Part shown: piece after piece, positions 1-64,000 of the stretch | How the letters are laid out: each line of letters starts with the position of its first letter | Position numbering within the stretch: position 1 is the first letter of the stretch | Made by a program: the position numbers and the translations under genes | Notes under the pieces: model-generated | The model's database searches: none | Seen by the model: the letters and a program-made list of their open reading frames with translations, nothing else | What the model was told of the DNA's origin: nothing | NCBI GenBank assembly: GCA_903876665.1 | Contig: CAIRAY010000147.1 | Location: forward strand, 1 to 64,000 | DNA from: an uncultured Fibrobacterota bacterium | GTDB taxonomy: Bacteria; Fibrobacterota; Fibrobacteria; Fibrobacterales; Fibrobacteraceae | Length of the DNA stretch: 64,000 nucleotides | Reading direction: 5' to 3'

Positions 1-58
1 AAAAGTCCCAAAAAAAGGAATACTGTTTTTATGGACAACTTCATTTGTGCTTGTCGCA

Positions 59-3000
59 TTATTTTTTCTCCCCAAGGTACATGCACCGAACAAAAGAGCG
101 GGTGACCCCATCTTCCCACCAGTACTCCAATATTATGTTTGCCTTTTGCTCCCTTAATATCCATTCCACGTTACCCACCCTCTTGAATGGCCACCATTCA
201 ATCGAAGGGATAGCTTCATTTTCTTCATAATCCACCTCTGAAATAGAACCGTCCACGGACATCCGCGCCTTCCAGCCTAAACCCAAAGCAATGCTCACAA
301 TATCATTGTGCAAGGACTCCCCTCGCAGGTTTCCAATATTTGGTTCTGGACTGGGTGGCAACACCCGGGCAAAAATTGTTTGTTCAGTGGAACGAAAGGT
401 TGAAACTTTATAGATATCAGAGTTCTGTACTTCACGAGCCCAAACTTGAGACGCATCACGGTAACCCCATTTTGGATTACCACCGAATACGTAATAGGCA
501 CCAGAATTGTTGATTGAACTTCCGACAAATGCCCTTACAACTACTATTTGCCCACTATCAGGACTTAACGAATCTTCAGCCTGCTTTAAAACATTGTGCA
601 CAATTGGCCAATAGACAATAGAACTAGCCCCCACCTCGGTCATTGCCGGAGCAATAATCTCCGCCGACACCCCATACCTCGCTACGGATACATCCAAATA
701 GTGAACCCCCTCCGGCACCCATTTCAGGTCATCACACATCCCATCCCAGTGAAGAATACTTGTTCCAAGAGTCTTGGCACCCAAGGCTTTGATGCACACA
801 ACCACATTGTCGAGATTGCGGATCTTCAGGGTCACCTCAGCGGTCATATTCAGGTCCAGGCTAACGCTGACCCGCTTCGTTGCATCGGCCAATGCCGCCG
901 GGTATTCCAGCGCTCCCGTAACAACCACATTGCTCACCGTGAGCGCAGCCAAAATGACATTCACCGTTTCCGCAGTCGTATTTCCAACAGCGTCGCTGGC
1001 GGTCTTGGAAATTGCAAAACTTCCTGCAGGCAGAGCTGGTGTTATTGTCTCGGAAAACGGAACGCCGTCAACGGTTCCCGAAACCGGAATGTCAATACTT
1101 CCAACGGGGAACACCTCTCCCGCAGTGGGCGAAGTGATCACGACCACCGGTGGCGTACGATCCACCACAAAGGTCTTGGTCGCTCGTCCCCAGCCACCAT
1201 CAATCGCCAGAACCTCGATTTCATGGGAACCATCCTGCAATGCGGAAATATCCAAGGACGCAGAAAAGGATGTTTGTGCCCCTGTTGGCGTCAACGTTTC
1301 CTTCAACTCGCCATCGATCAATATTTTTACCTGACTCGCCTTGGGCGATAACGAGCCCGCAACGGTCAGCAAATTTTCTTTGGTGACCGAGGCCGTTGGT
1401 GATGTTATGGTTATGGAAGGAATTGTTCCGGAATTGTAGCCGACCAGTCCACCTCCAGCCCCAAAATCCTTGGAGCCTATCTTGCCATACACCTTCACCA
1501 TTTTTTCCATCGCCGAATCCGGATACCAGAGCGCAGTATATCCGTATCCTGCCGCTAAATCCCTTGCGCCCCAAGCCTGAACGCTAGTTGCTGTCTTTAA
1601 TGGGTTGGCATCGCCAAGCGCTCCCGTGGAGTTGTCCCCATAGATGTCCACACGGTTGAACTGGTATAAATACTGTGTATTTTCCGGGTCGTCTGGGTCT
1701 TCAACAGTGTTCAGAAAGTGGTAACCGTCCGATAGCGGGTGCTGATATGGAGAAAGAAATCCGCCCTCAAACATGGTGGCAAAATGGCTGATCCCCGCCG
1801 ACATCAGGCTCAGTCTCGAAGCGCCGCTCTGTAGACCAGTCATGCCTGTTCCCCACCAGACGGTCCGAACCACAGTCTGTGCAGGTCTCAGCCGATGCGA
1901 GACGCCAAAATCCCGCCCGGAAGCAAGCAACCGCGAAACCGGCATTTCGGTTATTGACGAGGAAGGGTTTTCGTAGGTATTCATGAATCCTTGGAATGTT
2001 CGGCGCCCTATGGCATGGGTCAATTGGTCTGAACCATAGGTGCACCCCGTTCTTGCTGTGCCTGGTTTATAATCCCAAGACAAATCGGAGCACACCCCTT
2101 GGGGAATCAAAAGCTGGGCCCTGTCGTTTGCACCCCAGGTCCAAAGCCTCTGCAGGCTGTCAAGTCCAAGGGAATGGGCGCGTCCCGCTGCCACAGCAAA
2201 AAGTCGGACCGTATTTTCGCCCTCGGCGGGCATGGTGAGAAGCTCAGGCTGAGACCCATCGGCAACAAGCGGAGTCGACCCGCTCGCAAGACCAAGCTGC
2301 CCCTCGTCTCCACGACCCCAAACCCAGGTCCGGTTCGATTCATCGATGGCAATGTTGTGTGCAGTTCCGGCGACGATGTCCTTGATAATAATGCCCACAG
2401 GAAACACAACTTTAACCGGCACATCCGAGGAATCCCCAGCATTGGAATTCCCAAGCTGACCTTCGCGGTTGTCACCCCAGGCCATCACGGTACCATCCAC
2501 CATCAGGGCAAGCGAATGCCTTGCGCCAGCGGCCACCGAGCGCACGTTACCCACGACCCCCATTACCTGGATCAGGGAATCGGACCAGACGCGCCCCGGG
2601 TCGGGGAACCCCAAGCGTCCCTGTCCGTTGCTTCCAAAGGATAGAACTCGGGTATGAGTTGTTGAATTCTCCACCAATGAATCAAGGACCACCACATGGG
2701 AATCCCCTGCGGAAATGCTGCGTGGCATTATGGTTACTCCAACCATTGCTGGAGAGAACTTGGAAGTAACCACATGCACGGCGCCGTCATAGCTCTTGAT
2801 CTCCAGAGCCTGCCATTCCTGGGCCGTGGAGTCAAAGCGGAAGGCCTTGACCTGTTCCTTGGAATATCTTTTTGGTTGGTAGTCCGGCATGGGGAGGGCC
2901 ATCTCGATAGTGGATCCCGGAGCGATGTCGGCATGCACCTGGAAGTACCCACCCGAGCGCAGGAAGTCACGGCGGAGCAGTTCGGGCTTGCCGCTTTCAT

Positions 3001-4705
3001 TGCCCAGATATCGGATGGTGGGGACTTCGTTGTTCACCAGGGTTCCCGGAGCTACGGATACCGCAATTCGGGTTCGCGTTCCATAACCCGGGATTTGATC
3101 GAAGCGGTATTCAACATATTCAGGCTTAGTGATTCCCGAAAAATCCACGCGGTCAGGCACTCCCACCAGTGGCGCATCGTTTGCGTTGTGGGGATCGCTT
3201 CCGACCTGGCGCTCCACCGCATCTGGGATCCCGTCGCCATCGCTGTCGTTGGTCCATGGCCCCTGGCCATATACAATCAGGCCGTCGGAGGTCACCGTGA
3301 CCTTGGGATTGCCCGCTGTGTTGCCGGTTCCGGCCCAAGACCAGTCGTCGGTGAAATTCACATTGCCCCAGTCCTTGGAGGCGATGCGGACCTGCACCTC
3401 GCGCGTTGCGCCAATGGGCAAGAGACCTTCGCCCAGCGCTACCGTGAACTGCACCCGACGGTCCTTCTGTGTCGTCCTTGAAATGGTAGTACCAGGAACT
3501 TGGGACCAGTCGATCAGGCCGATCAACGGCTGTTCGCCAGCAAGGGTGTCCGCATGCCAGTTGAAGCGGACCCGGCGCAAAGGAACCTCGCCCGTATTGG
3601 TCACCAGGCAGGTGAGCCACAGGGTGTTGTCCGTCCTTTGGGTCACGGTGGTGTTGACCTTCGCTTCCTGTTTGGCCGTGGTAGGGAAAGGAAGGCGCGG
3701 GATTTCGGAAACCAGGTTCTGAGCGTGCCTGCGCACCGTCACGCCATTGTTGACGCCACCTGTCACCGTGGGCATAGCTATCCACGATGGGTCGTTAGTG
3801 CGGTTAATCGCGGTATAGTCCTTGACATGCATCCGCAGGTGCACCACCGCTGAATCGCCCAAATTCAGTGTCACTGGAATCCGCATCCATACCGTTCCGC
3901 TGAAGTCATCCCGGGCTTCTACGGTCCCTGTGACCCCGGCAAGGGAGGAGTGGTCGATCTCGGGTTCCAGCTCGTCCGAATGGTCGGCCCAGTTGAAGTG
4001 CCAGCCGATCTCCGGGGCATCAAGAGGAACTGTGCCTGCGTTCTTGACCGTCAGGGCCACGGCATACCAGTTGACGTTGCTTCCGATCACCGAAGCCGTC
4101 ACCACGGGCATGGGAACCAGGCCCAGCGAGGCGGAGGACAACATTTTGGCAGATGAGCTGGAAGTAAAAATGCCCGAAGATGAAGCCACGGATGAGGACG
4201 ATTGAGCCAAGGAGGGTGCGAGGCTTGAAGATTGTTGAGTCGTTTCCGTCCACTGGATGCGGTCGAAGGAGCATAGGCGGTTCCATTCCGCGGAATGCCC
4301 GTAGCCCACTCGCCCTGTGGCGTGGGTGGCATCATTGATTGTCGCCACAGAATCTCCATTAAGGAATACTTTAAATTCGTTGCCGTGCATGACGATGCGG
4401 AGGTTTACGTTGGACGCGAGCGGAACATCTTTTTTGCCCAGGGGCGAACAGCTGGCCATCCCATCGACGCAGAAAAAGACATGCGATTCCCATTGGTTTG
4501 CGGGTCGCACTCCGACGAAGTAGAAACTTGACTGATTGGTGTAGCGGAATACTGCGCCACCCCGGTGTCCATTCCAGATGTCGGCGACCAAGTCCATTTC
4601 AAGCGTACCGTCCGGTGCCGTGGCATCGGTGCGCAACAAGAATCCGTTCTGCCCGGAACCGTTGGCGGGCAAGGCCATTCCGCCAACTTCGCTCCAGGGG
4701 CGCAT
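59..4705 (-). CDS. Very large secreted multidomain surface protein: N-terminal LamG/concanavalin-like domain, two CBM/CARDB-like beta-sandwich domains, a TSP3-like DSDGDG calcium-binding motif, RCC1 (beta-propeller) repeats, bacterial Ig-like domains. The annotated ATG lacks a signal peptide. The true N-terminus probably lies upstream, reaching about 4845 through a homopolymer frameshift.
   Basis: Single 1548-aa ORF. RCC1 signatures are VMAWGDNREGQLG, VWGRGDEGQLG, TWGANDRAQL and HSLAL/HNIAI. It carries a DSDGDGIPDAVE motif and Ser-rich linkers. Reading upstream in the same frame gives KALIAFLFCAFLGAAPVHSA, a typical signal peptide, but without an in-frame ATG. Confidence 0.8.
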   Translation of the reverse strand: MRPWSEVGGMALPANGSGQNGFLLRTDATAPDGTLEMDLVADIWNGHRGGAVFRYTNQSSFYFVGVRPANQWESHVFFCVDGMASCSPLGKKDVPLASNVNLRIVMHGNEFKVFLNGDSVATINDATHATGRVGYGHSAEWNRLCSFDRIQWTETTQQSSSLAPSLAQSSSSVASSSGIFTSSSSAKMLSSASLGLVPMPVVTASVIGSNVNWYAVALTVKNAGTVPLDAPEIGWHFNWADHSDELEPEIDHSSLAGVTGTVEARDDFSGTVWMRIPVTLNLGDSAVVHLRMHVKDYTAINRTNDPSWIAMPTVTGGVNNGVTVRRHAQNLVSEIPRLPFPTTAKQEAKVNTTVTQRTDNTLWLTCLVTNTGEVPLRRVRFNWHADTLAGEQPLIGLIDWSQVPGTTISRTTQKDRRVQFTVALGEGLLPIGATREVQVRIASKDWGNVNFTDDWSWAGTGNTAGNPKVTVTSDGLIVYGQGPWTNDSDGDGIPDAVERQVGSDPHNANDAPLVGVPDRVDFSGITKPEYVEYRFDQIPGYGTRTRIAVSVAPGTLVNNEVPTIRYLGNESGKPELLRRDFLRSGGYFQVHADIAPGSTIEMALPMPDYQPKRYSKEQVKAFRFDSTAQEWQALEIKSYDGAVHVVTSKFSPAMVGVTIMPRSISAGDSHVVVLDSLVENSTTHTRVLSFGSNGQGRLGFPDPGRVWSDSLIQVMGVVGNVRSVAAGARHSLALMVDGTVMAWGDNREGQLGNSNAGDSSDVPVKVVFPVGIIIKDIVAGTAHNIAIDESNRTWVWGRGDEGQLGLASGSTPLVADGSQPELLTMPAEGENTVRLFAVAAGRAHSLGLDSLQRLWTWGANDRAQLLIPQGVCSDLSWDYKPGTARTGCTYGSDQLTHAIGRRTFQGFMNTYENPSSSITEMPVSRLLASGRDFGVSHRLRPAQTVVRTVWWGTGMTGLQSGASRLSLMSAGISHFATMFEGGFLSPYQHPLSDGYHFLNTVEDPDDPENTQYLYQFNRVDIYGDNSTGALGDANPLKTATSVQAWGARDLAAGYGYTALWYPDSAMEKMVKVYGKIGSKDFGAGGGLVGYNSGTIPSITITSPTASVTKENLLTVAGSLSPKASQVKILIDGELKETLTPTGAQTSFSASLDISALQDGSHEIEVLAIDGGWGRATKTFVVDRTPPVVVITSPTAGEVFPVGSIDIPVSGTVDGVPFSETITPALPAGSFAISKTASDAVGNTTAETVNVILAALTVSNVVVTGALEYPAALADATKRVSVSLDLNMTAEVTLKIRNLDNVVVCIKALGAKTLGTSILHWDGMCDDLKWVPEGVHYLDVSVARYGVSAEIIAPAMTEVGASSIVYWPIVHNVLKQAEDSLSPDSGQIVVVRAFVGSSINNSGAYYVFGGNPKWGYRDASQVWAREVQNSDIYKVSTFRSTEQTIFARVLPPSPEPNIGNLRGESLHNDIVSIALGLGWKARMSVDGSISEVDYEENEAIPSIEWWPFKRVGNVEWILREQKANIILEYWWEDGVTRSFVRCMYLGEKK

Positions 4706-4820
4706 GCCTGCGGTGGTGAATCCCGAGAGCGATCCATCGGAATGGTCGTCGGTGAATGATGCGGAATGTACGGGTGCCGCGCCTAGGAAAGCGCAGAATA
4801 AAAACGCAATTAGGGCTTTA

Positions 4821-4828
4821 GGGGGGGG
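4821..4828. repeat. Homopolymeric G8 tract (C8 on the coding strand of the giant surface-protein gene). It places the upstream ATG (about 4843-4845, minus strand) at +1 relative to the signal-peptide frame. It is a candidate slipped-strand phase-variation switch, or a homopolymer sequencing error.
   Basis: The minus strand reads atggcacataaattgct-CCCCCCCC-taaagccctaattgcg. With 8 C the ATG frame stops after 11 codons (MAHKLLPPLKP*). With 9 C it reads MAHKLLPPPKALIAFLFCAFLGAAPVHSASFTDD... in frame with the 1548-aa ORF. Confidence 0.6.
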
Positions 4829-4926
4829 AGCAATTTATGTGCCATAGGGACGCAAAGATAAAAAAACAACGTTCGAAATGGAGTAAAAAGGAACTAACCA
4901 TCCATTCTTTTATCCATGCGCAAGGA

Positions 4927-5625
4927 TTATTTCGTCAGAAACCAGATCGCCCCTGCGAACGCGAGAACCCCAACGGCCTTACGGGCCCAAACAATCCAGC
5001 GACCCATGCCCCGTACATGAAAAATGGGCAGGATCCAAGTAGATGCCATTCCGGCAAAAACGATCACCGAGCAATGTCCAAGGGCGTAGGCCAAAACCAG
5101 GCCTGTCGCCAATAAAGGCCTTGTTGCCACCGAATCGAAAACTAGCCCTAGCACCGGCATGATGAATGCGAAGGCACATGGCCCAAGAACCGTGCCAAAT
5201 AAGCCACCCAGCAATAATGCGGCTCCAAGACCCCTACCCTTGAAGCGTTCCTGGCTCGACAAGGTATACGCAGGAATATGGATTACATCTAAAAGAAGAA
5301 GACCGACCAGGGCAAATATCAGCGCCCCAAGCCAATTACTCCATGGCCCCACATCGCCAAAAATGCGGCCCAACATTCCCGTAATCAAACCGAGTACCAC
5401 CATACTCACCAGGATTCCAAAGGAAAATACGGCCGAAAGCACAAAAGCCCGGACCGGAGTGCCACCACTTTGTTTGGCTACAAACCCCATCACCAACGGC
5501 ACGCTGGCCAGGTGACAAGGAGAGAGGATTACGCTCGCGATACCCCACAATAGGGCACCGGACACCGCCACCCATGGGCTTGCCCACATCATTTCCGAAA
5601 GGCGGGTCAGAATATCCAGGATCAC
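4927..5625 (-). CDS. ccdA: Cytochrome c biogenesis / disulfide-reductant transmembrane protein (CcdA/DsbD transmembrane-domain family)
   Basis: 232-aa polytopic membrane protein with the SPCHLASVP motif and a second conserved Cys region typical of CcdA. Its stop overlaps the start of the upstream Trx-like gene. Confidence 0.8.
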   Translation of the reverse strand: MILDILTRLSEMMWASPWVAVSGALLWGIASVILSPCHLASVPLVMGFVAKQSGGTPVRAFVLSAVFSFGILVSMVVLGLITGMLGRIFGDVGPWSNWLGALIFALVGLLLLDVIHIPAYTLSSQERFKGRGLGAALLLGGLFGTVLGPCAFAFIMPVLGLVFDSVATRPLLATGLVLAYALGHCSVIVFAGMASTWILPIFHVRGMGRWIVWARKAVGVLAFAGAIWFLTK

Positions 5626-5969
5626 CGGCGGACTCGCTTGGATGCTAGGATTTTTTCCAGCTCACTTTGCGGAAAAAATCCTTCGTGTCTAAAGAATTCC
5701 TTGCCTGTGGAATCCAAAAATACTTGTGTGGGAATGGAGCGAATCTTAAATTTTTGGGCCTCGGGTTTTCCGGCCGGGGTCCAGACATCGTGGAACACAA
5801 TTTTTAGATCTTGCCGGTATTTAATTTCCAATGAATCCATGATTTTTTTCATGGCCCGGCAGGGAATGCAATTCACCGAACCGAGCTCCACAAAAGTCAC
5901 TTTGGGCTCAGTGGCAAGGGCTTTTGTGGCTAAGCATAATAGAAGCAAAAAGATATGAATCAATTTCAT
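5622..5969 (-). CDS. Periplasmic thioredoxin-like thiol-disulfide oxidoreductase (TlpA/ResA-like), the likely partner of CcdA
   Basis: 115 aa. Signal peptide MKLIHIFLLLLCLATKALA, CIPC (CxxC) active-site motif, and a 4-bp overlap with ccdA. Confidence 0.7.
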   Translation of the reverse strand: MKLIHIFLLLLCLATKALATEPKVTFVELGSVNCIPCRAMKKIMDSLEIKYRQDLKIVFHDVWTPAGKPEAQKFKIRSIPTQVFLDSTGKEFFRHEGFFPQSELEKILASKRVRR

Positions 5970-6025
5970 TTTCCCATCCTATCATCGTCAATGGTATTGC
6001 GACATGCAAAGAATTTATGGATTTT

Positions 6026-6099
6026 GATGCCCGGCTTTCCTGTCATGCTGGCTTTCCTGTCATGCTGGCTTTCCTGTCATGCCCGGCACGGGCATGACA
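6026..6099. repeat. Intergenic repeat locus A. It holds three tandem 17-bp units (gctttcctgtcatgcYg) ending in a perfect palindrome tgtcatgcccg-gca-cgggcatgaca at 6075-6099 (subtype I of the ATGCCCG-N3-CGGGCAT family).
   Basis: Read directly from the sequence. It lies between the Trx-like gene (ends 5969) and the redox-active disulfide protein 2 gene (ends 6143), both on the minus strand. Confidence 0.85.
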
Positions 6100-6142
6100 A
6101 ATTCATTCGCACATTTAGCGACATTTTTAGTAGGTATATCCA

Positions 6143-6376
6143 TTAAATCAGGTATTCCTTCAATGCTTCCGCCTTTAGCACTTTCCCAGAAAACATGACT
6201 TTTCCATCCACCACCAGGGCAGGCGTGGTCATCACACCAAAGACCATAATTTGTTTGTAATCAGTAACCTTTTCCAGCTGGATTTCAACGCCCAAAGCAT
6301 CCGCAGCTTTTTGGACTTCCTCCGCAAGGATGATGCATTTGCTACAGCCGCCGCCGAGAACTTGGATTTTTTTCAT
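6143..6376 (-). CDS. Small thioredoxin-fold protein, redox-active disulfide protein 2 family (TM0996/MTH895-like)
   Basis: 77 aa with a GGGCSKC motif near the N-terminus. This family is classically encoded next to ArsR and a PF03773 permease. Confidence 0.75.
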   Translation of the reverse strand: MKKIQVLGGGCSKCIILAEEVQKAADALGVEIQLEKVTDYKQIMVFGVMTTPALVVDGKVMFSGKVLKAEALKEYLI

Positions 6377-6397
6377 GGTGAGCTCCTTTTGAATCTT

Positions 6398-7435
6398 TTA
6401 CAACAACGCATTAAACAAATACCCAACCAGCATGATGCCACAAGCCACGGTGCCAAAGAATATCCCCAGCAGTTTGGGCTTCAACACTTTGCGCAATAAA
6501 ATGGCCTCGGGAAGGGACAAGGCAATCACCGCCATCATAAAGGCAAGGGACGTTCCTAATGCGGCCCCTTTTTCCAGCAAGGCCGAGATGATGGGCAAAA
6601 TCCCAGCGGCGTTGGAATACATGGGAACACCCAGTAGAACAGCAAGGGGCACAGACCACCAGGAACCCGCTCCGAGGATTTTCACAAAAAAATCCTGAGG
6701 CACATAGCCATGAATTCCTGCGCCCACAGCGATGCCCAGAATGACCCACATCCAAACTTTTCCGACCACTTCTTTGACCGCATCACGACCCGCCAGAATC
6801 CTTTCGCCCCAGCTCATTTTTGCATCTTCACCGGTTGTGCCGCCCCGAATTTCCCATACCCAGTCTTCGACCAGATGATCCAGCTTGACGCGGCCCAATA
6901 CATAGCCCGCGAGCATGGCCACCGCAAGGCCGGTGCCCATATAGAGAGCTGCCACCTTCCATCCAAACATCCCAAAAAACAGGACTAATGCCACTTCGTT
7001 GACCATGGGGGCGCTGACCAGAAAGGAAAAGGTTGCGCCCAGAGGTACGCCTGCGGAAAGAAAGCCAATAAACAAAGGCACGGCAGAGCAAGAGCAGAAT
7101 GGTGTCACCGTACCTAGCAATGCCGCCATGGCATTTCCGGTAAAGGCTCCGCGCCCCTGAAGCATTTTCCGGGTCCGTTCGGGAGAGAAAAATGTGCGAA
7201 TGATCCCGACGCCAAAGACCACGGAAACCAGCAGCATCAACACCTTGGGGGTGTCATAAAAGAAAAATGCCAGGGATTCAAAGGCCCGGCCCCCTGCAGG
7301 GAGAAAAGAAAATTGACCGGACAAGGCCTGCACGGTCAAATGCGACAAGGCTTCCAAATTCCAATAAAGAGAGACCCAGGCCATTATGCCTGCGAGCCCC
7401 AGAGACCAATGAATAATGAGCTTCCCCTTCATCAT
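6398..7435 (-). CDS. Permease of the PF03773/DUF318 family (ArsP-like putative organoarsenical/thiol efflux permease)
   Basis: 345-aa polytopic membrane protein containing TPFCSCSAVPLF, the vicinal-Cys TPFcSCS motif characteristic of ArsP-type permeases. It overlaps arsR by 4 bp. Confidence 0.7.
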   Translation of the reverse strand: MMKGKLIIHWSLGLAGIMAWVSLYWNLEALSHLTVQALSGQFSFLPAGGRAFESLAFFFYDTPKVLMLLVSVVFGVGIIRTFFSPERTRKMLQGRGAFTGNAMAALLGTVTPFCSCSAVPLFIGFLSAGVPLGATFSFLVSAPMVNEVALVLFFGMFGWKVAALYMGTGLAVAMLAGYVLGRVKLDHLVEDWVWEIRGGTTGEDAKMSWGERILAGRDAVKEVVGKVWMWVILGIAVGAGIHGYVPQDFFVKILGAGSWWSVPLAVLLGVPMYSNAAGILPIISALLEKGAALGTSLAFMMAVIALSLPEAILLRKVLKPKLLGIFFGTVACGIMLVGYLFNALL

Positions 7436-7788
7436 GCCCCTTGGTCAATGCAATTGAAAAACCCCAAAATGCAGGGCATGGATAATTTGTAAAATACTTT
7501 GAGCCCGCGCTTGTCGTCCTCAATGAGGCCGGCATGGCGGAGTACCGCCAAATGCCTACTGACGGTGGACATGTCGGTGCCCACCACGGGGGCAATTTCG
7601 CAAACACAAGTTTCGCCTTGGGTCAAGAGTTCCAAAATTCGAATGCGCGAAGGATGCCCCATGGCCTTGAAGATGCTGGCACGACGCTTGATCACCGCCA
7701 GGGAGGTTGGCATTTTTGCCGGTTGCACAATGGCACATTCTGTGGCCGACTTGGCTGCATTTTGTTTCATATTTGCAAATATACGCAA
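7432..7788 (-). CDS. arsR: ArsR/SmtB-family metalloregulatory transcriptional repressor. The track start is TTG at 7788; a more likely start is the ATG at 7768-7770, giving MKQNAAKS...
   Basis: HTH region IFKAMGHPSRIRILELL, a metal-site ETCVCEIAPVVG (CVC) motif and the downstream DNA-recognition helix region. Confidence 0.85.
   Translation of the reverse strand: MRIFANMKQNAAKSATECAIVQPAKMPTSLAVIKRRASIFKAMGHPSRIRILELLTQGETCVCEIAPVVGTDMSTVSRHLAVLRHAGLIEDDKRGLKVFYKLSMPCILGFFNCIDQGA
7769..7782. promoter_or_regulatory. Perfect 14-bp palindrome ATATTTGCAAATAT abutting or overlapping the arsR start codon. It is a candidate ArsR operator for autoregulation.
   Basis: The palindrome is read directly from the sequence (catATTTGCAAATATacgcaaatac), with an adjacent partial repeat gcaaata. 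ArsR/SmtB repressors typically bind AT-rich inverted repeats that overlap their own promoters. Confidence 0.4.
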
Positions 7789-7934
7789 ATACTTTCTAAA
7801 ACGTCCACCCCAATTTTTTCTTCATCTATAGGATTCCGTGCGGGCCCTGGAATTTGGCGAAGCGCAAGTGGTACGGGACTTAGGGTGAAGGATTCTATAT
7901 TGGCAGGGAAAATCCTTTTTCAAGTGATTCCTCC

Positions 7935-8744
7935 ATGATTCGATTGTTCCCCATTCTTTTTATCCATTTCATTGCGTCTAACCTTTGGGCGCAGACTACC
8001 TCCCCTACCCCGAAGAAGCCAAACATTGCCGTCCTGAATTTCTCAGGAGATGCTACGGTTACACCCGAGCAGCTGGCGTTCATAACGGGTGAATTTGCCT
8101 CCGAATTAACCCGATCCGAAGCCTTTACCGTGCTGGAACGTAGTCGAATGAAGGATATTCTCCAGGAACAAAATTTCCAGCAAAGCGAAATTTGCAATTC
8201 GAGCGAATGCAAGTTGCAAATGGGTCAAATGCTTGGAGTGGACAACCTGGTCGTCGGAAGCATGGTACGCTTTGGCCCCAACTACGCCTTTCGAGTTGAA
8301 TACTTGGATGTTGCCACTGGGGTCATTTTAAAAACCGTGAGTTTTGAAAAGACTGGTGAATTGCATCAGGTGTACCGCACCGCATGCCAAGAAGGAGCAT
8401 CGGCCCTGGGGCGCTTCGCAAATGGACTGCCAGATTCGGTGACGACCCCATCTTCAACGACTCCCGTTGTTTCCTCTACATACAAACGCCCGGGATGGAA
8501 ATTCCCTGTCTTGGCGGGATTGGCCCTAGGCGGAGTGGTGTGCGGAGTGGCTGGCTTGTTGGAGCATCAAAACATGACAGCAGAGCGCAAGACTTACAAT
8601 AATGCGGATTACACCGGACGGCCTGTGACCGAAGCTAACGCACAATGGGACAAGGTTGTCTCGGCCGAAAGCGCGCGGAATATTTTATGGAGCGCCGGAG
8701 CGGGCCTTCTTGCGGCTGGGCTCGTGGTACAATTCGCCTTCTAA
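7935..8744 (+). CDS. Secreted membrane-anchored protein with a CsgG/LpoB/FlgO-like fold and a C-terminal TM segment
   Basis: Signal peptide MIRLFPILFIHFIASNLWAQ. The pattern NIAVLNFSG...ERSRMKDILQEQ...ECKLQMGQMLGVDNLVVGSM resembles CsgG/LpoB-type domains. A hydrophobic stretch lies near the C-terminus. Confidence 0.45.
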   Translation: MIRLFPILFIHFIASNLWAQTTSPTPKKPNIAVLNFSGDATVTPEQLAFITGEFASELTRSEAFTVLERSRMKDILQEQNFQQSEICNSSECKLQMGQMLGVDNLVVGSMVRFGPNYAFRVEYLDVATGVILKTVSFEKTGELHQVYRTACQEGASALGRFANGLPDSVTTPSSTTPVVSSTYKRPGWKFPVLAGLALGGVVCGVAGLLEHQNMTAERKTYNNADYTGRPVTEANAQWDKVVSAESARNILWSAGAGLLAAGLVVQFAF

Positions 8745-8756
8745 GGAAAAACAGAA

Positions 8757-9623
8757 ATGAAAACTTCAGCGAAATTTTTAACCCGTTTTGGCGTGTTGTG
8801 TGTAATGTTGATCCTGGCCTGCGACGGAGCCGGGCTACGCGATAACCCCACAGACTCCGGAGCAGTCGGCTACCCAGAAAGCTCGGCCCAGGCATCATCG
8901 GCCCAGGTATCTTCAGCCCAGTCCTCGTCAGCACAGGGGTCATCTTCGCCCGTTTCCTCTTCCCTGAATTCATCGTCCCAGGCTTCTTCGTCAACCCCTT
9001 CATCGTCCCAGGTTTCCTCATCCACATCCTCGTCCTCGTCGCAAGCGTTGCCATCCTCTTCGAGCCTAGTTCTTTCTTCCTCCTCCAGCGCATCCTCCTG
9101 CAGGGATTCCGACCCTTCGGGTTCCGTGACGGACTGCCGAGATAGCATTGAGTATAAAACAACCACCATCGGCGGAAAAGTTTGGATGGGTGAAAACTTG
9201 CAATTCGCTCCCTCAACTGGTTCAACCTGGTGTTACAAAGATTCCATCGCCAATTGCGGGAAATTTGGTCGTTTATACGATTATGCCACCGCAGAAACCG
9301 CGTGCATGGAAGGTTGGCACTTGCCAACTAATGTCGAGTGGAGCCAATTGGCTAGTGATGCCGGTGCCAATCTCAAATCAACACAATGGAACACCAACTC
9401 CATTCCAAGTTCTGATTCCTATAAGTTTTCCGCAATAGCGGCACCCTTCTTGGACTCACTTCCTCAATTCCAAAATTTGGATAATGCTTTTTGGTGGGCA
9501 GCCACCCCATCCGCTACTGGAGCAAATAGGGATATTCGATGGATGGCCGGTGGTTCTGCCTCTCTTGGCTCAAGTTCCCGACTGATGTCTTATGGTCTTT
9601 CGGTGCGGTGTATTCAGGATTAA
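8757..9623 (+). CDS. Lipoprotein with a Ser-rich linker and a C-terminal Fibrobacter succinogenes major paralogous domain (TIGR02145-like)
   Basis: Lipobox LILAC, SSAQ-type Ser-rich low-complexity linker, and a domain with WMGENLQF...WCY...C...RLYDYATAE...VRCIQD ending at the C-terminus. Confidence 0.8.
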   Translation: MKTSAKFLTRFGVLCVMLILACDGAGLRDNPTDSGAVGYPESSAQASSAQVSSAQSSSAQGSSSPVSSSLNSSSQASSSTPSSSQVSSSTSSSSSQALPSSSSLVLSSSSSASSCRDSDPSGSVTDCRDSIEYKTTTIGGKVWMGENLQFAPSTGSTWCYKDSIANCGKFGRLYDYATAETACMEGWHLPTNVEWSQLASDAGANLKSTQWNTNSIPSSDSYKFSAIAAPFLDSLPQFQNLDNAFWWAATPSATGANRDIRWMAGGSASLGSSSRLMSYGLSVRCIQD

Positions 9624-9630
9624 AAGTCTG

Positions 9631-10671
9631 TCAAGGCGCGGGATTCGAATGGCGCTGATGGATCGCGTCAATTCCGGCAAGAACTTCGGCCGATAAAACC
9701 ACATCGAGGCTAGCGATATTCTCCCGAAGCTGCCCGAGCTGGGTCGCCCCAATGATGGTCGAGCGGATGAATACTCGGGAGTTCACGAAGGCTAGGGCCA
9801 TCTGGGCAGGAGACATTCCGTGGGCACGGGCGAGGGCCGCGTATTCCCCCGTAGCAAGGATCGCCTGAGGTGAGGAATACCGCTTAAAGTGAGTACCAAA
9901 CAGATTCAGGCGTGAAGAGGGCAATGCGCTTCCTTCCTCGTACTTTCCACTGAGCCTGCCAAAGCCCATGGGAGAATACGCCAGGAACCCAACATCCTCT
10001 CGGAAGCAGACTTCGGCCAATGCCACCTCAGCGCTGCGGTTGATCAGGCTATAGGGATTTTGCAGGGAAACCGGCGCGGGCAAGCCCAGCTCCTTGGCCA
10101 GCCACAGGTACTTCATGAGCCCCCAGGCGGTCTCGTTGGAGACTCCGAAGTGGCGAATTTTTCCGGCGCGGATCAGATCAGCGGCCGCACCCATTGACTC
10201 TTCCAGTGGCGTCCAATACTCGTGCTGGGGACCATCAAAGCCAAGCTTGCCAAAGAAGTTCGCGCTGCGGTCGGGCCAATGGAATTGGTATAAATCGATA
10301 TGATCCGTCTTCAATCGTTTGAGCGAGGCGTCACAAGCCGCAAAAATACTTTCGCGCCGGAGTCCATTATGGATGCCGTTGCGAACCCAAGGATGGCCTG
10401 CACTGTGTCCGATCACTTTGGTGGCCAGAACCACCTGGTCACGCTTGCCCGATTTTTGGAACCAGTTCCCAATAATGGTTTCGGTTGCGGTGTAGGTCGC
10501 TTCCATAGGCGGAACCGGATACATCTCGGCCGTGTCCCAGAAATTCACCCCCAAGTCAATGGCTAAATCCATTTGGGAAAAGCCTTCGTCCTGTGTATTC
10601 TGCTGGCCCCAGGTCATGGTGCCGAGGCAGATTTTGGAAATTTCGAGGGAGCCGAGGTGTATTTTTTGCAT
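9631..10671 (-). CDS. Aldo/keto reductase family oxidoreductase (Tas-like, NAD(P)H-dependent)
   Basis: The 346-aa ORF shows AKR motifs: CLGTMTWG and FWDTAEMY. Confidence 0.85.
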   Translation of the reverse strand: MQKIHLGSLEISKICLGTMTWGQQNTQDEGFSQMDLAIDLGVNFWDTAEMYPVPPMEATYTATETIIGNWFQKSGKRDQVVLATKVIGHSAGHPWVRNGIHNGLRRESIFAACDASLKRLKTDHIDLYQFHWPDRSANFFGKLGFDGPQHEYWTPLEESMGAAADLIRAGKIRHFGVSNETAWGLMKYLWLAKELGLPAPVSLQNPYSLINRSAEVALAEVCFREDVGFLAYSPMGFGRLSGKYEEGSALPSSRLNLFGTHFKRYSSPQAILATGEYAALARAHGMSPAQMALAFVNSRVFIRSTIIGATQLGQLRENIASLDVVLSAEVLAGIDAIHQRHSNPAP

Positions 10672-10673
10672 GT

Positions 10674-11630
10674 TCAGCTATGCGTGATGAGGAAGTGTTC
10701 AGCCTCGAGGGCGGCCATGCAACCCGAGCCTGCCGCGGCAATGGCTTGGCGATATTTTTTGTCTTGAACATCACCGGCAGCAAAGACTCCTGGAACGCTG
10801 GTTTCCGTGGTACCCGGAGTGGTGAGGATGTAACCGGTTTCATCCAAATTCAAATGACCGGCAACAAAGTCCGTATTGGGTTTGTGTCCGATTGCATAAA
10901 ATAGACCTGCCACCGGAAGTTCGGTCACCTCGTTGGTCACCACGTTGCGAAGCTTGGCAATTTCAAGGGACTTGGTGCCCGAAAGGCTTTCGAGGACGGA
11001 ATTCCACACCACTTCGATTTTTGGATTGGCAAATACTTTCTCTTGCATGGCTTTGGATGCGCGGAAAGAATCACGACGGTGCACCAGGTATACTTTGGAT
11101 GCAAACTTCGACAAATGCGTGGCTTCTTCCATGGCTGTATCGCCACCGCCAATCACTACCGAAGGCTTATTGCGGTACATGGGAAGCGCCCCATCGCATA
11201 CGGCGCATGCGGAAACGCCGCGTTGCCAAAATTGCTGTTCGCCGGGAACACCCATGCGACGCGCCGTGGCACCTGTGGCAATCACCACCGCATCGGCTTC
11301 AAAAAGTTCATCGGACTCGTTCCAAATTTTAAATGGACGGGAAGAAAAATCCACTTTGGAGACTGTCTCGGTGCGAATCGTTGCGCCACAATGTTCGGCC
11401 TGCTGGCGCATGCGCAGCATCAACTCACTTCCGTCAATACCCTCCGGAAAACCAGGGAAATTTTCAATTTCCGTGGTGGTGGTCAATTGCCCACCCGCAG
11501 CGACGCCTCCGGCCATGAACCCCTCAAACATCAAGGGCTTGAGCAAGGCCCGGCCCAGATAAATTGCCGCTGTATGGCCCGCAGGCCCCGAACCGATCAC
11601 GATGACTTTTTCTGACATAGGATTCTCCAT
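10674..11630 (-). CDS. trxB: Thioredoxin-disulfide reductase
   Basis: FAD-binding [10 protein letters not shown], the redox-active CAVCDG motif and an NADPH-binding [10 protein letters not shown] motif, about 318 aa. Confidence 0.9.
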
Positions 11631-11723
11631 AGTTTCACTTCAATGTAACAATCTGTCCATATCCTTCGCCCCTTGATCGGACAGAATGTGTATAAGGGAT
11701 GCCTAATCATCTATTTTCACAAG

Positions 11724-12062
11724 ATGAGCCAACTTCTTTGCGTGACGCCTGCCGATTCCCCCATTGGAGAAATCCACCATTTTGAAATACTCTGGAAGGG
11801 CATGAAAATGCCCGGCCTCGCCTTTCTGGATCGCCAGGGCAGCTGGTTTGCCTGTATCAATCGCTGCAAACACTGGGCTGAAGCCTTGGATACCGAAAGC
11901 CCGGCAATTTATGCCACGGGTACCGGCTTGGTCGTGTGCTCCATCCATGGGGCAAAATTCCGCCTGGAAGATGGCCTTTGCGTAACGGGACCCTGCCACG
12001 GATCTGCGCTGGATGTCATTCCCGTAGAATGGCGAGAAGGCGAACTTTGGTCGATAAAGTAA
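11724..12062 (+). CDS. Rieske [2Fe-2S] domain protein. The ORF is open from 11673; the start at 11724 (MSQLL...) is preferred.
   Basis: CKH ... CSIHGAKF ligand boxes (CxH / CxxH) in a protein of about 112 aa, which is typical Rieske ferredoxin size. Confidence 0.55.
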   Translation: MSQLLCVTPADSPIGEIHHFEILWKGMKMPGLAFLDRQGSWFACINRCKHWAEALDTESPAIYATGTGLVVCSIHGAKFRLEDGLCVTGPCHGSALDVIPVEWREGELWSIK

Positions 12063-12193
12063 ATTACCCGCAGGTCATTTATGAAAAAACAAGACCCCCG
12101 ATGAGGCCGCTGGGGTTTCCCAAGGGACCAGAGAGCACGGTGGACCGGGCACCCTGGGAACCCGTCCATGCGGAATGAAATGGGAGTGACTCG

Positions 12194-12964
12194 TTAAAAT
12201 TTTAATGCGACTTGCAAGCCTGGGGCAAGGCTTCCCTCTGAAATCGGAATTACCGAGGGACTCACAGACAACTTGAGGTTTCCGTATGCATTGTGAGCTC
12301 GGATGCCGCTAGCCGTAAATTGGTACAACGCCATTCCGTGGGCTAGGACACCCAAACAAACAAGGATCCCCCCACTGACCGCTGCTAGCTTGGCATCCGA
12401 GTCACTCCCACCATCTGACCCGGGTATAGCTGCAAGGGCCAGCAATCCACCTCCAATAGCTAGGCAACCCCAGCTGGATTGGTAAAGTCCCCATCCGGGA
12501 ACACGGACAAGGGAATCCTGGCCCAACGCGTTTACAGATCTGGTCATCATGTTGGCTCCTATCCCATTTACGGGAATACCCGCAAGTAGGGTAAGGACCC
12601 CTATCCATAAAGAGGTTTGGCGATAATTTTCATGATCAGAAAAAGCCATAATTGTTCCACCCACATTCATTCCCAGTCCAATGATTTGAATGCCCGAACC
12701 CAAGGCAAGCTTCATTTTCAAATTGAAAATTTCGCTTTGGGTTAATGCAACGACAATTTTTGGCTTCAATATATTGCCGTTCCTGCCTGAAACACTTTGT
12801 GTGTCAAGTATCTGCGATCCCCGTGCCGGGGATGCCCCTTCGACCTCGTTGACTGTTATAATTGCCGGAGCATTTCCATTCAATTGTGAAGCATCTACTG
12901 TGTCAATGGACACTTCAGCAGTACACACCGTTTGGATGATGAGAATCAGAAAAATACACATAAA
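12194..12964 (-). CDS. Hypothetical Gly-rich secreted/membrane protein (possible outer-membrane protein, C-terminal ...LQVALKF). The track ORF extends to 13099 across palindromic repeats; the start at MCIFLILIIQTVCTA is preferred.
   Basis: Signal-peptide-like N-terminus, Gly/Ala-rich hydrophobic segments, and a C-terminal aromatic residue. Confidence 0.4.
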   Translation of the reverse strand, partial: FMCIFLILIIQTVCTAEVSIDTVDASQLNGNAPAIITVNEVEGASPARGSQILDTQSVSGRNGNILKPKIVVALTQSEIFNLKMKLALGSGIQIIGLGMNVGGTIMAFSDHENYRQTSLWIGVLTLLAGIPVNGIGANMMTRSVNALGQDSLVRVPGWGLYQSSWGCLAIGGGLLALAAIPGSDGGSDSDAKLAAVSGGILVCLGVLAHGMALYQFTASGIRAHNAYGNLKLSVSPSVIPISEGSLAPGLQVALKF

Positions 12965-13000
12965 ACATGCGCTAGTCTTTCTAGCACCTTTGTTAATTAT

Positions 13001-13080
13001 GCGGCATGAACCTGTCATGCCCGGAACGGGCATCGCCGTGCATCTACCAGAGTTCTGTGATGCCCGTGCCGGGCATGACA
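13001..13080. repeat. Intergenic repeat locus B. It holds two members of the palindrome family: tgtcatgcccg-gaa-cgggcat (13014-13034, subtype I) and tgtgatgcccg-tgc-cgggcatgaca (13056-13080, subtype II).
   Basis: Read directly from the sequence, downstream of argJ on the minus strand. Confidence 0.85.
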
Positions 13081-13100
13081 ATCCAAAAACATTCTGCATG

Positions 13101-14309
13101 TTAAGTGGTGTATTCGGCGTTGATCTTCACGTAGTCATAGCTCAGATCGCAGGTGTAGCTGGAGGCGGAAGAATCGCCCATATTCAAAACCAAAGTGATG
13201 CGGTATTCCTTGCGGGCCACGACTTCGCGCAGGCGGGTGTAGTCCACATCCAAGGGCCTTCCACCCCGCAGGACTTGAACATCCTCGAAGAAAAGATCCG
13301 TGCGGTCCGCAATCAACTCGCCGCCTGCGGAACCCGCGCTGGAAAGAATGCGACCCCAATTGGGATCTTGACCAAACATGGCGGTTTTGACCAGGTTGGA
13401 GGTACATACAAAGCGTCCGATTTTGCGGGCGTCGTCTTTGCTCGTGGCCTTTTCTACGCGGATCTCGACCATACGGGTTGCGCCTTCGCCATCACGGACA
13501 ATCATCAGGGCCAGCTCAAGCATCACCGATTCAATAGCGCGGCGGAATTCGCCTTGCTCGGAAAGGGAAAGGTTGTGATAGCTGATGCCCGATGCACCGT
13601 TTGCGAGTAGAATGCAGGTATCGTTGGTGCTCATGTCGCCATCCACGGAAATGGCATTGAAGCTCTCGTTCACCCAGGCTTTGAATTCCGGGCGGAAGGT
13701 GGGCGGCAATTCGATGTCGGTGGTGATGTAGGCAAGCATGGTGGCCATATTGGGATGGATCATCCCGGAACCCTTGCAGGCCCCGCCGATGCGAATTTCG
13801 CCTTCGCTGGTGGTCAGCACCGCGCCCAGGGTTTTCATCTTGGTGTCCGTGGTCATGATGGCCCGGGCAAAAGCCTCGGAACCCTCGTGGCTCAAGGCCT
13901 CGTGGACGGCAGGCACAGCCACTTCGATTTTTTCGATGGGAAGCTTGCGGCCAATGATCCCCGTGGAGCAAACCAGCACGGAATCCTTGCCGAGCCCCAG
14001 AGCGCTTTCGGCCACCTGCGCCATGCGCTTGGCATCCGCCCAACCGTCCGGACCCGTGCAGGCATTGGCATTCCCGGAATTGACCAGTACCGCAGAAATC
14101 CGGTCGGAACGAGAAAGAACTTCCTGATCATAAAGGACCGGAGCGGCCTTCACTTGGTTGAGGGTAAAAACGCCAAAGCAGCGCGCCGGAACATCGCTCG
14201 CCAGGAGTGCCAGGTCATGATTGCCCGAGGCCTTGATTCCAGCTTTGACTCCGGCACCCCGGAATCCCTTGGGAGTACAGACTCCGCCATTCAATTGCAT
14301 TTCTAGCAT
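13101..14309 (-). CDS. argJ: Bifunctional glutamate N-acetyltransferase / amino-acid acetyltransferase (ornithine acetyltransferase)
   Basis: 402 aa with the autoproteolysis site ATMLAYITTD and the conserved ArgJ core. Confidence 0.9.
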   Translation of the reverse strand: MLEMQLNGGVCTPKGFRGAGVKAGIKASGNHDLALLASDVPARCFGVFTLNQVKAAPVLYDQEVLSRSDRISAVLVNSGNANACTGPDGWADAKRMAQVAESALGLGKDSVLVCSTGIIGRKLPIEKIEVAVPAVHEALSHEGSEAFARAIMTTDTKMKTLGAVLTTSEGEIRIGGACKGSGMIHPNMATMLAYITTDIELPPTFRPEFKAWVNESFNAISVDGDMSTNDTCILLANGASGISYHNLSLSEQGEFRRAIESVMLELALMIVRDGEGATRMVEIRVEKATSKDDARKIGRFVCTSNLVKTAMFGQDPNWGRILSSAGSAGGELIADRTDLFFEDVQVLRGGRPLDVDYTRLREVVARKEYRITLVLNMGDSSASSYTCDLSYDYVKINAEYTT

Positions 14310-14346
14310 TTTTCGCTCCGATCAGGTTTACTACCTTTAGCATTAT

Positions 14347-14817
14347 ATGGACGCAACAATCCCGGTTACCCAAGAAACTCTCGACCAGCTTCAGGCTGAG
14401 CTCGATAATTTAAAAAAAGTAGAACGCCCCGGCGTGATCCAGGCAATTGCCGAGGCTCGCTCCCATGGCGATCTCAAAGAAAATGCGGAATACCACGCAG
14501 CCAAAGAGCGCCAAGGCTACATCGAAGGGCGCATCCAGTATGTTGAGGACCGCATCGCCCGTTCGGTGGTGACGACCCACAATACAGCGGCGGCGGCCCA
14601 CATCACCTTTGGCGCCACGGTCAAGGCCAGGAATCTCGGCACCGGAGTTGAGGTGGAATATACCTTGGTTTCTCCCGATGGCATGGACCCCCTGAAGGGA
14701 CGTATTTCCTACACCTCCCCCGTGGGAAAATCCCTGATCGGAAAAAGTCGTGGCGAGATTGTCGACATTACGACACCTAAAGGCATCACTCGCCTCGAAA
14801 TCCTCGACTATCGATAA
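14347..14817 (+). CDS. greA: Transcription elongation factor GreA
   Basis: 156 aa with the N-terminal coiled coil and the [14 protein letters not shown] acidic-finger motif. Confidence 0.9.
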
Positions 14818-14823
14818 GAAACC

Positions 14824-15789
14824 ATGATCCGCGTATTCCTGGGTGACGACGACTTTTCACGTATCCGCGCGCTAAATCGCGCAGTGGATTCTGCACTGGG
14901 TGCCCGCAAGGATGATCCCTTGGCGCGTCAAGTGTTATACGCCGGAGACTCCTCCTTTCCCGATGTTGCAGCCAAAGTGGTCGAATTCTGTAGCTCCATT
15001 TCCATGTTTTCCCCGGAGCTTGCGGTTGTCCTTCGCCGGGTGGAGGCCCTGAAGGCCGTTGATCAGGAATACCTCTCCAAATGGTTGTTGACCAAGCCCG
15101 AATGCCTGCTCTTCATTGACGGCGCAAAGATTGACGGCCGTAGCGAATTTTCCAAAGTCCTCGCCAAGGTCTGCAAGATTGAAAAGTTCGAGCCTCCCAA
15201 GGATTACAAGATGGCGGAGTGGATCACCAACCACTGCCGCGAAGAATTCTCCCGGCCAATCCAGCCCGAGGCCGCCAAATACTTGGCAGATGCCATTGGC
15301 GATGAATTGTCCGTTCTCCATAGCGAAATCGAGAAGCTACTCACCGCGGTGCCCGACACCAAAACCATTAGTTTCGATCTCGTTTCCCGCCTAATCGTTC
15401 CTCAACGCATTTTGGTTCCCTGGGAAATCCAGAAATCCTTCGGCGACCGCGACCCCAAAGCCTTCACCCAGATGCTCCGGCGCTTACTGGACCAAGGGAT
15501 TGATCCGATCCCCATTACCAGCAACCTGTTCACCCACGCCGTCAAGCTGATGCACACCCAGACCATGATCGCAGAAAAGCGTTCTGCGGACGAAATTGCC
15601 AAGGCGCTTGGCCTGCAAACATTTTTATACAACATCCAAAATCTACCTACCCAGGCTTCCAAATGGACTCCCGCAGTCCTTTCCCGGGTCATCCAGAGAC
15701 TCGGTGAAATCTACTTTGGGCTAAAAGCAAGTGCCTACGCCAACGACGCAGAATTTGAGCTTGCCGTTTGTGCCTTGGTCGTGCGGTAA
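14824..15789 (+). CDS. holA: DNA polymerase III delta subunit
   Basis: 321 aa with N-terminal Rossmann-like and C-terminal helical domains in a HolA-like pattern. It lies immediately downstream of greA. Confidence 0.65.
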   Translation: MIRVFLGDDDFSRIRALNRAVDSALGARKDDPLARQVLYAGDSSFPDVAAKVVEFCSSISMFSPELAVVLRRVEALKAVDQEYLSKWLLTKPECLLFIDGAKIDGRSEFSKVLAKVCKIEKFEPPKDYKMAEWITNHCREEFSRPIQPEAAKYLADAIGDELSVLHSEIEKLLTAVPDTKTISFDLVSRLIVPQRILVPWEIQKSFGDRDPKAFTQMLRRLLDQGIDPIPITSNLFTHAVKLMHTQTMIAEKRSADEIAKALGLQTFLYNIQNLPTQASKWTPAVLSRVIQRLGEIYFGLKASAYANDAEFELAVCALVVR

Positions 15790-15826
15790 ATCCTCAGCTC
15801 AATTTTTTGCCGTGGTTTTGTTGTCT

Positions 15827-16057
15827 TTTCCCGGTTGTCTTTGTCATGCCCGGTTGTTTTGTCATGCCCGGTTGTTTTGTCATGCCCGGCACGGGCATCA
15901 CCGGTGCTTGTTGCTGCATTGTCCGGGCGCGATGCGGTGATGGCCGTTCCGGCCATGACAGGCTTGTTGCAGTAAGGCCATTCCCCAGCTGACTTTGTCA
16001 TGCCCGGTTGTTTTGTCATGCCCGGCACGGCCGGAACAGGGGGTGCCGGGCCTGACA
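15827..16057. repeat. Intergenic repeat locus C. It holds 2.5 tandem 18-bp units (ttgtcatgcccggttgtt), the palindrome atgcccg-gca-cgggcat (15882-15898), the palindromes caccggtg and ggccg-ttc-cggcc, and a second half-site array at 15994-16057 ending in the inverted repeat gcccggcac...gtgccgggc.
   Basis: Read directly from the sequence, between holA and pepA. The repeat generates the spurious ORFs MPGCFVMPGCFVMPG. Confidence 0.85.
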
Positions 16058-16146
16058 CTTTAAAAACATCCTGTTTGCATTTTAATGCGTTTGCCCTGAG
16101 GTAAATCCTTCTATTTTCCCATTTCCTGCACTTCTTTTTATCTTTT

Positions 16147-17805
16147 GTGGATATGTCAATTCAAATTTCTTCGAAGTCCGTTTCTCCCGCGAGTATCGAG
16201 GTCGTTTTTTACTTGCGCAAAACCCCCCTTTTTCCCTCGGCCCTCAATCTTTCCGAGGGCGAAAAAACAAGCCTTCTGGACATTTTGCAAAAGACCACCG
16301 ATGGCCCCTATGGCGATGGTGATTTTGCCGATGTGAAAGGTCGTCTATTTATTCTCCTGGATGTGGCCAAGGAAAAGGCCCTTTCCCGACTTGAGAACCT
16401 CCGTTGCGCAGCCTTTCGGCTTTCTGGCCTGGCCCGTAAGCGACATTTTTCCTCCGTATTGCTCAACCTGACCGAAGCCTCGCCCGAAGATTGCTCCGCC
16501 ATCATTGCCGGGCTACGCTATGGCGAATACTCGTTTAGCAAATACAAATCCAAGCCCAAGAAAATCTTTGAATCCAATTTTGAACTGGTCGCTGGCACAA
16601 AATCCGAGCAGATGAAAACCCTTGCCAGCCAAGTGAGCACAGTCATTGGGCAGGTTCAGGTCGCCCGTAACCTAGTAAACGAACCTGGTTCGATCCTGAC
16701 TCCGCAACAGCTCGTCGCTCAAGCTGTGGCGCTCGGAAAATCCCACGGTCTCAAAGTTTCCGTCAAGAATGCGGCCCAATTGCAGAAGGAAGGCTACGAA
16801 GGCCTGATCTCCGTGGGCAAAGGCAGCCCAAATCCGCCTGCACTGGTCACTCTGAGCTACCAGCCCCGCACCCGCAGGCCCAATCTTCATTTGGGCCTGC
16901 TCGGCAAAGGGTTGACCTTTGATACGGGCGGAATTTCCCTGAAGCCCGCCACGGACATGTGGGAAATGAAAATGGACATGGCTGGAGCCGCTGCGGCCCT
17001 CGCAGGAATTTGCGCAATTTCCAGTCTTAAGCTCCCTATTGCGGTCACCGCTGTCCTCTGTATTGCGGAAAACAGGCCCTCGGGTCACGCCCAGCTTCCG
17101 GGCGATATTTTTACCGCCAAGAACGGGAAGACCGTGATGGTGGACAACACCGATGCAGAAGGTCGCTTGGTTCTCACTGATGGCCTTTGGGAATGTGGTG
17201 CACTCGGGGTGACGCACCTGGTCGATTTAGCCACCCTTACCGGTGCAGTAATCCGCGCCCTGGGATCCTCCGTTGCCGGTCTTTTCACCAATAGTCTTGC
17301 CATGGGTGAGCTGGTGCTCGAAAGCGGACAAGCCTGCGGTGAAAAATTCTGGCCCCTGCCTCTGGAACGGGAATATCTCGAAGGAATCCAGGACAAGGTG
17401 GCCGACCTCAAAAATGTGAGCGGAGAAGTCGGCGCCATTTCGGCCGCCCTTTTCCTTGCCGAATTCGTTCCTCCTGGTATCGCCTGGGCCCATTTGGACA
17501 TCGCCGGAACGGCGTTCACCAAAAAAACCTGGAAGTACATCGAACACGGCGCCACCGGTTTTGGCGTACAAAGTCTGGTTGAAATTGCCAAGCGCCTATC
17601 CGATTCCGCGCGCACCGCTCCCATGGCGCCTCCGCTCGACCCCGAGACCATCCTTCCCATGGGAGGCAAGCATCGGGGACGCCCACCCAAGGCCCGCGCA
17701 GCCTCCGTTCCTCCGAGTACCCTCGCCCCTAAACGGCGGGGACGCCCACCCAAAAACCTGGCTCCGCAGGCTCAACGCCGTCGTGGCCGCCCTCCCAAGA
17801 AGTAA
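16147..17805 (+). CDS. pepA: Leucyl aminopeptidase (M17 family) with a C-terminal tail of three AT-hook-like RGRPPK motifs
   Basis: M17 signature NTDAEGRLVLTDGLWE. The C-terminus reads GGKHRGRPPKARAAS...KRRGRPPKNLAPQAQRRRGRPPKK. Confidence 0.85.
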   Translation: MDMSIQISSKSVSPASIEVVFYLRKTPLFPSALNLSEGEKTSLLDILQKTTDGPYGDGDFADVKGRLFILLDVAKEKALSRLENLRCAAFRLSGLARKRHFSSVLLNLTEASPEDCSAIIAGLRYGEYSFSKYKSKPKKIFESNFELVAGTKSEQMKTLASQVSTVIGQVQVARNLVNEPGSILTPQQLVAQAVALGKSHGLKVSVKNAAQLQKEGYEGLISVGKGSPNPPALVTLSYQPRTRRPNLHLGLLGKGLTFDTGGISLKPATDMWEMKMDMAGAAAALAGICAISSLKLPIAVTAVLCIAENRPSGHAQLPGDIFTAKNGKTVMVDNTDAEGRLVLTDGLWECGALGVTHLVDLATLTGAVIRALGSSVAGLFTNSLAMGELVLESGQACGEKFWPLPLEREYLEGIQDKVADLKNVSGEVGAISAALFLAEFVPPGIAWAHLDIAGTAFTKKTWKYIEHGATGFGVQSLVEIAKRLSDSARTAPMAPPLDPETILPMGGKHRGRPPKARAASVPPSTLAPKRRGRPPKNLAPQAQRRRGRPPKK

Positions 17806-17810
17806 GATTC

Positions 17811-19622
17811 ATGTCGCAACGAGGCATAGATACAATCGCAGTACTTGACTTTGGTGGACAATACGCCCACCTCATTGCCAACCGCATCCGCCGGCTGGGT
17901 GTTTTCACCGAGATCCACTCTCCCGACACCTCTTTCGAAGCCTTGAAATCCGTCAAGGGCATAATTTTTTCCGGTGGCCCATCCAGCGTCTACGCCAAGG
18001 ATGCACCTAAATTCAACACCGAGATTTTGCAAAAGGCCACCGTGCCCATTCTGGGAATATGCTACGGCCATCAGCTGATTGCACATGAGCTTGGTGGCGT
18101 TGTCGAGCCAGGCAAAGTCAAGGAATATGGCATTGCAAATCTTCATGTTGTTGATTCGGCCAATGAATTGCTCCGCGACATTCCCCTCGATTCTCCCATG
18201 TGGATGAGCCACGGCGATCAAGTCATCACGCTCCCCGCAGGTTTCTGCACCATCGCTGAAACCGAGGATTGCCAAGCCGCCGCAGTGAGCTCCTCGGATC
18301 GGCCCATCTTTGGAATCCAATTCCATCCCGAAGTGACCCATTCCCAACATGGCGCACAATTGTTGCTAAACTTTGCCCGCATTTGTGACTGCCTGGATTC
18401 TTGGAACATGAAGTCCTACCTGCCTCTGATTTCGGAGCGCATCCAGGAACAAGTGGGTGAGCGTAATGTATTTCTGCTCGTTTCGGGGGGCGTAGATTCT
18501 ACCGTGGCTTTTGTTTTGCTCAACCGCATCCTGGGTCCGGAACGGGTGTTGGGACTTCACATTGACAACGGAATGATGCGCCTCAACGAGAGCGATAAGG
18601 TGCTGGAATTCCTTCAATCCGAAGGGATGGACAACCTGATGGTTGCCGATGCCACCAGTGACTTTTTGACTCCTATTGCCACCGAATCCTCTCCGGAGAC
18701 AAAACGCAAGAGCATCGGCGCAACCTTCCTTCGCGTCAAGGACCGTGAGCTCGAGCGCCTCATGCTGAACCCGGATGAATGGATGATTGCTCAAGGCACC
18801 ATTTATCCAGATACGATTGAAAGCGGTGGCACCAAAAATGCCGACCTGATCAAGACTCACCACAACCGCGTTGCGGAAGTGATGGAACTCATGGAAAAGG
18901 GTCTGCTACTGGAACCATTGGCAGACCTTTACAAAGACGAAGTCCGCATGCTAGGCGAAGAGTTGGGAATTCCCCATGCCCTGGTCTGGCGTCACCCATT
19001 TCCAGGACCGGGCCTGGGTGTCCGCATGCTTTGCTCGGACGGAAACTTTGAGGGCCCAAGCATTTCCGATGTGGAAGGTCTCGAAGACTACTTGGAACAC
19101 CATGGCCTACGCGCGTTCCTGCTCCCCATCCGCAGCGTCGGAGTTCAGGGTGATGGTCGCACTTACGCACAACCGCTCGTGCTGACCAATCCTGATTTGG
19201 ATTGGGACGCCAATGAGCGCCACGCCACGGCAATAGCCAACCGCTTCCGCGTGGTCAACCGCGTGGTATGGCAAGTGAACGCAGTGACCACTTCTGCGCC
19301 CTTGCTGGTCCGGCAATTTTGCGATAAACCCAATCTGGACATGTTGCGCGAGTTCGATGCCATCTGCACGGAATTTTTGCAAAAGCACAACCTTTACGAA
19401 AGCATCTGGCAAATGCCCGTGGTCCAGCTACCCCTGCGCCTGCAGGGCAAGCCCGTGATCGTGATCCGTCCGGTGAATTCCAGCGAAGCCATGACTGCAA
19501 ATTTTGCGCGAATTCCTAACGCCAAATTATTACTCCTCTGGGGACAACTCCGGGCCGCTGGCGCGGGAGCCTTGTACTACGACGTTACACACAAACCACC
19601 CGGAACCATCGAGTGGGAATAA
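17811..19622 (+). CDS. guaA: GMP synthase (glutamine-hydrolysing), long form
   Basis: Class-I GATase N-terminus (ICYGHQ), PP-loop SGGVDSTVAF, and a C-terminal dimerisation domain ending ...PPGTIEWE. At 603 aa it is longer than typical. Confidence 0.9.
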   Translation: MSQRGIDTIAVLDFGGQYAHLIANRIRRLGVFTEIHSPDTSFEALKSVKGIIFSGGPSSVYAKDAPKFNTEILQKATVPILGICYGHQLIAHELGGVVEPGKVKEYGIANLHVVDSANELLRDIPLDSPMWMSHGDQVITLPAGFCTIAETEDCQAAAVSSSDRPIFGIQFHPEVTHSQHGAQLLLNFARICDCLDSWNMKSYLPLISERIQEQVGERNVFLLVSGGVDSTVAFVLLNRILGPERVLGLHIDNGMMRLNESDKVLEFLQSEGMDNLMVADATSDFLTPIATESSPETKRKSIGATFLRVKDRELERLMLNPDEWMIAQGTIYPDTIESGGTKNADLIKTHHNRVAEVMELMEKGLLLEPLADLYKDEVRMLGEELGIPHALVWRHPFPGPGLGVRMLCSDGNFEGPSISDVEGLEDYLEHHGLRAFLLPIRSVGVQGDGRTYAQPLVLTNPDLDWDANERHATAIANRFRVVNRVVWQVNAVTTSAPLLVRQFCDKPNLDMLREFDAICTEFLQKHNLYESIWQMPVVQLPLRLQGKPVIVIRPVNSSEAMTANFARIPNAKLLLLWGQLRAAGAGALYYDVTHKPPGTIEWE

Positions 19623-19637
19623 TCCACAGGTAAGACC

Positions 19638-20807
19638 TTGGGCAAAAAGCACGAAAAAGCCATCTTGGTGGGTGTCGCGGTGGGGAGGACAAAGATTGTC
19701 GTTGCCCAGGAACACCTCAATGAATTGCATCGGCTGGCAGAAACAGCAGAGGCCGAGGTTGTTGCAAGCTTCATGCAACGACTGCCAAGCTATAACGCAT
19801 CTACCTTGATCGGCGAAGGCAAGGTCGCAGAAATTGCGGAAAAAGCCAAGGAGCTCGAAGTCGATCTGGTTATTTTCGATGAGGATCTTTCGGGTTCCCA
19901 GATCAAAAATTTGGAGGCCTTGCTTCCAGGAATCAAAGTACTCGACCGCACCGGAATCATCCTCGACATCTTCGCGCGACATGCCAAGACCGCCGAATCA
20001 CGCATCATGGTCGAAATCGCGCAAATGGAATACACCATGCCCCGCCTAACCCGCGCATGGACGCACCTCTGTCGCCAGGTCGGCGGCATTGGGACACGTG
20101 GCCCGGGCGAGACCCAGCTCGAAGTGGACAGGCGCTCCATCCGTACCCGAATTCAAGCCCTCAAAAAGAAACTGAAGAAGATCGAACAGGCCCGCGAAAT
20201 GCAGGCAGACCGGCGCGAAGAAGCCTTCCACATTGCCATTGTCGGCTACACCAACGCGGGAAAATCCACTCTGACCAATCGTCTCACCGGAGCAGGCGTT
20301 CTGGTCGAGGACAAACTTTTTGCGACCTTGGACTCCACCACGCGCAAACTATTCATTGCTCCCAACAAGCCGGTAATCCTTTCCGACACGGTGGGATTTA
20401 TCCGGAAACTGCCTCATCACCTGGTGCAAGCTTTCCGCAGTACCCTGGGCGTTGTGGGCACCGCGGACTGCATCCTCGAAGTCCTCGATTGTTCCGCCCC
20501 GGATTACATGGAACATATGGATGTCACGAATCATGTTCTTTCCACCTTGGTCGAGGAAAAAATTCCCCGCATCCGGGTTTTTAACAAGTCCGATGCAGCC
20601 ACTCCTGCGCGCCTGGAAGAAATCCACACCAACCACCCCGGCTCCCCCGTCATCTCGGCACTAGAAAACACGGGGCTTGACGCCCTCAAACAACAATTGA
20701 TTGCGCTTGAAATCGACTGGAAGAAAAATAGGGAAATTGAAGCCCGCGAAGCTCAAGCAAGAGCCGAAGCCCGCGAAGCCGAAGAATTCTTATATTCTTC
20801 CCTATGA
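19638..20807 (+). CDS. hflX: GTPase HflX (track start is TTG)
   Basis: HflX N-terminal domain plus G-domain motifs GYTNAGKST, DTVGF and NKSD. Confidence 0.85.
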   Translation: MGKKHEKAILVGVAVGRTKIVVAQEHLNELHRLAETAEAEVVASFMQRLPSYNASTLIGEGKVAEIAEKAKELEVDLVIFDEDLSGSQIKNLEALLPGIKVLDRTGIILDIFARHAKTAESRIMVEIAQMEYTMPRLTRAWTHLCRQVGGIGTRGPGETQLEVDRRSIRTRIQALKKKLKKIEQAREMQADRREEAFHIAIVGYTNAGKSTLTNRLTGAGVLVEDKLFATLDSTTRKLFIAPNKPVILSDTVGFIRKLPHHLVQAFRSTLGVVGTADCILEVLDCSAPDYMEHMDVTNHVLSTLVEEKIPRIRVFNKSDAATPARLEEIHTNHPGSPVISALENTGLDALKQQLIALEIDWKKNREIEAREAQARAEAREAEEFLYSSL

Positions 20808-20979
20808 GCAAAATCTTTTCGCATATTCTATCCCAATACAGTTGGAAATTTTTAGCGGTTATGTCCGCTCTTGTGCTAATTCTTTCCATCGCCAACAACC
20901 TGATCCAGCCACAGGACCGCAAGGTCGCTTGGATCGGGGGACAGGAAGTTCTGGCCAAACCGGCTCCGGAGGGTGCCGA

Positions 20980-21633
20980 ATGAAAACCATATTTTCTGCA
21001 ATTCTTCTCACCCTAGGGACCATCGTGTTTGGTTTGGGCATTTGCGAAATATCCTTTCCCGATGCGTTTTCATGGACCGAAGTGCTGTCCGGGATTTTTC
21101 CAAAGCTGTATCGCTATGGAGTTTGGATCGGCGTGGCAGAATGCACGTTCGCAACCTTGCTCGCTGTTTTCGCTTGGTTCCTGGACCGCGCCTTTGCCCG
21201 CAAAGGACTGGAAACCCTGTTCCGCCTTGGAATTGGAGGGATGTTCATCTTTGCCTCCTGGTTCAAGATTTCCGACCCCAAAGGCTTCGCGATTCTGGTC
21301 GCCCAGTATCAATTCCTTCCCCACGACCTGGTCAATATTTTCGCCCTGGTAATGCCCATGGCCGAAATCCTTTTTGGATTCGCCCTGATCTTTACTCCTT
21401 TCAACCGCGAAAGCGCGAGTATGATCTTTCTAATGTTCATCGCATTCATGGTGGCCCTTGCGAGCGCACTTTGGCGAGACCTTGGCATCACCTGCGGTTG
21501 CTTTGCCCTGGAAGGCGCGCAAGACAAATCCGAGGCTTGGACAGCCCTAATCCGTGACCTGATCCTGATTGGCCCTACCCTTTGGCTCACTAGACTCGAG
21601 AACCGCAGCCTCTGGAAAATCTGGCGTAAATAG
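20980..21633 (+). CDS. DoxX/MauE-family integral membrane protein
   Basis: Start at MKTIFSAILL; the track ORF begins earlier, inside hflX. Four or five TM helices and the CGCF motif (DLGITCGCFALEG) typical of MauE-like proteins. Confidence 0.5.
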   Translation: MKTIFSAILLTLGTIVFGLGICEISFPDAFSWTEVLSGIFPKLYRYGVWIGVAECTFATLLAVFAWFLDRAFARKGLETLFRLGIGGMFIFASWFKISDPKGFAILVAQYQFLPHDLVNIFALVMPMAEILFGFALIFTPFNRESASMIFLMFIAFMVALASALWRDLGITCGCFALEGAQDKSEAWTALIRDLILIGPTLWLTRLENRSLWKIWRK

Positions 21634-21698
21634 GGTTTTGCTCTTGCAGATTTGATCCTTTTTTGGTTTAATTGAGCAACCCTCTACAAGGAGTCCGC

Positions 21699-22796
21699 AT
21701 GGCGCTATTTGAAAAAATCATGGCTGAATTTATCGATATCATCGAATGGAACGATGATTCAGCCGACACTATCCTCTGGCGCTTCCCCCGCTTTCAGGAC
21801 GAAATCAAGAATGGCGCAAAGCTCACGGTTCGGCCTAGCCAGGTCGCGGTCTTTGTGAACGAGGGCAAAGTTGCGGACATTTTTCCTCCAGGAATGCACA
21901 CGCTCTCCACCCAAAACCTACCCGTCCTTTCCACCCTGAAAGGCTGGAAATTTGGCTTTGACAGCCCCTTCAAGGCTGAAGTTTATTTTTTGAGCACCCG
22001 GCAATTCACCGACCTGAAATGGGGCACCAAAAATCCAGTCATGATGCGCGATCAAGACTTTGGCATGGTACGCCTGCGGGCCTTCGGCTCATACGTAATC
22101 AAAGTGGATGATCCCAAAAAGGTTGTGGAGCAGGTCGCTGGAACAAACCCCGTCTTTTCCGTGGAAGACGTGCGGGAACAGCTTCGCAACATTGTGACCT
22201 CTCGTTTCGCCGACATGCTGGGATCGGCAAAAATCCCCGCCCTGGATTTGGCGGCCCGCTACGACGAACTTTCCGCTCAGTTGTCCAAACTTATTGCGGC
22301 CGAATTCAGCCAGCTTGGATTTGCCACCACCCAGGTCCTGGTCGAAAATATCTCCCTCCCCGAAGAAGTTGAAAAAGCCATTGACAAGCGTAGCAGCATG
22401 GGCGCAGTCGGCAACCTCGATCAATTCACCAAATTCCAGGCCGCAAACGCCCTGGAAGCCGCCGCCAAAAACCCCGGAGGAGGCGCCTCCGCGGGCTTAG
22501 GTTTGGGAGTCGGAATGGGAATGGCGGGACAACTTGGAGCCATCGGAGCCGCAGCCACGGCCCCCACTACATCATCTACGCCTCCACCCCTCAATGCGGG
22601 TGGCCCGCCCCCCTTGCCGCAAAAGGAATGGTGGGTTGCCGTTTCCGGACAACAAAATGGTCCGCACGATCTTTCCGGCTTGGCTTCCCTTATGGTGCAA
22701 GGCGCTATCAACCGGGAAACTCTAGCCTGGAAGCAAGGCTTCTCGGGCTGGATGCCCATGACGGCAGTGCCCGAATTGAAATCCCTTTTCGGATAA
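21699..22796 (+). CDS. SPFH/band-7 domain protein with a C-terminal DUF4339-like (GYF-like) domain
   Basis: SPFH core with a Gly/Pro-rich linker, and a C-terminal WWVAVSGQQNGPHDLSGLASLMVQGAINRETLAWKQGFSGWMPMTAVPEL. Alternative start at 21672. Confidence 0.65.
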   Translation: MALFEKIMAEFIDIIEWNDDSADTILWRFPRFQDEIKNGAKLTVRPSQVAVFVNEGKVADIFPPGMHTLSTQNLPVLSTLKGWKFGFDSPFKAEVYFLSTRQFTDLKWGTKNPVMMRDQDFGMVRLRAFGSYVIKVDDPKKVVEQVAGTNPVFSVEDVREQLRNIVTSRFADMLGSAKIPALDLAARYDELSAQLSKLIAAEFSQLGFATTQVLVENISLPEEVEKAIDKRSSMGAVGNLDQFTKFQAANALEAAAKNPGGGASAGLGLGVGMGMAGQLGAIGAAATAPTTSSTPPPLNAGGPPPLPQKEWWVAVSGQQNGPHDLSGLASLMVQGAINRETLAWKQGFSGWMPMTAVPELKSLFG

Positions 22797-22809
22797 TCCT
22801 CAGCTCCCA

Positions 22810-23481
22810 ATGAAGTGCGCAACCTGCTCCGCCCCTCTCCCACCGAACAAGTCCCGCTGTCAATATTGCGGAACGGTTACCGATGTGGACCTGAGCGGTA
22901 AACATCATTTCACGACCAACCAGCCCACCACGCCTAGGCCCTGCTGTGGATGTGGCAAAATCATGGCCACGGTCAATGTGGGAACGGAAGACGCCCCCTT
23001 TTACATCGAACGTTGCAGTGATTGCCTCGGTCTTTTTTTCGATCCAGGCGAGCTGGATTCCTTTGTGGATCACACCATCCGCTCGGTATTTTCGATCAAC
23101 CAACTGGCCCTCGCGAGCATGTCCAACGTGAGTTCCTCCGAAGTTGTCCGTTATCGCAAGTGCCCCGTCTGCTCTAAACTGATGAACCGGATCAACTTTG
23201 GAAAGAGCAGTGGCGTGATTGTGGACCAGTGCCAGGACCATGGCATTTATTTGGATGCAGGCGAGCTACACCGAATTTTAGCTTGGGTACGCCTGGGTGG
23301 CAAACTTCGCGCGCAAGCCAACACCGATGCAGAAACCGAAGCGGCTTCGCGAACCGTTGCTCAGGCACGAAAGTATTTGGATCAACCCTCTTCGACCTAT
23401 CAGCCAGGAATGGAGAATGCCCCCGAAACCATGGTTTCCAAGGTCACAGACTTTTTGATAAAAATTATGGGAAATACCTGA
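22810..23481 (+). CDS. Zinc-ribbon protein with two TFIIB-type zinc-ribbon modules (zf-TFIIB-like)
   Basis: CATCSAPL...CQYCG; CCGCGKIMATVNVGTEDAPFYIERCSDCLGLFFDPGELDSF; and CPVCSKLMNRINFGKSSGVIVDQCQDHGIYLDAGELHRIL. Confidence 0.6.
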   Translation: MKCATCSAPLPPNKSRCQYCGTVTDVDLSGKHHFTTNQPTTPRPCCGCGKIMATVNVGTEDAPFYIERCSDCLGLFFDPGELDSFVDHTIRSVFSINQLALASMSNVSSSEVVRYRKCPVCSKLMNRINFGKSSGVIVDQCQDHGIYLDAGELHRILAWVRLGGKLRAQANTDAETEAASRTVAQARKYLDQPSSTYQPGMENAPETMVSKVTDFLIKIMGNT

Positions 23482-23484
23482 AAT

Positions 23485-23509
23485 GTGTGATGCCCGTGCC
23501 GGGCATGAT
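23485..23509. repeat. Palindrome-family member D (subtype II): tgtgatgcccg-tgc-cgggcatgata, between the convergent zinc-ribbon gene and the hybrid histidine kinase gene.
   Basis: Read directly from the sequence. It shares 22 of 25 positions with the 13056-13080 copy. Confidence 0.85.
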
Positions 23510-23541
23510 AACCGGAGTAGCCCAACAGCATTGGAGCTAGG

Positions 23542-24705
23542 CTACCCTAACAACCAGGCTTTGATTCGCACAATGTCAAAGGGCTTTTCAAACAAGGAAA
23601 TCCCTTTCAATTGTAGAACCCGGGTGTCCATTTCGATGGCATACCCCGTCATCAGGGCGATGCGGGTCTGGGGGGAAACCTGGCGGATAAACTCACAGAG
23701 AGCAAGGCCATCTTCCGCCCCAAGATGCTGGTCCACCAAAATAGACTTTATGCGTAATCCCGAATCCAGGATCGATTTAACTTCATCTCCACAGGAGCAG
23801 GCCCGAAAGGGGATGAGGGCTCCCCGGATAAGCTCCGACAATAAATCCCGCACTCCGGCCTCGTCATCCACCACGACCACCAAATCCCCGGTAGCCTCAG
23901 GCAGCTCGGGTAGAATGTTGTCGGAATGAAGTAAGGCTAAATTTTCTTCGTCGACTTCCATCTCCCGCGCCTTGTACATGGTGAGCGGGAACAAAAGACG
24001 GATCCGGGCGGTTTGACCCCCTACCCTTTCCAAAGCCACGACTCCGCCCATGATTTCCAGGAACTCGCGTACCACCATGATTCCCGCGGATTCGATTTCG
24101 TTGGTGGTTCCGGAAATCACCCGTTGAAGAATCTCCCAGTCGATACGGTCGTCGGAACTGACCAGGTCCAGGGCAAGCACCGTTTCGGGAGCTTTTTGGC
24201 CCAGGCGGGCAGAAAAATTGGAAGTGCGGATGGTGAGATTTCCGCCCTTGGGAAGGACATCGCGGGCAAGCACCAACAGGTGAAGAACGATGCCCTGGAA
24301 TAGATTCGGGTCACCGGTGATCCAGGCCGTGCTCGCCCCCAGATCCCAGGTAATCCGGTATCGGCCAGGCATGGTGACTTCGGTGATTCCCTGCAGCTCT
24401 TCCAAGAGCATGTGGGCATCGATCAAGGTTACCTGACGGCGATCCTTTCGGGTAAAAATTTTGAGACGATCCACCATCTCGGCGGCTCTGGAGCAGGAAG
24501 CCAGGATCACCTCCGAATAACGAAGCACTTCGGGCTCAAGCCCTCCAAACCGACGACGTAACAATTCGGCGTAGCCACTAATGGCGGAGAGAGCATTATT
24601 GAAATCATGGGCCATGCCCGAAGCGAGGAGGCCCAGCGCCTGTTGCTTGCGGGCCAAAAGCAAATCCCGTTCGAGCCGTAAAATCCGTTCGTCGCGAAGA
24701 TTCAT
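23542..24705 (-). CDS. Cytoplasmic hybrid sensor histidine kinase / response regulator lacking any N-terminal sensor domain (DHp, a partly degenerate ATPase domain, and REC)
   Basis: H-box MAHDFNNALSAISGYAELL, a CA-domain remnant (ESAGIMVVREFLEIMGGVVALE), and a receiver domain with VVVVDDEAG...D...K. No TM or PAS domains. It is the last gene of the ABC operon. Confidence 0.75.
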   Translation of the reverse strand: MNLRDERILRLERDLLLARKQQALGLLASGMAHDFNNALSAISGYAELLRRRFGGLEPEVLRYSEVILASCSRAAEMVDRLKIFTRKDRRQVTLIDAHMLLEELQGITEVTMPGRYRITWDLGASTAWITGDPNLFQGIVLHLLVLARDVLPKGGNLTIRTSNFSARLGQKAPETVLALDLVSSDDRIDWEILQRVISGTTNEIESAGIMVVREFLEIMGGVVALERVGGQTARIRLLFPLTMYKAREMEVDEENLALLHSDNILPELPEATGDLVVVVDDEAGVRDLLSELIRGALIPFRACSCGDEVKSILDSGLRIKSILVDQHLGAEDGLALCEFIRQVSPQTRIALMTGYAIEMDTRVLQLKGISLFEKPFDIVRIKAWLLG

Positions 24706-24708
24706 TTT

Positions 24709-26937
24709 TTACCCCTTGACAGCACCACCGGTCAGGCCGGAAACAATGTGGCGTTGCATCAAAAAGAAAAGCACCATAACCGGAAGCGTGGCAACCGTGG
24801 CTGCCGCCATCAACAAATCGAAGCGATTGCCAAATTGCCCCACATACAAACGGATACCAACCGGAATGGTTGCCGTGGAGGTATCCGTGCAAAGAACCCA
24901 GGCGAACATCAGTTCGTCCCAAGCAAGAAGAAACACGTAAATGCCAGTCGCCACAATTCCGGGCAGGGCCGCAGGAATGGTAATGCGTATAAACGCCCCA
25001 AAAGGAGAACACCCATCAATCATGGCGGCCTCCTCCAGCTCACGTGGGATGCTCGCAAAGAATCCACGCAGGATCCAGGTAGACATGGGAATAAAAAAGG
25101 CTGAATACACGAGGATGATTCCATGCCAAGTATTCACCATTTCAATCATAACATACTGCTGAATGGTGGTAAACAAGATAAAAATAGGAATCAAATACAA
25201 AATTCCTGGAACCATTTGCGTCGCAAGGATCGTCATGCTTAGCAACCGTTTTCCCGGAAACTCAAAGCGCACAATGGCGTAGCTTGCCAAAGCAGCCACC
25301 AGCACGGAAATAAACATGACGCTCAGGCAAATGACCAGGGAATTGCGCAGGAAACGACCAAAGGGAATGGTCTTCCACAGGTCCTCATAATTTCGCCAAT
25401 GTAGCTGGAAACGCCCTTCGGGAACCTGCTGATGCCAATAGGTCCGATGACTGGAACGATCAATGCTCGAGGCGAATCCAAACAACCCCCCCAGCCGAAG
25501 AACTCCAGCATCGCTCTTGATGGTATGGACCACCGCATCGGTGGCCTCATGAGTAGAATTCGATTCAAAAACCTTGGAATAAAGGAGAATTGGAATCTCA
25601 TTTTCGGAGGCATCTTCCGGGGCATTGACCCAGTCCATTTTATCGACGACTAGCACACCTTCGGAGGTCCCAATGAAGGCGCTGACCGAATCCACTTCCA
25701 GAGCGGTTATGTCGGAGGTAATGGAGCGAAACATAGGCATGGCCAAGGATTTTCCTTCTCCACGCCGGAAATTGAAAGCCATCACCTCTTGTCCATAACC
25801 CAGGAGAATATTTGCCGAGTCCAACCTCGCCACAGTGACATCGCGCCCATCCAAATACTTAAGTCCGTATTCCCCAAAAAGAAAAGTTGCGGAAACTTTG
25901 TGTGCAACGACATCGACCAAATTAAGGCCCGCATCGGTAATCGCCAAAACTTCCCGGTCGCTGATGCGAACCAGGTGCTGAATGGCGGTGGAAGATAGCC
26001 CATGTTGGGCTGTGATCCAACGGACGGAGCCGGTTTTGGGATCGAGAACTCCGACCCCCGGAAAGTCATCCCACCAGAGCGCAAAACAGATTTGCCCGTT
26101 CCCGCAAGGAGTGATGCTGGTCCCGTGGCCTGAACCGGGAATTCTGTTGACCCAGACATCGGTCCATGGCACCTGGAGGAAGCGAGAAATATTTCCAGGA
26201 AATCTCTCTGCCAAGCACCAACGGAAAAGCTCCCGGTCCTTTTGAGGAGTGCGTTCCTGCTTGTAAAGCCAGGGAATCACGGGATTGAACCAAGAAGGAA
26301 CTTTTTTCCATTCCTCAAGAGTTTTGGCGAGCATGACTTGATCAAGCAAAATCCGGTTCAGGGAATCGAGAAGGGAAGCGTCCCTGGAAAAGCGGATTCC
26401 TGTCACCTCGGAAAGGCTTGCACCTTCGTTGGCTTCCACCAGGGGGTCCCGGTTAAACTGATCCGCAGCCGCACCATACTCTCGCGCAAAAATTTCGCCC
26501 GGTAATTCCATAAAGGGAGTAAAATCGGTCGCTTCAAAACGCTCCTGAATTTCCCCCCAATCCCAATGCTTGGTTTCTTGCCAGGCGGCAAGATCCACCA
26601 ACGAAATCCCCCCATCGGCACTGGCCACCCAAAGGTCCTGACCGTTGCGAGAATATGAGGTGGACTGATATCCTAAATTCAGGTAGCGGGGTTCGTCCTT
26701 AGGCCGTTCCAGACTATACAGATAAAGTTCACCATTCACTGTACCCGCAAGCATTCCAAGACCAGGAACCGAGTCTGCTAGGAATACATCGTTCCTCTGA
26801 AGGTCCGGCAGAGTCTTTCCTTGCAAGATTTCATTATTGCCCATCAAAGAACACCAAACCATCCAAAGAATGGGAAATGCATTCAAGGCAACAAAGATCC
26901 ATGTAAGCGGAGTCCAAAGGAATCTGGATTTATCCAT
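24709..26937 (-). CDS. Carbohydrate ABC transporter permease (MalG/UgpE-like) carrying a periplasmic domain of about 450 aa inserted after TM1
   Basis: The C-terminal 270 aa have the EAAMIDGCSPF (EAA) motif and the MalG TM pattern. The N-terminus has one TM helix (TWIFVALNAFPILWMVWCSL) followed by a long soluble beta-rich domain. Confidence 0.8.
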   Translation of the reverse strand: MDKSRFLWTPLTWIFVALNAFPILWMVWCSLMGNNEILQGKTLPDLQRNDVFLADSVPGLGMLAGTVNGELYLYSLERPKDEPRYLNLGYQSTSYSRNGQDLWVASADGGISLVDLAAWQETKHWDWGEIQERFEATDFTPFMELPGEIFAREYGAAADQFNRDPLVEANEGASLSEVTGIRFSRDASLLDSLNRILLDQVMLAKTLEEWKKVPSWFNPVIPWLYKQERTPQKDRELFRWCLAERFPGNISRFLQVPWTDVWVNRIPGSGHGTSITPCGNGQICFALWWDDFPGVGVLDPKTGSVRWITAQHGLSSTAIQHLVRISDREVLAITDAGLNLVDVVAHKVSATFLFGEYGLKYLDGRDVTVARLDSANILLGYGQEVMAFNFRRGEGKSLAMPMFRSITSDITALEVDSVSAFIGTSEGVLVVDKMDWVNAPEDASENEIPILLYSKVFESNSTHEATDAVVHTIKSDAGVLRLGGLFGFASSIDRSSHRTYWHQQVPEGRFQLHWRNYEDLWKTIPFGRFLRNSLVICLSVMFISVLVAALASYAIVRFEFPGKRLLSMTILATQMVPGILYLIPIFILFTTIQQYVMIEMVNTWHGIILVYSAFFIPMSTWILRGFFASIPRELEEAAMIDGCSPFGAFIRITIPAALPGIVATGIYVFLLAWDELMFAWVLCTDTSTATIPVGIRLYVGQFGNRFDLLMAAATVATLPVMVLFFLMQRHIVSGLTGGAVKG

Positions 26938-27925
26938 TACTCAGGTCCTCCCGGAAGCGGCGATACCAGAGCATCACCACCACCATCATGACCACCATGA
27001 GCATGGAGGACATGGCCGCGCCCACTCCAAAATTCCACATCTGGAAGGAATTGCGGAAGATATTCGGCATCAGCAAATCACCATACTTTCCCGGAAACCC
27101 TGCTCCATTTCCAAACATCATGCTGACGATATTGAAGGAATACACATTGGTGATCAGGCCCTGCAAGACGATCATTGCGATCACTGGCCGCAAAAGTGGC
27201 AAGGTAATATGAAAGAACTGTTCGGATTTTTTGGCTCCATCCATGGCTGCGGCCTCGTAAATTTCTTTGGGGATCGAAGAAAGGCCCGCCAGGAACATCA
27301 CCATGGCAAAGGGCCAAAATCTCCACACCGTTGGAATTACAATGGCCCATAGAGTATTTTCGCCAGTCAGCCAACGGGGTTTAATCAGATTCCCAATCGC
27401 ATCATAATCCCAATGCACCCCAATCCAAGAGGTCATTACATCCAAATGCATCCGGTCAAAAAGCAGTTGATTGACGATCCCCTCCTCCTGCTGCCACATG
27501 AATCCCCAAAGCATTCCCACCACATAGGAAGGAATGATCCAGGAGAACAGCAACAAGGTCCTGGCCACCGCACGACCCTTGAAATTCCGGTGCACCAAAA
27601 GCGCTCCTCCGATTCCCAGGAGGATCGTTCCCCCAGTCACAAAAACCGTATAGAGAATGGTATTGCGGATGGCATCGAAAAGCCCCTGACGGATTTGGCT
27701 ATCGCTGGAAAAGAGAATTTGTTTGTAATTCTCGAAACCCACGAAGGGTGCATGAAGATACTGCTCAATGGTTGACTTGTTGGATTCGAGCATGGAGAGC
27801 ACAAGCCCTTGCACAATGGGGAACACATGCAAAAACAGCAACCCGAGAACTGCGGGCGCAACGAACAACAAAGGAACCTTGTATGCAGACCAGACATCTC
27901 TCCTCATTGGTGCCCCCTGCGCCAT
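26930..27925 (-). CDS. Carbohydrate ABC transporter permease (MalF/UgpA-like)
   Basis: EAA motif IYEAAAMDGAKKSEQFFHITLP and a 6-TM pattern. Confidence 0.85.
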   Translation of the reverse strand: MAQGAPMRRDVWSAYKVPLLFVAPAVLGLLFLHVFPIVQGLVLSMLESNKSTIEQYLHAPFVGFENYKQILFSSDSQIRQGLFDAIRNTILYTVFVTGGTILLGIGGALLVHRNFKGRAVARTLLLFSWIIPSYVVGMLWGFMWQQEEGIVNQLLFDRMHLDVMTSWIGVHWDYDAIGNLIKPRWLTGENTLWAIVIPTVWRFWPFAMVMFLAGLSSIPKEIYEAAAMDGAKKSEQFFHITLPLLRPVIAMIVLQGLITNVYSFNIVSMMFGNGAGFPGKYGDLLMPNIFRNSFQMWNFGVGAAMSSMLMVVMMVVVMLWYRRFREDLSNG

Positions 27926-29304
27926 GAAACCAAGCGGTCGCGGAGGCCAGGGGCCTGATCGAGCTGTTGCTGGATATAATGGCTGATTTCAACATCCGTC
28001 GCTTGAATTTCTTCGATGATCTTGGTTTCGGGCCATTCTCCCGGCTTGGTTGCCGTGATCAAATCAAAAATATTCCCGAAACGCCGGGTTAGAATGGTGG
28101 TTTCGATTTCGCCCCAATAATGCACAGAAGGATAAGGCTGCCCTTGGCGCACCATGCGTAAGAAAACCTGCCGGTTGGGATTCTCGCGAAAATAAGGCAT
28201 GTCGTAGGTTTGGATCAGCGTGGGCAGAAATCCCGAGGCCCGGCTCATTTGCAACTGGACATCGGGGCGGGCCACCAAATATTCCAGGAGCTTCATGGCT
28301 TCGGCCTTGTGCTTGGAAAAGCGGAAGATGGCCAAATTGGAACCGCCCACAAAGTACCGCGAATTTCCATTGGGCGAGGTGGGTGGCATCATGCAGGCAT
28401 AATTGCGGGCCGCTGCGGATTTGCCCGTTCCGCCCAGGAATTGAGGACGATCGAGGTAAATTGATTTGGTTGTTGCGTCCAACCAAAAGGCCAGGCGACC
28501 TTCGTCAAAATCCGAACTCACTTGAGCGGTATTCTTTTCCAGGTTTCGGACTTCATTGAATCCTTGGCGAACCAGGCCTAGGTAAAAAAGGATTCCTCGA
28601 ATGGACTCGGGCCTTCCAATCGCGCTTTTAGTGGCTGTCGAATCCAGGAAGTCACCTCCGGCGCCCCAAATCCAGGGAGCCATGTTGTGAATAACATTCC
28701 AGTCATTTTTTCCGGGATAGCCCATGGCTTGAATGACATTGCCTTCCACAACCGGCTTGGAATTGTGGATACCTGTAAGCACCTTTGAGAATTGACCCCA
28801 AGTGCGAATGCTATCGGGTTGAACTCCCATTTTGGCTAATACATCTTTACGATAAAAAAGAGGCCTTACGTCAACGAACCAAGGCAAGGAGGTCACGCTA
28901 TCGGATGCCCTGGGGCGGGCAGATTCCATCCCGGCCTCCACGAATAAATCTTCGCCTCCCATTCCCTGCAGCACGGAATCCAAAGAAACCAAAGCTCCCA
29001 TCTCTGTAACGGCTGCGGTCCAGGTGGACCCCAATTGCAAAATGTCGGGACCGCTTTTGGCTGTTGCGGCAGTAGTGATTTTGGTCCAGGCACTTCCCCA
29101 GTCCAGTACGGTAACTTCGACCTCTATGCCAGGATGTTCCAACTTGAATCCCTTGATCAGCTTTTCCATGTCACGCTGGGGATCGGGAAAATTGGGAAGC
29201 ACCCAAATGGAAACCTTAGTCTGCCCGGTTGGGGCGTCCGGGGCACACGAAAAAAGCAAAAAGAAACCTAAACAGAAAGCAATGCGCAGGAATCCCGACA
29301 ACAC
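27904..29304 (-). CDS. Extracellular solute-binding lipoprotein of a sugar ABC transporter. The preferred start is GTG at 29304, immediately after the ATPase stop; the track ORF to 29451 overlaps the ATPase gene.
   Basis: Lipobox FLLFSC and an SBP family-1-like fold (KVSIWVLPNF...ILQLGSTW). Confidence 0.75.
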   Translation of the reverse strand: MLSGFLRIAFCLGFFLLFSCAPDAPTGQTKVSIWVLPNFPDPQRDMEKLIKGFKLEHPGIEVEVTVLDWGSAWTKITTAATAKSGPDILQLGSTWTAAVTEMGALVSLDSVLQGMGGEDLFVEAGMESARPRASDSVTSLPWFVDVRPLFYRKDVLAKMGVQPDSIRTWGQFSKVLTGIHNSKPVVEGNVIQAMGYPGKNDWNVIHNMAPWIWGAGGDFLDSTATKSAIGRPESIRGILFYLGLVRQGFNEVRNLEKNTAQVSSDFDEGRLAFWLDATTKSIYLDRPQFLGGTGKSAAARNYACMMPPTSPNGNSRYFVGGSNLAIFRFSKHKAEAMKLLEYLVARPDVQLQMSRASGFLPTLIQTYDMPYFRENPNRQVFLRMVRQGQPYPSVHYWGEIETTILTRRFGNIFDLITATKPGEWPETKIIEEIQATDVEISHYIQQQLDQAPGLRDRLVSWRRGHQ

Positions 29305-29306
29305 GG

Positions 29307-30407
29307 CTACCCCCCGGTTCCCGCAAGACGCAGACCGGTTGCAGGATCGAACCAGTGGAGGTGATTTTCCACCGGGGCCAAGAACACATGTTCGCCCACC
29401 TCGGGTACGCGAGACTCTTGAATTCGGACAATAAATGTCACTTCGCCACAACCCACATAGACCAAGGTTTCAAAACCTAAGGGTTCGACCACCTGAACCA
29501 CGGCGGGAATGGAAAAGGCGGACTCACTGGAAAAGGCAAGGTGTTCGGGCCGGATGCCCATGCGAACACCAGGCAAGCCCTGGGTGGCGGCGAGCATGGA
29601 GGGCGTGGGATGCAACACAACCTCGGTCCCACAAATTTTCATCGTTTTGTCCACCACATCCAAAGTCACGAAATTCATGGGTGGAGAACCGATGAAGGCC
29701 CCCACATATTCATTTCCGGGGTGGTTGTACATTTCCATGGGACTTCCGATTTGCTGGGTGCGGCCACCCTGCATGCAAACAATCCGGTCGCCCATGGTCA
29801 TGGCTTCGATTTGGTCGTGGGTCACATAAATCATGGTGGTCTGCAAGCGACCATGCAATTTTCCGAGTTCCACCCGCATTTGTGCGCGCATGTTGGCATC
29901 TAAATTGGATAGAGGCTCGTCAAAAAGAAATACGCGGGGCTTGCGCACGATCGCGCGACCGAGAGCCACCCGTTGACGCTCTCCACCCGAGAGGTGCCGG
30001 GGTTTACGCTCCAGCATGGGCCGGATGCCCAAGGTTTCTGCGGCTTCAAGCACACGAGCATCGATTTCGCCCTTGGTCATGCGCCGGGCAAGCTTGAGGC
30101 CAAATTCTAAATTTTCACGCACGGTCATGTGAGGGTAAAGCGCATAGCTTTGAAAGACCATGGCGATATCGCGATCTTTTGGATCAAGATTGTTGCAGAG
30201 TTGTCCGCCAATCCAGACCTCGCCCTCGGTTGGGGCTTCGAGGCCTGCGATCATCCGCAACACGGTGGATTTCCCGCATCCCGAATGACCCACCAGAACT
30301 ACGAATTCGGATTCAGCCACATCCAGGCAAAAGTTTTCCACCGCCGGAGTATTAGCTCCCGGGTAGGTCTTATAAAGATGTTTGAGCGAAACAGAAATCG
30401 CAGTCAT
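29307..30407 (-). CDS. ABC transporter ATP-binding protein, MalK/UgpC/MsmX-like sugar importer ATPase
   Basis: Walker A GHSGCGKST, signature LSGGERQR, Walker B VFLFDEP, and a C-terminal MalK-like regulatory domain. Confidence 0.9.
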   Translation of the reverse strand: MTAISVSLKHLYKTYPGANTPAVENFCLDVAESEFVVLVGHSGCGKSTVLRMIAGLEAPTEGEVWIGGQLCNNLDPKDRDIAMVFQSYALYPHMTVRENLEFGLKLARRMTKGEIDARVLEAAETLGIRPMLERKPRHLSGGERQRVALGRAIVRKPRVFLFDEPLSNLDANMRAQMRVELGKLHGRLQTTMIYVTHDQIEAMTMGDRIVCMQGGRTQQIGSPMEMYNHPGNEYVGAFIGSPPMNFVTLDVVDKTMKICGTEVVLHPTPSMLAATQGLPGVRMGIRPEHLAFSSESAFSIPAVVQVVEPLGFETLVYVGCGEVTFIVRIQESRVPEVGEHVFLAPVENHLHWFDPATGLRLAGTGG

Positions 30408-30531
30408 GGGAAAAATATAGCTTAGTGCACCGTGCAGAATAGGTGATAATTAGGGAGTCGCAGGGCAAAGGCATTGCCGGGCACCCTGCGGTAATCCCCC
30501 CTTCGGGGGACGACAATCCAAGTATACCCGG

Positions 30532-31011
30532 CTATGCGGCCTTGGGCTTGACCTTCTCGATATCGAACAGCTTGCGCCATGGCTCCATCTTGAAGCGGTT
30601 TCGGACTTCTCCCGCCACGATGGTCTGATAGGAAATGGCTACCAGCATGGCATCGGGAAGGTTGTTGATCCGCTTCACAAAGTTGCTGCTGGATACGCCT
30701 GGTTCCTGCAAATCGACCACAAAGGTATCCCATTCATCCAGGTCCATCACCTTGATTGCCTCTTCCACCGAGCGCACGGACTTGATCGTTGCACCGGCCA
30801 GGAGGTCCTCGAGAACTTCAATGGTGAGAGCCCGATGGGAGTCATCCAATTCCAGCACCAGGACCTTGCGGCTCGAGTAATCGTGCGGGATCAAAGCAGA
30901 ATCGATGGCGGATTCGGGAGCTGCCTGGTCCAGGATCTCGTCATCAAAGTCATCTAAATTGTCGTCGTCATTTTCTTCGATCTTTTTGCGGGCCATAGAG
31001 CCTCCATTCAT
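30532..31011 (-). CDS. Single-domain response-regulator receiver-like protein with an acidic N-terminal tail (orphan REC)
   Basis: KVLVLELDDSHRA...FVVDL...AISYQ, a CheY-like alpha/beta pattern. Its start overlaps the pepP stop by 4 bp. Confidence 0.5.
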   Translation of the reverse strand: MNGGSMARKKIEENDDDNLDDFDDEILDQAAPESAIDSALIPHDYSSRKVLVLELDDSHRALTIEVLEDLLAGATIKSVRSVEEAIKVMDLDEWDTFVVDLQEPGVSSSNFVKRINNLPDAMLVAISYQTIVAGEVRNRFKMEPWRKLFDIEKVKPKAA

Positions 31012-32477
31012 GGGTTGAGTAATGCTTCCAATTCGTCGGGATCCTTAGGGATTCCCTGCGACAGATTTTGACAGCCACGGGCTGTGACCAGCAAATCGTC
31101 TTCGATGCGGATTCCAATAGTTTCCTCGTAGCGGACTCCATTGAATACCGCAACGAACTGACCGTAAAGCCCGGGTTCATTGGAAATCAACATTCCGGGA
31201 CGCAAGGGCTGGTCTTGATAGATGCGGAAAGGATCGCCTTCGTGAACCTGTTCTCCGATCAGATGGCTGATCCCGTGGGGCCCAAGACTTGTGGGACGAC
31301 GGGGATCCTCGGGATTGCTCGGAAGGCGGGGGTATTGCCGGCGCATCTGCCCTCCCTTCGCAAGGAATCGGGTCCGCAGAAGGTCTTCGAGATGGTTCCA
31401 GGCGATGACATTCAGCTCGCGGATGGTTAGGCCCGGACGGATGTTGCCCTGATGAAAGGCCTGGGTATCCAGCACGATCTGGTAAAGCAGGCGCTGCAAG
31501 GGATTGAATACCCCGCCCACCGGAATGGTGCGACTGACGTCGGAGCACAGGCTCCCCACTCGCACGCCGAAATCCAGAAGCAACAAACGCCCCGCCTGCA
31601 AGGGTTCATCACACTTGGAGTAGTGGAGCGTACAGGCATTGTCTCCGCAGGCCACGATGGTCGGAAACGCAAGGCCATCATCGCTTTGGCGCCGCATTTC
31701 GGAGTCGATCAAGGCCTGAACCTCGCGCTCATTGGAAAGTGTGGCCAAGTTGCGCAGAACCGAAGCAAAGGCTTGCAGAGTGGCGGCTTCCGCGACCCGT
31801 ACCATCTGAATGCGGGCCCGGTCCAGAGGAATGCGCAGGTGCATGTGCAAAGACGCGACCGAGCGAAGCTCCGCCATGGGACATACCCGCTTCAGAAGCG
31901 AGGAGACCTTCAGCTGAAATTGCCAATTATGGTCCGTTTTATTGCTGAGATGCGTTTGGCTGATTGGATCCGTGTAGTCGTGCCAGAAGGCGAAAATATG
32001 ATTGCGCCGGATTTTTGGCAGGCGGTTCCGGAGCCAGACCCAGAAAACTCGGGCAGGTTTGATCTGGGTAAAGCCAGTGAGCGCCTGCATCTCAGCGAGG
32101 GAGGCCGGCTCGCCGGCGCCACGCACCAGGCCCAGCATGGTTCCGTCCCAAAACTCTCGGGAAGGATCGCGCTCCGGCAAAAAAAGGATTTCCCGGTCCG
32201 CTGGATCGGTCGCCAGCGGATCCAATGCTAGAAAGACCCCAGCCTGGTTAATGCCTGTGAGGAACAGGACTGCGGGATCCTGGATCCGACGGTCTGCATG
32301 GTAAGCCCATACATGTTCTGTGCCCGGACTGCGCTCTACACCGGAAAAAAGGCAGAGTGAAGACAGGTTTTCGAGCAGGCGTTTTCGACGCTCGGAATAC
32401 GCCAAGGATGCCTTCGAGCCAAGCTGGCTGGAGAGGAACACCTGGGAATATTTGCCGAGTGGCGCCTCTTGCACCAA
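31008..32477 (-). CDS. pepP: Xaa-Pro aminopeptidase (M24B family)
   Basis: An N-terminal AMP_N-like domain plus a C-terminal pita-bread fold with metal ligands, HYSKCDEPLQAGRLLLLDFG...HGISHLIGEQVHE...EPGLY. Confidence 0.8.
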   Translation of the reverse strand: MVQEAPLGKYSQVFLSSQLGSKASLAYSERRKRLLENLSSLCLFSGVERSPGTEHVWAYHADRRIQDPAVLFLTGINQAGVFLALDPLATDPADREILFLPERDPSREFWDGTMLGLVRGAGEPASLAEMQALTGFTQIKPARVFWVWLRNRLPKIRRNHIFAFWHDYTDPISQTHLSNKTDHNWQFQLKVSSLLKRVCPMAELRSVASLHMHLRIPLDRARIQMVRVAEAATLQAFASVLRNLATLSNEREVQALIDSEMRRQSDDGLAFPTIVACGDNACTLHYSKCDEPLQAGRLLLLDFGVRVGSLCSDVSRTIPVGGVFNPLQRLLYQIVLDTQAFHQGNIRPGLTIRELNVIAWNHLEDLLRTRFLAKGGQMRRQYPRLPSNPEDPRRPTSLGPHGISHLIGEQVHEGDPFRIYQDQPLRPGMLISNEPGLYGQFVAVFNGVRYEETIGIRIEDDLLVTARGCQNLSQGIPKDPDELEALLNP

Positions 32478-33089
32478 TTAGGCTCCAAAACCGTTCATGT
32501 ATGGGAGGTTTTTGGCCACGTCCTTGACCTTGGCCAAGTTCAATAAAAGACCGGAACGGGCATTCCAGGAACCATCCAGGAACTGGGCCCGCGGGCCTTC
32601 GGCAATCTCCAGGGAGAAGGATTCATCACCCATCTGGAGCTTGCGACCCGAAACCAGGCATTCCATTTGCCCCTTCGGGTTGGCCTCGATCCAGGCGAGA
32701 ATCTTTTCGGCGGTGGCGTGATCCACCTTGAAGCAAGGAATCCCCAGGGAGACGCAGTTCCCGAAAAAGATTTCGGAATAACTTTCGGCGATAATGGCAC
32801 CAATACCCCACCGCATCAGAGCTTGCGGAGCGTGTTCGCGACTCGACCCACATCCAAAATTGGAATTGGAGACCAAAATTTTGGCTCCTTGGTATGCAGG
32901 ATGGCGGAAGGAATGGACCTTGCCATGTTGGGAAAGAGCAATGATGTCGTCCTCGAAAGCATGGTCGCCCAGCCCCTCGAAGGTAACACACTTGAGGAAG
33001 CGGGAAGGAATGATTCGGTCGGTGTCGATGTCGTTCCCACGAACGGGGACGCCAGTTCCGGGCACCTTGTCAATGATTTTGATGCTCAT
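32478..33089 (-). CDS. leuD: 3-isopropylmalate dehydratase small subunit
   Basis: The 203-aa LeuD/aconitase swivel domain. Confidence 0.9.
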
Positions 33090-34492
33090 AAAAAATCCCT
33101 CACGTCAACAACTTTTCCATGGACGGCAGCGGCGGCGGCCATCTCTGGACTCATCAAAAGAGTGCGGCCCGTAGGAGAACCCTGACGGCCTTTGAAATTC
33201 CGGTTGGAGGTCGAAGCGGCAATTTCGCGCCCCTTCAGCTTGTCGGGGTTCATGGCGAGGCACATGGAACAACCAGCCTCGCGCCACTCGAATCCTGCAT
33301 CAAGGAACACTTTGTCGAGCCCTTCCGACTCGGCAAGCACCTTGACCTTTTGGGAACCAGGAACCACGATGGCCCGGATGCCCGTGGCAACCTTGCGGCC
33401 CTGAGCGACCTTGGCCGCGGCACGCAAATCCGAAAGGCGACCGTTGGTGCACGAACCGATGTAGACCACATTGATTGCCACTCCGATGATGGACTGCCCG
33501 GGCTGGAAATCCATATATTCGTAGGCCTCTTCGACGACCGTGCGCTCGGACCCGGAAAAGGAATCGACCAAGGGCATGGTTTGAGTGATGCCAATGGCCT
33601 GGGCGGGAGTGATGCCCCAAGTCACCATAGGCTCGATCAAGGAGCCATCAATAACGACCACATCGTCAAAAGAGCAACCGGGATCGGATGCGACCAGCCT
33701 CCATGAGGCAACGGCGCGATCCCAGGCAGCGCCCTGAGGTGAATAGGGACGGCCCTTCAAATACGCAAAAGTGGTTTCATCGGGATTAATGTAGCCACAG
33801 CGGGCTCCGCCTTCGATGGCCATGTTACAGACCGTCATGCGGCCTTCCATGTCCATGGCCTCGATGACCGGACCAGAGAATTCGTAGGCAAAGCCCACGC
33901 CACCATTCACACCCAGCTTGGCAATGTACGCCAGCGAAACATCCTTGGGAGTCACGCCTTTTTTGAGGGCCCCGGTGAATTCGATGCGGCGGACTTTCAG
34001 AGGAGCCATGGCCAAAGTCTGTGTTGCCAGGACATCAGCGACTTGCGATGTCCCAATTCCAAACGCCAAGGAACCAAATGCGCCATGGGTCGCCGTGTGG
34101 GAATCACCACAGGCGATCGTCATTCCAGGCTGGGTAAGTCCGTTCTCGGGACCGACGACATGGACCACGCCCTGCTCCCCCGTCTGGGGGCCAAAGAATT
34201 TGAGCCCGAAGTCCTTGGCATTGCGCTCGAGATGGGCGAACATTTCTTCGGAAATGGAGTCGCGCAAAGGACGCGCGCGCTCCTCCAGTGTGGTGGGAAT
34301 AATGTGATCCACTGTCACAAAGGTGCGCTCTGGAAACGCGACCGGAAGACCTTGCTCCCGCAACATGGCAAACGCCTGGGGGGAGGTGACTTCGTGACAC
34401 AGATGCAACCCAATGAACAACTGGGTCTGCCCAGAAGAAAGCATAGCCACGGAGTGACTTTCAAAAACCTTGGAGTATAAATTTTTCGCCAT
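33086..34492 (-). CDS. leuC: 3-isopropylmalate dehydratase large subunit
   Basis: 468 aa with the aconitase-family Cys ligands (CGDSHT, GSCTNGR). It overlaps leuD by 4 bp. Confidence 0.9.
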
Positions 34493-34528
34493 TCCTGAAA
34501 TATAGGAAAAGCATTGGCAGAGAACGCC

Positions 34529-34864
34529 CTACTGGATCGAGAGCCCAAATTGCGCGAAGCTGTCTTCCAGAGCCTTCTCAAGTTGAGCCAGCAAAGCCTG
34601 AGGATCCGCCTCGAGCTTGCCTCCGGCATATTTTTCCAAGTCGCCAGCGAGGGTCCCCGCCAAAATGAATCTCATGTTGCGGCAGGCGCCTTTGAGGGAA
34701 TGGGCCAAGAAAAGGATTTCCTCCTTGGAACCATTGCTAGAAATTAAATCACGAAGTTGCGGGAGGGTATCCTTGGCATAACCTTTTAGATCGCCCAAAA
34801 ATTCGGTGTAATCCTCCTCGGAAATTCCTAGTTCTTCGAGCGCGACATTTTTATTGACAAGCAT
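34529..34864 (-). CDS. Histidine phosphotransfer (Hpt) domain protein
   Basis: 111 aa with the AHSLKGACRNM motif (HxLKG) within a four-helix pattern. Confidence 0.65.
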   Translation of the reverse strand: MLVNKNVALEELGISEEDYTEFLGDLKGYAKDTLPQLRDLISSNGSKEEILFLAHSLKGACRNMRFILAGTLAGDLEKYAGGKLEADPQALLAQLEKALEDSFAQFGLSIQ

Positions 34865-34942
34865 ATTAACCCCATTCCAAAACCTGGACTCATCTTACCA
34901 CAATCAAAATGGGATTGTCAAGCAAAGAACCATGAATCGATT

Positions 34943-35131
34943 TTAGTTTTTTTTAAACCGGCCTCGAACCAGCTGCAGGATCACCCCAACCCCGAGACCT
35001 ACGCCGGCGACCGTCGTTCCCAGCTCCAATTTTTCGTGTATCGCCACAATATGCCCCGCGACTTTGTCGGTTAAGAGGAGGAGGACTACAATCACCAGCA
35101 TGGCCAAATTCCACCGGCGAATCCCGTTCAT
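34943..35131 (-). CDS. Possible small two-TM membrane protein (hypothetical; start ambiguous, the track ORF runs to 35179)
   Basis: This small ORF lies downstream of ubiA on the minus strand, with a hydrophobic core (LAMLVIVVLLLL) and a Gly-rich second segment. Confidence 0.25.
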   Translation of the reverse strand: MNGIRRWNLAMLVIVVLLLLTDKVAGHIVAIHEKLELGTTVAGVGLGVGVILQLVRGRFKKN

Positions 35132-35135
35132 CCCT

Positions 35136-36023
35136 TCAAAATTTTGGAACATTCCCAATCCCTCCCTGCAAATAGACAACTAAACCAAGGCCAGCCAGAC
35201 AAAACAAGCTAATCAGCACATTGGCAAAAAAGAAATCCTGATTCATACGATCCAAATCATTGGACTTCCGAAAACGATGAATATAAACAAGAACTACGGC
35301 GCAAAGCCCCTGACTCAGCCACCATGGCCAGGGAAGGGCATACAAATATCCAAGAACCAACCCGACCAGGAGCATCCCCACATGGGAAACCAGTGCGATC
35401 CTAAGAGATTTTGTGGCCCCAAAACGGACGGGGATGGAGCGGAGTCCCAAAGCACGATCCGTCTCCTCATCCTGTGTGGCATAGATAATATCGAATCCAT
35501 GGATCCACAACCCCAGCATCAAGCCCAAAAGCGCAGGAAACCAGGCAAATTCACCCCTCACCGCAATCCAGGCGCCCAGCGGAGACATGCCAATGGCAAT
35601 CCCCAAAAAGGCGTGACAGGCCCAGGAAAACCGCTTCCAAAGAGAATAGGAAAGCAGGAAAAACCAAACGGGAATCGCACAGGCGAAGGCCAAGGAATTG
35701 AGCGTGAAAGCTCCGAGAACAAACAACAATCCATTGATTCCGATAAAAACTTTCACTTGCAAACTCGACAACTTACCCGCAGGGATATGCCGATTAGCGG
35801 TGCGCGGATTATTTGCATCAAATTTGGCATCGATTAAACGGTTGAAAGCCATAGCCGAATTCCGCCCCGTTGCCATACAAACCAGGATAGCCACAAAAAC
35901 CTGCCAAGAAGGAATGCCACCCGCCGCAACAAACATGGCGGCCAAGGCAAACGGCAAGGCAAAAAGGGTGTGGGAAAACCGCACCAGCTCCAAGAACATT
36001 CGCGTTCGGGGGAAAAAACTCAT
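35136..36023 (-). CDS. UbiA-family aromatic prenyltransferase (4-hydroxybenzoate polyprenyltransferase-like / MqnP-like)
   Basis: Asp-rich motif NRLIDAKFDANNPRTANR, 8-9 TM helices, and a 4-bp overlap with ubiX. Confidence 0.8.
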   Translation of the reverse strand: MSFFPRTRMFLELVRFSHTLFALPFALAAMFVAAGGIPSWQVFVAILVCMATGRNSAMAFNRLIDAKFDANNPRTANRHIPAGKLSSLQVKVFIGINGLLFVLGAFTLNSLAFACAIPVWFFLLSYSLWKRFSWACHAFLGIAIGMSPLGAWIAVRGEFAWFPALLGLMLGLWIHGFDIIYATQDEETDRALGLRSIPVRFGATKSLRIALVSHVGMLLVGLVLGYLYALPWPWWLSQGLCAVVLVYIHRFRKSNDLDRMNQDFFFANVLISLFCLAGLGLVVYLQGGIGNVPKF

Positions 36024-36577
36024 GGACTGCCCCAGGCCTTCGCCACCTGGTGGTCTACCTGCAAATGATCGAGAACTTTGACCACGACAGAATCAACAAG
36101 CTCTTCGATATTCTTTGGATGACGATAAAAGCTTGGGCTTGCGGGAATGATAATGGCACCCGCTTTTTGCAGGCGCAAAAGGTTCTCCAAATGAATCTGG
36201 GAAAGTGGCATTTCGCGCGGGCAGAGAACCAGGGGCCGGCGCTCCTTGAGACAAACATCGGCGGCACGGGTCAAAAGAGAGTCGGAAATCCCCGCAGCCA
36301 TGCGCCCCAGAGTGCCCATGGAACAAGGAAGAACCGCCATCCCGACATAGCGGGCGGAGCCACTGGCCGGAGCCGCAAACATGTCGGTATTCACAAAAAT
36401 CCGGGAAGCCAATTCAAGACTGGCTAATTGTTCCTCAAACGCCAGGACTTCCCTTCCGCAATCCGAAATCATCACATCCACAGGACAACCCAGAGCATGC
36501 ATGTGGTGTAAAAAACGCGCAGCGTATATGGCACCGCTCGCACCGGTGATCCCCAAAAGCCAACGCTTATTTTCCAT
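36020..36577 (-). CDS. ubiX: Flavin prenyltransferase UbiX (prenyl-FMN synthase)
   Basis: Start at MENKRWLLGITGASGAIYAARF. Flavoprotein fold GITGASG...LVLCPREMPLS. Confidence 0.85.
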   Translation of the reverse strand: MENKRWLLGITGASGAIYAARFLHHMHALGCPVDVMISDCGREVLAFEEQLASLELASRIFVNTDMFAAPASGSARYVGMAVLPCSMGTLGRMAAGISDSLLTRAADVCLKERRPLVLCPREMPLSQIHLENLLRLQKAGAIIIPASPSFYRHPKNIEELVDSVVVKVLDHLQVDHQVAKAWGSP

Positions 36578-37253
36578 GGGAAAGATCCTTGGTAAAAACC
36601 ACCAGATGGGCAATGCCACCATCGAGAGGGACGCAGGCCGCGGGAGTCAAGCCATTTGCCCCACCCCGTTGCACAAATTGATCCGCAGTAACGAAACGTT
36701 TGACGGAACGGACCAGATACTCGTAGGCCTCGCGTCGCCCACTGAATAATGCACCTGCGATGGGGATAAATACCGGACCTAGAACATTGTAGAAGAACTT
36801 TGTCCACATATTGGTGGGACGGAAAAACTCCAGTACCACTAGGCGGCCGGAATCCTTGAGAACCCGCGAGACTTCGAGCAGGCCTGTATCTAGATTATCG
36901 AGATTTCTCATTCCGAATCCACAAAGCACCAGGTCCACACAGTGATCCGGAAGGGGAAGAGCAAGCGCGTCCAATTGAACCACGGCAAGGTTGGGTGCCT
37001 TTAATTGGGCCATCCGAAGCATACCCTGGGAAAAATCCCCAATTACGCCATAGCCCGCATCGCCCCAAATTTTATGGAAGGTTAACAGAAAATCTCCCGT
37101 TCCTCCACAAAGATCAAGCACCGATTCGGCAGGACCAGCCATGCGACAGGCCTTGCGCCTCCAGGCCACGTCGTGACGAAGACTCAAAAACCGGTTCAGA
37201 AAATCGTAGCGACCGGAAATGCGGTCAAACATGGTCTGTACGGCTTGGGACAT
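36567..37253 (-). CDS. ubiE: Ubiquinone/menaquinone biosynthesis C-methyltransferase (UbiE/MenG family)
   Basis: SAM motif LDLCGGTGDF and a UbiE-like core of about 228 aa. Confidence 0.8.
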   Translation of the reverse strand: MSQAVQTMFDRISGRYDFLNRFLSLRHDVAWRRKACRMAGPAESVLDLCGGTGDFLLTFHKIWGDAGYGVIGDFSQGMLRMAQLKAPNLAVVQLDALALPLPDHCVDLVLCGFGMRNLDNLDTGLLEVSRVLKDSGRLVVLEFFRPTNMWTKFFYNVLGPVFIPIAGALFSGRREAYEYLVRSVKRFVTADQFVQRGGANGLTPAACVPLDGGIAHLVVFTKDLSHGK

Positions 37254-37306
37254 GCGCTGAATATAGCTAAACGCAACGCCCCGAAAACCCGCCCTGCGGG
37301 CAGGTG

Positions 37307-38294
37307 CTATTGTTTCATGCGGACGCGCCGGTATGCTTCATCGGCCTGCAATGAATCACCCGCATTGAAAAAGGCGTTGCCCACATTTTCTGCGCCAATG
37401 CGACCTTGGGTGCTTCCGAGCTTCCAAGCCTGGATAAAGTGCTCCAAGGCCTCGGGGTAACGGGTCTGATCAAAATAAATTTGACCCAAATCCACCTGCA
37501 AATCCCGGTCTGGGGGAGCTCCCTGGGGAGAAAGACCTTGTTCTAAAGTAAATATGGACATCCAAGGTGAACCTTGATCTACATACAGACTTGCCAAGTG
37601 TCGACGTGCCATCTGATTGCCTGGATTTAAAAGCAGGCCATCTTCCAAGGCCGATATTCCTTGGGGAATCGAATCCCTCTGCAATTGCAGATAGGCCAGG
37701 TAAAAAAAGGCATCGGCCCCTGCAGCAGGAGTGAGCTGAATCGCCTGACGCAAAACGCGGACGGCCTCGGAATAGTCTTCCAATTTTTCCTGAATCTCGG
37801 CCAAGGCATACCAGCAGTCAATCCGGTCCTGATTAAGCTTTAAAACCTGCTCATATTCCTTTTGCGCCAGAGTATGTTCGCCCAATTGCCGATAGCATTC
37901 GGCCATGGCGTAGTGCAAGTGTTCCGAGCCTTCTCCCAGCTCCCGCGCCCGTTTGTAGGAGGCAATGGCCAGACCATAATCGGCGTGAGTAAAGTACAGG
38001 TCACCGAGCAATAGCCAAGGCCTCACAAACTTGGGCGCAAGCTCTGCAGAACGGCGATAAGCCACCATGGCAATATTGTTCTTCCCAATTTGAACCAGTG
38101 AATTGCCCAAATTGAACCAGGCAAATGGCTCGAATTGACCCTCCGCAATAGCGGCCCGGTAGTACTTGATCGCCTCCAGGTATTTTGCCTGGTCGTAGAG
38201 CTGATTGCCCTGTACAAAGAAATCCTGTTTCGCCTGCGCAAGAGCGACACAGGAAACCAGCAAGAGGAATATTTTGCACCAAAGGTTTCGCATA
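37307..38294 (-). CDS. Secreted TPR-repeat protein (start at MRNLWCKIF...)
   Basis: Signal peptide, then multiple 34-residue TPR units (AxxYYRxAIxxxP patterns). Confidence 0.75.
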
Positions 38295-38966
38295 TTAATA
38301 CCCTTGGTCAAACACGAATTCTTTGGTGAATTTCTGTGCAACGGGAACATCTTTTATGCGCGCAGGTTCAAACCGGTATTGTCGCACGGCTTTTTCGGCT
38401 TCTATTTCGAAGCCATATCCGGCCGGATCCACCGAAAGCAGCTGCAGGTCCGCAACCTGGCCCCGCGCATCGATCACCAGATAGAATTTGGCGTAGCCTG
38501 TCACCCCTTCCCGCTTGGCCCGAGCTGGGTAGGCCACTTCCACTTCCTTGATCACCCGGGCAGCCTGATCCACTTCGCTCGGATCAAACACCTCGGCTCC
38601 AGGACCACCTCCGCCAAGTGCTCCGAAGGGACCACCATTGCCCGTACCCACCCCGACGCCCCCGCTTCCTTCTCCGCCCGAGGCGAGGGACAGGTCCATC
38701 TGAAATCCACGGGCTGGCCCGCCAGCCATTGCGCGCGAAGGCTTGAATGACTTTGATGTGCGCGACATTTGCCGGATGATCTTTTTTTGTGTGTCATGAG
38801 GGCGGATTTTTGGATTGATATCCACCTGGGTGCTGGTAGTCCCTGTTTTGTATTCGTGCTTGGGAGGTTTCACCAGCAAGGCGCTGGCCAACGGAACCAC
38901 AACAAAAATTGCAGCGTTTAAAATTCCCGACAGGATAATCAGGAGCATCCAGCGCAGAATTGTCAT
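38295..38966 (-). CDS. tonB: TonB-family energy transducer
   Basis: N-terminal TM anchor, a Pro/Gly-rich spacer, and a C-terminal TonB_C-like domain (VAYPARAKREGVTGYAKFYLVIDARGQV). Confidence 0.75.
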   Translation of the reverse strand: MTILRWMLLIILSGILNAAIFVVVPLASALLVKPPKHEYKTGTTSTQVDINPKIRPHDTQKKIIRQMSRTSKSFKPSRAMAGGPARGFQMDLSLASGGEGSGGVGVGTGNGGPFGALGGGGPGAEVFDPSEVDQAARVIKEVEVAYPARAKREGVTGYAKFYLVIDARGQVADLQLLSVDPAGYGFEIEAEKAVRQYRFEPARIKDVPVAQKFTKEFVFDQGY

Positions 38967-39385
38967 TGCGAAGATTCCTTATCCTTTTCTGCAGAAATGG
39001 AAACCTTGGAAACCTTGGCAACATTGCATTCGTCCAGAACATCCACAATGCGCCCCGAGGGCGAATCACGGTCCGCCACGATGATGACCGGGCGATCCGG
39101 GGTCTCGGCCACCAGCTGCCGAAGAATGGTGCGCAAGCTCGCCATATTCACTTGAGTCTGATTGATATGCACAGTGCCCTGACGGGTGATTCCGATCAAG
39201 ATGCTTTCCTTGGAAAGCTCACGGGCCGTGCTTGCATGAGGCTTGGTAACATCAATTCCGGTATCACGGTTAAAAGTCGAGGTGGTCACAAAGAAGATCA
39301 GGAGCACAAGCATCACATCGATCAAGTTGACCACATTAATTTCGATGGCTTTGGATTCGCGTTTCCGCTTTAAAAAAGTACTCAT
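38963..39385 (-). CDS. exbD: Biopolymer transport protein ExbD/TolR
   Basis: 140 aa with a single TM helix, an INVVNLIDVMLVLLIFF segment and a periplasmic domain. Confidence 0.85.
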   Translation of the reverse strand: MSTFLKRKRESKAIEINVVNLIDVMLVLLIFFVTTSTFNRDTGIDVTKPHASTARELSKESILIGITRQGTVHINQTQVNMASLRTILRQLVAETPDRPVIIVADRDSPSGRIVDVLDECNVAKVSKVSISAEKDKESSQ

Positions 39386-40026
39386 GAATCACTCCCGACC
39401 GCATGGCGATCCATCCAGGCCGCCAATCGCAAAGCCTCGGCCGGAGCCAGGATTTCCAAGCGTTCGACCCGGTGTAAAATCAAATTGTAACAGATCGCGA
39501 TGGGGAACGCCACGAGGAGCCCAGCCTGGGTCGCCAAGAGAGCCTCCGAAATACCTGCAGCGAGGATCACGGGGTTTCCAAAGCCGACCTGTTGAATGGA
39601 ATCAAAAGTATGGACAATGCCCGAAACCGTTCCCAACAGGCCCAGGAGAGGAGCAAGCCCTGCCAGACGGCTGATGGTGCGCAAATGACGCTGAAGGGCA
39701 TTGGAGCGCTCCACCGCAACCCGTTGGATTTCGTTATGAACGGCTTTATTTCCAAACTGGGATACCGCCATCACCCGCAAAGCCATTTCGTCAAAAGCTC
39801 CGCGTCCCTTTCCAATAAGAGTTTTGGCCGAATCAAGACCTTGTGTATCAAGAACATGCCAAAACCGTTTGCGGGAAATCCCATGATGCAGCCACAATTG
39901 ATAGGTCCGCTCAAATATCAGCAACCAAGCCCACCATCCCGTAAGGAAAATAGGAAGCATAATCCACCCACCCCGTTTAACGAGTTCAAAGGCCGATTCA
40001 AATAAAGGGGACAAGGTCATCATCAT
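39382..40026 (-). CDS. exbB: MotA/TolQ/ExbB proton-channel protein
   Basis: 3 TM helices with the LLGLLGTVSGIVHTF...AGISEALLATQAGLLVAFP motifs. Confidence 0.85.
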   Translation of the reverse strand: MMMTLSPLFESAFELVKRGGWIMLPIFLTGWWAWLLIFERTYQLWLHHGISRKRFWHVLDTQGLDSAKTLIGKGRGAFDEMALRVMAVSQFGNKAVHNEIQRVAVERSNALQRHLRTISRLAGLAPLLGLLGTVSGIVHTFDSIQQVGFGNPVILAAGISEALLATQAGLLVAFPIAICYNLILHRVERLEILAPAEALRLAAWMDRHAVGSDS

Positions 40027-40033
40027 TGGGCAA

Positions 40034-41506
40034 TCAATCCTTAAGCCACAGGCCGTTCATCAGCTTAAGCGCACAGGATTCCATTTCGCCGACCAGGTGG
40101 TCCACCGAATTGGCGACCCAGGCATGCAACAATTGAGATGGGATTGCCACCAGGAGGCCCGCTTCCGTTGCCACCAGGGCCACAGCAATGCCACCCGCCA
40201 ACAATTTGGGATCATTGCTTCCATAAAGGGTAATCACGCCGAAGAGCTCGATCATGCCCATCACGGTGCCCAGCAACCCCAGCAGTGGTGCCGTGGAGCC
40301 AAATACCGCAATGGTTCCCAGGCGACGCTCCAGACTCAGCACTTCGTAGGCAAATACATCTTCCACAGCTTTCTCTGCCGCGGTACGGCCCTGATCTGAA
40401 TAGCGGAAAATGGCATGGACCACCTTGCCCACGGACCCCCCAAGTTTGGCGCCCTCGAGCTTGGCTTCATCGATCTTGCCCTCCTGGGCCAAAGCCAGCA
40501 CTTTGCGCAGACGACGCTTGGAATACCGGCCCTTCCAAGCCAGCACAAACAAGCGCTCCAACACCATCAGAAAGGCCAATATGCCGATTCCCGAAATCGG
40601 GTACATGATCACTCCGCCATCGCGAAACCACTTTTTGAGCGAATCCTTCCAGCCCATCTCCGTTGCGGTAGCCATTTGGGTCGATAGGGAGGTGGACAAC
40701 AAAATATCGACAGGAAACATCACCATTGCCGAATCACGGGATTCAAAAAAGCCTTTGCCAATGGCCTGCTTGATCGGAAGCCCCAGGTTTTCTTGCCAAC
40801 CAAATACGCGCCCACGCTCTCCTGCGGAAGGCAGCATGAGACTTGCAATTTGATGGGTGGGCTCGTATTGAACTGCACCGATGGAGCCGAGACGTGCGCG
40901 GTCACCACGAATGGTTTTGTCCCCCTGAAAAACCAGGTCGGCCTGAGCCCAATCCACCTGGCGGGTGAAGCGAAGCTCCGCAACAGCGGATTTCAGCAAT
41001 TGCGAAGCGACAAGTCCGGGATCATCACGATGCAAATCAATACTCTTCTTCAATTGGTTCAGGCTCTGGATGCGTTCGGGGATATTGAAAGGAACTCCTT
41101 GATCCATAAAGCGGGTCAGGGCCTCGGCACGATCCTGCTGGGAGGATAGGGTGAGGAACTCCGTGCGACGCCGCTCAGCCTCTTCCTGTAAACGACCTAG
41201 ATCCTCGCGGGAAGCCCGCACATCTTCAAAAAGACGCGCCCGCTCCGTCGCCAGCGCATCCAGCTTTTCTTTGGCTTCACGTTGTTTTTCACTCAAAGAT
41301 TCGCGTTCGTCGTTTTGATTTTTTTTGGCATCCCACCGTTCTGCCACGGCCTGGTCCCGGACCTTACGCGCATCTTCCAAATCAGCCTTGGCGGAATTTA
41401 TTTCGGCCTGTTGCTTGACCAGATCGACCTGGGCAAACAGATGGATAGAAACAAGGCCCAGAATCAAAGCGGAGGTTCCCAAAGTCTTTCGGATATTCAA
41501 ATTCAT
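40034..41506 (-). CDS. Long-form MotA/TolQ/ExbB-family protein with a periplasmic coiled-coil N-terminal extension of about 300 aa
   Basis: Signal peptide and coiled coil (KADLEDARKVRDQAVAERWDAKK...), then an ExbB core (LLGLLGTVMGMIELF...GGIAVALVATEAGLLVAIP). Confidence 0.75.
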   Translation of the reverse strand: MNLNIRKTLGTSALILGLVSIHLFAQVDLVKQQAEINSAKADLEDARKVRDQAVAERWDAKKNQNDERESLSEKQREAKEKLDALATERARLFEDVRASREDLGRLQEEAERRRTEFLTLSSQQDRAEALTRFMDQGVPFNIPERIQSLNQLKKSIDLHRDDPGLVASQLLKSAVAELRFTRQVDWAQADLVFQGDKTIRGDRARLGSIGAVQYEPTHQIASLMLPSAGERGRVFGWQENLGLPIKQAIGKGFFESRDSAMVMFPVDILLSTSLSTQMATATEMGWKDSLKKWFRDGGVIMYPISGIGILAFLMVLERLFVLAWKGRYSKRRLRKVLALAQEGKIDEAKLEGAKLGGSVGKVVHAIFRYSDQGRTAAEKAVEDVFAYEVLSLERRLGTIAVFGSTAPLLGLLGTVMGMIELFGVITLYGSNDPKLLAGGIAVALVATEAGLLVAIPSQLLHAWVANSVDHLVGEMESCALKLMNGLWLKD

Positions 41507-42288
41507 GGCTTAACCTCCTTCACCGATAAGGCCGCAAAAGGAAGCATCACCAATGCCGGCGGGGCCTGTCCTTCGGCTACCTTCAAAGCCTCTTTGAGAA
41601 GAGTCCGCAAAGTGCCATTTTCACCCACCGACTTCCACTCGTATCCGGATGCCTTTTGCTGTAACCAGAATACTTCCGAGCCATCCTGGGAAACAAACAA
41701 GGCGGAAACGGCGCCATAGCGGACATACTTTCCCGACAAACTACGCCCCTGCCAGGGAAAATATCCCGACCAATTTTCGGTGGTGTAGCCTAATTGAATG
41801 CGGTCGATGATCACATCAAAAGCTCGGCCCAAAGCCTCTTCCGGAGTCACGGTTCCTTTGCGTAGCTGTCCTGCCGTTTCACGAATTGCCTCCACAGCTT
41901 CCCTGCTTTTAAACGGGATGTCCGATTCCAGAACCGGTACAAGCCCATCCAAGGCTGCCGCGAGCGACTCTTGATAGCGCACCTTGCGCGCATCCACCCA
42001 ATGGGAACTGCCGGCCGCCTGCAAACGGGCTGCATCCAACCGACTGGCCTCTGCGCGGAGGGAATCGATCTGGGCCTTGAGGGTGGCGGATTGCCCGTCA
42101 TAGGCTTCCAGCTTTTTCTTCGCTGTTTCCACAAAGTCCTGATGCCGCTTTTTTTCGGTCTGGGAAAGTTCCTTCTCGCGAATTCCTTCCTTTTCAACCG
42201 TCTTGGTCTGGCGTTTGATTTCCTGAATGGACTCCTGGGCAGAGACACTCACCACAAGCATGGATACTAGAATCAATAATTTTCGCAT
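41503..42288 (-). CDS. Periplasmic coiled-coil protein (DUF3450-like) of the Ton complex cluster
   Basis: Signal peptide MRKLLILVSMLVVSVSAQ and a coiled coil. It overlaps the long exbB by 4 bp. Confidence 0.4.
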   Translation of the reverse strand: MRKLLILVSMLVVSVSAQESIQEIKRQTKTVEKEGIREKELSQTEKKRHQDFVETAKKKLEAYDGQSATLKAQIDSLRAEASRLDAARLQAAGSSHWVDARKVRYQESLAAALDGLVPVLESDIPFKSREAVEAIRETAGQLRKGTVTPEEALGRAFDVIIDRIQLGYTTENWSGYFPWQGRSLSGKYVRYGAVSALFVSQDGSEVFWLQQKASGYEWKSVGENGTLRTLLKEALKVAEGQAPPALVMLPFAALSVKEVKP

Positions 42289-42371
42289 AGGACGGAAAAA
42301 TACAAAACAAAAGACCCCCATGGCACTGCCACAGGGATCAGAAAGGATATTGTAAAGACTAAAAAGAAATT

Positions 42372-43088
42372 TTAGAGTTTTCCTTTTCCGCCGGCCTTTT
42401 TCAGGACATCGACAACCTTGGGGTAGCCCTCATTCTTGGCCCAATCCAGGGCAGTGTAGCCATCCTTGTCGGGGGCATTGACGTCAGCACCGGCAGAAAT
42501 CAGATACTCGATCACAGGCAAATGGCCACCTTTGGCGGCCCAGGCCATGGCGGTCCAGCCTTCATTGGACTTAAAGTCCTTGGGAGCGCCACCATCCACC
42601 ATAACCTTGACCACTTCGACAAACCCTTGACGGGAAGCCATCAGCAGGGCGTCGGTCGTGGAAAGCAAAGTCGGATCGGTCTTTTTCAGCTGGGAGATCA
42701 TGACATCGACCACTTCCTTATTGCCCAGGGATGCCGCATCTGTGAGGGGAGTTACGCCTTTGCTGTTTTTTAGATTGACATCGGCACCGCGCTCGAGCAG
42801 GAAGAGAACCATGTCCGCTTTGTTTTTATTTGCACAAACGGCCAGCGCGTTGTTGCCTCGGCTGTCGGTTCCGTTGATGTCAATGCCCGCTGTGATGAGC
42901 AGGTTGGCCAGAGCCGTGTCGCCCTTGAGAGTCGCATTTACCAGCGTTCCGGGAACAAATTTGATCTGTTTCTCGTCCATCCATTTGCGGATCGACGCGG
43001 GATCGTTGGGATCCATTTTTCCAGAGCAACCCATTAGAACGGTGGCGGCAATTGCCGTTGATGCAAGAACTTTGATGACTTTGTACAT
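42372..43088 (-). CDS. Ankyrin-repeat lipoprotein
   Basis: Lipobox VLMGCSG and 5-6 ankyrin repeats (GNNALAVCANKNKADMVLFLLERGADVN, and others). Confidence 0.85.
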   Translation of the reverse strand: MYKVIKVLASTAIAATVLMGCSGKMDPNDPASIRKWMDEKQIKFVPGTLVNATLKGDTALANLLITAGIDINGTDSRGNNALAVCANKNKADMVLFLLERGADVNLKNSKGVTPLTDAASLGNKEVVDVMISQLKKTDPTLLSTTDALLMASRQGFVEVVKVMVDGGAPKDFKSNEGWTAMAWAAKGGHLPVIEYLISAGADVNAPDKDGYTALDWAKNEGYPKVVDVLKKAGGKGKL

Positions 43089-43216
43089 GTGACCTCAGGA
43101 GTTAATGTCCGAAAAATATCAAAATCGTGTAGCAATGTTTGTCAAAATTTGGTAAATATCCTAGGTAAGCCTGATTGGGGGAACAATCGGGTATTTTTTT
43201 CTATTTGAGGATTGGT

Positions 43217-43984
43217 ATGAAGCTACTTGGAATTCTTGGTCTCCTTGCCGTTGCCACATTTGCCCAATCTCCGGATAGCTCCGGTTACGTTTACGAAGAA
43301 CGCCCGGCAGTGGGCCTCTATTATGAATTGACGGGCGAATTACAGAATGTGTCCGCAACTTATCGGATCATGAGACAGAATTTCAATGTGGATGTGACCG
43401 GAGGCCCAACCTTTGGCGTAGGCGCCCAGCTCCCCGTGTATCCCTATCTCGGGATCAATGGCATTGTGGGCATCCAGCAGATCATCGTAGACTACAATAT
43501 CCAGTCCAGCAATGCGATTCAACAGATGATGCTGGGCGACCGGGACTCCACCTTCGTTTTGGCGGGAGACACCACACCTCAGTTTGGCCTGGGCCTTACC
43601 TCTGACGATCTAAACGGCCAAATGCTCTCCCGCAATCTGATCATCCAGGCTGGCGCGGAGTTAGGCTACCCGGTCTATTCCGATTACAAAAGCGATTTTA
43701 TGATCAAGCCCTACGCTTTTGGTAGCGGGATCCTGGGGAAGACTTTCTTTGACGACTCCAAATTCAAAAACACCACACTGTGGGGCTACGCTTATGGCGC
43801 GGGCGTCCGCATCGCCTGGAGATCCGTTGCCGTCGAAGCCGGCGTCCGAGCATCACACACCTTCTGGCAAACCTATTTTGACCCAAGCGACATGACCGGC
43901 GAACAAGCGACGGACGATGAATTCATGCTGGACTACGACACCCCGATCAGTCCATTCGTGAAAGCGGTATATAGCCTGTATTGA
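43217..43984 (+). CDS. Hypothetical secreted protein, possibly an outer-membrane beta-barrel (start at MKLLGILGLL)
   Basis: Signal peptide, then alternating hydrophobic/aromatic strands rich in Gly/Tyr, with an aromatic C-terminus. Confidence 0.45.
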   Translation: MKLLGILGLLAVATFAQSPDSSGYVYEERPAVGLYYELTGELQNVSATYRIMRQNFNVDVTGGPTFGVGAQLPVYPYLGINGIVGIQQIIVDYNIQSSNAIQQMMLGDRDSTFVLAGDTTPQFGLGLTSDDLNGQMLSRNLIIQAGAELGYPVYSDYKSDFMIKPYAFGSGILGKTFFDDSKFKNTTLWGYAYGAGVRIAWRSVAVEAGVRASHTFWQTYFDPSDMTGEQATDDEFMLDYDTPISPFVKAVYSLY

Positions 43985-43999
43985 TCCAGTCCAGAGTTT

Positions 44000-44815
44000 T
44001 CAAAATACGATTTGGAACATGGCGCCACCTGGGAGTGGCGCCATTGTCATTTGGGCCTGCGACAACGGAGGCTGTATAGCCGGTTGCGCTTGGTGCATGC
44101 GAGGAACGGCCCATCCGACCAGACTTCCCACCAGGGCGCCGACAAGGATGTCCGAGGGATAATGCTTGCCGGCAATGACCCGGAGGGATGCCGTCGTGGC
44201 GGCGACAGCCAGGCTTCCGCCCCAGATCCAAGGCGAATAACGGCTTCCCGGATGAGTACGGTCATACCAGCAGGAGGAGAATACCGCAATGGAAAAGGCC
44301 GCAGAGGAGTGGCCCGAATAGAAGGACCCGGAAGCATCCTTGGAATTCCGTTCCGTGCCCCCCTTGGAACCCAACAAAAACGGACGGGGCCAAACAGCAA
44401 GGCTACGGACAGCGAGGTTGATTCCGGATTGCAAAGCCAACACCTCGGAAAGCATGGCAAGCTGAACGGCCACATCCGATCCACCAAGCCTTCCCCGCGA
44501 CCAATCGGAAACGGAGAGCACCAAGGGGAATGCGCCCGCACCCGTAAGGATGTCGCTCGCCAAATCCGCTTTGGCGTTCCAACGCCCGGCAAAGGGCCGG
44601 TCCCAAGGCATTAAATCGTTTTTGTCATAACGGCCATCATAGGCATCCATATTCATGATGCGCCACTGGCCGAAGGCGAAGCTCCCCACCGAACCTACCG
44701 CAAGGGGAATATCCCGTTGCCAAGTCAGGTCATAGGCACCACGCACCGTTTGCGCAAAAGAAGACCCCCAAAGGAACACCAGGGAAAAAAGACTCGCCCG
44801 AACCGCATTTTTCAT
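44000..44815 (-). CDS. PAP2-superfamily phosphatase (secreted or membrane-associated). The track ORF to 45124 runs into eno; the start at MKNAVRASLFSLVFLWGSS is preferred.
   Basis: PAP2 motifs FYSGHSS (PSGH-like) and SLRVIAGKHYPSDILVG (SRx5Hx3D). Confidence 0.7.
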   Translation of the reverse strand: MKNAVRASLFSLVFLWGSSFAQTVRGAYDLTWQRDIPLAVGSVGSFAFGQWRIMNMDAYDGRYDKNDLMPWDRPFAGRWNAKADLASDILTGAGAFPLVLSVSDWSRGRLGGSDVAVQLAMLSEVLALQSGINLAVRSLAVWPRPFLLGSKGGTERNSKDASGSFYSGHSSAAFSIAVFSSCWYDRTHPGSRYSPWIWGGSLAVAATTASLRVIAGKHYPSDILVGALVGSLVGWAVPRMHQAQPAIQPPLSQAQMTMAPLPGGAMFQIVF

Positions 44816-44879
44816 GTCCTCAAAATAGAAAAGACACCGCCTGCGCGGTGCCTTTAAAAAGGAGCAATACGGGTTTGGT

Positions 44880-46211
44880 TTAGAAACCGGCACCCTTGAT
44901 GGACTTGATTCCCTTGAACACAGCCTTGGCACCCAGCTGCTCTTCGATACGGAGCAATTGGTTGTACTTGCAGATACGGTCGGTGCGAGAGAGCGAACCG
45001 GTCTTGATCTGGCCGGCGCCGGTGCCGACTGCGAGGTCCGCAATGAAGGAGTCTTCGGTCTCGCCGGAACGGTGAGAGGAGATGACGCCGTAGCCAGCTT
45101 TCTGAGCCATCTTGATGGCGTCAAGGGTTTCTGTGACGGTGCCGATTTGGTTGACCTTGATGAGGATCGCGTTGCATGCGCCCATCTGGATGCCTTGCTT
45201 CAGGCGGGTTGGGTTGGTTACGAAGAAGTCGTCACCGACGATCTGAACCTTCTTACCGAGGGTCTTGGTGAACTTGACATAACCTTCCCAATCGTTCTGG
45301 TCGAGGCCGTCTTCGATAGAGACGATTGGGTACTTCTTGCACCAATCCGCATACTTTTTGACCATGTCGTCAGCGGTATAAAGCTTGTTTGGTTCGGTCT
45401 TCCAGAACTTGTATGCCTTGCGATCGCCAGCGTCGAACAATTCGGAAGACGCGCAGTCAAGAGCGATACCGATCTGCTTGCCAGCCTTGTAACCAGCAGC
45501 GTCAATAGCCTTCATAATCACTTCGAGGGCTTCGTCGTTATTGATATCTGGAGCGAAGCCACCTTCGTCACCCACGGAGGTCGCCTTGCCCATTTTCTTC
45601 AGGATACCCTTGAGGGCATGGAATACTTCAGTGATCCATTGCAGGCCTTCGGAGAAGGTCTTGGCACCGATTGGCATGATCATGAACTCTTGGAAGTCGA
45701 TCATGTTGTCGGCGTGATGACCACCATTGATGATGTTTGCCATCGGAGTTGGGAGGCAAAAATCCTTGTTCTTGTGAATCTTGCCGATGTACTTCCAAAC
45801 GGGCATATTGCTCACCTTGGCACCGGCGAGACAGACAGCCATGGAAGCGCCGAGAATTGCATTGGCACCAAAGTTGGACTTATTTTCGGTTCCATCGAGA
45901 GCAATCATGGCATCATCGAGCTCACGCTGGTTCAGAGGGTCTTTGCCTTTGAGAAGCTTGGCAAGCTGGTTGTTCACGGCACTAACAGCCTTGAGTACGC
46001 CCTTTCCGCCATAAACTTTCTTGTCACCGTCGCGAAGCTCGCAAGCTTCAAATTCACCGGTGGATGCACCACTGGGTACAGCGGCACGAACCTCAACGCC
46101 GTTGCTGAGAACGATGTCGACTTCGACAGTGGGATTGCCACGGGAGTCAAGAATCTGACGACCGATGACCTTAGAAATTTTGACCGATTTTGGGGCGGCG
46201 ACTTTTGCCAT
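44880..46211 (-). CDS. eno: Enolase (phosphopyruvate hydratase)
   Basis: [36 protein letters not shown] and the SHRSGETED signature. Start at MAKVAAPKS. Confidence 0.95.
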
Positions 46212-46532
46212 TTGAGAACTCCATTGGAGGGTTGGTGGAAACTTAAGTGGAAATATAAGAAGGATCAAGGGAAAACAGATCAATCAAATCGTGGATAATC
46301 GGGTATTTCCTAAGTCCGCTAATGGTAATCTCTACAAATAATCCGATATATTGACAATATAGAGAATCTTTAAATGTACCTTCACAAACAGAGTATTTGC
46401 GTATAAAAAACGATAAAAACCCCAATATTTGCAATAATTTGATATTTTTTAATATTCTTCGTACCTTTTGATTAGTACAAAAAATCCTCTTTGCGGGTTG
46501 ATGAATGCAAAAATTCTGGCTATATTCCCAAA

Positions 46533-47372
46533 ATGGATTCAACGGCCATCAACATTTTCGGTTATTCGGATTTCCGCGCGTACCTCCGGGATTACTACTC
46601 GAAGCGCCACAGCTTGGATCGTTCCTTCTCCCATCGCTTCCTCGCTCAAAAACTTGGAGACAAGTCTCCCTCCTTCCTGCAAAAGCTACTCGATGATGAG
46701 CGTCGCCTTAGTCCCCATCAAATTGAAATACTCATTCATTTGTGCCGACTCGAAGAACACGAAGCCAAGTATTTTCGGGTGCTTTATCTCTACTCATCGG
46801 CACCAGGAAGGACCGAGCGGGAATTATATCTAGAACAACTCATATCCCTGAACCACACGCCAAGACGCCAATTGGAGCTAGATCTTTTCGAATTCTATCG
46901 TCACTGGTACCATCCCGCCTTGCGATCCATACTCAGCGTTGTGGATGTTCAAGATGATTTTCGCATGGTCACCAAAATGATCCGGCCTCGCATTTCGGTC
47001 AATCAGGTCAAGGATTCCATTGCCTTGATGGCCCGCTTGGAAATCATTCAAAAAGATGCGAATGGTTACTGGAAGCCCGCGAGCGAGGCTCTATTCGTCA
47101 AAGACAATTTCAACCAGGCCATTATTCAGAATTTCCGCCAGCAATGCCTGGATCTCGCCTCGCAGGCTCTGGTTCAGGGCCATGGCAAAGAAGATTATCA
47201 TTTTTCCACCGGAACCATGAGCGTCAGCTCGGACGCCCATCGCCGAATTTTTGACAAGCTCGAAAAATTCCGCGCCGAAATACGGTCCATTGTGCGGAAA
47301 GATTCCCTTCCGCCCACCAAAGTCATTCAATTACAAACTCAGATTTTCCCATTAATGGAGAACGACAAATGA
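46533..47372 (+). CDS. Fibrobacter paralogous-family protein (TIGR02147-like), a putative HTH regulator, paralog 1
   Basis: Homologous to the 53339-54184 product: FxDYRAY(L/F)R(D/E)xY...LDR(S/R)FSHRFL(A/S)(Q/E)KLGDKSPSF conserved. Start at MDSTAINIF. Confidence 0.8.
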   Translation: MDSTAINIFGYSDFRAYLRDYYSKRHSLDRSFSHRFLAQKLGDKSPSFLQKLLDDERRLSPHQIEILIHLCRLEEHEAKYFRVLYLYSSAPGRTERELYLEQLISLNHTPRRQLELDLFEFYRHWYHPALRSILSVVDVQDDFRMVTKMIRPRISVNQVKDSIALMARLEIIQKDANGYWKPASEALFVKDNFNQAIIQNFRQQCLDLASQALVQGHGKEDYHFSTGTMSVSSDAHRRIFDKLEKFRAEIRSIVRKDSLPPTKVIQLQTQIFPLMENDK

Positions 47373-49483
47373 ATTCAATTTCCGCCAAACCCAAATTGGA
47401 ACGACTGGGGATTTTCGCCCTGATCGTAGGTATTCTCCTTGCGCAAAGTTGCAGCCTCCATGACCCCGAGACGACCAGCGGGATCATCGATGAAACCGAG
47501 ACATTTATTACTGGCACCGTGGTGGATCCGGACGGGAAACCTGTCGCGGGAGCTCGGGTGATGCTTCACGGGGACAGCCTGGGGAGTACTTCGGCAAGCC
47601 TCGCGAAGGTAAGCGAACGGAATTCCGAAGGAACGTTGGAAACCCTGTCGGACAAAAACGGCGATTACCGCTTCGCGGGCCATTTCCGTAGCAAGGCCTA
47701 TCTGGAAGTGGACCTGAACGATTCTCTCGGTTTTCTCGACAGCATTGATTTTTCCACCGGGAAAGCTTTTGAGCGGGAGAACGATGTTCTAAAAGGAAAG
47801 GGTAGCCTGACGGTTCAAACCCTCGATTTGGATAGCGGGGCTGTCATTTGGATTCCTCAAATCGGGACTTCGCTTTTCGTTTCTGGCGATGGTAAAAGCC
47901 TAATCATCATGGCTCCTCCTGGAAATCTGACCATAATCATCATTAATGGCAATGATCGCCAACCCCTTCCCCTGCCTGTGGTGATCGAAGAAAAAGAATC
48001 CACCACGGTTGATCCCGCCAAGGAACTTGAACAAACCTCCAGCGCCAACCAAATGACCGATCTGCGTGATGGCAGAAAATACCGTACCGTTGCCATTGGA
48101 AATCAAATTTGGATGGCTGAAAACCTGAATTACGGCATCATGGATACGAGCAAGTCCAAACTCCAGTCCGGGAACCAAAAATACTGCTACCAGAACGATT
48201 CCACAAATTGCAATAACGAGGGTGGCCTTTATCAATGGCACCAAGCCATGAACCTTCCCGGCTCCTGTTCCACGACAGGCTGTAGCGCACAAATTCAGGT
48301 GCCAAGCCACCAAGGCATTTGCCCAGACGGCTGGCAAATGCCCTCTAAGGCGGACTGGGATTTTCTCGGCACAACTTTGGGAGGAGCCTCAACGGCTGGT
48401 TTCTCCATGAAACTCAACACCACAGGGGACGCCTCCTTCGATGCCACCCTCTATAACGATGGAAATAGCTCGGGCTTTTCAGCCTTCCCTGCTGGAATCC
48501 GCTATTTTAACGGAACCTTCGCCTATCACGCAGGCGATGTCCGCTCCAGCGCAACCATCTGGGAAGCCACCGAAGAATCCTCGACCAATTACATGAATGC
48601 TTGGCGACGTGTGGTGAACAACGAAGGCACCGAGCTTGCTCGCCTCTATAATCATGCTAAACAAGATGCATTTTCGGTGCGCTGCCTGAAAACCTTAGTC
48701 GGAACGTCTTCTCAGGCCACGTCGTCTTCGGTCACTCCATCTTCATCCTCGGTGATTCCACCTTCATCTTCGGTCACCACCCCATCCTCGTCCTCACAGC
48801 TTGTCGCATCCTCCTCCTCAACCTTGACAGCCAATACCATGAGGGATTCTCGCGACAATCAAATTTATGCGACGGTTAAAATTGGCACTCAGGTCTGGAT
48901 GGCTGAAAATCTGAATTATGGAACCATGGACACGAGCTCAAGCACGTTACAAAGTGGAGACCAGAAGTCATGTTACCAGAATCTCGAGGCAAATTGCGAT
49001 ACCGAAGGTGGATTATACCAATGGCATCAGGCCATGAACCTTCCCGGCTCTTGCTCCACCACCGGCTGCAGCGCACAAATCAATTTGCCCAACCATCAGG
49101 GCCTCTGCCCAACGGGCTGGCACATGCCCTCCAAAACCGATTGGGATTTGTTGGGAACAACCTTGGGAGGAGCGGCAACGGCGGGGTTCTCGATGAAGCT
49201 CAACAACACCGGCGACGCCTCTTACGATGCCGCGATTTACAATGATGGCAATTCTTCCGGGTTTTCTGCCTTTCCTGCGGGAATCCGCTACTTCAACGGA
49301 ACTTTCGCTTATCACGGTGGCGAGGTTCGTTCGAGCGCAACCATCTGGGAAGCCACCGAAGAATCCTCAACCTATTATATGAATGCTTGGCGACGTGTGG
49401 TGAACAACGAAGGCACCGAGCTTGCTCGCCTGTATAATCACGCCAAACGAGACGCATTCTCGGTTCGGTGCGTCCAGGACTAG
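47369..49483 (+). CDS. Lipoprotein with an N-terminal CarboxypepD_reg-like domain, a Ser-rich linker and two tandem Fibrobacter succinogenes major paralogous domains (TIGR02145-like)
   Basis: Lipobox ILLAQSC, an IDETETFITGTVVDPDGKPVAGARV segment, and two copies of ...IWMAENLNYG...GGLYQWHQAMNLPGSCSTTGCSAQI...AFSVRC(L/V)xx. It overlaps the upstream gene by 4 bp. Confidence 0.8.
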   Translation: MNSISAKPKLERLGIFALIVGILLAQSCSLHDPETTSGIIDETETFITGTVVDPDGKPVAGARVMLHGDSLGSTSASLAKVSERNSEGTLETLSDKNGDYRFAGHFRSKAYLEVDLNDSLGFLDSIDFSTGKAFERENDVLKGKGSLTVQTLDLDSGAVIWIPQIGTSLFVSGDGKSLIIMAPPGNLTIIIINGNDRQPLPLPVVIEEKESTTVDPAKELEQTSSANQMTDLRDGRKYRTVAIGNQIWMAENLNYGIMDTSKSKLQSGNQKYCYQNDSTNCNNEGGLYQWHQAMNLPGSCSTTGCSAQIQVPSHQGICPDGWQMPSKADWDFLGTTLGGASTAGFSMKLNTTGDASFDATLYNDGNSSGFSAFPAGIRYFNGTFAYHAGDVRSSATIWEATEESSTNYMNAWRRVVNNEGTELARLYNHAKQDAFSVRCLKTLVGTSSQATSSSVTPSSSSVIPPSSSVTTPSSSSQLVASSSSTLTANTMRDSRDNQIYATVKIGTQVWMAENLNYGTMDTSSSTLQSGDQKSCYQNLEANCDTEGGLYQWHQAMNLPGSCSTTGCSAQINLPNHQGLCPTGWHMPSKTDWDLLGTTLGGAATAGFSMKLNNTGDASYDAAIYNDGNSSGFSAFPAGIRYFNGTFAYHGGEVRSSATIWEATEESSTYYMNAWRRVVNNEGTELARLYNHAKRDAFSVRCVQD

Positions 49484-49509
49484 GCCCGGATTTTCTATAT
49501 CTTTAGGAT

Positions 49510-50442
49510 ATGTCCGAATCCCTGACGCCATCTCTTAAGCTGTTCCGAATCATCGCCGATGAAACCCGCCTCAAAATCTTGATGATTTTGGAGCGGGCGG
49601 AATTCACTGTGGGTGAGCTGGTCCGGGTTCTCGGAATCCATCAATCCAACACCAGCAGACACTTGCAACAGCTCCGCGAGGGCTCCCTGGTGGACGACCG
49701 GCGCGAAGGGGCCTTGGTGTACTACCGCTGGAGCGAAGCGCTCCGTGCCAGCCAGGATTTCCAGTCCATGTTGAAATCAGCCTGGCTTGAAATCCCGGAC
49801 CGGGAAGCCGTTGAAGGCCACCTGGAGGCTCTTTTAACTCAACGCCGTCAACAATCCCAACAGTTTTTCGACTCCGTGGCTGGCCGGTATTCCAAAATCG
49901 CAGAGCCCGGTGGCGGCACCGAAGCGTTGTTGCGTGGTTTTGGTTCCCTGCTTAACTTTGACCACGCGGTGGACATTGGATCTGGCGAAGGAGATATCAG
50001 TCTCTTTCTGGCCCGGGGTTGCAAAAAAGTCACCGCCATCGATTTGAACCAAAAAATGCTCGATGTGCTTCGGGACCGTTTCCAACGGGAGGGCTTTTCC
50101 CAAATCGAGGTTCGGCAAGGGGACATGGAGCACCTCCCACTCGAAGACAGCTGCGCGGATCTGGCGATTCTTTCCCAAGTTCTCCACCATGCGGCAACCC
50201 CTGAAAAAGCCCTGGAAGAAACCCTGCGCATTCTGAAACCCGGTGGACGCCTGGTTCTCCTGGACCTCCTGGCCCACGATCAGGACTGGGTCCGCGACCG
50301 ACTTGGGGACCAGTGGCTTGGCTTTGAGTTGCAGCGGGTCAAAGGATGGCTTGCCCAACTTGGTTGCCCTCCCGAGCGTGAAGAAGTGATTCATGTGCAG
50401 GACGGGTTGCCGGCCGTCCTCGTTATTGCCCAAAAAAAATGA
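49510..50442 (+). CDS. ArsR-family HTH regulator fused to a SAM-dependent methyltransferase domain
   Basis: N-terminus LFRIIADETRLKILMILERAEFTVGELVRVLGIHQSNTSRHLQQL (ArsR HTH). C-terminus VDIGSGEGDISLFLA...ILKPGGRLVLLD (class I MTase). Confidence 0.8.
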   Translation: MSESLTPSLKLFRIIADETRLKILMILERAEFTVGELVRVLGIHQSNTSRHLQQLREGSLVDDRREGALVYYRWSEALRASQDFQSMLKSAWLEIPDREAVEGHLEALLTQRRQQSQQFFDSVAGRYSKIAEPGGGTEALLRGFGSLLNFDHAVDIGSGEGDISLFLARGCKKVTAIDLNQKMLDVLRDRFQREGFSQIEVRQGDMEHLPLEDSCADLAILSQVLHHAATPEKALEETLRILKPGGRLVLLDLLAHDQDWVRDRLGDQWLGFELQRVKGWLAQLGCPPEREEVIHVQDGLPAVLVIAQKK

Positions 50443-50527
50443 GACACCCCGCCTTTTTCCTTGCAGATACGAAACGGATTCAGTATAATTGAAGGAATCA
50501 ATCATTTTCAGGAAGGCAAGGCCAATT

Positions 50528-50644
50528 ATGGGAAAGTTTATCAAGTACACCGTCATTATCGCGGTCCTCGGCATCTCGGCATACGCACTTTACCACGTAC
50601 TGAAGAGCCGTGGCCAAAGCCAACTGGACGCCAAAGAGGCCTAA
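50528..50644 (+). CDS. Candidate 38-aa single-TM small protein (MGKFIKYTVIIAVLGISAYALYHVLKSRGQSQLDAKEA), below the ORF-track size cutoff
   Basis: ATG preceded by ggaaggcaagg (SD-like). An upstream TTGCAG-17bp-TATAAT lies at about 50461-50489. A strong TM helix is present, and a hairpin follows the stop. Confidence 0.3.
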   Translation: MGKFIKYTVIIAVLGISAYALYHVLKSRGQSQLDAKEA

Positions 50645-50721
50645 ACCCTACCAGGCTTTCCTAAAAAGCCTGGTTCCCAAGGCCATTCTCCTTGGTTAAA
50701 CTTTACTTTTGATTTTTTTTT

Positions 50722-50753
50722 GCCCCGGAGTCATCCGGGGCTTTCTATTTTTG
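50722..50753 (+). terminator. Rho-independent terminator-like hairpin gccccgga-gtca-tccggggc followed by tttctattttt. It lies immediately upstream of the yfhO-like ATG and downstream of the small ORF.
   Basis: 8-bp GC-rich stem, 4-nt loop, T-rich tail. It is preceded by two more hairpins (50651-50673, 9-bp stem; 50677-50695, 6-bp stem). Confidence 0.4.
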
Positions 50754-50758
50754 CATCC

Positions 50759-53263
50759 ATGAAAATGAAAATGAACATTCTCCTTGCCGTGGGTTTCGGA
50801 CTGCTGTTGGTCATTCTTTTCCGTGGGTTTCTTTTTGACTCGTCCTTGCTAATGCTAAACAGCGACCAGCTTAATGGCCTGGGCTCCCATTATCTCCGCA
50901 TCCATGATTTGATCGTCACCCAATGGGACGACTCCCGCCTCGGTGGAATTCCCACCCTCGACGCGCTCTTCGGTGCAGCCCTTCATCCTCTGGTTCTCAC
51001 CCAATGGATCATGGACCCGGCCCGCGCGGTCGGTTTCAAATTTATCCTCTGCGTCTACATTGCGTTCCTTTCCGCCTACGCACTTTTCCGCAAAGTCACT
51101 GGCCGTTGGGAATGGGCCGCCTTGCTCGGATTTCTTTATGCCCTGAACCCCCAGTTCTTTACCCACATTTATGGTGGCCACGATGGAAAAATGATGGTCT
51201 TTTCCGTGGCCCCGCTTGCCGTGCTAGGAATCATCTTGATCATGCGGGAGCGGCGTTTTTCCGGACTCGTTCTTCTCACTCTTTCGGTCCTTTGGATGGT
51301 CGTTTCTTCCCATCTGCAGTTGACCTATTTTTTCCTATGGGGTGCCGGACTTTTTACTCTATACGAGGCATTTCGCATCAAGCTTTCTGCAAAAGAAAGA
51401 ACCATTCGACTGGGACTTGCCGCTGCAGGGCTTGCCTTGGCGCTTGGAATGGGTTCATTCCAAATTATCCCGCCCTACATGTACACCACCCAGCAATCGG
51501 TCCGTGGATCGGGTGAAAAGACCACCATTGGGCACGCGGTCAGCTGGTCCCTGCACCAAGAGGAGCTCGCTTCCATGCTCGTTCCCGGGTTTTTGGGCAT
51601 GGATGTGGAACAAGAAAGAGCATACTGGGGGCACAATTCCTTTAAGCTAAACCATGATGCGGCGGGGACTCTTCTCACCTTCCTGGCCTTCCTGGGGCTA
51701 TTCGTGGCCAGTAACAGGCGAGCCGCAATTTTCTGGTTCCTAGGGTCAACGGTTGCATTGTCCTACGCATTGGGTGCCCACTCTCCCCTCTTTGGACTGT
51801 GGTATGCCATTTTGCCCGGCGTCAAGAATTTCCGCGCACCTTCCATGGCCATATTCTGGATTCCGCTAGCCATGACCATGATGGCCGCACCGGTGTTGGA
51901 CGCCCTGACCGACAAGAAAAAAAGAGAAAAACTGATTCCGGGAATGGCTTTATTTGCATCCCTGGTCGCCATAGTCGTCATTGCCCGATTTACTTGGGAA
52001 TCCATGCTCGGGGTCCCAGGAATTGCAGTCTCCATGGTATTTGGAGCCTGCGTAGTCGCAACTCTGAATTTGCAAGACCGCGGTGAATCCTTCTCCCCTT
52101 CGAATCTGATTAACGCATGGACGAGCGGACTGAAGGGTTCGAACAAAGTCGAAATGGGACTCGTCCTGCTCCCTTTTATTTTCGTTGCCATTGTGATGGC
52201 CTCGGGCCAAAACCTCGTTTCCGACCCTGCAACAGGGCAATACTTTCAACGAATTAACACCCAGCTCATGACCTCCAGTGCCAGTCAGGGCCTCATTTCG
52301 GGAATCATTGTCCTAATTACCGCCTCCGTGGCTTTTTGGGTCGTAGCCTCTCGTCCTCTTTGGCTAGCCGCTGGGATTCTGGTACTGGTCGCATCGGTGG
52401 ATTTATATCTCATTGACAGCCCCTTTATCCAAAATGTCTCCATGAAATCCTACATTCAACCTGACAACCAAATCGTTCAACTTTTGCGTAGCGATTCTCC
52501 CGACAGTCTTCAATTCCCCCGACTTCTTTCGGTCTCCCGAAACCCAGCTCTTTCCGGAAACGTTTTTCCAGCCTATGGAATGCGGAATGCTCTGGGATCC
52601 CACGATAACGAACTGGCGAGTTACCGCGAGTTCCGTGGCGGGCAGGAATCCTCGAATTTTCTGGTAAATGTGGAGAACAACCCCTTCCTGAACTTGCTCA
52701 ATATTGGGTATGTTATTTTTGATACGCCCCAGGGAACCCAGGTCCAGCGCAATCCAGGGGCCCTCCCCTATGTCTCCCTTTATGGGTCCTATAAAATCGT
52801 TCCCCATGATTCGGTCATTCCCTTGCTTAAGCAAGATTGGGATTACCGCCTGGCCATGCTGCTTGAGGTTTCTCCAACAGGCCTTCCCAACGAGGCGAAA
52901 TGGAACGAAACAACCGGACCTCGGAAAATTTCCGGCACAGCCAAGCTCGTCTCTAGCCCCAAAATGGATACCCAGATTTTTGAAGTCAAATCCGACGGCC
53001 CAGCCCTGATGCTGGTCTCAGGCAATTATCACCCCTACTGGAAGGCCTCTATTGACGGCTCCCCTACCCCGGTTATAAAAGCCTTTGGCACCCTGCGTGC
53101 GGTCGTGGTTCCAGCAGGGACACACACGGTGGAAATGAAATATCGTTCCGACATGGTTGCTCTTTCGATGAAAATTGCCGGAATATCCCTCGCACTGTTC
53201 CTCGTTTCCTTTTTGCTGGCTCTGTTTCTGCATTTTCTTCGCAAGCGGGGTACTCCCACCTGA
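50759..53263 (+). CDS. YfhO-like polytopic membrane protein (putative GT-C-type glycosyltransferase for an extracytoplasmic polymer or protein). The track start is TTG at 50720, inside the hairpin; the ATG at 50759 (MKMKMNILLAVGF) is preferred.
   Basis: 835 aa with more than 12 predicted TM helices in the N-terminal two thirds and a large C-terminal extracytoplasmic domain plus a final TM, the architecture of the YfhO family. Confidence 0.55.
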   Translation: MKMKMNILLAVGFGLLLVILFRGFLFDSSLLMLNSDQLNGLGSHYLRIHDLIVTQWDDSRLGGIPTLDALFGAALHPLVLTQWIMDPARAVGFKFILCVYIAFLSAYALFRKVTGRWEWAALLGFLYALNPQFFTHIYGGHDGKMMVFSVAPLAVLGIILIMRERRFSGLVLLTLSVLWMVVSSHLQLTYFFLWGAGLFTLYEAFRIKLSAKERTIRLGLAAAGLALALGMGSFQIIPPYMYTTQQSVRGSGEKTTIGHAVSWSLHQEELASMLVPGFLGMDVEQERAYWGHNSFKLNHDAAGTLLTFLAFLGLFVASNRRAAIFWFLGSTVALSYALGAHSPLFGLWYAILPGVKNFRAPSMAIFWIPLAMTMMAAPVLDALTDKKKREKLIPGMALFASLVAIVVIARFTWESMLGVPGIAVSMVFGACVVATLNLQDRGESFSPSNLINAWTSGLKGSNKVEMGLVLLPFIFVAIVMASGQNLVSDPATGQYFQRINTQLMTSSASQGLISGIIVLITASVAFWVVASRPLWLAAGILVLVASVDLYLIDSPFIQNVSMKSYIQPDNQIVQLLRSDSPDSLQFPRLLSVSRNPALSGNVFPAYGMRNALGSHDNELASYREFRGGQESSNFLVNVENNPFLNLLNIGYVIFDTPQGTQVQRNPGALPYVSLYGSYKIVPHDSVIPLLKQDWDYRLAMLLEVSPTGLPNEAKWNETTGPRKISGTAKLVSSPKMDTQIFEVKSDGPALMLVSGNYHPYWKASIDGSPTPVIKAFGTLRAVVVPAGTHTVEMKYRSDMVALSMKIAGISLALFLVSFLLALFLHFLRKRGTPT

Positions 53264-53338
53264 TCACGCCACATCAAAAAACGTTCTTTTTGGCATAAAT
53301 CATTTTGATATACCCGAATTATTTGCTTAATTTGTTCC

Positions 53339-54184
53339 GTGACGAAATCCGACATTAGCATTTTCAAATTTGTGGATTACCGCGCGTACTTCCGAGAAAG
53401 CTATGCCACCCAGAATCGCTTGGACCGTCGTTTCTCCCATCGATTCCTTTCCGAAAAACTTGGGGACAAATCCCCCTCTTTTTTCCTCAAAGTAATTCAA
53501 GGACAGCGTCGCCTTTCCGATGAGCAGCTCGAGAAAATCGGCAAACTGTTCAATTTAGACCGCGAAGAATTCAGGTATCTTCAAACCATGTACCGCTATG
53601 GAATCGCCAAGGATAATGCCGAGCGGGAATACCACCTGGGGCTCATGGTCGCCATATCCTCCCCTTCCAGGAAGGAACTGGGGAGCGAGGCTTCGGATTT
53701 TTATTCCGAATGGTTCCATTCTGCCGTGCGAGCCATGCTCGGCCTGCTTGACATCGGAGATGACCTTGGCCCTTTAATCCGCCGCATGAAACCTACCATT
53801 TCGATCATACAGGCGCGCCAGTCCCTACAGCTCCTGGAAAGACTTGGCTTGATCGAGAAAAAACCGACTGGCTTTTGGAAACCCAAAGAAAACTCCATTT
53901 TTTTCAAATCCCCAATTCATGACGCCACCATGCGATCCTATCGTTTGAAGTGCCTGGACCTTGCAAAAATGGCCGTATCCGCTCCCCAATCCGCCAATCC
54001 CCCGCAATTTTTTACCACCACCATGACCGTATCCGATGAGGCGATGGCAAAAATCCAGCGCAACCTTGCCAAATTCCGTGCAGAGGTGCGAACCATCGTT
54101 TCCCGGGACAACCTTCCCCAAACTCGCGTTCTCCAGCTACAAGACGTCCTCCTTTCCCTCTCGGACGATCTGGGCACAACCTAG
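53339..54184 (+). CDS. Fibrobacter paralogous-family protein (TIGR02147-like), a putative HTH regulator, paralog 2
   Basis: See paralog 1. MTKSDISIFKFVDYRAYFRESY...LDRRFSHRFLSEKLGDKSPSF. Confidence 0.8.
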   Translation: MTKSDISIFKFVDYRAYFRESYATQNRLDRRFSHRFLSEKLGDKSPSFFLKVIQGQRRLSDEQLEKIGKLFNLDREEFRYLQTMYRYGIAKDNAEREYHLGLMVAISSPSRKELGSEASDFYSEWFHSAVRAMLGLLDIGDDLGPLIRRMKPTISIIQARQSLQLLERLGLIEKKPTGFWKPKENSIFFKSPIHDATMRSYRLKCLDLAKMAVSAPQSANPPQFFTTTMTVSDEAMAKIQRNLAKFRAEVRTIVSRDNLPQTRVLQLQDVLLSLSDDLGTT

Positions 54185-54192
54185 GCAACAAA

Positions 54193-55407
54193 ATGACAAC
54201 CCACTTCAAACTTTTTCTCTCACTAGCCGTAACCTTTTCCATTTTTGCATGCTCGCAAAAAAAAGAGGTCGCCGGAGGGTATATCGATGAAACCGAAACG
54301 GCTCTTTCGGGTCGCCTGATTGGCCCCCACGGTGAGCCCATCGCCTTCCAAAAAGTTACCGTATTCAAAGACTTCCGTTCCGGAATCGGAACCCTCTTTG
54401 ATTCTGTGGGCATATCCACCACCACGGACAAAGATGGCCACTTCCAACTTGAAACCCTGAGCCCTGGCCAATGGTTCCTCAGTGCCATCACCGCAGATTC
54501 CCTGGGAATCATGCAACCAATCCAGCTAGATTTGCAGGATAACCGCCTTGACACCTTGTCGCCACTGGGGATCCTGGTCATCAAATCCATTCCGGGCAGC
54601 TTAAGCCAAAAGTTCTTCATCCCCCAGCTGGGACGAATTATCGACCTAGAAAATCTAGATTCTGTGTGTCTTCCGATTCCCGCAGGGTCCTATGAACTGT
54701 TCCCGATGGAAAACCAGACACCCATTATCGCAGACAGCCTACCCTCGATCACCGTACTTTCCGGGCAAATGGCCTCCATCCAGCTTGAAGCCCCTCCCAT
54801 CCTATTATGGAGCGCCCTCGCCAATTGGACATTCCAGAATGCCTTGGCCCCTTGGTCGGACACAAGTGGCTTCAACCATGGCGCCAATGTTGAATTTGGA
54901 GCCCCCATCCGATCCGTGCAGGGAGAGCTGGTCCTCGATGGGCAATCGGGTTTGCGTATCGCATTGACATCCGCCCTTGCCCCCGTAGACTTTATGGTGC
55001 GTGGGTCCCTTCAATCCGCCGTTTCACCTGTGCCCGTTCAGAATTTGATCTGTTCCGAGAGCGCTCTGCCCGAGTCCGATTCCTGGTGCCTCCGCCTCCG
55101 TAATCAAGATTCCCTGGTTTTTTATTTCCGCGATGGACAAACCAGCGAGGATTCCCTCGTTGCCTTTTTGGAGCCAGAAGTCTTGCAAGAATTCCGCGCA
55201 GAGGTTTATCATGGCACAGCCCGCCTTTGGGTGGCAGGAATCCTTCTCACAAGCAAAAACACGCTGGCTATGGACTTCTCGGACCTTTCCGAAGATTTCA
55301 CTTTCGGCTATAGGTCCGCGAGCCCTGCCTCGGATCGACTCTTTTCTGGGATTATCGATTATCTCAGTATCAACGGGATTACCCCACCGATTGAATCCAA
55401 CAACTGA
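54193..55407 (+). CDS. Lipoprotein with a CarboxypepD_reg-like N-terminal domain and a C-terminal LamG/concanavalin-like domain
   Basis: Lipobox SIFAC, a GYIDETETALSGRLIGPHGEPIA segment (shared with the 47369 lipoprotein), and a C-terminal ...FSGIIDYLSINGI typical of Laminin_G_3. Confidence 0.6.
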   Translation: MTTHFKLFLSLAVTFSIFACSQKKEVAGGYIDETETALSGRLIGPHGEPIAFQKVTVFKDFRSGIGTLFDSVGISTTTDKDGHFQLETLSPGQWFLSAITADSLGIMQPIQLDLQDNRLDTLSPLGILVIKSIPGSLSQKFFIPQLGRIIDLENLDSVCLPIPAGSYELFPMENQTPIIADSLPSITVLSGQMASIQLEAPPILLWSALANWTFQNALAPWSDTSGFNHGANVEFGAPIRSVQGELVLDGQSGLRIALTSALAPVDFMVRGSLQSAVSPVPVQNLICSESALPESDSWCLRLRNQDSLVFYFRDGQTSEDSLVAFLEPEVLQEFRAEVYHGTARLWVAGILLTSKNTLAMDFSDLSEDFTFGYRSASPASDRLFSGIIDYLSINGITPPIESNN

Positions 55408-55430
55408 TCCTATATTGTTAAATTGAATCC

Positions 55431-56630
55431 ATGAATTTTTCGGTCTTTTGTTCGTTTGATGTGGATACGGCCAGTTTCCGCCAGATGCATGGACATTCCA
55501 TGGGTCTTGCCAAACTCGGCCACCAGGTGCACCTTGTGGTTCATCCCTTCAAATACCACCCCGAACGATCCTCGGCGCATCGCCAAATTACAGATAAATT
55601 GAGTCACGATATAGAACGGGTGAAAATCTCTTTGGTTTACTCTTGGGTATTCCGCGCATCCCTGCCTTGGCTAGGCCTTTTCCCCTACCTGTTTTGCTCT
55701 CTGCCAAATATTCTTTGGAAGCTTCTGCGGTCTGATTTTGTGATCATTTACAAGCCACTTCCCCTTTCCACATTCTATGCATGGATCCTAAAACGCCTGC
55801 TCCGCAAAAAGGGACTGGTTCTCCTCCTGGATGATTGGGAAGGGGTCGGAGGTTTTGCAAACACCCGTAGCGCAAACAGCGTTATCAAAAAGACCTTGCT
55901 CACCTTCTGCGAAGAATACACCCCTGCCCTGGTGGACTCCATCCAGTCCACCTCCAAAGTGCTCCATGAGCGCATGCAGCTTTCCAAATATTCCCTAGGG
56001 AAATCCATTTATTTGTCACATGGATGCCAATCCTTGGTTCTGCCCGATTTTCCAGCCCATTCTCCAGCCATTCATGTGGTATACGCAGGGTCCTACAAAA
56101 GCAGCTACCTCGTTCAATTCCTGGCTTCCGTTGTTTTGGCGACCTGTTCGCGGACAACCAACATCCATTTCACCTTTATTGGAGCCGGCAAGCGCTTGGA
56201 TTTATTCAAGGATCTCGTTTCTCAATTTGAACCCACGATCCAGTCCCATGTCCGCCTGACAGGGTATATCTCCGAGGAAGACAAGATCGCATGCCTTTCT
56301 CAGGCCCAGATCGCCTTACTGTATTTAAATGACCAGTATCCCGAGACCTTGATTGATCTTAGCCGATCGAGTACCAAACTATTTGAATACCTCTCCGCGG
56401 GCCGAGTGGTCATTGCTTCTGATTTTGGCGAACCCCGCCAAATCCTGGCCGAAGGCGAAACCGGGTACCTCTGCAATAATGACCCCATTCATTTCGCAGA
56501 AAAAATAATCGCGGTATCCTCAAGCCCCGAAAAAATGCAGGCTGTATCCCGCCAGGCAAAGCAGCTCTTTGAGACAAGCTTTACCTACCCTATTTTGATG
56601 GGTAAACTTATTCCTTTTCTACAACGGTAG
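55431..56630 (+). CDS. Glycosyltransferase family 4 (GT-B, retaining)
   Basis: C-terminal EX7E-like region LFEYLSAGRVVIASDFGEPRQILAEGETGYL, and an N-terminal Rossmann GT4 pattern. Confidence 0.8.
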   Translation: MNFSVFCSFDVDTASFRQMHGHSMGLAKLGHQVHLVVHPFKYHPERSSAHRQITDKLSHDIERVKISLVYSWVFRASLPWLGLFPYLFCSLPNILWKLLRSDFVIIYKPLPLSTFYAWILKRLLRKKGLVLLLDDWEGVGGFANTRSANSVIKKTLLTFCEEYTPALVDSIQSTSKVLHERMQLSKYSLGKSIYLSHGCQSLVLPDFPAHSPAIHVVYAGSYKSSYLVQFLASVVLATCSRTTNIHFTFIGAGKRLDLFKDLVSQFEPTIQSHVRLTGYISEEDKIACLSQAQIALLYLNDQYPETLIDLSRSSTKLFEYLSAGRVVIASDFGEPRQILAEGETGYLCNNDPIHFAEKIIAVSSSPEKMQAVSRQAKQLFETSFTYPILMGKLIPFLQR

Positions 56631-56679
56631 CCTCTGAAGGTCAAAATGCAAATGATGTATATTTTGGCCTCAGCAAAAT

Positions 56680-57471
56680 TTGGAGCTCCACATGAATCCC
56701 TTGATCCGCTTGGTCAGACAATACACTGAAAATGTTTCCTACACCGTTCGGTGGGGGATTGCCAGAGGGATGAAGCGAAAGGGTGGATTGCAATTCATTC
56801 CCCAGATCACCAAACTTCGGGCAGAAGAGATCCATTTAATGGGCCTCGACCTGACGGGGAAAACCGTTTACGACATTGGCGGATTCGAGGGCATATTCAC
56901 CCTCCATTTTTCCCGGGCAACGGGAGCCAATGGCCATGTGGTCACCTTTGAGCCAAACCCAATCAACCAAAAGAAAATTGAAACCAACATTGCCTTGAAT
57001 TCGATCACCAATACCCGCCTGATGAAGGTCGGCCTTGGCTCCAAACTCGAGACCTTGACCCTGGTGGTACCCGTGGGAGAACGCGAATCCGGGACTGTGA
57101 ACAATAACGCCCAACAGCGCTACCTTGGGGACCCATCCCACCGCGAAGTCCAAGTTGTGGTCGATTCCCTGGATCACCTCATTGCGCAGGAATCCCTACC
57201 TGTCCCTGATTTCATGAAAATTGATATCGAAGGCTTTGAGAACGAAGCTCTAAAGGGAGCGAGCCAGCTCCTCTCCACCCGCAAGCCTGCGATGCATATT
57301 GAGATCCACACACACGTCTTTGACGCCATGACCGATAAGCGCAAATATTTGGATGAGCTTTTACAAATTCTTTTCGGACACGGTTACTCCATTACTTGTG
57401 TGGAAACAGGGGAACAAGTCACCGCATCCTCCACATCCCTGTTCGAAGAATCCCATTTCTACTGTGTTTGA
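56680..57471 (+). CDS. FkbM-family SAM-dependent methyltransferase
   Basis: VYDIGGFEGIFTLHF, FEPNP and MKIDIEGFENEALKGA motifs of the TIGR01444 FkbM family. Confidence 0.8.
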   Translation: MELHMNPLIRLVRQYTENVSYTVRWGIARGMKRKGGLQFIPQITKLRAEEIHLMGLDLTGKTVYDIGGFEGIFTLHFSRATGANGHVVTFEPNPINQKKIETNIALNSITNTRLMKVGLGSKLETLTLVVPVGERESGTVNNNAQQRYLGDPSHREVQVVVDSLDHLIAQESLPVPDFMKIDIEGFENEALKGASQLLSTRKPAMHIEIHTHVFDAMTDKRKYLDELLQILFGHGYSITCVETGEQVTASSTSLFEESHFYCV

Positions 57472-57481
57472 TGGGGCATCG

Positions 57482-58378
57482 TTATCGAGCCCTAATGGTT
57501 CTCCATGCGAACCATAGGCCTCCAATGAGCGCCATGATCAACACCATCAAGTAGGCTGGCCCCTGAGAGGCCAAACACTCCTCCGCCGAAATCCCAGTCA
57601 GGGTAAACAAAAACACCGTGGCCCATTCCCGCACTCCGATTCCAAATACAGAAATCGGAATCATGGTTAAAATGGTTATCGGCGGCAGAAACAGGAAAAT
57701 CGGAAGTAAAGGCATCTCCACGCCGATGGACCGAAAAAACATCCAGGGCTGCAAGGTCACCAAGACCTGAATTACCAGGGAATCGATCCACCCCTTCTGT
57801 CCCAACCTCAAGAAGGCGCGAAACTCCAAAAATCGGTTAAACCGTGTCTTTTTTAAAAAGAGAAAGGACCAAGGCCCAAAAAAGAACACCAAGCCCACCG
57901 CAGTAAGCAATGAAGTCGCAATCATTCCGGTGTTCACCGAAGCGGGAAGCTTACTGGGCCAAAAAAACCAGGCAATCCAATAAAAGACAATCATAATCGC
58001 CATACCCATCACCCGACTCATAAAAACAGAGGACAAGGACCCGCCCATGTCTTTCATCGCCCTTCCGAGCCCCACGGATTTGACGGCGTCGCCCCCCATA
58101 CCCGAAGGCAAAAGAATATTGAAGAAGTATCCCACAGAGGTGAAATACAAGAATTCCTTGAGCCGAGGAACCTCACCATTTACTTCTAGAGTCATGCGTT
58201 GCCAGCGCAGGGACTGCATAAACATTACCAGAAAGCTTACTAAAAGAGCCAGAAGAAACCAGGGAATGGACATCCCCCTGGTGCGCGAAAAAACCTCTCC
58301 CATGGGAAAGGACCGGAACAGCCACCAAATCAGAATCCCGGTAACCAGGATCTTTGCAAATAGAAGCAGGCGCTTCAC
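57482..58378 (-). CDS. UPF0104-family membrane protein (flippase-like / lysyl-phosphatidylglycerol synthase TM-region-like)
   Basis: 8 TM helices with an N-terminal LLLFAKILVTGILIWWLF. It overlaps the kinase gene by 4 bp. Confidence 0.6.
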   Translation of the reverse strand: MKRLLLFAKILVTGILIWWLFRSFPMGEVFSRTRGMSIPWFLLALLVSFLVMFMQSLRWQRMTLEVNGEVPRLKEFLYFTSVGYFFNILLPSGMGGDAVKSVGLGRAMKDMGGSLSSVFMSRVMGMAIMIVFYWIAWFFWPSKLPASVNTGMIATSLLTAVGLVFFFGPWSFLFLKKTRFNRFLEFRAFLRLGQKGWIDSLVIQVLVTLQPWMFFRSIGVEMPLLPIFLFLPPITILTMIPISVFGIGVREWATVFLFTLTGISAEECLASQGPAYLMVLIMALIGGLWFAWRTIRAR

Positions 58379-59403
58379 GGATCCTGCTCAGAAAGGAGAG
58401 GAGCAAGGACTCTTTCCAAGGGCAGGGAACTCGCCTCCAGCACACACTTCAAGCGTTTGACCCCCGGGGAAATGTGCCTTGCAAAAGAGGGAATCCCCTT
58501 GTTGCGAGAAAGGTTGCAATAGGCCCCCAATGCCTGCATCAACCTTTGCAAGGACGCTTCCAAAAAGCGTTTCCAATGAATCTCCAAGTCTCCGACCAGC
58601 AGTGGATGATCCTGGCAGAACAACTCAAAAAGATGACGCACCTCAGGCACAGAAAGGTAAACATAGGGATCCCAAAGAAGACTTGCCAAGTCATAATAGA
58701 GGGAGCCATTACGTGCGCCCTGAAAATCAACAAATCCAATATGGCCTTCTATGGTCACCATTATATTTTGCGATTGAAAATCACGATGCATAAGGCCAAG
58801 CGGATGCCCAGCAACTTGACTTGCCAATTGGTCGAACAAGGGTTCAAGCGAGGCAGTCTGTAGCAAAGAATAACCCCGATGCCCCTGCAAAAAATGCTCG
58901 ATGAAGTAATTGGTTTCCCAACGCAGTGCATGCACATCAAATACACGACTTCGAAGATCCGCGTTGCGATCGAAAGCCATCTGCGAAACGCTCTGCCAGC
59001 GCACAAGCTCGGTGACCACCTTGTGATAGATGGGAACTACCGAAGTCGCACTGGGGGGCAGCCCACTCGGATCCAATTCGTGGCAACAATCCCACAATTG
59101 GCGATTCCCCAGATCATCCATGAGAACTTGCCTGGCTGCATGATCAATGGCATGGATTTTGGGAGTGGGAAGACCCAGTCCGCCAAATAATTTGCAGTAA
59201 TCCACGAAGCGGTCAAAGTCTGCATCCAAAGCGTGCGATTGCTGCAACACCCAGGAGATTCCCTTGACATGCAAACGATAATATTTGCGACCCGACCCCG
59301 CCTGACCCGCGAAAGAAACCGACATGCGAGCAGGAATTTCGACACCGTCGGAAAGAAAAGTCCGGACAGCCGGGGCCAGTTCGATTTCAATCAAAGCATC
59401 CAT
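58375..59403 (-). CDS. APH-fold sugar kinase (AmgK-like anomeric MurNAc/GlcNAc kinase family; a LicA-like alternative is not excluded). Start at MDALIEIEL; the track ORF extends to 59520.
   Basis: N-terminal GQAGSGRKYYRL (cf. the GDASxRRYxR motif), catalytic LMHRDFQSQNIM (HxDxxxxN), and DFQGA (DFG-like). Confidence 0.7.
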   Translation of the reverse strand: MDALIEIELAPAVRTFLSDGVEIPARMSVSFAGQAGSGRKYYRLHVKGISWVLQQSHALDADFDRFVDYCKLFGGLGLPTPKIHAIDHAARQVLMDDLGNRQLWDCCHELDPSGLPPSATSVVPIYHKVVTELVRWQSVSQMAFDRNADLRSRVFDVHALRWETNYFIEHFLQGHRGYSLLQTASLEPLFDQLASQVAGHPLGLMHRDFQSQNIMVTIEGHIGFVDFQGARNGSLYYDLASLLWDPYVYLSVPEVRHLFELFCQDHPLLVGDLEIHWKRFLEASLQRLMQALGAYCNLSRNKGIPSFARHISPGVKRLKCVLEASSLPLERVLAPLLSEQDP

Positions 59404-60302
59404 CGGAACCCTGCTCCCGCAACAATTCTTGACAATACTTCTCCGGCTTCTATTCTCGCGTTGGGCAATATGATGCAGTGGTCGAGCTTGGCTCCATCGC
59501 CAATCCAGGCACCTTCGCAAATTACCGTTCCTGCGCCGGTGGAAAAGTGCCCGGTGGAAATGTCGGGGGAAACCCAGCGGTCAACGCCAAGTTCAAGCAG
59601 GCGGGCCTCGCAGGCCCGATAGAGACCTTCAGGGGATCCCATGTCGATCCAGGTGGCCTGGCTTTGCTCCGTGTAGGCCAAGGGAAAGCGCCCGGCATGA
59701 GCCTCGCGGGCCCAAAAATCCACCACATTGAAATCCGAATCCAAAATGCGAGAGAGTGCACCCGGGCCATACCAGGAAACCCCGGAAAACGTTTGCTTGC
59801 GAACTGCGGAACCTATCGAGTATTTTCCATCCCGGCCACAAACCCGACCCCGGACATCAATTTGCAGATTATCCACATTGGGGAAATCGACACAGAGTAG
59901 CGCAAAAGGAGCTTCGGAAGCGCGAGCTGCCAAAACAAAGGCTGCCAAATCGAACCCATGAAAATTGTCGCCGTTTAAAACCAGAAGTTCGCCCTTCCAT
60001 CCATCCTTCCAGACCCGGTGGAGTGGCCCTCCGGTACCTAAGATTTGCGGATGTTCCACATAAACTTTATCAACCCCAAAAGCTTCGGAGGCTTCCTGGA
60101 TCTGGTCTGCCAAGTGATGCGCATTCACAAATAATTTTTCGACGGGCATTTTTTCCCGCAGCTTTTTACAAGACGCAACCTGATGTTCCAGGATGCTTTT
60201 GTCCACGATGGGAATCAAAGGCTTGGGGATGATATCGGTGTAGGGCCGTAGCCGGGTCCCCAAACCCGCAGCTAAAACCAGTACCGAAAGGGATTCGCTC
60301 AT
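59391..60302 (-). CDS. Sugar-1-phosphate nucleotidyltransferase (MurU-like) with a C-terminal left-handed beta-helix extension
   Basis: N-terminal LVLAAGLGTRLRPYTDIIPKPLIPI (G-x-G-T-R-x-x-P), and a C-terminal hexapeptide-repeat-like region ICEGAWIGDGAKLDHCIILPNARIEAGEV. Confidence 0.75.
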   Translation of the reverse strand: MSESLSVLVLAAGLGTRLRPYTDIIPKPLIPIVDKSILEHQVASCKKLREKMPVEKLFVNAHHLADQIQEASEAFGVDKVYVEHPQILGTGGPLHRVWKDGWKGELLVLNGDNFHGFDLAAFVLAARASEAPFALLCVDFPNVDNLQIDVRGRVCGRDGKYSIGSAVRKQTFSGVSWYGPGALSRILDSDFNVVDFWAREAHAGRFPLAYTEQSQATWIDMGSPEGLYRACEARLLELGVDRWVSPDISTGHFSTGAGTVICEGAWIGDGAKLDHCIILPNARIEAGEVLSRIVAGAGFRWML

Positions 60303-61393
60303 GATTCGATATGCTGGTTACGGTACCAACCATTCCCCAGAAGAATGTCGATTGGCAACTTGGTGAATTCGTACTCATATGGAGGCTGCTTCCACTGGAA
60401 TTGGCCCGGATAACGGTGGAACAGGAATTTGAGGATCTGGATTGCCGATTCAAAGGGGAGAAAGGCCTCCCGGTCCAGGACATGGAACTGCGCCCCGCCA
60501 CAAAACTGACCGGACCACTTATGGAAGGTTGGCTGGAACCAGTGCTCCCGAAAATAGACACCCGGCAGCGATAACCCGTTCAAATGGGCACAAAGCTCCT
60601 CGGCATCAATAAATGGAGCACCGAAGATTTCAAATGGCCGCGTAGTCCCACGACCTTCGGAAATGTTGGTGGCTTCAAAAAGACACATGCCCGGATACAC
60701 AATTGCTGTGTCCAGTGTGGGCATATTGGGAGAAGGGATCACCCAGGGAAGCCCAGTCTGGTCAAACCACATGTTGGAGGCATAGCCCTCCATTTCGAGC
60801 ACATGCAATTTGGATGCAGGAAAGCATTCGGCCTGGAACTGGCGCGCCAGCTGGCCAATGGTCTTACCGTGCCGAACCGGAATGCTATGGAGCCCGACAA
60901 AACTGGTATGATCGAGCTCCAGCGTGGGACCTTCGACCAAATGACATCCAATGGGATTGGGGCGGTCCACGACCACCACTTCGATGCCCGCTTTTTCACA
61001 GGCCTTCATGCACAGGTACAAAGTCCAAATGAAGGTGTAGTAGCGGGCTCCAACATCCTGCAAATCCACCAAAAGAACCTCGACGCCCTCAAGCATCTTT
61101 GCGGAGGGTTCGCGGTTTTCGCCGTAAAGACTGTAAACGGGAATGCCCAAAACCGGATCCGGGTAGCCCTCCCATTCGATCATGTTGTCCTGGGTATGTC
61201 CCTTGATTCCGTGCTGGGGACCAAAGAGGGCGACCAGGCGGTAAAGCGTTCCATCCAAAGCGGTTATCTTCTGCAGGGAATGCCTGAGATCGGCCCCGAT
61301 GGAAGCAGGGTGCAAAACAGCGCCAAGGCGTTTTCCGCGCAGGGCGGTTGGCCAATGGCGTGAAAGGTTGTCGATTGCAAGTTTTATGGTCAT
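60299..61393 (-). CDS. DUF1343-family protein (NamZ-like exo-beta-N-acetylmuramidase family)
   Basis: 364 aa with LFGPQHGIKGH and the conserved DUF1343 core. It overlaps the nucleotidyltransferase by 4 bp. Confidence 0.75.
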   Translation of the reverse strand: MTIKLAIDNLSRHWPTALRGKRLGAVLHPASIGADLRHSLQKITALDGTLYRLVALFGPQHGIKGHTQDNMIEWEGYPDPVLGIPVYSLYGENREPSAKMLEGVEVLLVDLQDVGARYYTFIWTLYLCMKACEKAGIEVVVVDRPNPIGCHLVEGPTLELDHTSFVGLHSIPVRHGKTIGQLARQFQAECFPASKLHVLEMEGYASNMWFDQTGLPWVIPSPNMPTLDTAIVYPGMCLFEATNISEGRGTTRPFEIFGAPFIDAEELCAHLNGLSLPGVYFREHWFQPTFHKWSGQFCGGAQFHVLDREAFLPFESAIQILKFLFHRYPGQFQWKQPPYEYEFTKLPIDILLGNGWYRNQHIES

Positions 61394-61439
61394 GTTTTTT
61401 TTATCTTTTCGTGAAATTTAATTAACCACGGGTATATTT

Positions 61440-61892
61440 ATGGCTTCTTTAAACAAAGTAATGCTGATTGGCAATCTCGGAAAGGATCCAGAAATCCGCA
61501 CAACTCCTTCGGGAGTCAAAAAGGTCAGCTTCTCAATCGCCACAACTGAATCCTTCAAGGACAAGACCACCGGCGAAAAAAAGGACAAAACCGAGTGGCA
61601 CAACATCGTTGGCTGGCGCATCACTGCCGACTTGATCGAACGTCTCGGAATCAAAAAGGGCACCTCCCTGTACATCGAAGGCAAGCTGACTTCCCGCTCC
61701 TGGGACGATCCAAGCGGCCAAAAAAAGTATATCACCGAAGTCGAAATGGACAATTTCCAGATTTTGACTCCACGTGGTCAAGGGGATCGTCCAAGCGGTG
61801 GCTACCAGCAGAATTCCAGCGCACCAAGCCAACAAAGTGCGCCAAGTTATGAATCCTCCGATTCCGCAGCGGGTGACGACCTTCCGTTCTAA
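61440..61892 (+). CDS. ssb: Single-stranded DNA-binding protein
   Basis: OB-fold N-terminus (VMLIGNLGKDPEIR...TEWHNIV), a Gly/Gln/Ser-rich tail and a C-terminal DDLPF. Confidence 0.9.
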   Translation: MASLNKVMLIGNLGKDPEIRTTPSGVKKVSFSIATTESFKDKTTGEKKDKTEWHNIVGWRITADLIERLGIKKGTSLYIEGKLTSRSWDDPSGQKKYITEVEMDNFQILTPRGQGDRPSGGYQQNSSAPSQQSAPSYESSDSAAGDDLPF

Positions 61893-61922
61893 TTCAAACA
61901 TTAACACAGGCAAGGGCTATAT

Positions 61923-62621
61923 ATGCAAAACCTCCCCGATCTCGCAGTTCTTTGGTCTCTTGGGCTGATTGCTGTGATCATTTCGGTGAACGCCAAGGGA
62001 ACCGCCCGGATTTCCTTGTCGTGGTTTTTTACTGCCGCAGTAGTGACCCTTTGTATTTCCGCTTCCATCCTCAAGGTGTCGGCCCTCAAAAACCGCCTGC
62101 TCGATGGCGCCTCCGCCGAACCTCCCGCAGAGATGTCTGCGCCAGTCAATCCTGTCCCGGCCCAGCCCAGCAATACCAAGACCCAAACCCCCGGCCCTTC
62201 TTCGGCTTCGGTCAGTTCTACGGACCAAACCAAGGACTACTTGGAACAGGCATCCCGGATTGTGGGTACCGCCCTCGGGTGCGCGGGCGCCATCAACTCC
62301 TTTGACATTGATGCCCTGGCCAACATCGCGGATTCCCAATACGAGCGGGAACAATCACGCGCGCTCAGCCTGCGCAATCAAAGCTCAAGCATCAGCCGCC
62401 AGGTCAAATCCCTCCAAGTCCCCCAGAATCTTGCCTGGCTGCAGGCCGATCTGGACAAAGCCACGGAAAATTTACGCCTGGCCGGTTGGGCGGTACACGC
62501 CTATTTTGCGGCTGAAAATAATGACGATGAAAAAGCGATGCAGGATCAATTTACTCGATATTCACGTACGGCTCAAACCGATCTACGCTTGATTCAACAA
62601 GAACTTTTACGCCAACGATAA
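61923..62621 (+). CDS. Hypothetical membrane-anchored protein (2 N-terminal TM helices, a Pro/Ser-rich linker, and a C-terminal helical domain)
   Basis: The call rests on ORF structure and hydrophobicity only. Confidence 0.4.
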   Translation: MQNLPDLAVLWSLGLIAVIISVNAKGTARISLSWFFTAAVVTLCISASILKVSALKNRLLDGASAEPPAEMSAPVNPVPAQPSNTKTQTPGPSSASVSSTDQTKDYLEQASRIVGTALGCAGAINSFDIDALANIADSQYEREQSRALSLRNQSSSISRQVKSLQVPQNLAWLQADLDKATENLRLAGWAVHAYFAAENNDDEKAMQDQFTRYSRTAQTDLRLIQQELLRQR

Positions 62622-62634
62622 AACCGGAGAAATC

Positions 62635-63015
62635 ATGTCCGAAATTCGCGACAACCTGAAATACACCACCGATCATGAATGGGCCCTCATCGAAGGCGGC
62701 ATTGCCGTGATTGGAATTACCGACCACGCCCAATCCGAACTCGGGGACATCGTTTTTGTTGACCTTCCCAAGGTCGGCGACCAGGCCAAAGCCGGAGAAA
62801 GCATTGGCACCATTGAGGCGGTGAAGACCGTCGCTGAAATTTATTCTCCACTCACCGGTGAAATCGTCGAGGTTAACACAGCCCTTGCCGATTCCGCCTC
62901 CATCATGAACGCAGATGCCTACGGAAATGGCTGGATCGCAAAGATCCGCATTTCTAATCCGTCCGAACTCGAAACCCTTCTCGATGCCAAGAGCTACGCA
63001 GCTCACATCGGTTAA
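62635..63015 (+). CDS. gcvH: Glycine cleavage system H protein
   Basis: Lipoyl-lysine motif GTIEAVKTVAEIYSP, 126 aa. Confidence 0.9.
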   Translation: MSEIRDNLKYTTDHEWALIEGGIAVIGITDHAQSELGDIVFVDLPKVGDQAKAGESIGTIEAVKTVAEIYSPLTGEIVEVNTALADSASIMNADAYGNGWIAKIRISNPSELETLLDAKSYAAHIG

Positions 63016-63050
63016 CCCGTCCACAACCCCAATCAAAAGGTCAAATAGCC

Positions 63051-64000
63051 ATGAGTCGTAATGTTGCCATAGTCGGAGCCACCGGAGCGGTGGGTCAGGA
63101 ATTACTTTCCATTCTCGCGGAACGAAAGTTTCCCATGAAGAGCCTGAAACTATTGGCATCCAAACGGTCGGCTGGAAAATCCGTCCATTTCATGGGCAAG
63201 GATCTCGTGATTGAAGAGCTCACCCACGACTCCTTCCAGGGTGTGGATTTGGTGCTCTCTTCCGCAGGTGGTTCCATTTCCAAGGAATTCATGCCATCGG
63301 CCGTCAAAGCTGGTGCGGTGGTGGTTGACAACACCTCGTACTTCCGCATGGACCCTACCGTTCCCCTGGTGATCCCCGAGGTCAATCCTCAGGCCATCAA
63401 GGGCCACAAGGGAATCATTGCAAACCCCAATTGCTCCACCATCATCATGCTGGTGCCCCTGTATCCATTGCACAAGGCCATCGGCATCAAGCGCGTCCAG
63501 GCCTGCACCTACCAGGCCGCATCGGGTGCTGGCGCCCAGGCCATGGAAGAATTGCGCCTCGAATCCGTCGCAGTCGCCAATGGCGAATCCTTTGAGCGCA
63601 CCGTCATCCCGTACCCCTACGCATTCAACCTCTTCCCGCACAACGCCCCCTACAACGACGGAAGCGAAGCCAAGGCCAAGCTCCACGCTCCCGTAGGTTA
63701 CTGCGAAGAAGAGTGGAAAATGGTGGCCGAAACCGAAAAGATCCTCGCGGATTCCGTGATCAAAGTCAATGCCACCTGCGTCCGCGTTCCCGTTCTGCGG
63801 GCTCATTCCGAAGCGCTGAACATTGAATTCGCCCGCCCCACCACCACCGAAGAAATCTACGCCATCCTCTCCAAAGCAGCCGGCGTGCAAATCCTCGAAG
63901 AGCCTTCCAAAAATCGTTGGCCCATGCCAATCGATGCCAGCGGAAAGGATCCCGTACTCGTTGGACGCGTGCGCAAAGACTTGTCCCGCGAAAACACCTT
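63051..64000 (+). CDS. asd: Aspartate-semialdehyde dehydrogenase, 3' partial (runs off the window end)
   Basis: NAD(P)-binding VAIVGATGAVGQ, the active-site NPNCSTI motif and the ASGAGA motif. It is open to the last base of the window. Confidence 0.9.
   Translation, partial: MSRNVAIVGATGAVGQELLSILAERKFPMKSLKLLASKRSAGKSVHFMGKDLVIEELTHDSFQGVDLVLSSAGGSISKEFMPSAVKAGAVVVDNTSYFRMDPTVPLVIPEVNPQAIKGHKGIIANPNCSTIIMLVPLYPLHKAIGIKRVQACTYQAASGAGAQAMEELRLESVAVANGESFERTVIPYPYAFNLFPHNAPYNDGSEAKAKLHAPVGYCEEEWKMVAETEKILADSVIKVNATCVRVPVLRAHSEALNIEFARPTTTEEIYAILSKAAGVQILEEPSKNRWPMPIDASGKDPVLVGRVRKDLSRENT

Follow-up and report, generated by a model that had tools for sequence, protein, structure and literature searches.

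In this study we analyzed a 64-kb stretch of DNA (64,000 nucleotides, hereafter the window) and propose that a giant gene on its minus strand (59-4845) is a slipped-strand contingency switch, operated by a poly-C tract and caught in the OFF state, a reading to which we assign a probability of about 0.62. The gene would encode a secreted or surface protein of ~1595 aa, the expression of which is gated by the tract. With nine C's (or six) a ribosome starting at the ATG would pass LPPP, enter the signal peptide and complete the entire protein. At eight C's, the length seen in the window, translation from the ATG would stop after 11 codons and the gene would be OFF. Slipped-strand mispairing during replication would add or remove a C and thereby flip the state both heritably and reversibly, the relevant step being from 8 to 9. 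Slipped-strand homopolymer switching is in itself a textbook mechanism and already known; judging from the features described below, the present tract may switch at a useful rate inside a population.

Frame layout and the true start of the giant gene

All features of the gene are located on the minus strand. The ATG start codon (4843-4845) is followed by a conserved leader of 14 nt, GCACATAAATTGCT (4829-4842), which encodes A H K L L as codons 2-6, and then by the C8 homopolymer (4821-4828; the plus strand has G8), which we propose to be the slipped-strand switch at its OFF length. The tract lies in codons 6-9, after the start codon but ahead of the hydrophobic core of the signal peptide. At C8 the ATG frame ends at a TAA (4810-4812) after the 11-codon peptide MAHKLLPPLKP. 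The frame of the giant ORF (59-4705) is open upstream to another TAA (4837-4835) and reads IAPPPKALIAFLFCAFLGAAPVHSASFTDD..., and between this TAA and Met 4705 it holds no ATG, GTG or TTG. The codon directly after the TAA in this frame is ATT (4834-4832), which might serve as a weak, non-canonical start. Toggling by one unit joins the two frames, as C9 (one C gained), or C6 (two lost), gives a single ORF of 1595 or 1594 codons, respectively, starting MAHKLLPPPKALIAF..., and the restored protein has the N-terminal peptide ASFTDDHSDGSL... No other frameshift or stop was found in the 1595 codons of the window gene.

The signal peptide is encoded in the giant ORF frame at 4763-4828 (PPPKALIAFLFCAFLGAAPVHS, with predicted cleavage before ASF), and at C8 this stretch is left without a start codon. 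Its hydrophobic core, LIAFLFCAFLGA, has a mean Kyte-Doolittle value of 2.65 over 12 aa, and the n/h/c layout of a signal peptide can be recognized in the restored N-terminus. The N-terminus called at Met 4705 has a value of 0.50 and no hydrophobic core, which agrees with the statement of an earlier sequence-only reading that the annotated ORF lacks a signal peptide. The same reading had placed the ATG, the C8 tract, the stop after 11 codons and the nine-C fusion at these positions and in these frames, and had noticed the signal peptide without start codon upstream in the giant ORF frame; all of this was reproduced on the sequence.

Comparison with related loci indicates that the ATG and the predicted signal peptide are the genuine, ancestral N-terminus of the protein, because a relative without any C tract, L006 (protein P0003, 53% identical), starts at the homologous ATG in frame (MAHFLTTPRALAAF...), as does L005 (protein P0002, 55% identical; MAHKLLPPPIAK...), which carries C9. 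The signal peptide of the window can also be aligned with those of P0002 and P0003. An SD-like GGAG is found ahead of the ATG in L001, L002 and L005. The ORF finder lets the gene body (59-4705, 1548 aa) begin at Met 4705, a residue that is not conserved, since the relatives have V, G or E at this position, and this start is a gene-calling artefact. The deposited annotation is a 1548-aa 'hypothetical protein' from the internal Met; by the same comparison it is wrong, and the true product, with its predicted signal peptide, begins 47 codons upstream.

From the N-terminus the protein is composed of a LamG-like domain, a Ser-rich linker, two repeated beta-domains, a TSP3 repeat, an RCC1 propeller, a Big_7 domain, a FlgD-Ig-like domain and a C-terminal region. 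The core of the RCC1-like beta-propeller (2111-2719, residues ~710-912 of the restored protein) was matched by Pfam RCC1 (1.6e-25), RCC1_2 (1.1e-23) and WD40_RLD (2.2e-37), and the bacterial TSP3 calcium-binding repeat (3182-3247, PF18884) scored above its cut-off (1.2e-06). RCC1 repeats, Big_7 and TSP3_bac were supported by Pfam, whereas the LamG-like (3keto-disac_hyd) and the Ig-type (FlgD_ig) matches stayed below the family cut-offs. The domains of the restored protein are extracytoplasmic in type, and the product (~1595 aa) may be secreted or placed at the cell surface.

A second gene (1-59) directly follows, and its ATG (59-57) shares a nucleotide with the TAA of the giant gene (61-59) in the sequence TAATG. 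The encoded sequence is MRQAQMKLSIKTVFLFLGL..., and 19 codons are visible before this second gene runs off the end of the window. In L005 and L006 a gene in the same position and with the same overlap carries DUF6531 and RHS repeats, i.e. the giant gene of these relatives is the first in an operon that includes an Rhs-type gene. Since the downstream gene overlaps the stop and is Rhs-type in relatives, the OFF state would probably lower its expression too, as translational coupling would be lost and polarity would act on this gene.

Rarity and retention of the C run

The C tract is not a chance feature. The C8 is the only G/C run of at least 8 nt in the 64 kb, as compared to 9.9 ± 4.1 expected from dinucleotide-preserving shuffles, every one of which had at least one such run. 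For G/C runs of at least 7 nt, three overlapping matches were seen in the window vs. 32 expected, and in seven related loci (~52 kb) the only runs of this length were the leader tracts. The avoidance is visible also at the codon level, as CCC-CCN was used at 4 of the 37 other Pro-Pro sites in the window, where 15 were expected.

The tract next to the leader ATGGCAYAYAAATTGCT is C8 in the window (OFF), C8 in L002 (OFF) and C9 in L005 (ON). L002 and L005 share 74% protein identity and are saturated at synonymous sites (pS 0.70, dN 0.20, dN/dS ~0.1), and pS for the window vs. L005 was 0.77. Still, the leader is near-identical in L002 and L005 while the synonymous sites elsewhere in the gene are saturated. 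As the leader is common to lineages with such divergence, the C run has been kept across deep divergence with its length varying (8, 8, 9), a comparison that concerns three informative lineages with a tract (window, L002 and L005) and is made between lineages, not between strains of the same species. In all three, CTC CCC CCC CCT has been kept despite pS of 0.70-0.77, and the probability of this from codon usage is 0.029 per lineage. The uninterrupted run appears to be maintained by selection, because it is unbroken in spite of codon usage, of saturated synonymous divergence and of CCC-CCN avoidance nearby. The substitution pattern likewise indicates that the gene body is under purifying selection. 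Apart from the tract both OFF alleles are intact, over 1595 codons in the window gene and over at least 305 codons in L002. In L001 the tract is decayed to C4TC2, an interrupted 7-nt remnant, and the gene has a second frameshift near 6680 and is truncated.

A comparison of orthologues had been suggested along with the sequence-only reading. The differing tract lengths (8, 8, 9) favour the switch, and the tractless orthologue L006 starts at the ATG. Hence, the proposal of a homopolymeric ON/OFF switch in the OFF state gains support from the orthologues (C8/C8/C9, and the start of tractless L006). Further relatives were scarce in our searches. A homologous-protein search with a 390-aa N-terminal query gave P0001 alone among the matches listed, with Ser-rich words crowding the candidates, and searches with an alignment query and with the P0002 N-terminus gave no matches. 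Two scans of genome contigs found no relative, a viral contig scan for the leader had no match, and neither did exact-product look-ups of the 1548-aa window protein and of P0151.

Alternative explanations for the C8 allele

Homopolymers are a classic site of indel errors in assemblies, and the sequence-only reading had itself raised this alternative: the real tract would be C9 and the gene simply intact. Two further assemblies of the same organism, L003 (an ENA scaffold) and L007 (the Logan assembly of run ERR4221447), both have C8, so that all three assemblies give this length. However, both are 100% identical to the window, L003 over 2951 nt, and may come from the same sample, hence giving no independent test of tract length, and for this reason we downgraded them as independent confirmation of C8. 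An error is nevertheless quite improbable, as C8 was found at the homologous site in an unrelated project (L002) while L005 assembles as C9, and as homopolymers of 7-8 nt elsewhere in the window (C7 at 25486-25492, T8 and A8) leave their ORFs unbroken. If C8 is real, it could also reflect inactivation at a mutational hot spot with no adaptive switch, so that C9 would just encode LPPP in a dispensable accessory gene and the C8 alleles would be ordinary loss-of-function frameshifts toward pseudogenes, recurrent on account of the mutability of the run. OFF alleles are found in two of the three tract-bearing lineages, a pattern that recurrent inactivation would also give, and the decay of L001 (interrupted remnant, second frameshift, truncation) and the great rarity of the family in public data point in the same direction. 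We consider this explanation unlikely, though, since neutral decay would break the run, which has stayed unbroken through saturated synonymous divergence and local CCC-CCN avoidance, and since the OFF alleles have kept even the unused signal-peptide codons intact, with dN/dS ~0.1.

The C8 allele could alternatively be functional by programmed recoding, with either the ribosome slipping by -1 on C_CCC_CCC or RNA polymerase inserting an extra C. Such recoding, maybe tuned by EF-P at the PPP, would keep the giant protein and the coupled Rhs-type gene at a low, regulated level, and expression would be constitutively low-level or regulated. C_CCC_CCC (4828-4822) formally fits X_XXY_YYZ in the zero frame, a -1 slip on it yields exactly MAHKLLPPPKAL..., the nucleotide sequence of the leader is conserved, and C8 occurs with the same frame offset in two lineages with saturated synonymous divergence. 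We find this improbable all the same, as the layout that needs a frameshift varies (L005, with C9, and L006, with no tract, are in frame) and as no unusually stable structure was predicted: the 106-nt leader folds with z = +0.54 and +0.25 vs. shuffles, and the 61 nt that follow the run with z = -0.33 and +0.28, the sequences there being unalignable and without conserved structure. Known bacterial slippage and -1 sites are A/U-rich runs, and we know of no all-C heptamer or recoding site established in bacteria as efficient. The present tract resembles the sites of programmed -1 frameshifting or transcriptional slippage in dnaX and IS elements in that a short slippery run joins two frames, and in GeneTack-type surveys homopolymers of at least 8 nt are realignment sites (PMC3711429). 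Such sites are, however, invariant among homologues, mostly A/T and equipped with stimulatory elements, whereas the length of the window tract varies among homologues and no stimulatory element was found. Finally, the C8 alleles might be translated from the in-frame ATT, giving M-APPPKALIAF... with a working signal peptide, in which case C8 would be no real OFF state. AUU starts do exist, e.g. in infC, and in both C8 alleles the ATT directly follows the TAA in frame, 11 nt away from the ATG and inside the same initiation region. Its in-frame position is, on the other hand, an automatic result of coding K-L in the ATG frame, L005 and L006 use the ATG in frame, and AUU initiation is inefficient and would compete with a stronger AUG 11 nt upstream, so that we regard initiation at the ATT as very improbable.

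Some further candidates were rejected. The leader has neither an inverted-repeat partner nor a second copy in the window, which speaks against an invertible-DNA switch. A TAnnTTTG-like box, TATCTTTG, which might hint at a leaderless mRNA, is situated 7 nt upstream of the ATG, but its position is not conserved among relatives; a sigma-70 promoter scan of 4600-5100 gave no match. The missing Shine-Dalgarno sequence was dismissed as an argument against the ATG, as such a sequence, even loosely defined, precedes only about one third of the ORFs of the window. A T9 run (50713-50721) was discarded as a second switch because it belongs to a terminator hairpin.

Comparison with known systems

To our knowledge, homopolymer contingency loci come almost exclusively from host-adapted pathogens (Neisseria, Campylobacter, Haemophilus and Helicobacter), and in the literature that could be searched no homopolymer switch has been described for Fibrobacter or Fibrobacteres. 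If confirmed, slipped-strand switching of the giant gene would mean that a fibre-degrading, Fibrobacter-like lineage and its metagenome-only relatives share the bet-hedging device of pathogens, and it would indicate population heterogeneity in cell-surface or contact-dependent functions.

In the pilC genes of Neisseria the tract is located in the part that encodes the signal peptide. As proposed for the giant gene, pilC1 and pilC2 encode a large surface-associated protein and have a homopolymeric G/C tract near their 5' end, one base gained or lost decides between full-length and truncated product, and phase-variable alleles of some lineages have tractless counterparts in relatives (PMC5953494). 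The proteins are, however, non-homologous, the pilC tracts are longer (9-20), and the switching proposed here would take place in a Fibrobacter-like fibre degrader rather than a mucosal pathogen.

Tracts of 8-9 are at the short end of proven switches. A phasome screen of Neisseria used G runs of at least 9 as threshold (PMC5953494), and for the polyG/C tracts of C. jejuni a modal length of nine and a high switching rate of G8, mostly by insertion, have been found (PMC3401435). The polyG/C genes of C. jejuni (cj1139, G8; cj0031, G9) are similar to the present gene in tract type and length range (PMC3401435). They are alike also in having intragenic tracts that turn expression ON or OFF, as proposed for the giant gene, in a genome where G/C runs are rare elsewhere; the difference is that C. 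jejuni has tens of such loci vs. the one seen in this 64 kb. C. jejuni lacks MutS/MutL mismatch repair.

In the opa genes of Neisseria the CTTCT repeats are located in the region coding for the leader peptide. The opa genes differ from the giant gene in being a multi-copy family and in using pentamer repeats instead of a homopolymer, but in both systems a repeat separates the start codon from the mature protein (at the surface in opa, and presumably so here), and the number of repeats sets the downstream frame.

Reading frames at the start of the giant gene

The giant gene lies on the minus strand and is listed as a long ORF of 1548 aa (59..4705) starting from an ATG, a call deposited as 'hypothetical protein' on four contigs (NCBI, JGI, ENA). 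Upstream of it the minus strand reads ...TCCCT ATG GCA CAT AAA TTG CTC CCC CCC CTA AAG CCC TAA..., with the ATG at 4845-4843 and a run of eight C's (C8) at 4828-4821. Translation from this ATG yields MAHKLLPPLKP before a stop at 4812-4810. The long-ORF frame is open 5' of Met 4705 up to a TAA at 4837-4835, and encodes IAPPPKALIAFLFCAFLGAAPVHSASFTDDHSDGSLSGFTTAGMRPW... with no ATG, GTG or TTG between these two points. The sequence-only reading of a start codon, a C8 run and a signal-peptide-like stretch devoid of its own start was thus reproduced in all parts, as was its claim that one added C joins the ATG to the giant protein: insertion of one C or deletion of two fuses both frames into a single ORF of 1595 or 1594 codons, otherwise uninterrupted. 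Once restored, the protein begins with a basic n-region, a core of 12 residues whose mean hydropathy is 2.65, and a cleavage-type motif, V-H-S/A; a protein started at Met 4705 lacks a hydrophobic core at its N-terminus (0.50). RCC1 repeats, Big_7 and TSP3_bac scored above the Pfam cut-offs, and the LamG-like match (3keto-disac_hyd) and FlgD_ig fell below them.

With the tract at its ON length, codons 7-9 read Pro-Pro-Pro (residues 7-9 of the restored protein, 4828-4820). PPP is an EF-P-dependent ribosome-stalling motif, and ON expression may therefore itself need EF-P.

The C8 tract is the only G/C run of at least 8 in the 64-kb window, where 9.9 ± 4.1 were expected from 100 dinucleotide-preserving shuffles (0/100 had fewer than one), and G/C homopolymers of at least 7 are about ten-fold rarer than in the shuffles. 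Of the Pro codons in the window's coding regions, 40% are CCC; at the 37 Pro-Pro pairs CCC-CCN occurs 4 times (15 expected) and CCC-CCC twice (6 expected). The genome shuns C runs, and the window's sole long one falls exactly between start codon and signal peptide.

The leader in relatives and retention of the run

Two scans of species-representative genomes gave no relative of the giant gene, a word-indexed protein search gave a single metagenomic homologue (P0001, at locus L001) and a metagenome scan gave locus L002. When 1.84 billion representatives were searched exhaustively with HMMER, 241 relatives were returned, most of which have only the LamG-like domain in common and begin with an ordinary Met and signal peptide; the giant-gene family is very rare. 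Two relatives are close and full-length, P0002 (locus L005, 1451 aa, 55% identical) and P0003 (L006, 1503 aa, 53% identical).

Five leaders were aligned. L005 begins in frame with ATGGCACACAAATTGCT-C9-TATTGCT (MAHKLLPPPIAK...), and L006, also in frame and without a long run, with ATG GCG CAT TTT TTG ACC ACT CCC CGG GCG CTC (MAHFLTTPRALAAF...). The L002 leader, ATGGCATATAAATTGCT-C8-TATTGCT, is offset in frame just as in the window; translation from its ATG ends after 17 codons (MAYKLLPPLLLDSLRSI), and its main frame, 3' of a stop codon, reads IAPPPIARLASVYIVLSASFTFA... In L001 the leader has decayed to ATGGCGTGTAACTTTCT-CCCCTCC, a broken 7-nt run whose frame is shifted by the other offset, and this homologue (5407-7723) has a second frameshift near 6680 and is truncated before the RCC1 region. 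A GIY-YIG-domain gene lies 3' of it, and a candidate tRNA-like sequence just upstream (L001 5175-5262).

Since L005 and L006 begin in frame at the homologous ATG, the ATG at 4845 is the ancestral start, and since relatives carry V, G or E at the position of Met 4705, that Met is an artefact of gene start calling; the mis-annotated start is here corrected to 4845. The tract-length polymorphism looked for among orthologous loci was found, with C8 in the window, C8 in L002 and C9 in L005. The tract is thus common to at least three diverged lineages, and OFF and ON alleles are both found in nature.

Comparison of frame-corrected L002 with L005 gave a protein identity of 74%, pS = 0.70 (saturated), dN = 0.20 and dN/dS ~0.1, and the window and L005 gave 47% and pS = 0.77; the gene body is thus under purifying selection, with synonymous sites fully turned over. 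L-P-P-P is nevertheless written CTC CCC CCC CCT in 3/3 lineages (window, L002, L005), for which codon usage predicts a chance of 0.029 per lineage, leaving out CCC-CCN avoidance. Across seven related loci (~52 kb) G/C runs of at least 7 are confined to the leader tracts. Uninterrupted retention despite saturated synonymous sites would be expected if the run itself were selected, but not of a neutral LPPP motif.

Alternative explanations for the C8 allele

We consider it unlikely that the tract is a hot spot of inactivation without adaptive switching. Programmed recoding is quite improbable: a -1 ribosomal slip on C_CCC_CCC would give exactly the C9 product, but no stable structure relative to shuffles was found 3' of the run (106-nt leader, z = +0.54, +0.25; 61 nt downstream, z = -0.33, +0.28), nor a conserved one, the flanks being unalignable, and the frameshift-requiring layout is not invariant, as L005 and L006 need no frameshift. 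The same lack of invariance speaks against transcriptional slippage, which typically uses A/T runs (PMC3711429).

Sequencing or assembly error, the alternative left by the sequence-only reading, we judge very unlikely, because C8 recurs in an ENA metagenome scaffold (L003), a Logan assembly (L007, run ERR4221447) and L002 from an unrelated project, because L005 assembles C9, and because the window's other homopolymers (C7, T8, A8) sit within intact, Pfam-supported ORFs. L003 and L007 exclude an assembler quirk; they may share one population, or even the same reads, with the window and are not independent biological replicates, since L003 is 100% identical to it over 2951 nt. One further record has the window's 222-nt spacing from the upstream gene end to the called Met. 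Least probable is that the in-frame ATT at 4834-4832 starts translation in C8 alleles; leaky initiation there could occur, but the ATT falls in frame simply because the ATG frame encodes Lys-Leu at that point. A DNA-inversion switch is not indicated, as neither an inverted repeat nor a second leader copy was found.

Gene neighbourhood and known phase-variable systems

The same strand carries, upstream of the giant gene, thioredoxin-like genes and an ORF of 232 aa that has no Pfam match and resembles a membrane protein; then comes an 81-nt gap. The 174-nt gap between two thioredoxin-like genes, equal in length in L003, holds three head-to-tail 17-nt copies of GGCTTTCCTGTCATGCT (6033-6083), the last 94% identical. 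Downstream, the TAA of the giant gene (61-59) overlaps the ATG of the next gene (59-57) as TAATG, and that gene opens with MRQAQMKLSIKTVFLFLGL..., leaving the window after 19 signal-peptide-like codons (1-61, minus strand). Its putative Rhs-type identity is read from L005 (where the overlap is ATGA) and L006, whose overlapping genes encode >1142 aa and >2089 aa with DUF6531 and RHS repeats (L005 4665-7668; L006 7509-10512). From this we infer that the switch may gate an operon of giant putative surface protein and Rhs-type gene, polar when OFF.

Elsewhere, the Fibrobacter succinogenes major paralogous domain (Fib_succ_major) occurs in two plus-strand genes (8757-9623, 47369-49483), in favour of a Fibrobacter-like source, and such a gene also adjoins the giant gene in L006 (2033-2884). 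At 50713-50753 a T9 run, a hairpin (GCCCCGG-AGTCAT-CCGGGGC) and a T-rich tail resemble a bidirectional terminator. An ORF of 847 aa is listed from TTG 50720; it has no Pfam match and more likely starts at ATG 50760 (MKMKMNILLAVGF...).

Taken together, the tract lengths of 8, 8 and 9 in homologues and the retention of the run support the proposed phase-variable switch, and we put the probability that the tract is a slipped-strand ON/OFF switch caught OFF at about 0.6. Slipped-strand mispairing at the C8/C9 tract would toggle the giant gene between the two states. Four defining features of a contingency locus were looked for and found: repeat, frame toggle, tract-length polymorphism among homologues and run retention; a fifth, surface exposure of the product, may apply, and the decisive one would be reversible switching within a clone. 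Full-text literature searches turned up no account of SSR phase variation in Fibrobacter; such switches are well known as a kind and apparently undescribed so far in its phylum. The architecture would work like that of known poly-G/C contingency genes. In Neisseria, the reading frame of pilC contains tracts of 9-20 (PMC5953494), as compared to C8-C9 here; in Campylobacter jejuni, tracts have a modal length of nine, and one of G8 switches at high frequency, chiefly by insertion (PMC3401435).

Follow-up and report, generated by a model that had tools for sequence, protein, structure and literature searches.

A dispersed family of TGTC-tagged palindromic repeats with one-sided half-site arrays in Fibrobacterota

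An uncultured Fibrobacterota bacterium (NCBI GenBank assembly GCA_903876665.1) carries a short GC-rich palindrome that recurs near the ends of several genes and is preceded, at some of these loci, by direct repeats of its own left half. The locus raises the question of what kind of element this palindrome is and how the half-site repeats beside it arose. The analysis covers a window of 64,000 nucleotides, positions 1 to 64,000 of the forward strand of contig CAIRAY010000147.1, together with related loci from other assemblies. The copies are probably (at a rough probability of 0.7) members of a family of short, non-coding palindromic repeats specific to Fibrobacterota, belonging to the REP class and to its CGTC/TGTC-tagged kind, of which the dRS3/NTS repeats of Neisseria have been studied most. 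The kind is known. What is new is the phylum, a sequence that the published search pattern misses, and the recurrence in three species of half-site arrays on one side only.

The core palindrome ATGCCCGNNNCGGGCAT (ATGCCCG-N3-CGGGCAT) has five exact matches in the 64-kb window, at 6079, 13017, 13060, 15882 and 23490. The five sites of the original prediction are thus confirmed, against no exact match in 100 dinucleotide-preserving shuffles. When up to two mismatches are allowed, the matches rise to nine, compared with 0.46 expected. This relaxed search brings out two doubly compensated variants, ATCCCCGTGCCGGGGAT (12817-12833) and ATGGCCGTTCCGGCCAT (15940-15956). Each has two differences from the core that are complementary to one another, and the palindrome is still perfect. 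The 12-nt half-site TGTCATGCCCGG occurs exactly eight times in the window. The coordinates given earlier are accurate to within a few bases, including a spaced variant at 16020-16051 that is as described. The exception is a CCCC variant assigned to 12826-12844, which is about 10 nt off: its actual site is 12817-12833, inside a predicted 255-aa ORF, and hence it is not intergenic.

The palindrome is the inner part of an asymmetric element of 25 nt, TGTC-ATGCCCG-GCA-CGGGCAT-CAC(A/C), which may be read on either strand. Two subtypes had been proposed, but type II (TGTGATGCCCGTGCCGGGCATGACA) becomes type I (TGTCATGCCCGGCACGGGCATCACA) when reverse-complemented, so that the types are one element in two orientations. 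The eight elements of the window are placed on the plus strand at 6075, 13013, 15878 and 16014 and on the minus strand at 12837, 13080, 15960 and 23510. Across the family, the unit of about 25 nt consists of an unpaired (T/C)GTC tag, a GC-rich stem of 7-8 bp that always opens with A-T and then T-A, a loop of 3-4 nt and an unpaired tail that begins with C. The copies are arranged as singletons, as inverted dimers with the tags outside or as tandemly reiterated clusters. Locally they are dense: an 18-kb part of the window has 8 elements, and the three loci of a second, 9.8-kb contig (L076) have 4 full ones.

A covariance model built from 13 elements and run over the whole window without filters gives seven copies at or above 30 bits, all between 6 and 24 kb. 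Rfam at its gathering threshold and a tRNA scan returned no matches in the window. Two further covariance-model matches, at 634-666 and 17492-17524, were taken as chance. Both are intragenic, and the second was so treated because, in addition, it codes for the conserved HLDIAGTA motif of an M17 peptidase. The only intergenic candidate of the model outside 6-24 kb is a weak one at 30486-30519 on the minus strand, TGTC-G-TCCCCC-GAAG-GGGGGA-TTACC, which may be a diverged copy (18.1 bits, E ~0.008 by a rough calibration). It lies about 13 nt past the stop codon of a 159-aa ORF (30532-31011, minus strand).

The first locus (A) combines an array and a singleton. The array occupies 6023-6074 of the plus strand, on the tag side of the full element. 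It comprises one degenerate unit, TTTGATGCCCGG followed by CTTTCC (6023-6040), and two identical 17-nt units, TGTCATGCTGG followed by CTTTCC (6041-6057 and 6058-6074). Tandem Repeats Finder reports the repeat at 6033-6082 with a period of 17, 2.9 copies and 100% matches. Both full units share a CC-to-T change relative to the full element and therefore originated by local duplication. The full element, TGTCATGCCCG-GCA-CGGGCATGACA (6075-6099, plus strand), has a perfect 11-bp stem, scores 34.6 bits in the covariance model and folds as DNA at -13.0 kcal/mol (z = -6.5). It is located 43 nt past the stop codon of a Thioredoxin_3 gene (6143-6376, minus strand) and 105 nt ahead of the start (5969) of the next thioredoxin gene.

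The compensated variant GGGC-ATCCCCG-GCA-CGGGGAT-CGCA (12813-12837, minus strand; 30.2 bits) has a degenerate tag, and both of its arm changes (G to C and C to G) preserve the pairing. Its host is the 255-aa ORF mentioned above (12194-12961, minus strand), in which it would encode ...SPARG.... Close to it, locus B is an inverted dimer with the tags outside (13013-13080), formed by a plus-strand element (13013-13037), an 18-nt spacer and a minus-strand element (13056-13080). The dimer begins 20 nt past the stop codon of argJ and folds as one long hairpin (-46.2 kcal/mol, z = -6.5).

Locus C is the most complex of the window. Its plus-strand array (15830-15877) begins 40 nt past the stop codon of holA with a partial unit, which is followed by two units of TGTCATGCCCGG plus TTGTTT (15842-15859 and 15860-15877). 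Tandem Repeats Finder reports 15830-15889, with a period of 18, 3.3 copies and 97% matches. Left half-site arrays with a period of 17-18 bp had been anticipated at loci A and C, and both are borne out by this program. The array runs into a second inverted dimer with the tags outside (15878-15960), made of a plus-strand element (15878-15902; 36.7 bits) and a minus-strand GGCC-variant element (15936-15960; 37.1 bits). The GGCC variant had gone unlisted in the original prediction; it is the partner of 15878-15902 in the inverted dimer. The region 15835-15965 folds as a single long hairpin of -56.5 kcal/mol. The dimer is part of a 136-bp higher-order unit, present as one full and one partial copy in the window and as at least two tandem copies in L055, L068 and L070, which are independent assemblies of the same organism at 99.97% identity. 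A further half-site unit (15996-16013) and a long hairpin derived from the element (16014-16057) complete the locus at 15996-16057 on the plus strand. The hairpin, TGTCATGCCCGGCAC-N14-GTGCCGGGCCTGACA, ends 89 nt ahead of the start codon of pepA, and the region 15990-16065 folds at -32 kcal/mol. In L055 the right arm of this hairpin is perfect (GGGCATGACA).

The last locus (D) is the singleton TATC-ATGCCCG-GCA-CGGGCAT-CACA (23486-23510, minus strand; 34.6 bits). It occupies a 60-nt gap between convergent genes, 4 nt past the stop codon of a zinc-ribbon gene and 31 nt past that of a histidine kinase gene. Gene calls and Pfam confirm the gene neighbours named before and the placement at gene 3' ends. 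Fib_succ_major domains are also present in the window. Each of the four loci is 4-43 nt past a stop codon, three of them between unidirectional genes and one between convergent genes.

This placement is what a cis-acting RNA hairpin would show, whether as a terminator or as a 3' stabiliser against exonucleases, and duplication would then have left the shared sequence as a by-product. As RNA, the hairpins are stable, and E. coli REPs stabilise the upstream mRNA. On this last point see also the available text of Di Nocera, De Gregorio and Rocco (2013, BMC Genomics 14:522, PMC3733652). The hairpins had indeed been proposed as terminators, which finds no support, as no copy is followed by a T-run (a U-tract in the transcript). 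A terminator scan of 5000-24900 called 31 terminator-like sites, on a par with the 27.8 expected from shuffles, and none of them is a copy of the repeat. Relatives, on the other hand, have canonical U-tract terminators downstream of argJ and holA. The elements are found in both orientations relative to transcription, one variant is inside an ORF, and the half-site arrays contribute nothing to a terminator. If the copies are REP-class repeats, effects on the transcript (a 3' hairpin, mRNA stabilisation or weak attenuation) would be secondary.

The family is dispersed. Restriction of the motif to the window, which the original prediction had taken as counter-evidence, is not what was found, since further copies lie on two unrelated contigs. 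Both contigs were reached by a protein-database search with the peptides encoded by spurious ORFs across the repeats. The first (L075) is a 660-bp contig of the same sequencing project. It consists of a cluster of five or six elements, whose stems are ATGCCCG, ATGGCCG, ATCCCCC and ATCCTCG. The second (L076, 9.8 kb, 54% GC) comes from another sample, carries Fib_succ_major genes and is similar to the window in the repeats only. Its three loci contain five half-sites and a GGCC-variant element (2000-2110), six half-sites and a tag-outside dimer (8555-8735) and two half-sites and a perfect palindrome (9491-9549). The 68-nt dimer at 8668-8735 of this contig is 92.6% identical to locus B of the window, spacer included. 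The dimer therefore behaves as a unit shared by unrelated loci.

Searches with short patterns were less informative. A scan of a genome collection with TCATGCCCGGNACGGGCAT gave at least 54 matches, mostly single and unrelated, and the source genome was not among the matches listed. Three of these matches, in Bifidobacterium minimum, are coincidental and sit within a larger multi-copy repeat. A metagenome scan with a 21-mer returned three unrelated singletons and did not recover the source genome, and two scans of viral contigs found nothing.

The argJ region was compared in eight related lineages. The ArgJ homologues with a source name belong to Fibrobacter, Fibrobacteraceae or Fibromonadales MAGs, the closest being 87% identical. 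The exact palindrome is found in none of the eight argJ regions, and in five of the relatives there is no copy of the element in the 10-21 kb available for each. Two of the relatives, L062-L064 (ArgJ 82% identical) and L065/L066 (69%), have elements of the same design with different, compensated stems. Those of L062-L064 are TGTC-ATTGCGGC-TTG-GCCGCAAT-CTCAC and CGTC-ATGGCCGC-TTG-GCGGCCAT-CTCAC, and those of L065/L066 are TGTC-ATTGCCC-GAAG/CGTT-GGGCAAT-CTCAC. One pair of elements in L065/L066 lies directly 3' of holA, the same position as locus C in the window.

Alignment of 13 elements describes how the stem changes. In the five outer stem pairs 96.9% of the cells are paired, compared with 77% after shuffling and 20-43% with a slid partner, a figure that is partly circular because most elements came from a perfect-stem search. 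Four elements were found by sequence similarity instead, at 12817 and 15940 of the window and at 13560 and 13603 of L065. Twelve cells of the alignment are changed on both sides, and two stem positions show double-sided changes (GC/UA/CG and CG/GC/AU). The stem opens with A-T followed by T-A in all 13 aligned elements and in all 22 scored elements, a set that excludes the weak candidate at 30514. The stem is 7 bp long in the window species and in L065 and 8 bp in L062-L064. In the window species the loop has 3 nt, either GCA or GAA, and the tail reads CAC(M) or CGC(M). The relatives have loops of 3-4 nt and a CTCAC tail.

The unpaired flanks follow a different course. The GTC of the tag is present in 20 of the 22 scored elements and the C that directly follows the stem in 19, across three species with differing stems. 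Alignment columns G6, T7, C8 and C28 are at least 90% conserved. Of the 23 tabulated elements, 17 have a TGTC tag, one CGTC and two GGTC; in the window, TGTC is the tag of six elements out of eight. The tag is unpaired in the DNA folds of most copies. Thus the stem drifts by compensated changes, and the unpaired tag and the first base of the tail stay fixed across species. Conservation of the flanks while the stem co-varies suggests that a sequence-specific protein probably recognises the element in the form of a single-stranded DNA hairpin. The same pattern counts against the RNA hairpin explanation, as does the restriction of the stem changes to Watson-Crick pairs, G-U intermediates being absent. 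On balance, RNA hairpins as the primary explanation are unlikely.

REPs were sorted by Di Nocera et al. into GTAG- and CGTC-tagged superfamilies, the latter including dRS3 of Neisseria (CGTC-1) and RPE-4/RPE-6 of Rickettsia (PMC3733652, available text). According to the same text, TGTC is a common variant of the CGTC tag and CCTC is also accepted. The stem has 8-9 bp with complementary A-T at positions 1 and 2 almost invariably, the loop has 4-5 nt and the 3-nt tail is approximately CCA. Dimers with the tags outside (HH) predominate, clusters reiterate dimers plus flanking DNA, and the copies are placed at 3' ends between unidirectional or convergent ORFs, some being intragenic, with no transposase gene associated (PMC3733652, available text). 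As far as that text describes the superfamily, the Fibrobacterota elements resemble it in the unpaired 5' tag, the A-T/T-A opening of the stem, the short loop and the unpaired tail. They also share the tag-outside arrangement (all dimers in the window and in L076), the 3'-end placement with an occasional intragenic copy, the clusters that reiterate dimers with flanking DNA and the lack of an adjacent transposase gene. Relative to the ranges in the same text, the stem of 7-8 bp is at or just under the published 8-9 bp, the loop is shorter (3-4 nt instead of 4-5) and the tail differs (CAC or CTCAC instead of approximately CCA). Fibrobacterota, the host phylum, is absent from the five phyla that it reports.

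The classical REPs, BIMEs and REPINs of E. coli and Pseudomonas offer a second comparison. They too are short imperfect palindromes at 3' intergenic positions, with inverted dimers that fold into long hairpins, clusters of alternating orientation and lineage-specific families. A classical REP/REPIN mobilised by a RAYT, that is an IS200/IS605-type Y1 transposase, would account for the 68-nt inverted dimer as the mobile unit. The conserved spacer of this dimer at two unrelated loci is REPIN-like, and the clusters resemble BIMEs. However, the tag here is TGTC or CGTC and GTAG is not found beside any copy, unlike the GTAG tag and the REP-flanked Y1 transposase gene of the classical systems. A RAYT/IS200 partner, as originally suggested, was not seen in the window: none of the scanned window ORFs and no gene table from the related loci (~273 kb) shows a Y1_Tnp domain, which is weak evidence because RAYTs are usually single-copy. 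The available text of Di Nocera et al. (PMC3733652) likewise reports no transposase gene flanked by CGTC-type repeats. Mobilisation by a RAYT is improbable on this evidence. The REP/BIME-like, lineage-specific family proposed at the outset is nevertheless right in kind, given the dispersed copies on L075 and L076, the position at gene 3' ends, the alternating dimers and clusters and the compensated stems. It can be refined to TGTC-tagged, NTS-like hairpin repeats of Fibrobacterota.

CGTC-tagged hairpin repeats are widespread and have no associated transposase. To our knowledge, their only protein partner is the single-strand nuclease Ssn, described in 2025. Chenal et al. (2025, Nat Commun 16:2388, PMC11893778) reported that SsnA, a GIY-YIG nuclease of 94 aa, binds the Neisseria NTS (CGTCATTCCCGCGMAVGCGGGAATCYRG; consensus CGTCAT...ATC) in its single-stranded hairpin form and cleaves a few nucleotides upstream of it. 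Cleavage depends critically on the three bases that precede the palindrome, and binding on the C that directly follows it (PMC11893778). The Fibrobacterota element has the same frame, YGTCAT-[stem]-[loop]-[stem']-ATC, and its conserved unpaired positions are exactly those critical for SsnA. As with the NTS, the element is oriented and its copies cluster non-randomly around some genes. By analogy with the NTS/SRM repeats, the best candidate for the recognising protein is a single-domain GIY-YIG nuclease of the Ssn type, an assignment that is tentative. Such a nuclease would make its cut 5' of the tag, at a distance of a few nucleotides. It is a likelier partner than a RAYT, again by analogy.

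The degenerate search pattern for SRM repeats is HGTCWYN(0-2)YYVSBRHN(0-5)WNVSBRGN(0-2)RNCYNB (PMC11893778). When applied as a regular expression, it matches NTS and NTSvar and does not match the window element or the elements of both relatives. Its sole match in the window (43571, minus strand) is unrelated to the family. The family would extend the CGTC-tagged class to Fibrobacterota, and surveys that use the published pattern probably undercount such repeats.

A genome with Ssn-related motifs would be expected to have tens to hundreds of copies, well above chance, and a cd10448 GIY-YIG gene of about 94 aa that the motif typically flanks. Unlike in the Neisseria system, an ssnA-like gene was not found in the window or in the ~273 kb of related loci. 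Pfam detected no GIY-YIG gene in either. The Pfam coverage comprised about 50 window ORFs and the small ORFs next to the repeats of the relatives. A crude six-frame motif scan for GIY-YIG and tblastn with three approximate GIY-YIG query sequences found nothing as well. A faint GIY-YIG match beside the L065 repeats (E = 5.7) was dropped, having no Pfam support. The protein partner is therefore proposed by analogy only. If a matching nuclease were found, it would be a candidate site-specific tool for single-stranded DNA with a new specificity.

The half-site arrays are the feature that most distinguishes this family. They precede 11 of the 22 scored elements (the weak 30514 candidate being excluded) on the tag side, with 1-6 tandem units each, and none of the 22 has an array on the tail side. 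The array unit consists of the tag, the left arm and a mostly pyrimidine spacer of 5-8 nt. The period is 17-19 nt, and up to about 21 nt in L065. The spacers differ by locus (CTTTCC, TTGTTT, CTGTCTT, TAGTCT and TTCAGCT), and the units within a locus are identical. Without exception, the units have the same stem variant as the full element that they adjoin, and they copy even its private changes (for example GCTGG at locus A, ATGGCCC in L076, ATCCCCC in L075). Arrays recur in three species. The copy number differs between assemblies at locus C, and the predicted proteins of different assemblies suggest differing unit numbers at an L076 locus. The available text of Di Nocera et al. 2013 (PMC3733652) and Chenal et al. 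2025 (PMC11893778) contain no mention found of such arrays. A parallel is found in the NIMEs of Neisseria, in which tagged hairpins are likewise interleaved with other short repeats, as in L075 and at locus C of the window. However, the NIME units are 50-150 bp long and flanked by dRS3, whereas the characteristic companions here are the tag and left arm of the element itself, repeated in tandem as copies of 17-21 nt.

A 12-nt half-site in direct repeats at a regular period of 17-19 nt, together with inverted pairs, could also be a set of double-stranded DNA binding sites, iteron- or operator-like, for a regulator or a replication protein. An iteron-like platform was in fact suggested earlier. 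The units are identical within each locus, but spacers and periods (17, 18 and 19 nt) vary between loci, and the arrays thus lack the constant sequence and phase of iterons. They copy the stem variant of the neighbouring element, down to private mutations such as that of locus A, and their copy number varies between assemblies. They lie at the 3' ends of genes instead of at promoters or an origin, the GC skew has no switch in the window, and no gene for a replication initiator or a cognate regulator is nearby. Binding sites of this type are a very improbable explanation.

Units that are identical within a locus, different between loci and matched to their neighbour point to a local and recent tandem amplification, and not to independent insertions or a conserved binding array. 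The arrays are thus best read, from their sequence, as a locus-specific tandem amplification seeded by the element itself. Slippage between the repeated left arms would amplify the half-site units, and the process may have begun with a nick upstream of the tag, followed by repair. A more specific proposal is that the arrays are footprints of the processing or propagation of CGTC-type repeats. An Ssn-like single-strand nuclease of Fibrobacterota, with a specificity outside the published SRM pattern, would nick a few nucleotides 5' of the tag. Then, hairpin-dependent resynthesis or slippage would duplicate the segment from the nick to the stem-loop junction. This proposal is speculative and more doubtful than the Ssn-type partner itself. 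If true, it would give the first mechanistic handle on how repeats without a transposase change and spread, and it would define a new specificity class of Ssn. Regular, one-sided and variant-matched, the arrays are a by-product of a kind able to constrain the mechanism.

The repeat clusters also have a practical side, as they break short-read assemblies and produce spurious ORF calls. Several independent contigs terminate inside the repeats of locus C.

The holA-greA-argJ block (13101-15789 in the window) is kept in all the relatives compared (8/8; argJ regions L060, L062, L065 and L071-L074, fetched from related lineages), and the genes that flank it on either side are different in each lineage. 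In one relative, argJ is followed directly by the genes for aconitase and an M24 peptidase, which in the window (31008-34492) are placed 17 kb away. Repeat clusters occupy both boundaries of the block in the window and, therefore, the repeats lie at synteny breakpoints.

Directly 3' of the repeat cluster between holA and pepA (locus C) is the gene of an M17 leucyl aminopeptidase (PepA) homologue (16147-17805, + strand). The protein closes with three AT-hook-like repeats, (K)RRGRPPK, within its C-terminal ~60 residues, and such a basic tail is unusual for the M17 leucyl aminopeptidase family. Within the cluster, the window has GGGCCTGACA (position 16048) as right arm of the long-loop hairpin. 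An independent assembly of the same organism (L055), otherwise 99.97% identical to the window, carries GGGCATGACA at position 8086, which pairs perfectly. The discrepancy reflects either polymorphism or a difference between assemblies inside the repeat.

A further sequence, GTCATTGC-CGGA-GCAATAATCTCC (634-666, + strand), is located inside a 1548-aa ORF (59-4705, - strand) and scores 20 bits with the covariance model. It is closer to the element type of the relative with 69% identical ArgJ, L065 (GTCATTGCCC...GGGCAATCTCAC), than to the window's own type, and could be a relic or a chance occurrence. The window element's 21-mer TGTCATGCCCGGCACGGGCAT is present unchanged in at least three copies in the actinobacterium Bifidobacterium minimum LMG 11592 (contigs L033, position 7860; L035, 158; L040, 1883). 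Each copy is embedded in a larger repeated segment, itself present several times and fully or almost fully conserved across at least 260 nt; these copies are probably an insertion-sequence end and their match to the window element coincidental. In the relative with 82% identical ArgJ, TTGAGAG-like heptamers (gagagttgagaattgaaaattgaaagttgagagttgagag) form intergenic tandem runs (L062, ~6480-6560; L064, 61-100), a simple repeat distinct from that relative's hairpin elements and close to them.

On a 9.8-kb contig from another sample that also carries repeat loci (L076), a Transposase_31 (YhgA/Rpn-like nuclease) gene (2286-3173) starts 175 nt past a repeat array. It is adjoined by a diversity-generating retroelement (RVT_1 reverse transcriptase and bAvd; 3130-5395 with flanking genes), which sits among Fib_succ_major-domain genes that may be its targets.

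In the window, a gene for a DUF4423 protein followed by one for a CarboxypepD_reg-domain protein occurs twice (46491-49483 and 53339-55407), and the first pair additionally contains Fib_succ_major domains. In the 704-aa gene at 47369-49483, the two Fib_succ_major domains correspond to two direct repeats of 66 nt and 300 nt (48086-48503 and 48872-49289; 79% identity, 786 nt apart).

Follow-up and report, generated by a model that had tools for sequence, protein, structure and literature searches.

A probable cluster of CGTC/TGTC-tagged REPs with half-palindrome arrays between holA and a pepA-like gene in an uncultured bacterium

The repeat block that separates holA from a pepA-like gene in the 64,000-nucleotide stretch of DNA analyzed here (the window) is probably a cluster of CGTC/TGTC-tagged repetitive extragenic palindromes (REPs), in which two tag-outward dimers were enlarged by duplication and by tandem amplification of a half unit; we put the probability of this reading at roughly 0.78. 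The elementary unit would be an asymmetric stem-loop of about 25 bp, made of a TGTC tag, a 7-bp G+C-rich stem starting with AT, a 3-nt loop and a CAC tail, and it appears to be scattered between the genes of this genome and, with stems that co-vary, of related ones. The block, referred to as locus C, would hold two adjoining dimers, the first intact (15878-15960) and the second rearranged (16014-16057). Repeats of this type are ordinary in bacteria, and the one unusual feature of locus C is its short tandem arrays of half a palindrome.

Locus C occupies positions 15820-16057 and contains two tandem arrays, the first of 18-bp units and the second shorter, together with two long hairpins. The upstream gene is holA (DNA polymerase III delta; 14824..15789, + strand; TIGR01128, 157.9 bits against a cut-off of 80; Pfam DNA_pol3_delta_C), and the repeat block begins 31-38 nt past its stop codon. 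Downstream lies a pepA-like M17 leucyl aminopeptidase gene (16153..17805, + strand; Pfam Peptidase_M17, 364 bits); the PepA protein read from the ATG at 16153 has an exact match on other contigs, and the version read from the GTG at 16147 has no record among other assemblies. From the holA stop at 15789 to this GTG the gap measures 357 bp, as the earlier note had given it, but the composite takes up about 65% of the gap rather than almost the whole. The parts described in that note (18-bp units, the core and two short palindromes, a second array and a long-spacer inverted repeat) are all present. We do not read them as an 18-bp repeat with palindromes foreign to it, but as tagged REP stem-loops that form two dimers, with tandem copies of the tag and left stem arm.

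The block opens with one or more degenerate leading units, GTTGTCTTTTCCCGGTTGTCTT (15820..15841, + strand), resembling the array unit without GTCATG and containing a direct repeat (D4; 15820-15828 and 15834-15842). The 18-bp units TTGTCATGCCCGGTTGTT span 15841-15889, and TRF reported this first array as 15830-15889 with a period of 18, 3.3 copies and 97% matches. The 'tag + left arm' half-site TGTCATGCCCGG is present in three direct copies 18 bp apart (15842..15889, + strand; exact at 15842, 15860 and 15878), separated by the spacer TTGTTT, and the third copy doubles as the left arm of REP copy D. Copy D (TGTC ATGCCCG gca CGGGCAT CACC; 15878..15902, + strand; covariance model (CM) R1, 45.1 bits) contains the core palindrome at 15878-15901 and is followed by an inverted copy, E (TGTC ATGGCCG gaa CGGCCAT CACC; 15936..15960, - strand; CM R1, 41.6 bits), in which stem position 4 shows a compensatory change from C-G to G-C. 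The two short palindromes are CACCGGTG at 15899-15906 and GGCCG-TTC-CGGCC at 15942-15954. Pairing of 15878-15903 with 15935-15960 (inverted repeat I1; 88% complementary), absent from the earlier note, joins D and E into a tag-outward (HH) dimer at 15878..15960 that folds into a single long, bulged hairpin (arms, 26 nt; spacer, 31 nt).

The second array (15981..16025, + strand) is 91% identical to 15827-15871 and has half-sites at 15996 and 16014; its half-site run, 15996-16025, ends in an inverted repeat (I5) that pairs 16014-16028 with 16043-16057 through 15-nt arms and a 14-nt spacer. The resulting compact hairpin F-G (TGTCATGCCCGGCAC, 14 nt, GTGCCGGGC(C/A)TGACA; 16014..16057) is a tag-outward dimer that has been rearranged. 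The window has C at position 16052 where other samples (contigs L061 and L062) have A, and with A the arms of F-G are perfect.

Gene callers predict ORFs of 74-107 aa across this block, among them an MPGCFV-repeat ORF at 15768-15992 on the + strand. This ORF gave no significant match in Pfam (best E-value, 0.17), and a coding repeat (MPGCFV)n was rejected because it lacks a family match and overlaps the end of holA. The ORFs across locus C had been called spurious beforehand, and none of the overlapping ORFs matched a protein family. For annotation, the block should be labeled as a REP cluster, not as a gene and not as a regulatory RNA. Two further candidates were set aside: a CRISPR, since the spacers are identical, and a CRP-like operator, for which the spacing of TGTCA-N15-TGACA is wrong.

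The same unit recurs elsewhere in the window. The 25-bp core, TGTC ATGCCCG gca CGGGCAT CAC (tag, 7-bp stem, 3-nt loop, tail), is found again at 6075, at 13013/13080 as an inverted doublet, at 23510 and, diverged, at 30515. Sister locus A (6024..6099, + strand) reads GATGCCCGG, then 3 x (CTTTCC + TGTCATGC(T/CC)GG), and ends in a perfect 25-bp palindrome, TGTCATGCCCGGCACGGGCATGACA; TRF placed its array at 6033-6082 with a period of 17, 2.9 copies and 100% matches. Its architecture is the same as that of locus C with a different spacer, and array A is oriented antisense relative to its genes. Sister locus B-C is a tag-outward REP dimer (13013..13080; CM, 45.9 and 42.7 bits) 21 nt past the argJ stop codon, and sister locus H is a single REP, TATC ATGCCCG gca CGGGCAT CACA (23486..23510, - strand; CM, 41.1 bits), located between convergent genes 5 nt past a stop codon. 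The diverged member, TGTC GTCCCCC gaag GGGGGAT TAC (30489..30515, - strand; CM R1, 18 bits, E 0.006), lies 17 nt past the stop codon of ORF 30532-31011. Membership of one more hairpin, GGGC ATCCCCG gca CGGGGAT CGCAG (12812..12837, - strand; CM R1, 33.7 bits; inside predicted ORF 12194-12961), is uncertain, and a match at 12014 (TGTCATTCCCGT), which falls within a small coding region, is not a REP.

Six of the eight window copies carry TGTC as the tag, and the other two carry TATC and GGGC. The three dimers in the window all have their tags outward. Between the two intact doublets, the only two available, spacers are unrelated in sequence and differ in length (about 19 nt in 13013-13080 vs 31-33 nt in 15878-15960), and the dimer is therefore unsupported as a conserved mobile unit (REPIN). 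Half-site arrays occur once at locus A, in 17-bp units, and twice at locus C, and the left edge of every array is a partial unit ending in CCCGG. A canonical copy, CGTC ATTCCCGC gtag GCGGGAAT, with an 8-bp stem and a 4-nt loop, is present in the same genome 2 kb past the window end (L064:7403).

These motifs are far more abundant in the window than expected. The half-site TGTCATGCCCGG with at most one mismatch occurs 12 times (0.57 expected), the core palindrome pattern 14 times (0.36 expected), and a tag with a perfect hairpin six times (0.065 expected from shuffles). A covariance model built from window copies finds seven strong copies plus the diverged ones, and altogether 8-10 REP copies lie at 5-6 loci in 64 kb where fewer than one would be expected; the part of the source genome examined comprises the 64 kb and about 3 kb more, so any genome-wide copy number is an extrapolation. 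Non-coding DNA makes up roughly 7% of the window, and locus C and the four clear sister loci all lie within it, 5-45 nt past stop codons. Among the loci of this dispersed family, locus C is the largest, as the earlier note had it; that the TGTC family is mobile is an assumption on our part.

A scan of 185,579 species genomes with the 19-nt core returned 43 single, taxonomically scattered matches, which we attribute to chance because none has the half-site family or resembles the window. The same type of scan in metagenomes gave three unrelated single matches, and viral contigs and plasmids gave none. A literature search for the exact repeat sequence also found no match.

Related species, whose HolA proteins are 46-59% identical to that of the window, show the same architecture with compensatory stem changes. 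REP-like elements again stand just past holA in three relatives (L048, L049 and L050) and past argJ in L049. The element of L048 is GGTC ATTGCCG..CGGCAAT, L050 has two copies of TGTC ATTGCCC..GGGCAAT, and L049 carries ACTGCCCG and ACTCCCGC; the tags are GGTC or TGTC, and CGTC in L049. Five tag-plus-hairpin elements were found in the relatives where 0.04 would be expected. Double-sided stem changes occur at positions 2, 3, 4 and 7, in a covariation table biased by the scan that supplied the relatives' copies, which demanded perfect stems; a MAFFT alignment of all copies, which is not structure-aware, was left out of the pair counts. The dimer of L049 (3290/3376) is tag-outward, and L050 has one head-to-tail pair. 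A family restricted to one species was rejected once the DNA past holA and the tag-plus-hairpin scan had revealed these diverged versions. The window half-site itself, with up to two mismatches, was not found in the relatives, and L050 has diverged (A/T)GTCATCGC half-sites 5' of the REP past holA. Applied to the relatives, the window covariance model recovered only the closest copies (L050, 17.6 bits; L049, 11.8 bits).

Of the 13 elements in window and relatives together, 10 have AT at stem positions 1-2. Stems measure 7 bp in the main family of the window and 8 bp in L049 and the canonical copy of L064. Loops measure 3 nt (GCA or GAA) in the main family of the window, 4 nt in L050, L064 and the copy at 30515, and 3-6 nt in L048 and L049. 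The tail is CAC(A/C) in the window, CTCAC or CTCCA in the relatives, and CTA in L064. Within the clade, each species has its own co-varying stem at partly conserved positions, which is the pattern expected if a lineage-specific protein that recognizes the hairpin co-evolves with it.

The closest described relatives of these elements appear to be in the CGTC-tagged REP superfamily, which includes Neisseria dRS3 and Rickettsia RPE-type units (Di Nocera, De Gregorio & Rocco 2013, BMC Genomics 14:522; PMC3733652). Members of that superfamily have a tag at one end only (CGTC, with TGTC or CCTC variants allowed), a stem of 8-9 bp starting with A, T, a 4-5 nt loop and a CCA tail consensus; HH dimers predominate, head-to-tail pairs are rare, the repeats do not flank a tyrosine-transposase (RAYT) gene, and with no associated transposase their mobilizing enzyme is not known (PMC3733652). 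The elements described here share the terminal TGTC tag, the G+C-rich stem beginning with AT, the short loop and the short unpaired tail, as well as the mostly tag-outward dimers with 20-100 bp spacers, the clusters that tandemly reiterate units plus flanking DNA, and the intergenic placement. They likewise have no linked transposase: the roughly 55 ORFs of the window and the genes called in the relatives' loci L048-L060 include none of any class. The textbook CGTC ATTCCCGC gtag GCGGGAAT copy in the same genome is a further likeness. The window family differs in its 7-bp stem, 3-nt loop and CAC tail, with stem and loop shorter than in the published families and a tail that is not CCA, and in its host, which appears from TIGR02147 and FISUMP paralogs to be a Fibrobacterota-like uncultured freshwater bacterium; Fibrobacterota is not among the phyla listed for CGTC repeats. 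The tandem 'tag + left arm' arrays are not described in PMC3733652.

Other repeat systems resemble the cluster in part. As generic REPs, which are imperfect palindromes of 20-40 bp, the units are 25 bp long and extragenic, with a perfect 7-bp stem, a 3-nt loop and asymmetric ends. Like REPIN-RAYT systems (Bertels & Rainey 2011, PLoS Genet 7:e1002132; PMC3116915) and E. coli REP/BIME elements, they are extragenic, form inverted doublets that fold into one long bulged hairpin, build ordered clusters of doublet-plus-flank tandem repeats, and occur as lineage-specific sequence families kept at orthologous sites. In REPIN-RAYT systems the entire doublet, spacer included, is conserved as what replicates, and REPs flank a single-copy cognate RAYT gene. 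Unlike REPIN-RAYT, the window elements have no GTAG (GTRG) tag, no RAYT or Y1/HUH gene in the window or the relatives' loci, and no conservation of spacer length and sequence between the two intact doublets; unlike BIMEs, the window family is without an alternating Y/Z REP and linker grammar. NIMEs, the Neisseria dRS3-RS arrays (Bentley et al. 2007, PMC1797815), are likewise arrays from an inverted repeat of about 20 bp (AT...CCC-N-GGG...AT) at intergenic sites that are syntenic between related species, with a copy number regarded as dynamic (PMC1797815). In NIMEs, however, complete dRS3 units alternate with 50-150-bp RS elements over up to kilobases, whereas locus C reiterates half a palindrome with a 6-nt spacer in a block of 230 bp.

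All three dimers are predicted to fold as long bulged hairpins, with z scores of -4.6 to -6.8. Minimum free energies of the RNA were -48.5 kcal/mol for dimer D-E (15878-15960; z, -4.65; the same hairpin in the DNA fold), -29.9 kcal/mol for F-G (16014-16057; z, -4.79) and -42.3 kcal/mol for locus B-C (13013-13080; z, -6.83). The strong hairpin potential proposed earlier for locus C agrees with the first two of these values, but the large cruciform proposed with it is unlikely in duplex DNA given the 31-nt and 14-nt spacers and what is generally known of cruciform extrusion. Should transcription run on from holA, the holA 3' UTR or the pepA leader would contain very stable hairpins, which might serve there as an attenuator or a barrier to decay. 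REPs in enterobacteria are described in both roles. Any effect of locus C on its neighbors would be secondary.

A possible but unlikely alternative makes such an effect primary: the hairpins after holA, argJ and other genes would be RNA 3'-end elements selected by the host (terminators, attenuators, or barriers to 3'-5' exonucleases), alike through shared function and not through mobility. In its favor, every copy is 5-45 nt downstream of a stop codon, and relatives whose HolA is only 46-59% identical have copies at the same two sites, past holA and argJ. The high stability of the folds also speaks for it, as do stems that keep perfect pairing while their sequence turns over. L048, L050 and L059, which have no REP past argJ, carry a classical hairpin and T-run there instead. 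Yet a T-run follows none of the copies, a scan of the + strand from 15600 to 16300 for a G+C-rich hairpin with a T-run found no intrinsic terminator, and the clade uses canonical terminators elsewhere. An unpaired tag and tail, tag-outward dimers, half-site arrays and the antisense array A would moreover be superfluous for a 3'-end hairpin. As an exapted REP could also serve at a 3' end, this alternative is not truly exclusive of the REP cluster. Scans for other transcript signals gave no sigma-70 promoter in the locus C region and no Rfam 15 match at gathering score in the window; 15700-16250 gave only sub-threshold hairpin look-alikes (best, 27 bits against a gathering score of 95).

With locus C taken as a REP cluster, two local processes account for its growth. 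The first is a single segmental duplication of about 150 bp that copied the array plus dimer, as shown by the 91% identity of 15827-15871 and 15981-16025. The second would be tandem amplification of an 18-bp unit made of 5' flank, tag and left stem arm, most likely through unequal exchange or slipped-strand mispairing, with the hairpin as the point of nucleation. The partial unit ending in CCCGG at the left of every array is what slippage predicts. The earlier note's choice between replication slippage and propagation of the element was the right class of explanation, although slippage is inferred and unit number is invariant in the available assemblies. Plain slippage does not predict that the three arrays here and one in L050 duplicate the same side of the palindrome. 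It is doubtful, although conceivable, that the arrays are instead footprints of a mechanism that copies REPs, such as repeated nicking at the tag with re-initiation or strand transfer aborting at the hairpin, and not random slippage. Arrays stand at three places with two spacers, and diverged in a relative, and each adjoins a complete palindrome on its tagged side. If this were true, they would offer a first way into the mechanism of a REP superfamily without a known mobilizing enzyme. In either case the half-palindrome arrays are a small, reproducible oddity that could be mined in complete genomes for clues to propagation.

The TGTCATGCCCGG half-sites might also be duplex binding or recombination sites of a sequence-specific protein, for example a dRS3-type recombinase, with the arrays as multimerized sites. 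The 12-bp half-site occurs in direct and inverted orientation, at a regular spacing of 17-18 bp, in three places and with different spacers, and the closest described relatives, dRS3 (ATTCCCN8GGGAAT), are integration targets of a phage recombinase and form arrays at syntenic positions (PMC1797815). We consider this quite unlikely, as no recombinase, phage or regulator gene lies nearby in the window, the pattern is without matches in viral contigs or plasmids, and the compensatory stem changes argue that pairing, rather than a fixed duplex sequence, is conserved.

The whole composite is bracketed by an exact 10-nt direct repeat (D2), GGTAAATCCT, with the left copy at 15785..15794 (+ strand), taking in the holA stop codon, and the right copy at 16100..16109 (+ strand). 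In pairwise alignment the left copy sits in a 24-nt repeat that is 79% identical to 16086-16109, and a shared word as long as GGTAAATCCT arose in 34 of 2000 shuffles; we regard the bracketing as suggestive only. It could mean that the block of about 305 bp at 15795-16099 was inserted as one MITE-like non-autonomous element, with its target GGTAAATCC(T) duplicated at the 3' end of holA, in which case an empty-site allele would read ...GCGGTAAATCCTTCTATTTTCCC.... Weak 9-nt terminal inverted repeats (I14), TCAGCTCAA and TTGCCCTGA, fit such an insertion, as does the finding that the gene following holA differs in every relative. An insertion of this kind is nonetheless very unlikely: the block as a whole occurs once in the window, where only its 25-bp REP core is found again, similarity that continues past the 10-mer is unlike a fresh target-site duplication, a p of about 0.017 is unimpressive after the fact, and REP units with local duplication fully explain the internal structure.

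Assemblies from other samples and with other assemblers cover the locus in overlapping parts (L002 and L004 up to 16030, L061 from 15890 and L062 from 16004 onwards) and are identical to the window except for the SNP at 16052. Many contigs from other samples break inside the repeat, and L002 and L004 end in an 18-nt loop-back from 16030 to 15895-15912. That the locus is an artefact, a collapsed or chimeric path through the repeat tangle of a short-read metagenome, might be read from these breaks and loops but is extremely improbable, since independent assemblies overlap over the whole locus and agree base for base save the one SNP, a read is longer than either array (54 and 36 bp), and locus A is identical in another sample (L063). 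An identical unit number in related strains had been named in advance as evidence against expansion; the number is indeed the same in every assembly, but all are near-clonal (at least 99.98% identical) and neither show nor exclude active expansion.

The repeat block is the reason that short-read assemblies of the source organism break after holA. The elements also add an uncultured freshwater lineage, probably Fibrobacterota-like, to the range of the CGTC/TGTC-tagged REP superfamily.

The repeat block between holA and pepA (locus C, 15820-16057) is a cluster of REP elements of the CGTC/TGTC-tagged type, carried by a poorly sampled freshwater bacterium that is probably Fibrobacterota-like, judging by its two TIGR02147 and two FISUMP paralogs. 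Oriented copies of the stem-loop read TGTC ATGCCCG gca/gaa CGGGCAT CAC(A/C), and this 25-bp core is the only sequence common to the loci. The half-site TGTCATGCCCGG, i.e., the tag and left stem arm, occurs 12 times in the window with at most one mismatch vs 0.57 expected. Copies occur at 6075, where the palindrome is perfect over 25 bp, and at 23510 (-), and as pairs at 13013 (+) and 13080 (-), at 15878 (+) and 15960 (-), and, in rearranged form, at 16014 (+) and 16057 (-). Two more hits came from a covariance model trained on the window copies: an intergenic copy that has diverged, at 30515 (-) with the sequence TGTC GTCCCCC gaag GGGGGAT, and another at 12812-12837 (-) whose membership is doubtful. 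All clear REP loci are intergenic, 5-45 nt past a stop codon, though about 93% of the window is coding, and the tags face outward in three of three dimers. The 12812-12837 hairpin shows a compensatory stem change (ATCCCCG/CGGGGAT) and lies within a predicted ORF (12194-12961) without a Pfam match; this would make it a REP within a gene, unless the ORF is over-called.

The 18-bp tandem units and palindromes that the earlier note described at locus C match the sequence. Tandem Repeats Finder gave 3.3 copies of the 18-bp unit at 15830-15889 (97% matches), and a repeat finder aligned 15981-16025 with 15827-15871 at 91% identity, so that the array is repeated with its own 5' flank. The same program returned a 26-nt inverted repeat (15878-15903/15935-15960, 88% complementary, 31 nt between arms) and a 15-nt inverted repeat (16014-16028/16043-16057, 14 nt between arms), and the small palindromes CACCGGTG and GGCCG-TTC-CGGCC were both found. 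The composite, said to fill almost the entire holA-pepA gap, occupies about 65% of the 357 bp measured to GTG 16147; the pepA start recorded in other assemblies is ATG 16153, not GTG 16147. A 10-nt direct repeat, GGTAAATCCT, flanks the entire block, takes in the holA stop and extends to 24 nt at 79%. A shared word of this length arose in 1.7% of shuffles, and the repeat, a possible scar of an old insertion or duplication, was not counted as MITE evidence.

Contigs from other samples and assemblers mostly end within the block. Two same-organism contigs (L002 and L004) extend to 16030, and two others run into pepA from 15890 (L061) and 16004 (L062); combined, they agree with the window at every base but one SNP, at 16052. 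Locus C is therefore no assembly artefact. Position 16052 falls in the right-hand arm of hairpin 16014-16057; it is C in the window and A in L061 and L062, and the A allele makes the two arms perfectly complementary and restores a perfect consensus half-site. The 18-nt ends of L002 (1771-1788) and L004 (1221-1238), from different samples, join 16030 back to 15895; either the de Bruijn graph looped through an internal repeat of 37 nt, or the junction reflects a variant that has an extra array-plus-dimer unit of about 136 bp. The sister array at 6024-6099 (locus A) was unchanged in another sample, and the 18-bp unit numbers at locus C (3 and 2) were constant across all assemblies compared. The comparison across strains proposed earlier thus gave identical counts, a weak test of stability because the populations are at least 99.98% identical.

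Di Nocera et al. divide REPs into GTAG-tagged and CGTC-tagged superfamilies (PMC3733652). The CGTC type has a stem of 8-9 bp opening with AT, a loop of 4-5 nt and a short unpaired tail of approximately CCA, occurs prevalently as HH (tag-outward) dimers with spacers of 20-100 bp, is not associated with transposase genes, and is reported in large clusters in Neisseria and Wolbachia (PMC3733652). The window family resembles it in tag, AT, dimer and cluster features and in having no nearby transposase, but differs in its 7-bp stem, 3-nt loop and CAC tail. The REPIN-RAYT system (PMC3116915) has in common a hairpin-forming inverted doublet and ordered tandem clusters, whereas its GTAG tag, conserved spacer and RAYT gene were not found here; an Rfam search gave no family match. 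A canonical copy, CGTC ATTCCCGC gtag GCGGGAAT CTA, lies in the same genome about 2 kb past the window's right end (L064:7403). Its core fits the consensus ATTCCCN8GGGAAT of Neisseria dRS3, which is classed as CGTC-1 (PMC3733652) and is an integration target for a phage-encoded recombinase (PMC1797815). The element (L064:7400-7430) overlaps the pgpA 3' end with the TAG stop within its loop, so the last pgpA codons are supplied by the REP; a half-site-like CGTCATTCACGCC lies 120 nt downstream.

Only 13 HolA homologues were detectable among 5.8 billion proteins, which indicates a poorly sampled lineage. The argJ-greA-holA order is kept in relatives and the gene after holA differs in each. Inspection of the DNA revealed the same kind of element, with differing stems, downstream of holA in L048, L049 and L050/L051. 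L048 (HolA 59%) carries GGTC ATTGCCG tgtaac CGGCAAT CTCCAC 35 nt past the holA stop, and L050/L051 (HolA 46%) carry two head-to-tail copies of TGTC ATTGCCC nnnn GGGCAAT CTCAC and, on the 5' side of these, a pair of diverged (A/T)GTCATCGC half-sites at a distance of about 20 nt from each other. In L049 (HolA 58%), CGTC/TGTC elements follow holA and a cluster of three follows argJ, at the position of the window dimer 13013-13080. A tag plus perfect hairpin occurred five times in L048, L049 and L050 together (0.04 expected) and was absent from the more distant L055, L057 and L059. The stem was fully paired in 13 of 13 elements, with positions 2, 3, 4 and 7 changed on both sides, a count biased by a scan that demanded perfect stems.

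Alignment revealed that both halves of locus C have the 5' flank, array and left arm in common, which suggests that a segment of about 150 bp (array plus dimer) was duplicated and that the second copy may later have lost most of its dimer interior. The 18-bp unit consists of 6-7 nt of flank, TGTC and ATGCCCGG, and is repeated at 97-100% identity within each half. Its amplification by slipped-strand or unequal exchange would fit the partial unit, ending CCCGG, that opens every locus C array. Each half-site upstream is able to pair with the one right arm (repeat-finder entries I15-I17), giving alternative hairpins that could promote slippage. Slippage alone leaves two points unexplained: half-site arrays adjoin three of eight REP copies, and it is the same palindrome side that is amplified in L050, in either half of locus C and at locus A, where the unit is 17 bp and the spacer CTTTCC. 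Locus C is ordinary for a specialist except for these reproducible half-palindrome arrays.

REP hairpins have been tied to mRNA stabilisation or attenuation. Of the two structures envisaged earlier, a large cruciform is unlikely to form in duplex DNA with spacers of 14 and 31 nt, and a multi-hairpin RNA would be consistent with predicted folds: each dimer forms a single long bulged hairpin (MFE -42 to -48 kcal/mol, z -4.7 to -6.8) and 16014-16057 a compact one (MFE -29.9 kcal/mol, z -4.8). If transcribed from holA, the region would form two very stable hairpins. A scan of 15600-16300 (+) gave no sigma-70-like promoter and no intrinsic terminator, and the phylum's promoter types may fall outside such a scan. 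After argJ, relatives without a REP there have a classical hairpin and T-run (L048:8172-8273, L050:8082-8292, L059:7080-7268), whereas the window and L049 have the REP dimer or cluster and no T-run, which argues that the clade uses ordinary terminators and that REPs are something else.

The block lies between holA (TIGR01128, 158 bits) and the M17 leucyl aminopeptidase gene pepA (Pfam, 364 bits). One gene caller predicted a 103-aa minus-strand gene across it; no ORF there, including the (F)VMPGC repeat, had a significant protein-family match, in agreement with their dismissal as spurious. The PepA C-terminus (17650-17805) carries an extension of about 60 aa with three AT-hook-like RGRPPK motifs (..GGKHRGRPPKA..KRRGRPPKN..RRRGRPPKK*), and the Pfam M17 domain stops before it, at residue 478. 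Since PepA of E. coli itself serves as a DNA-binding accessory factor, this seemingly DNA-binding tail is curious. Elsewhere, long minus-strand ORFs at 62551-63159 and 63150-63890 are probably not genes, since other assemblies call gcvH and asd (+) on that DNA. In each of the paralogous gene pairs at 46491-49483 and 53339-55407, a gene for a TIGR02147 (Fsuc_second/DUF4423) protein precedes one for a protein with a CarboxypepD_reg domain, and in one pair the latter protein has two FISUMP domains; a further FISUMP protein is encoded at 8757-9623, and the TIGR02147 and FISUMP families are typical of Fibrobacter.
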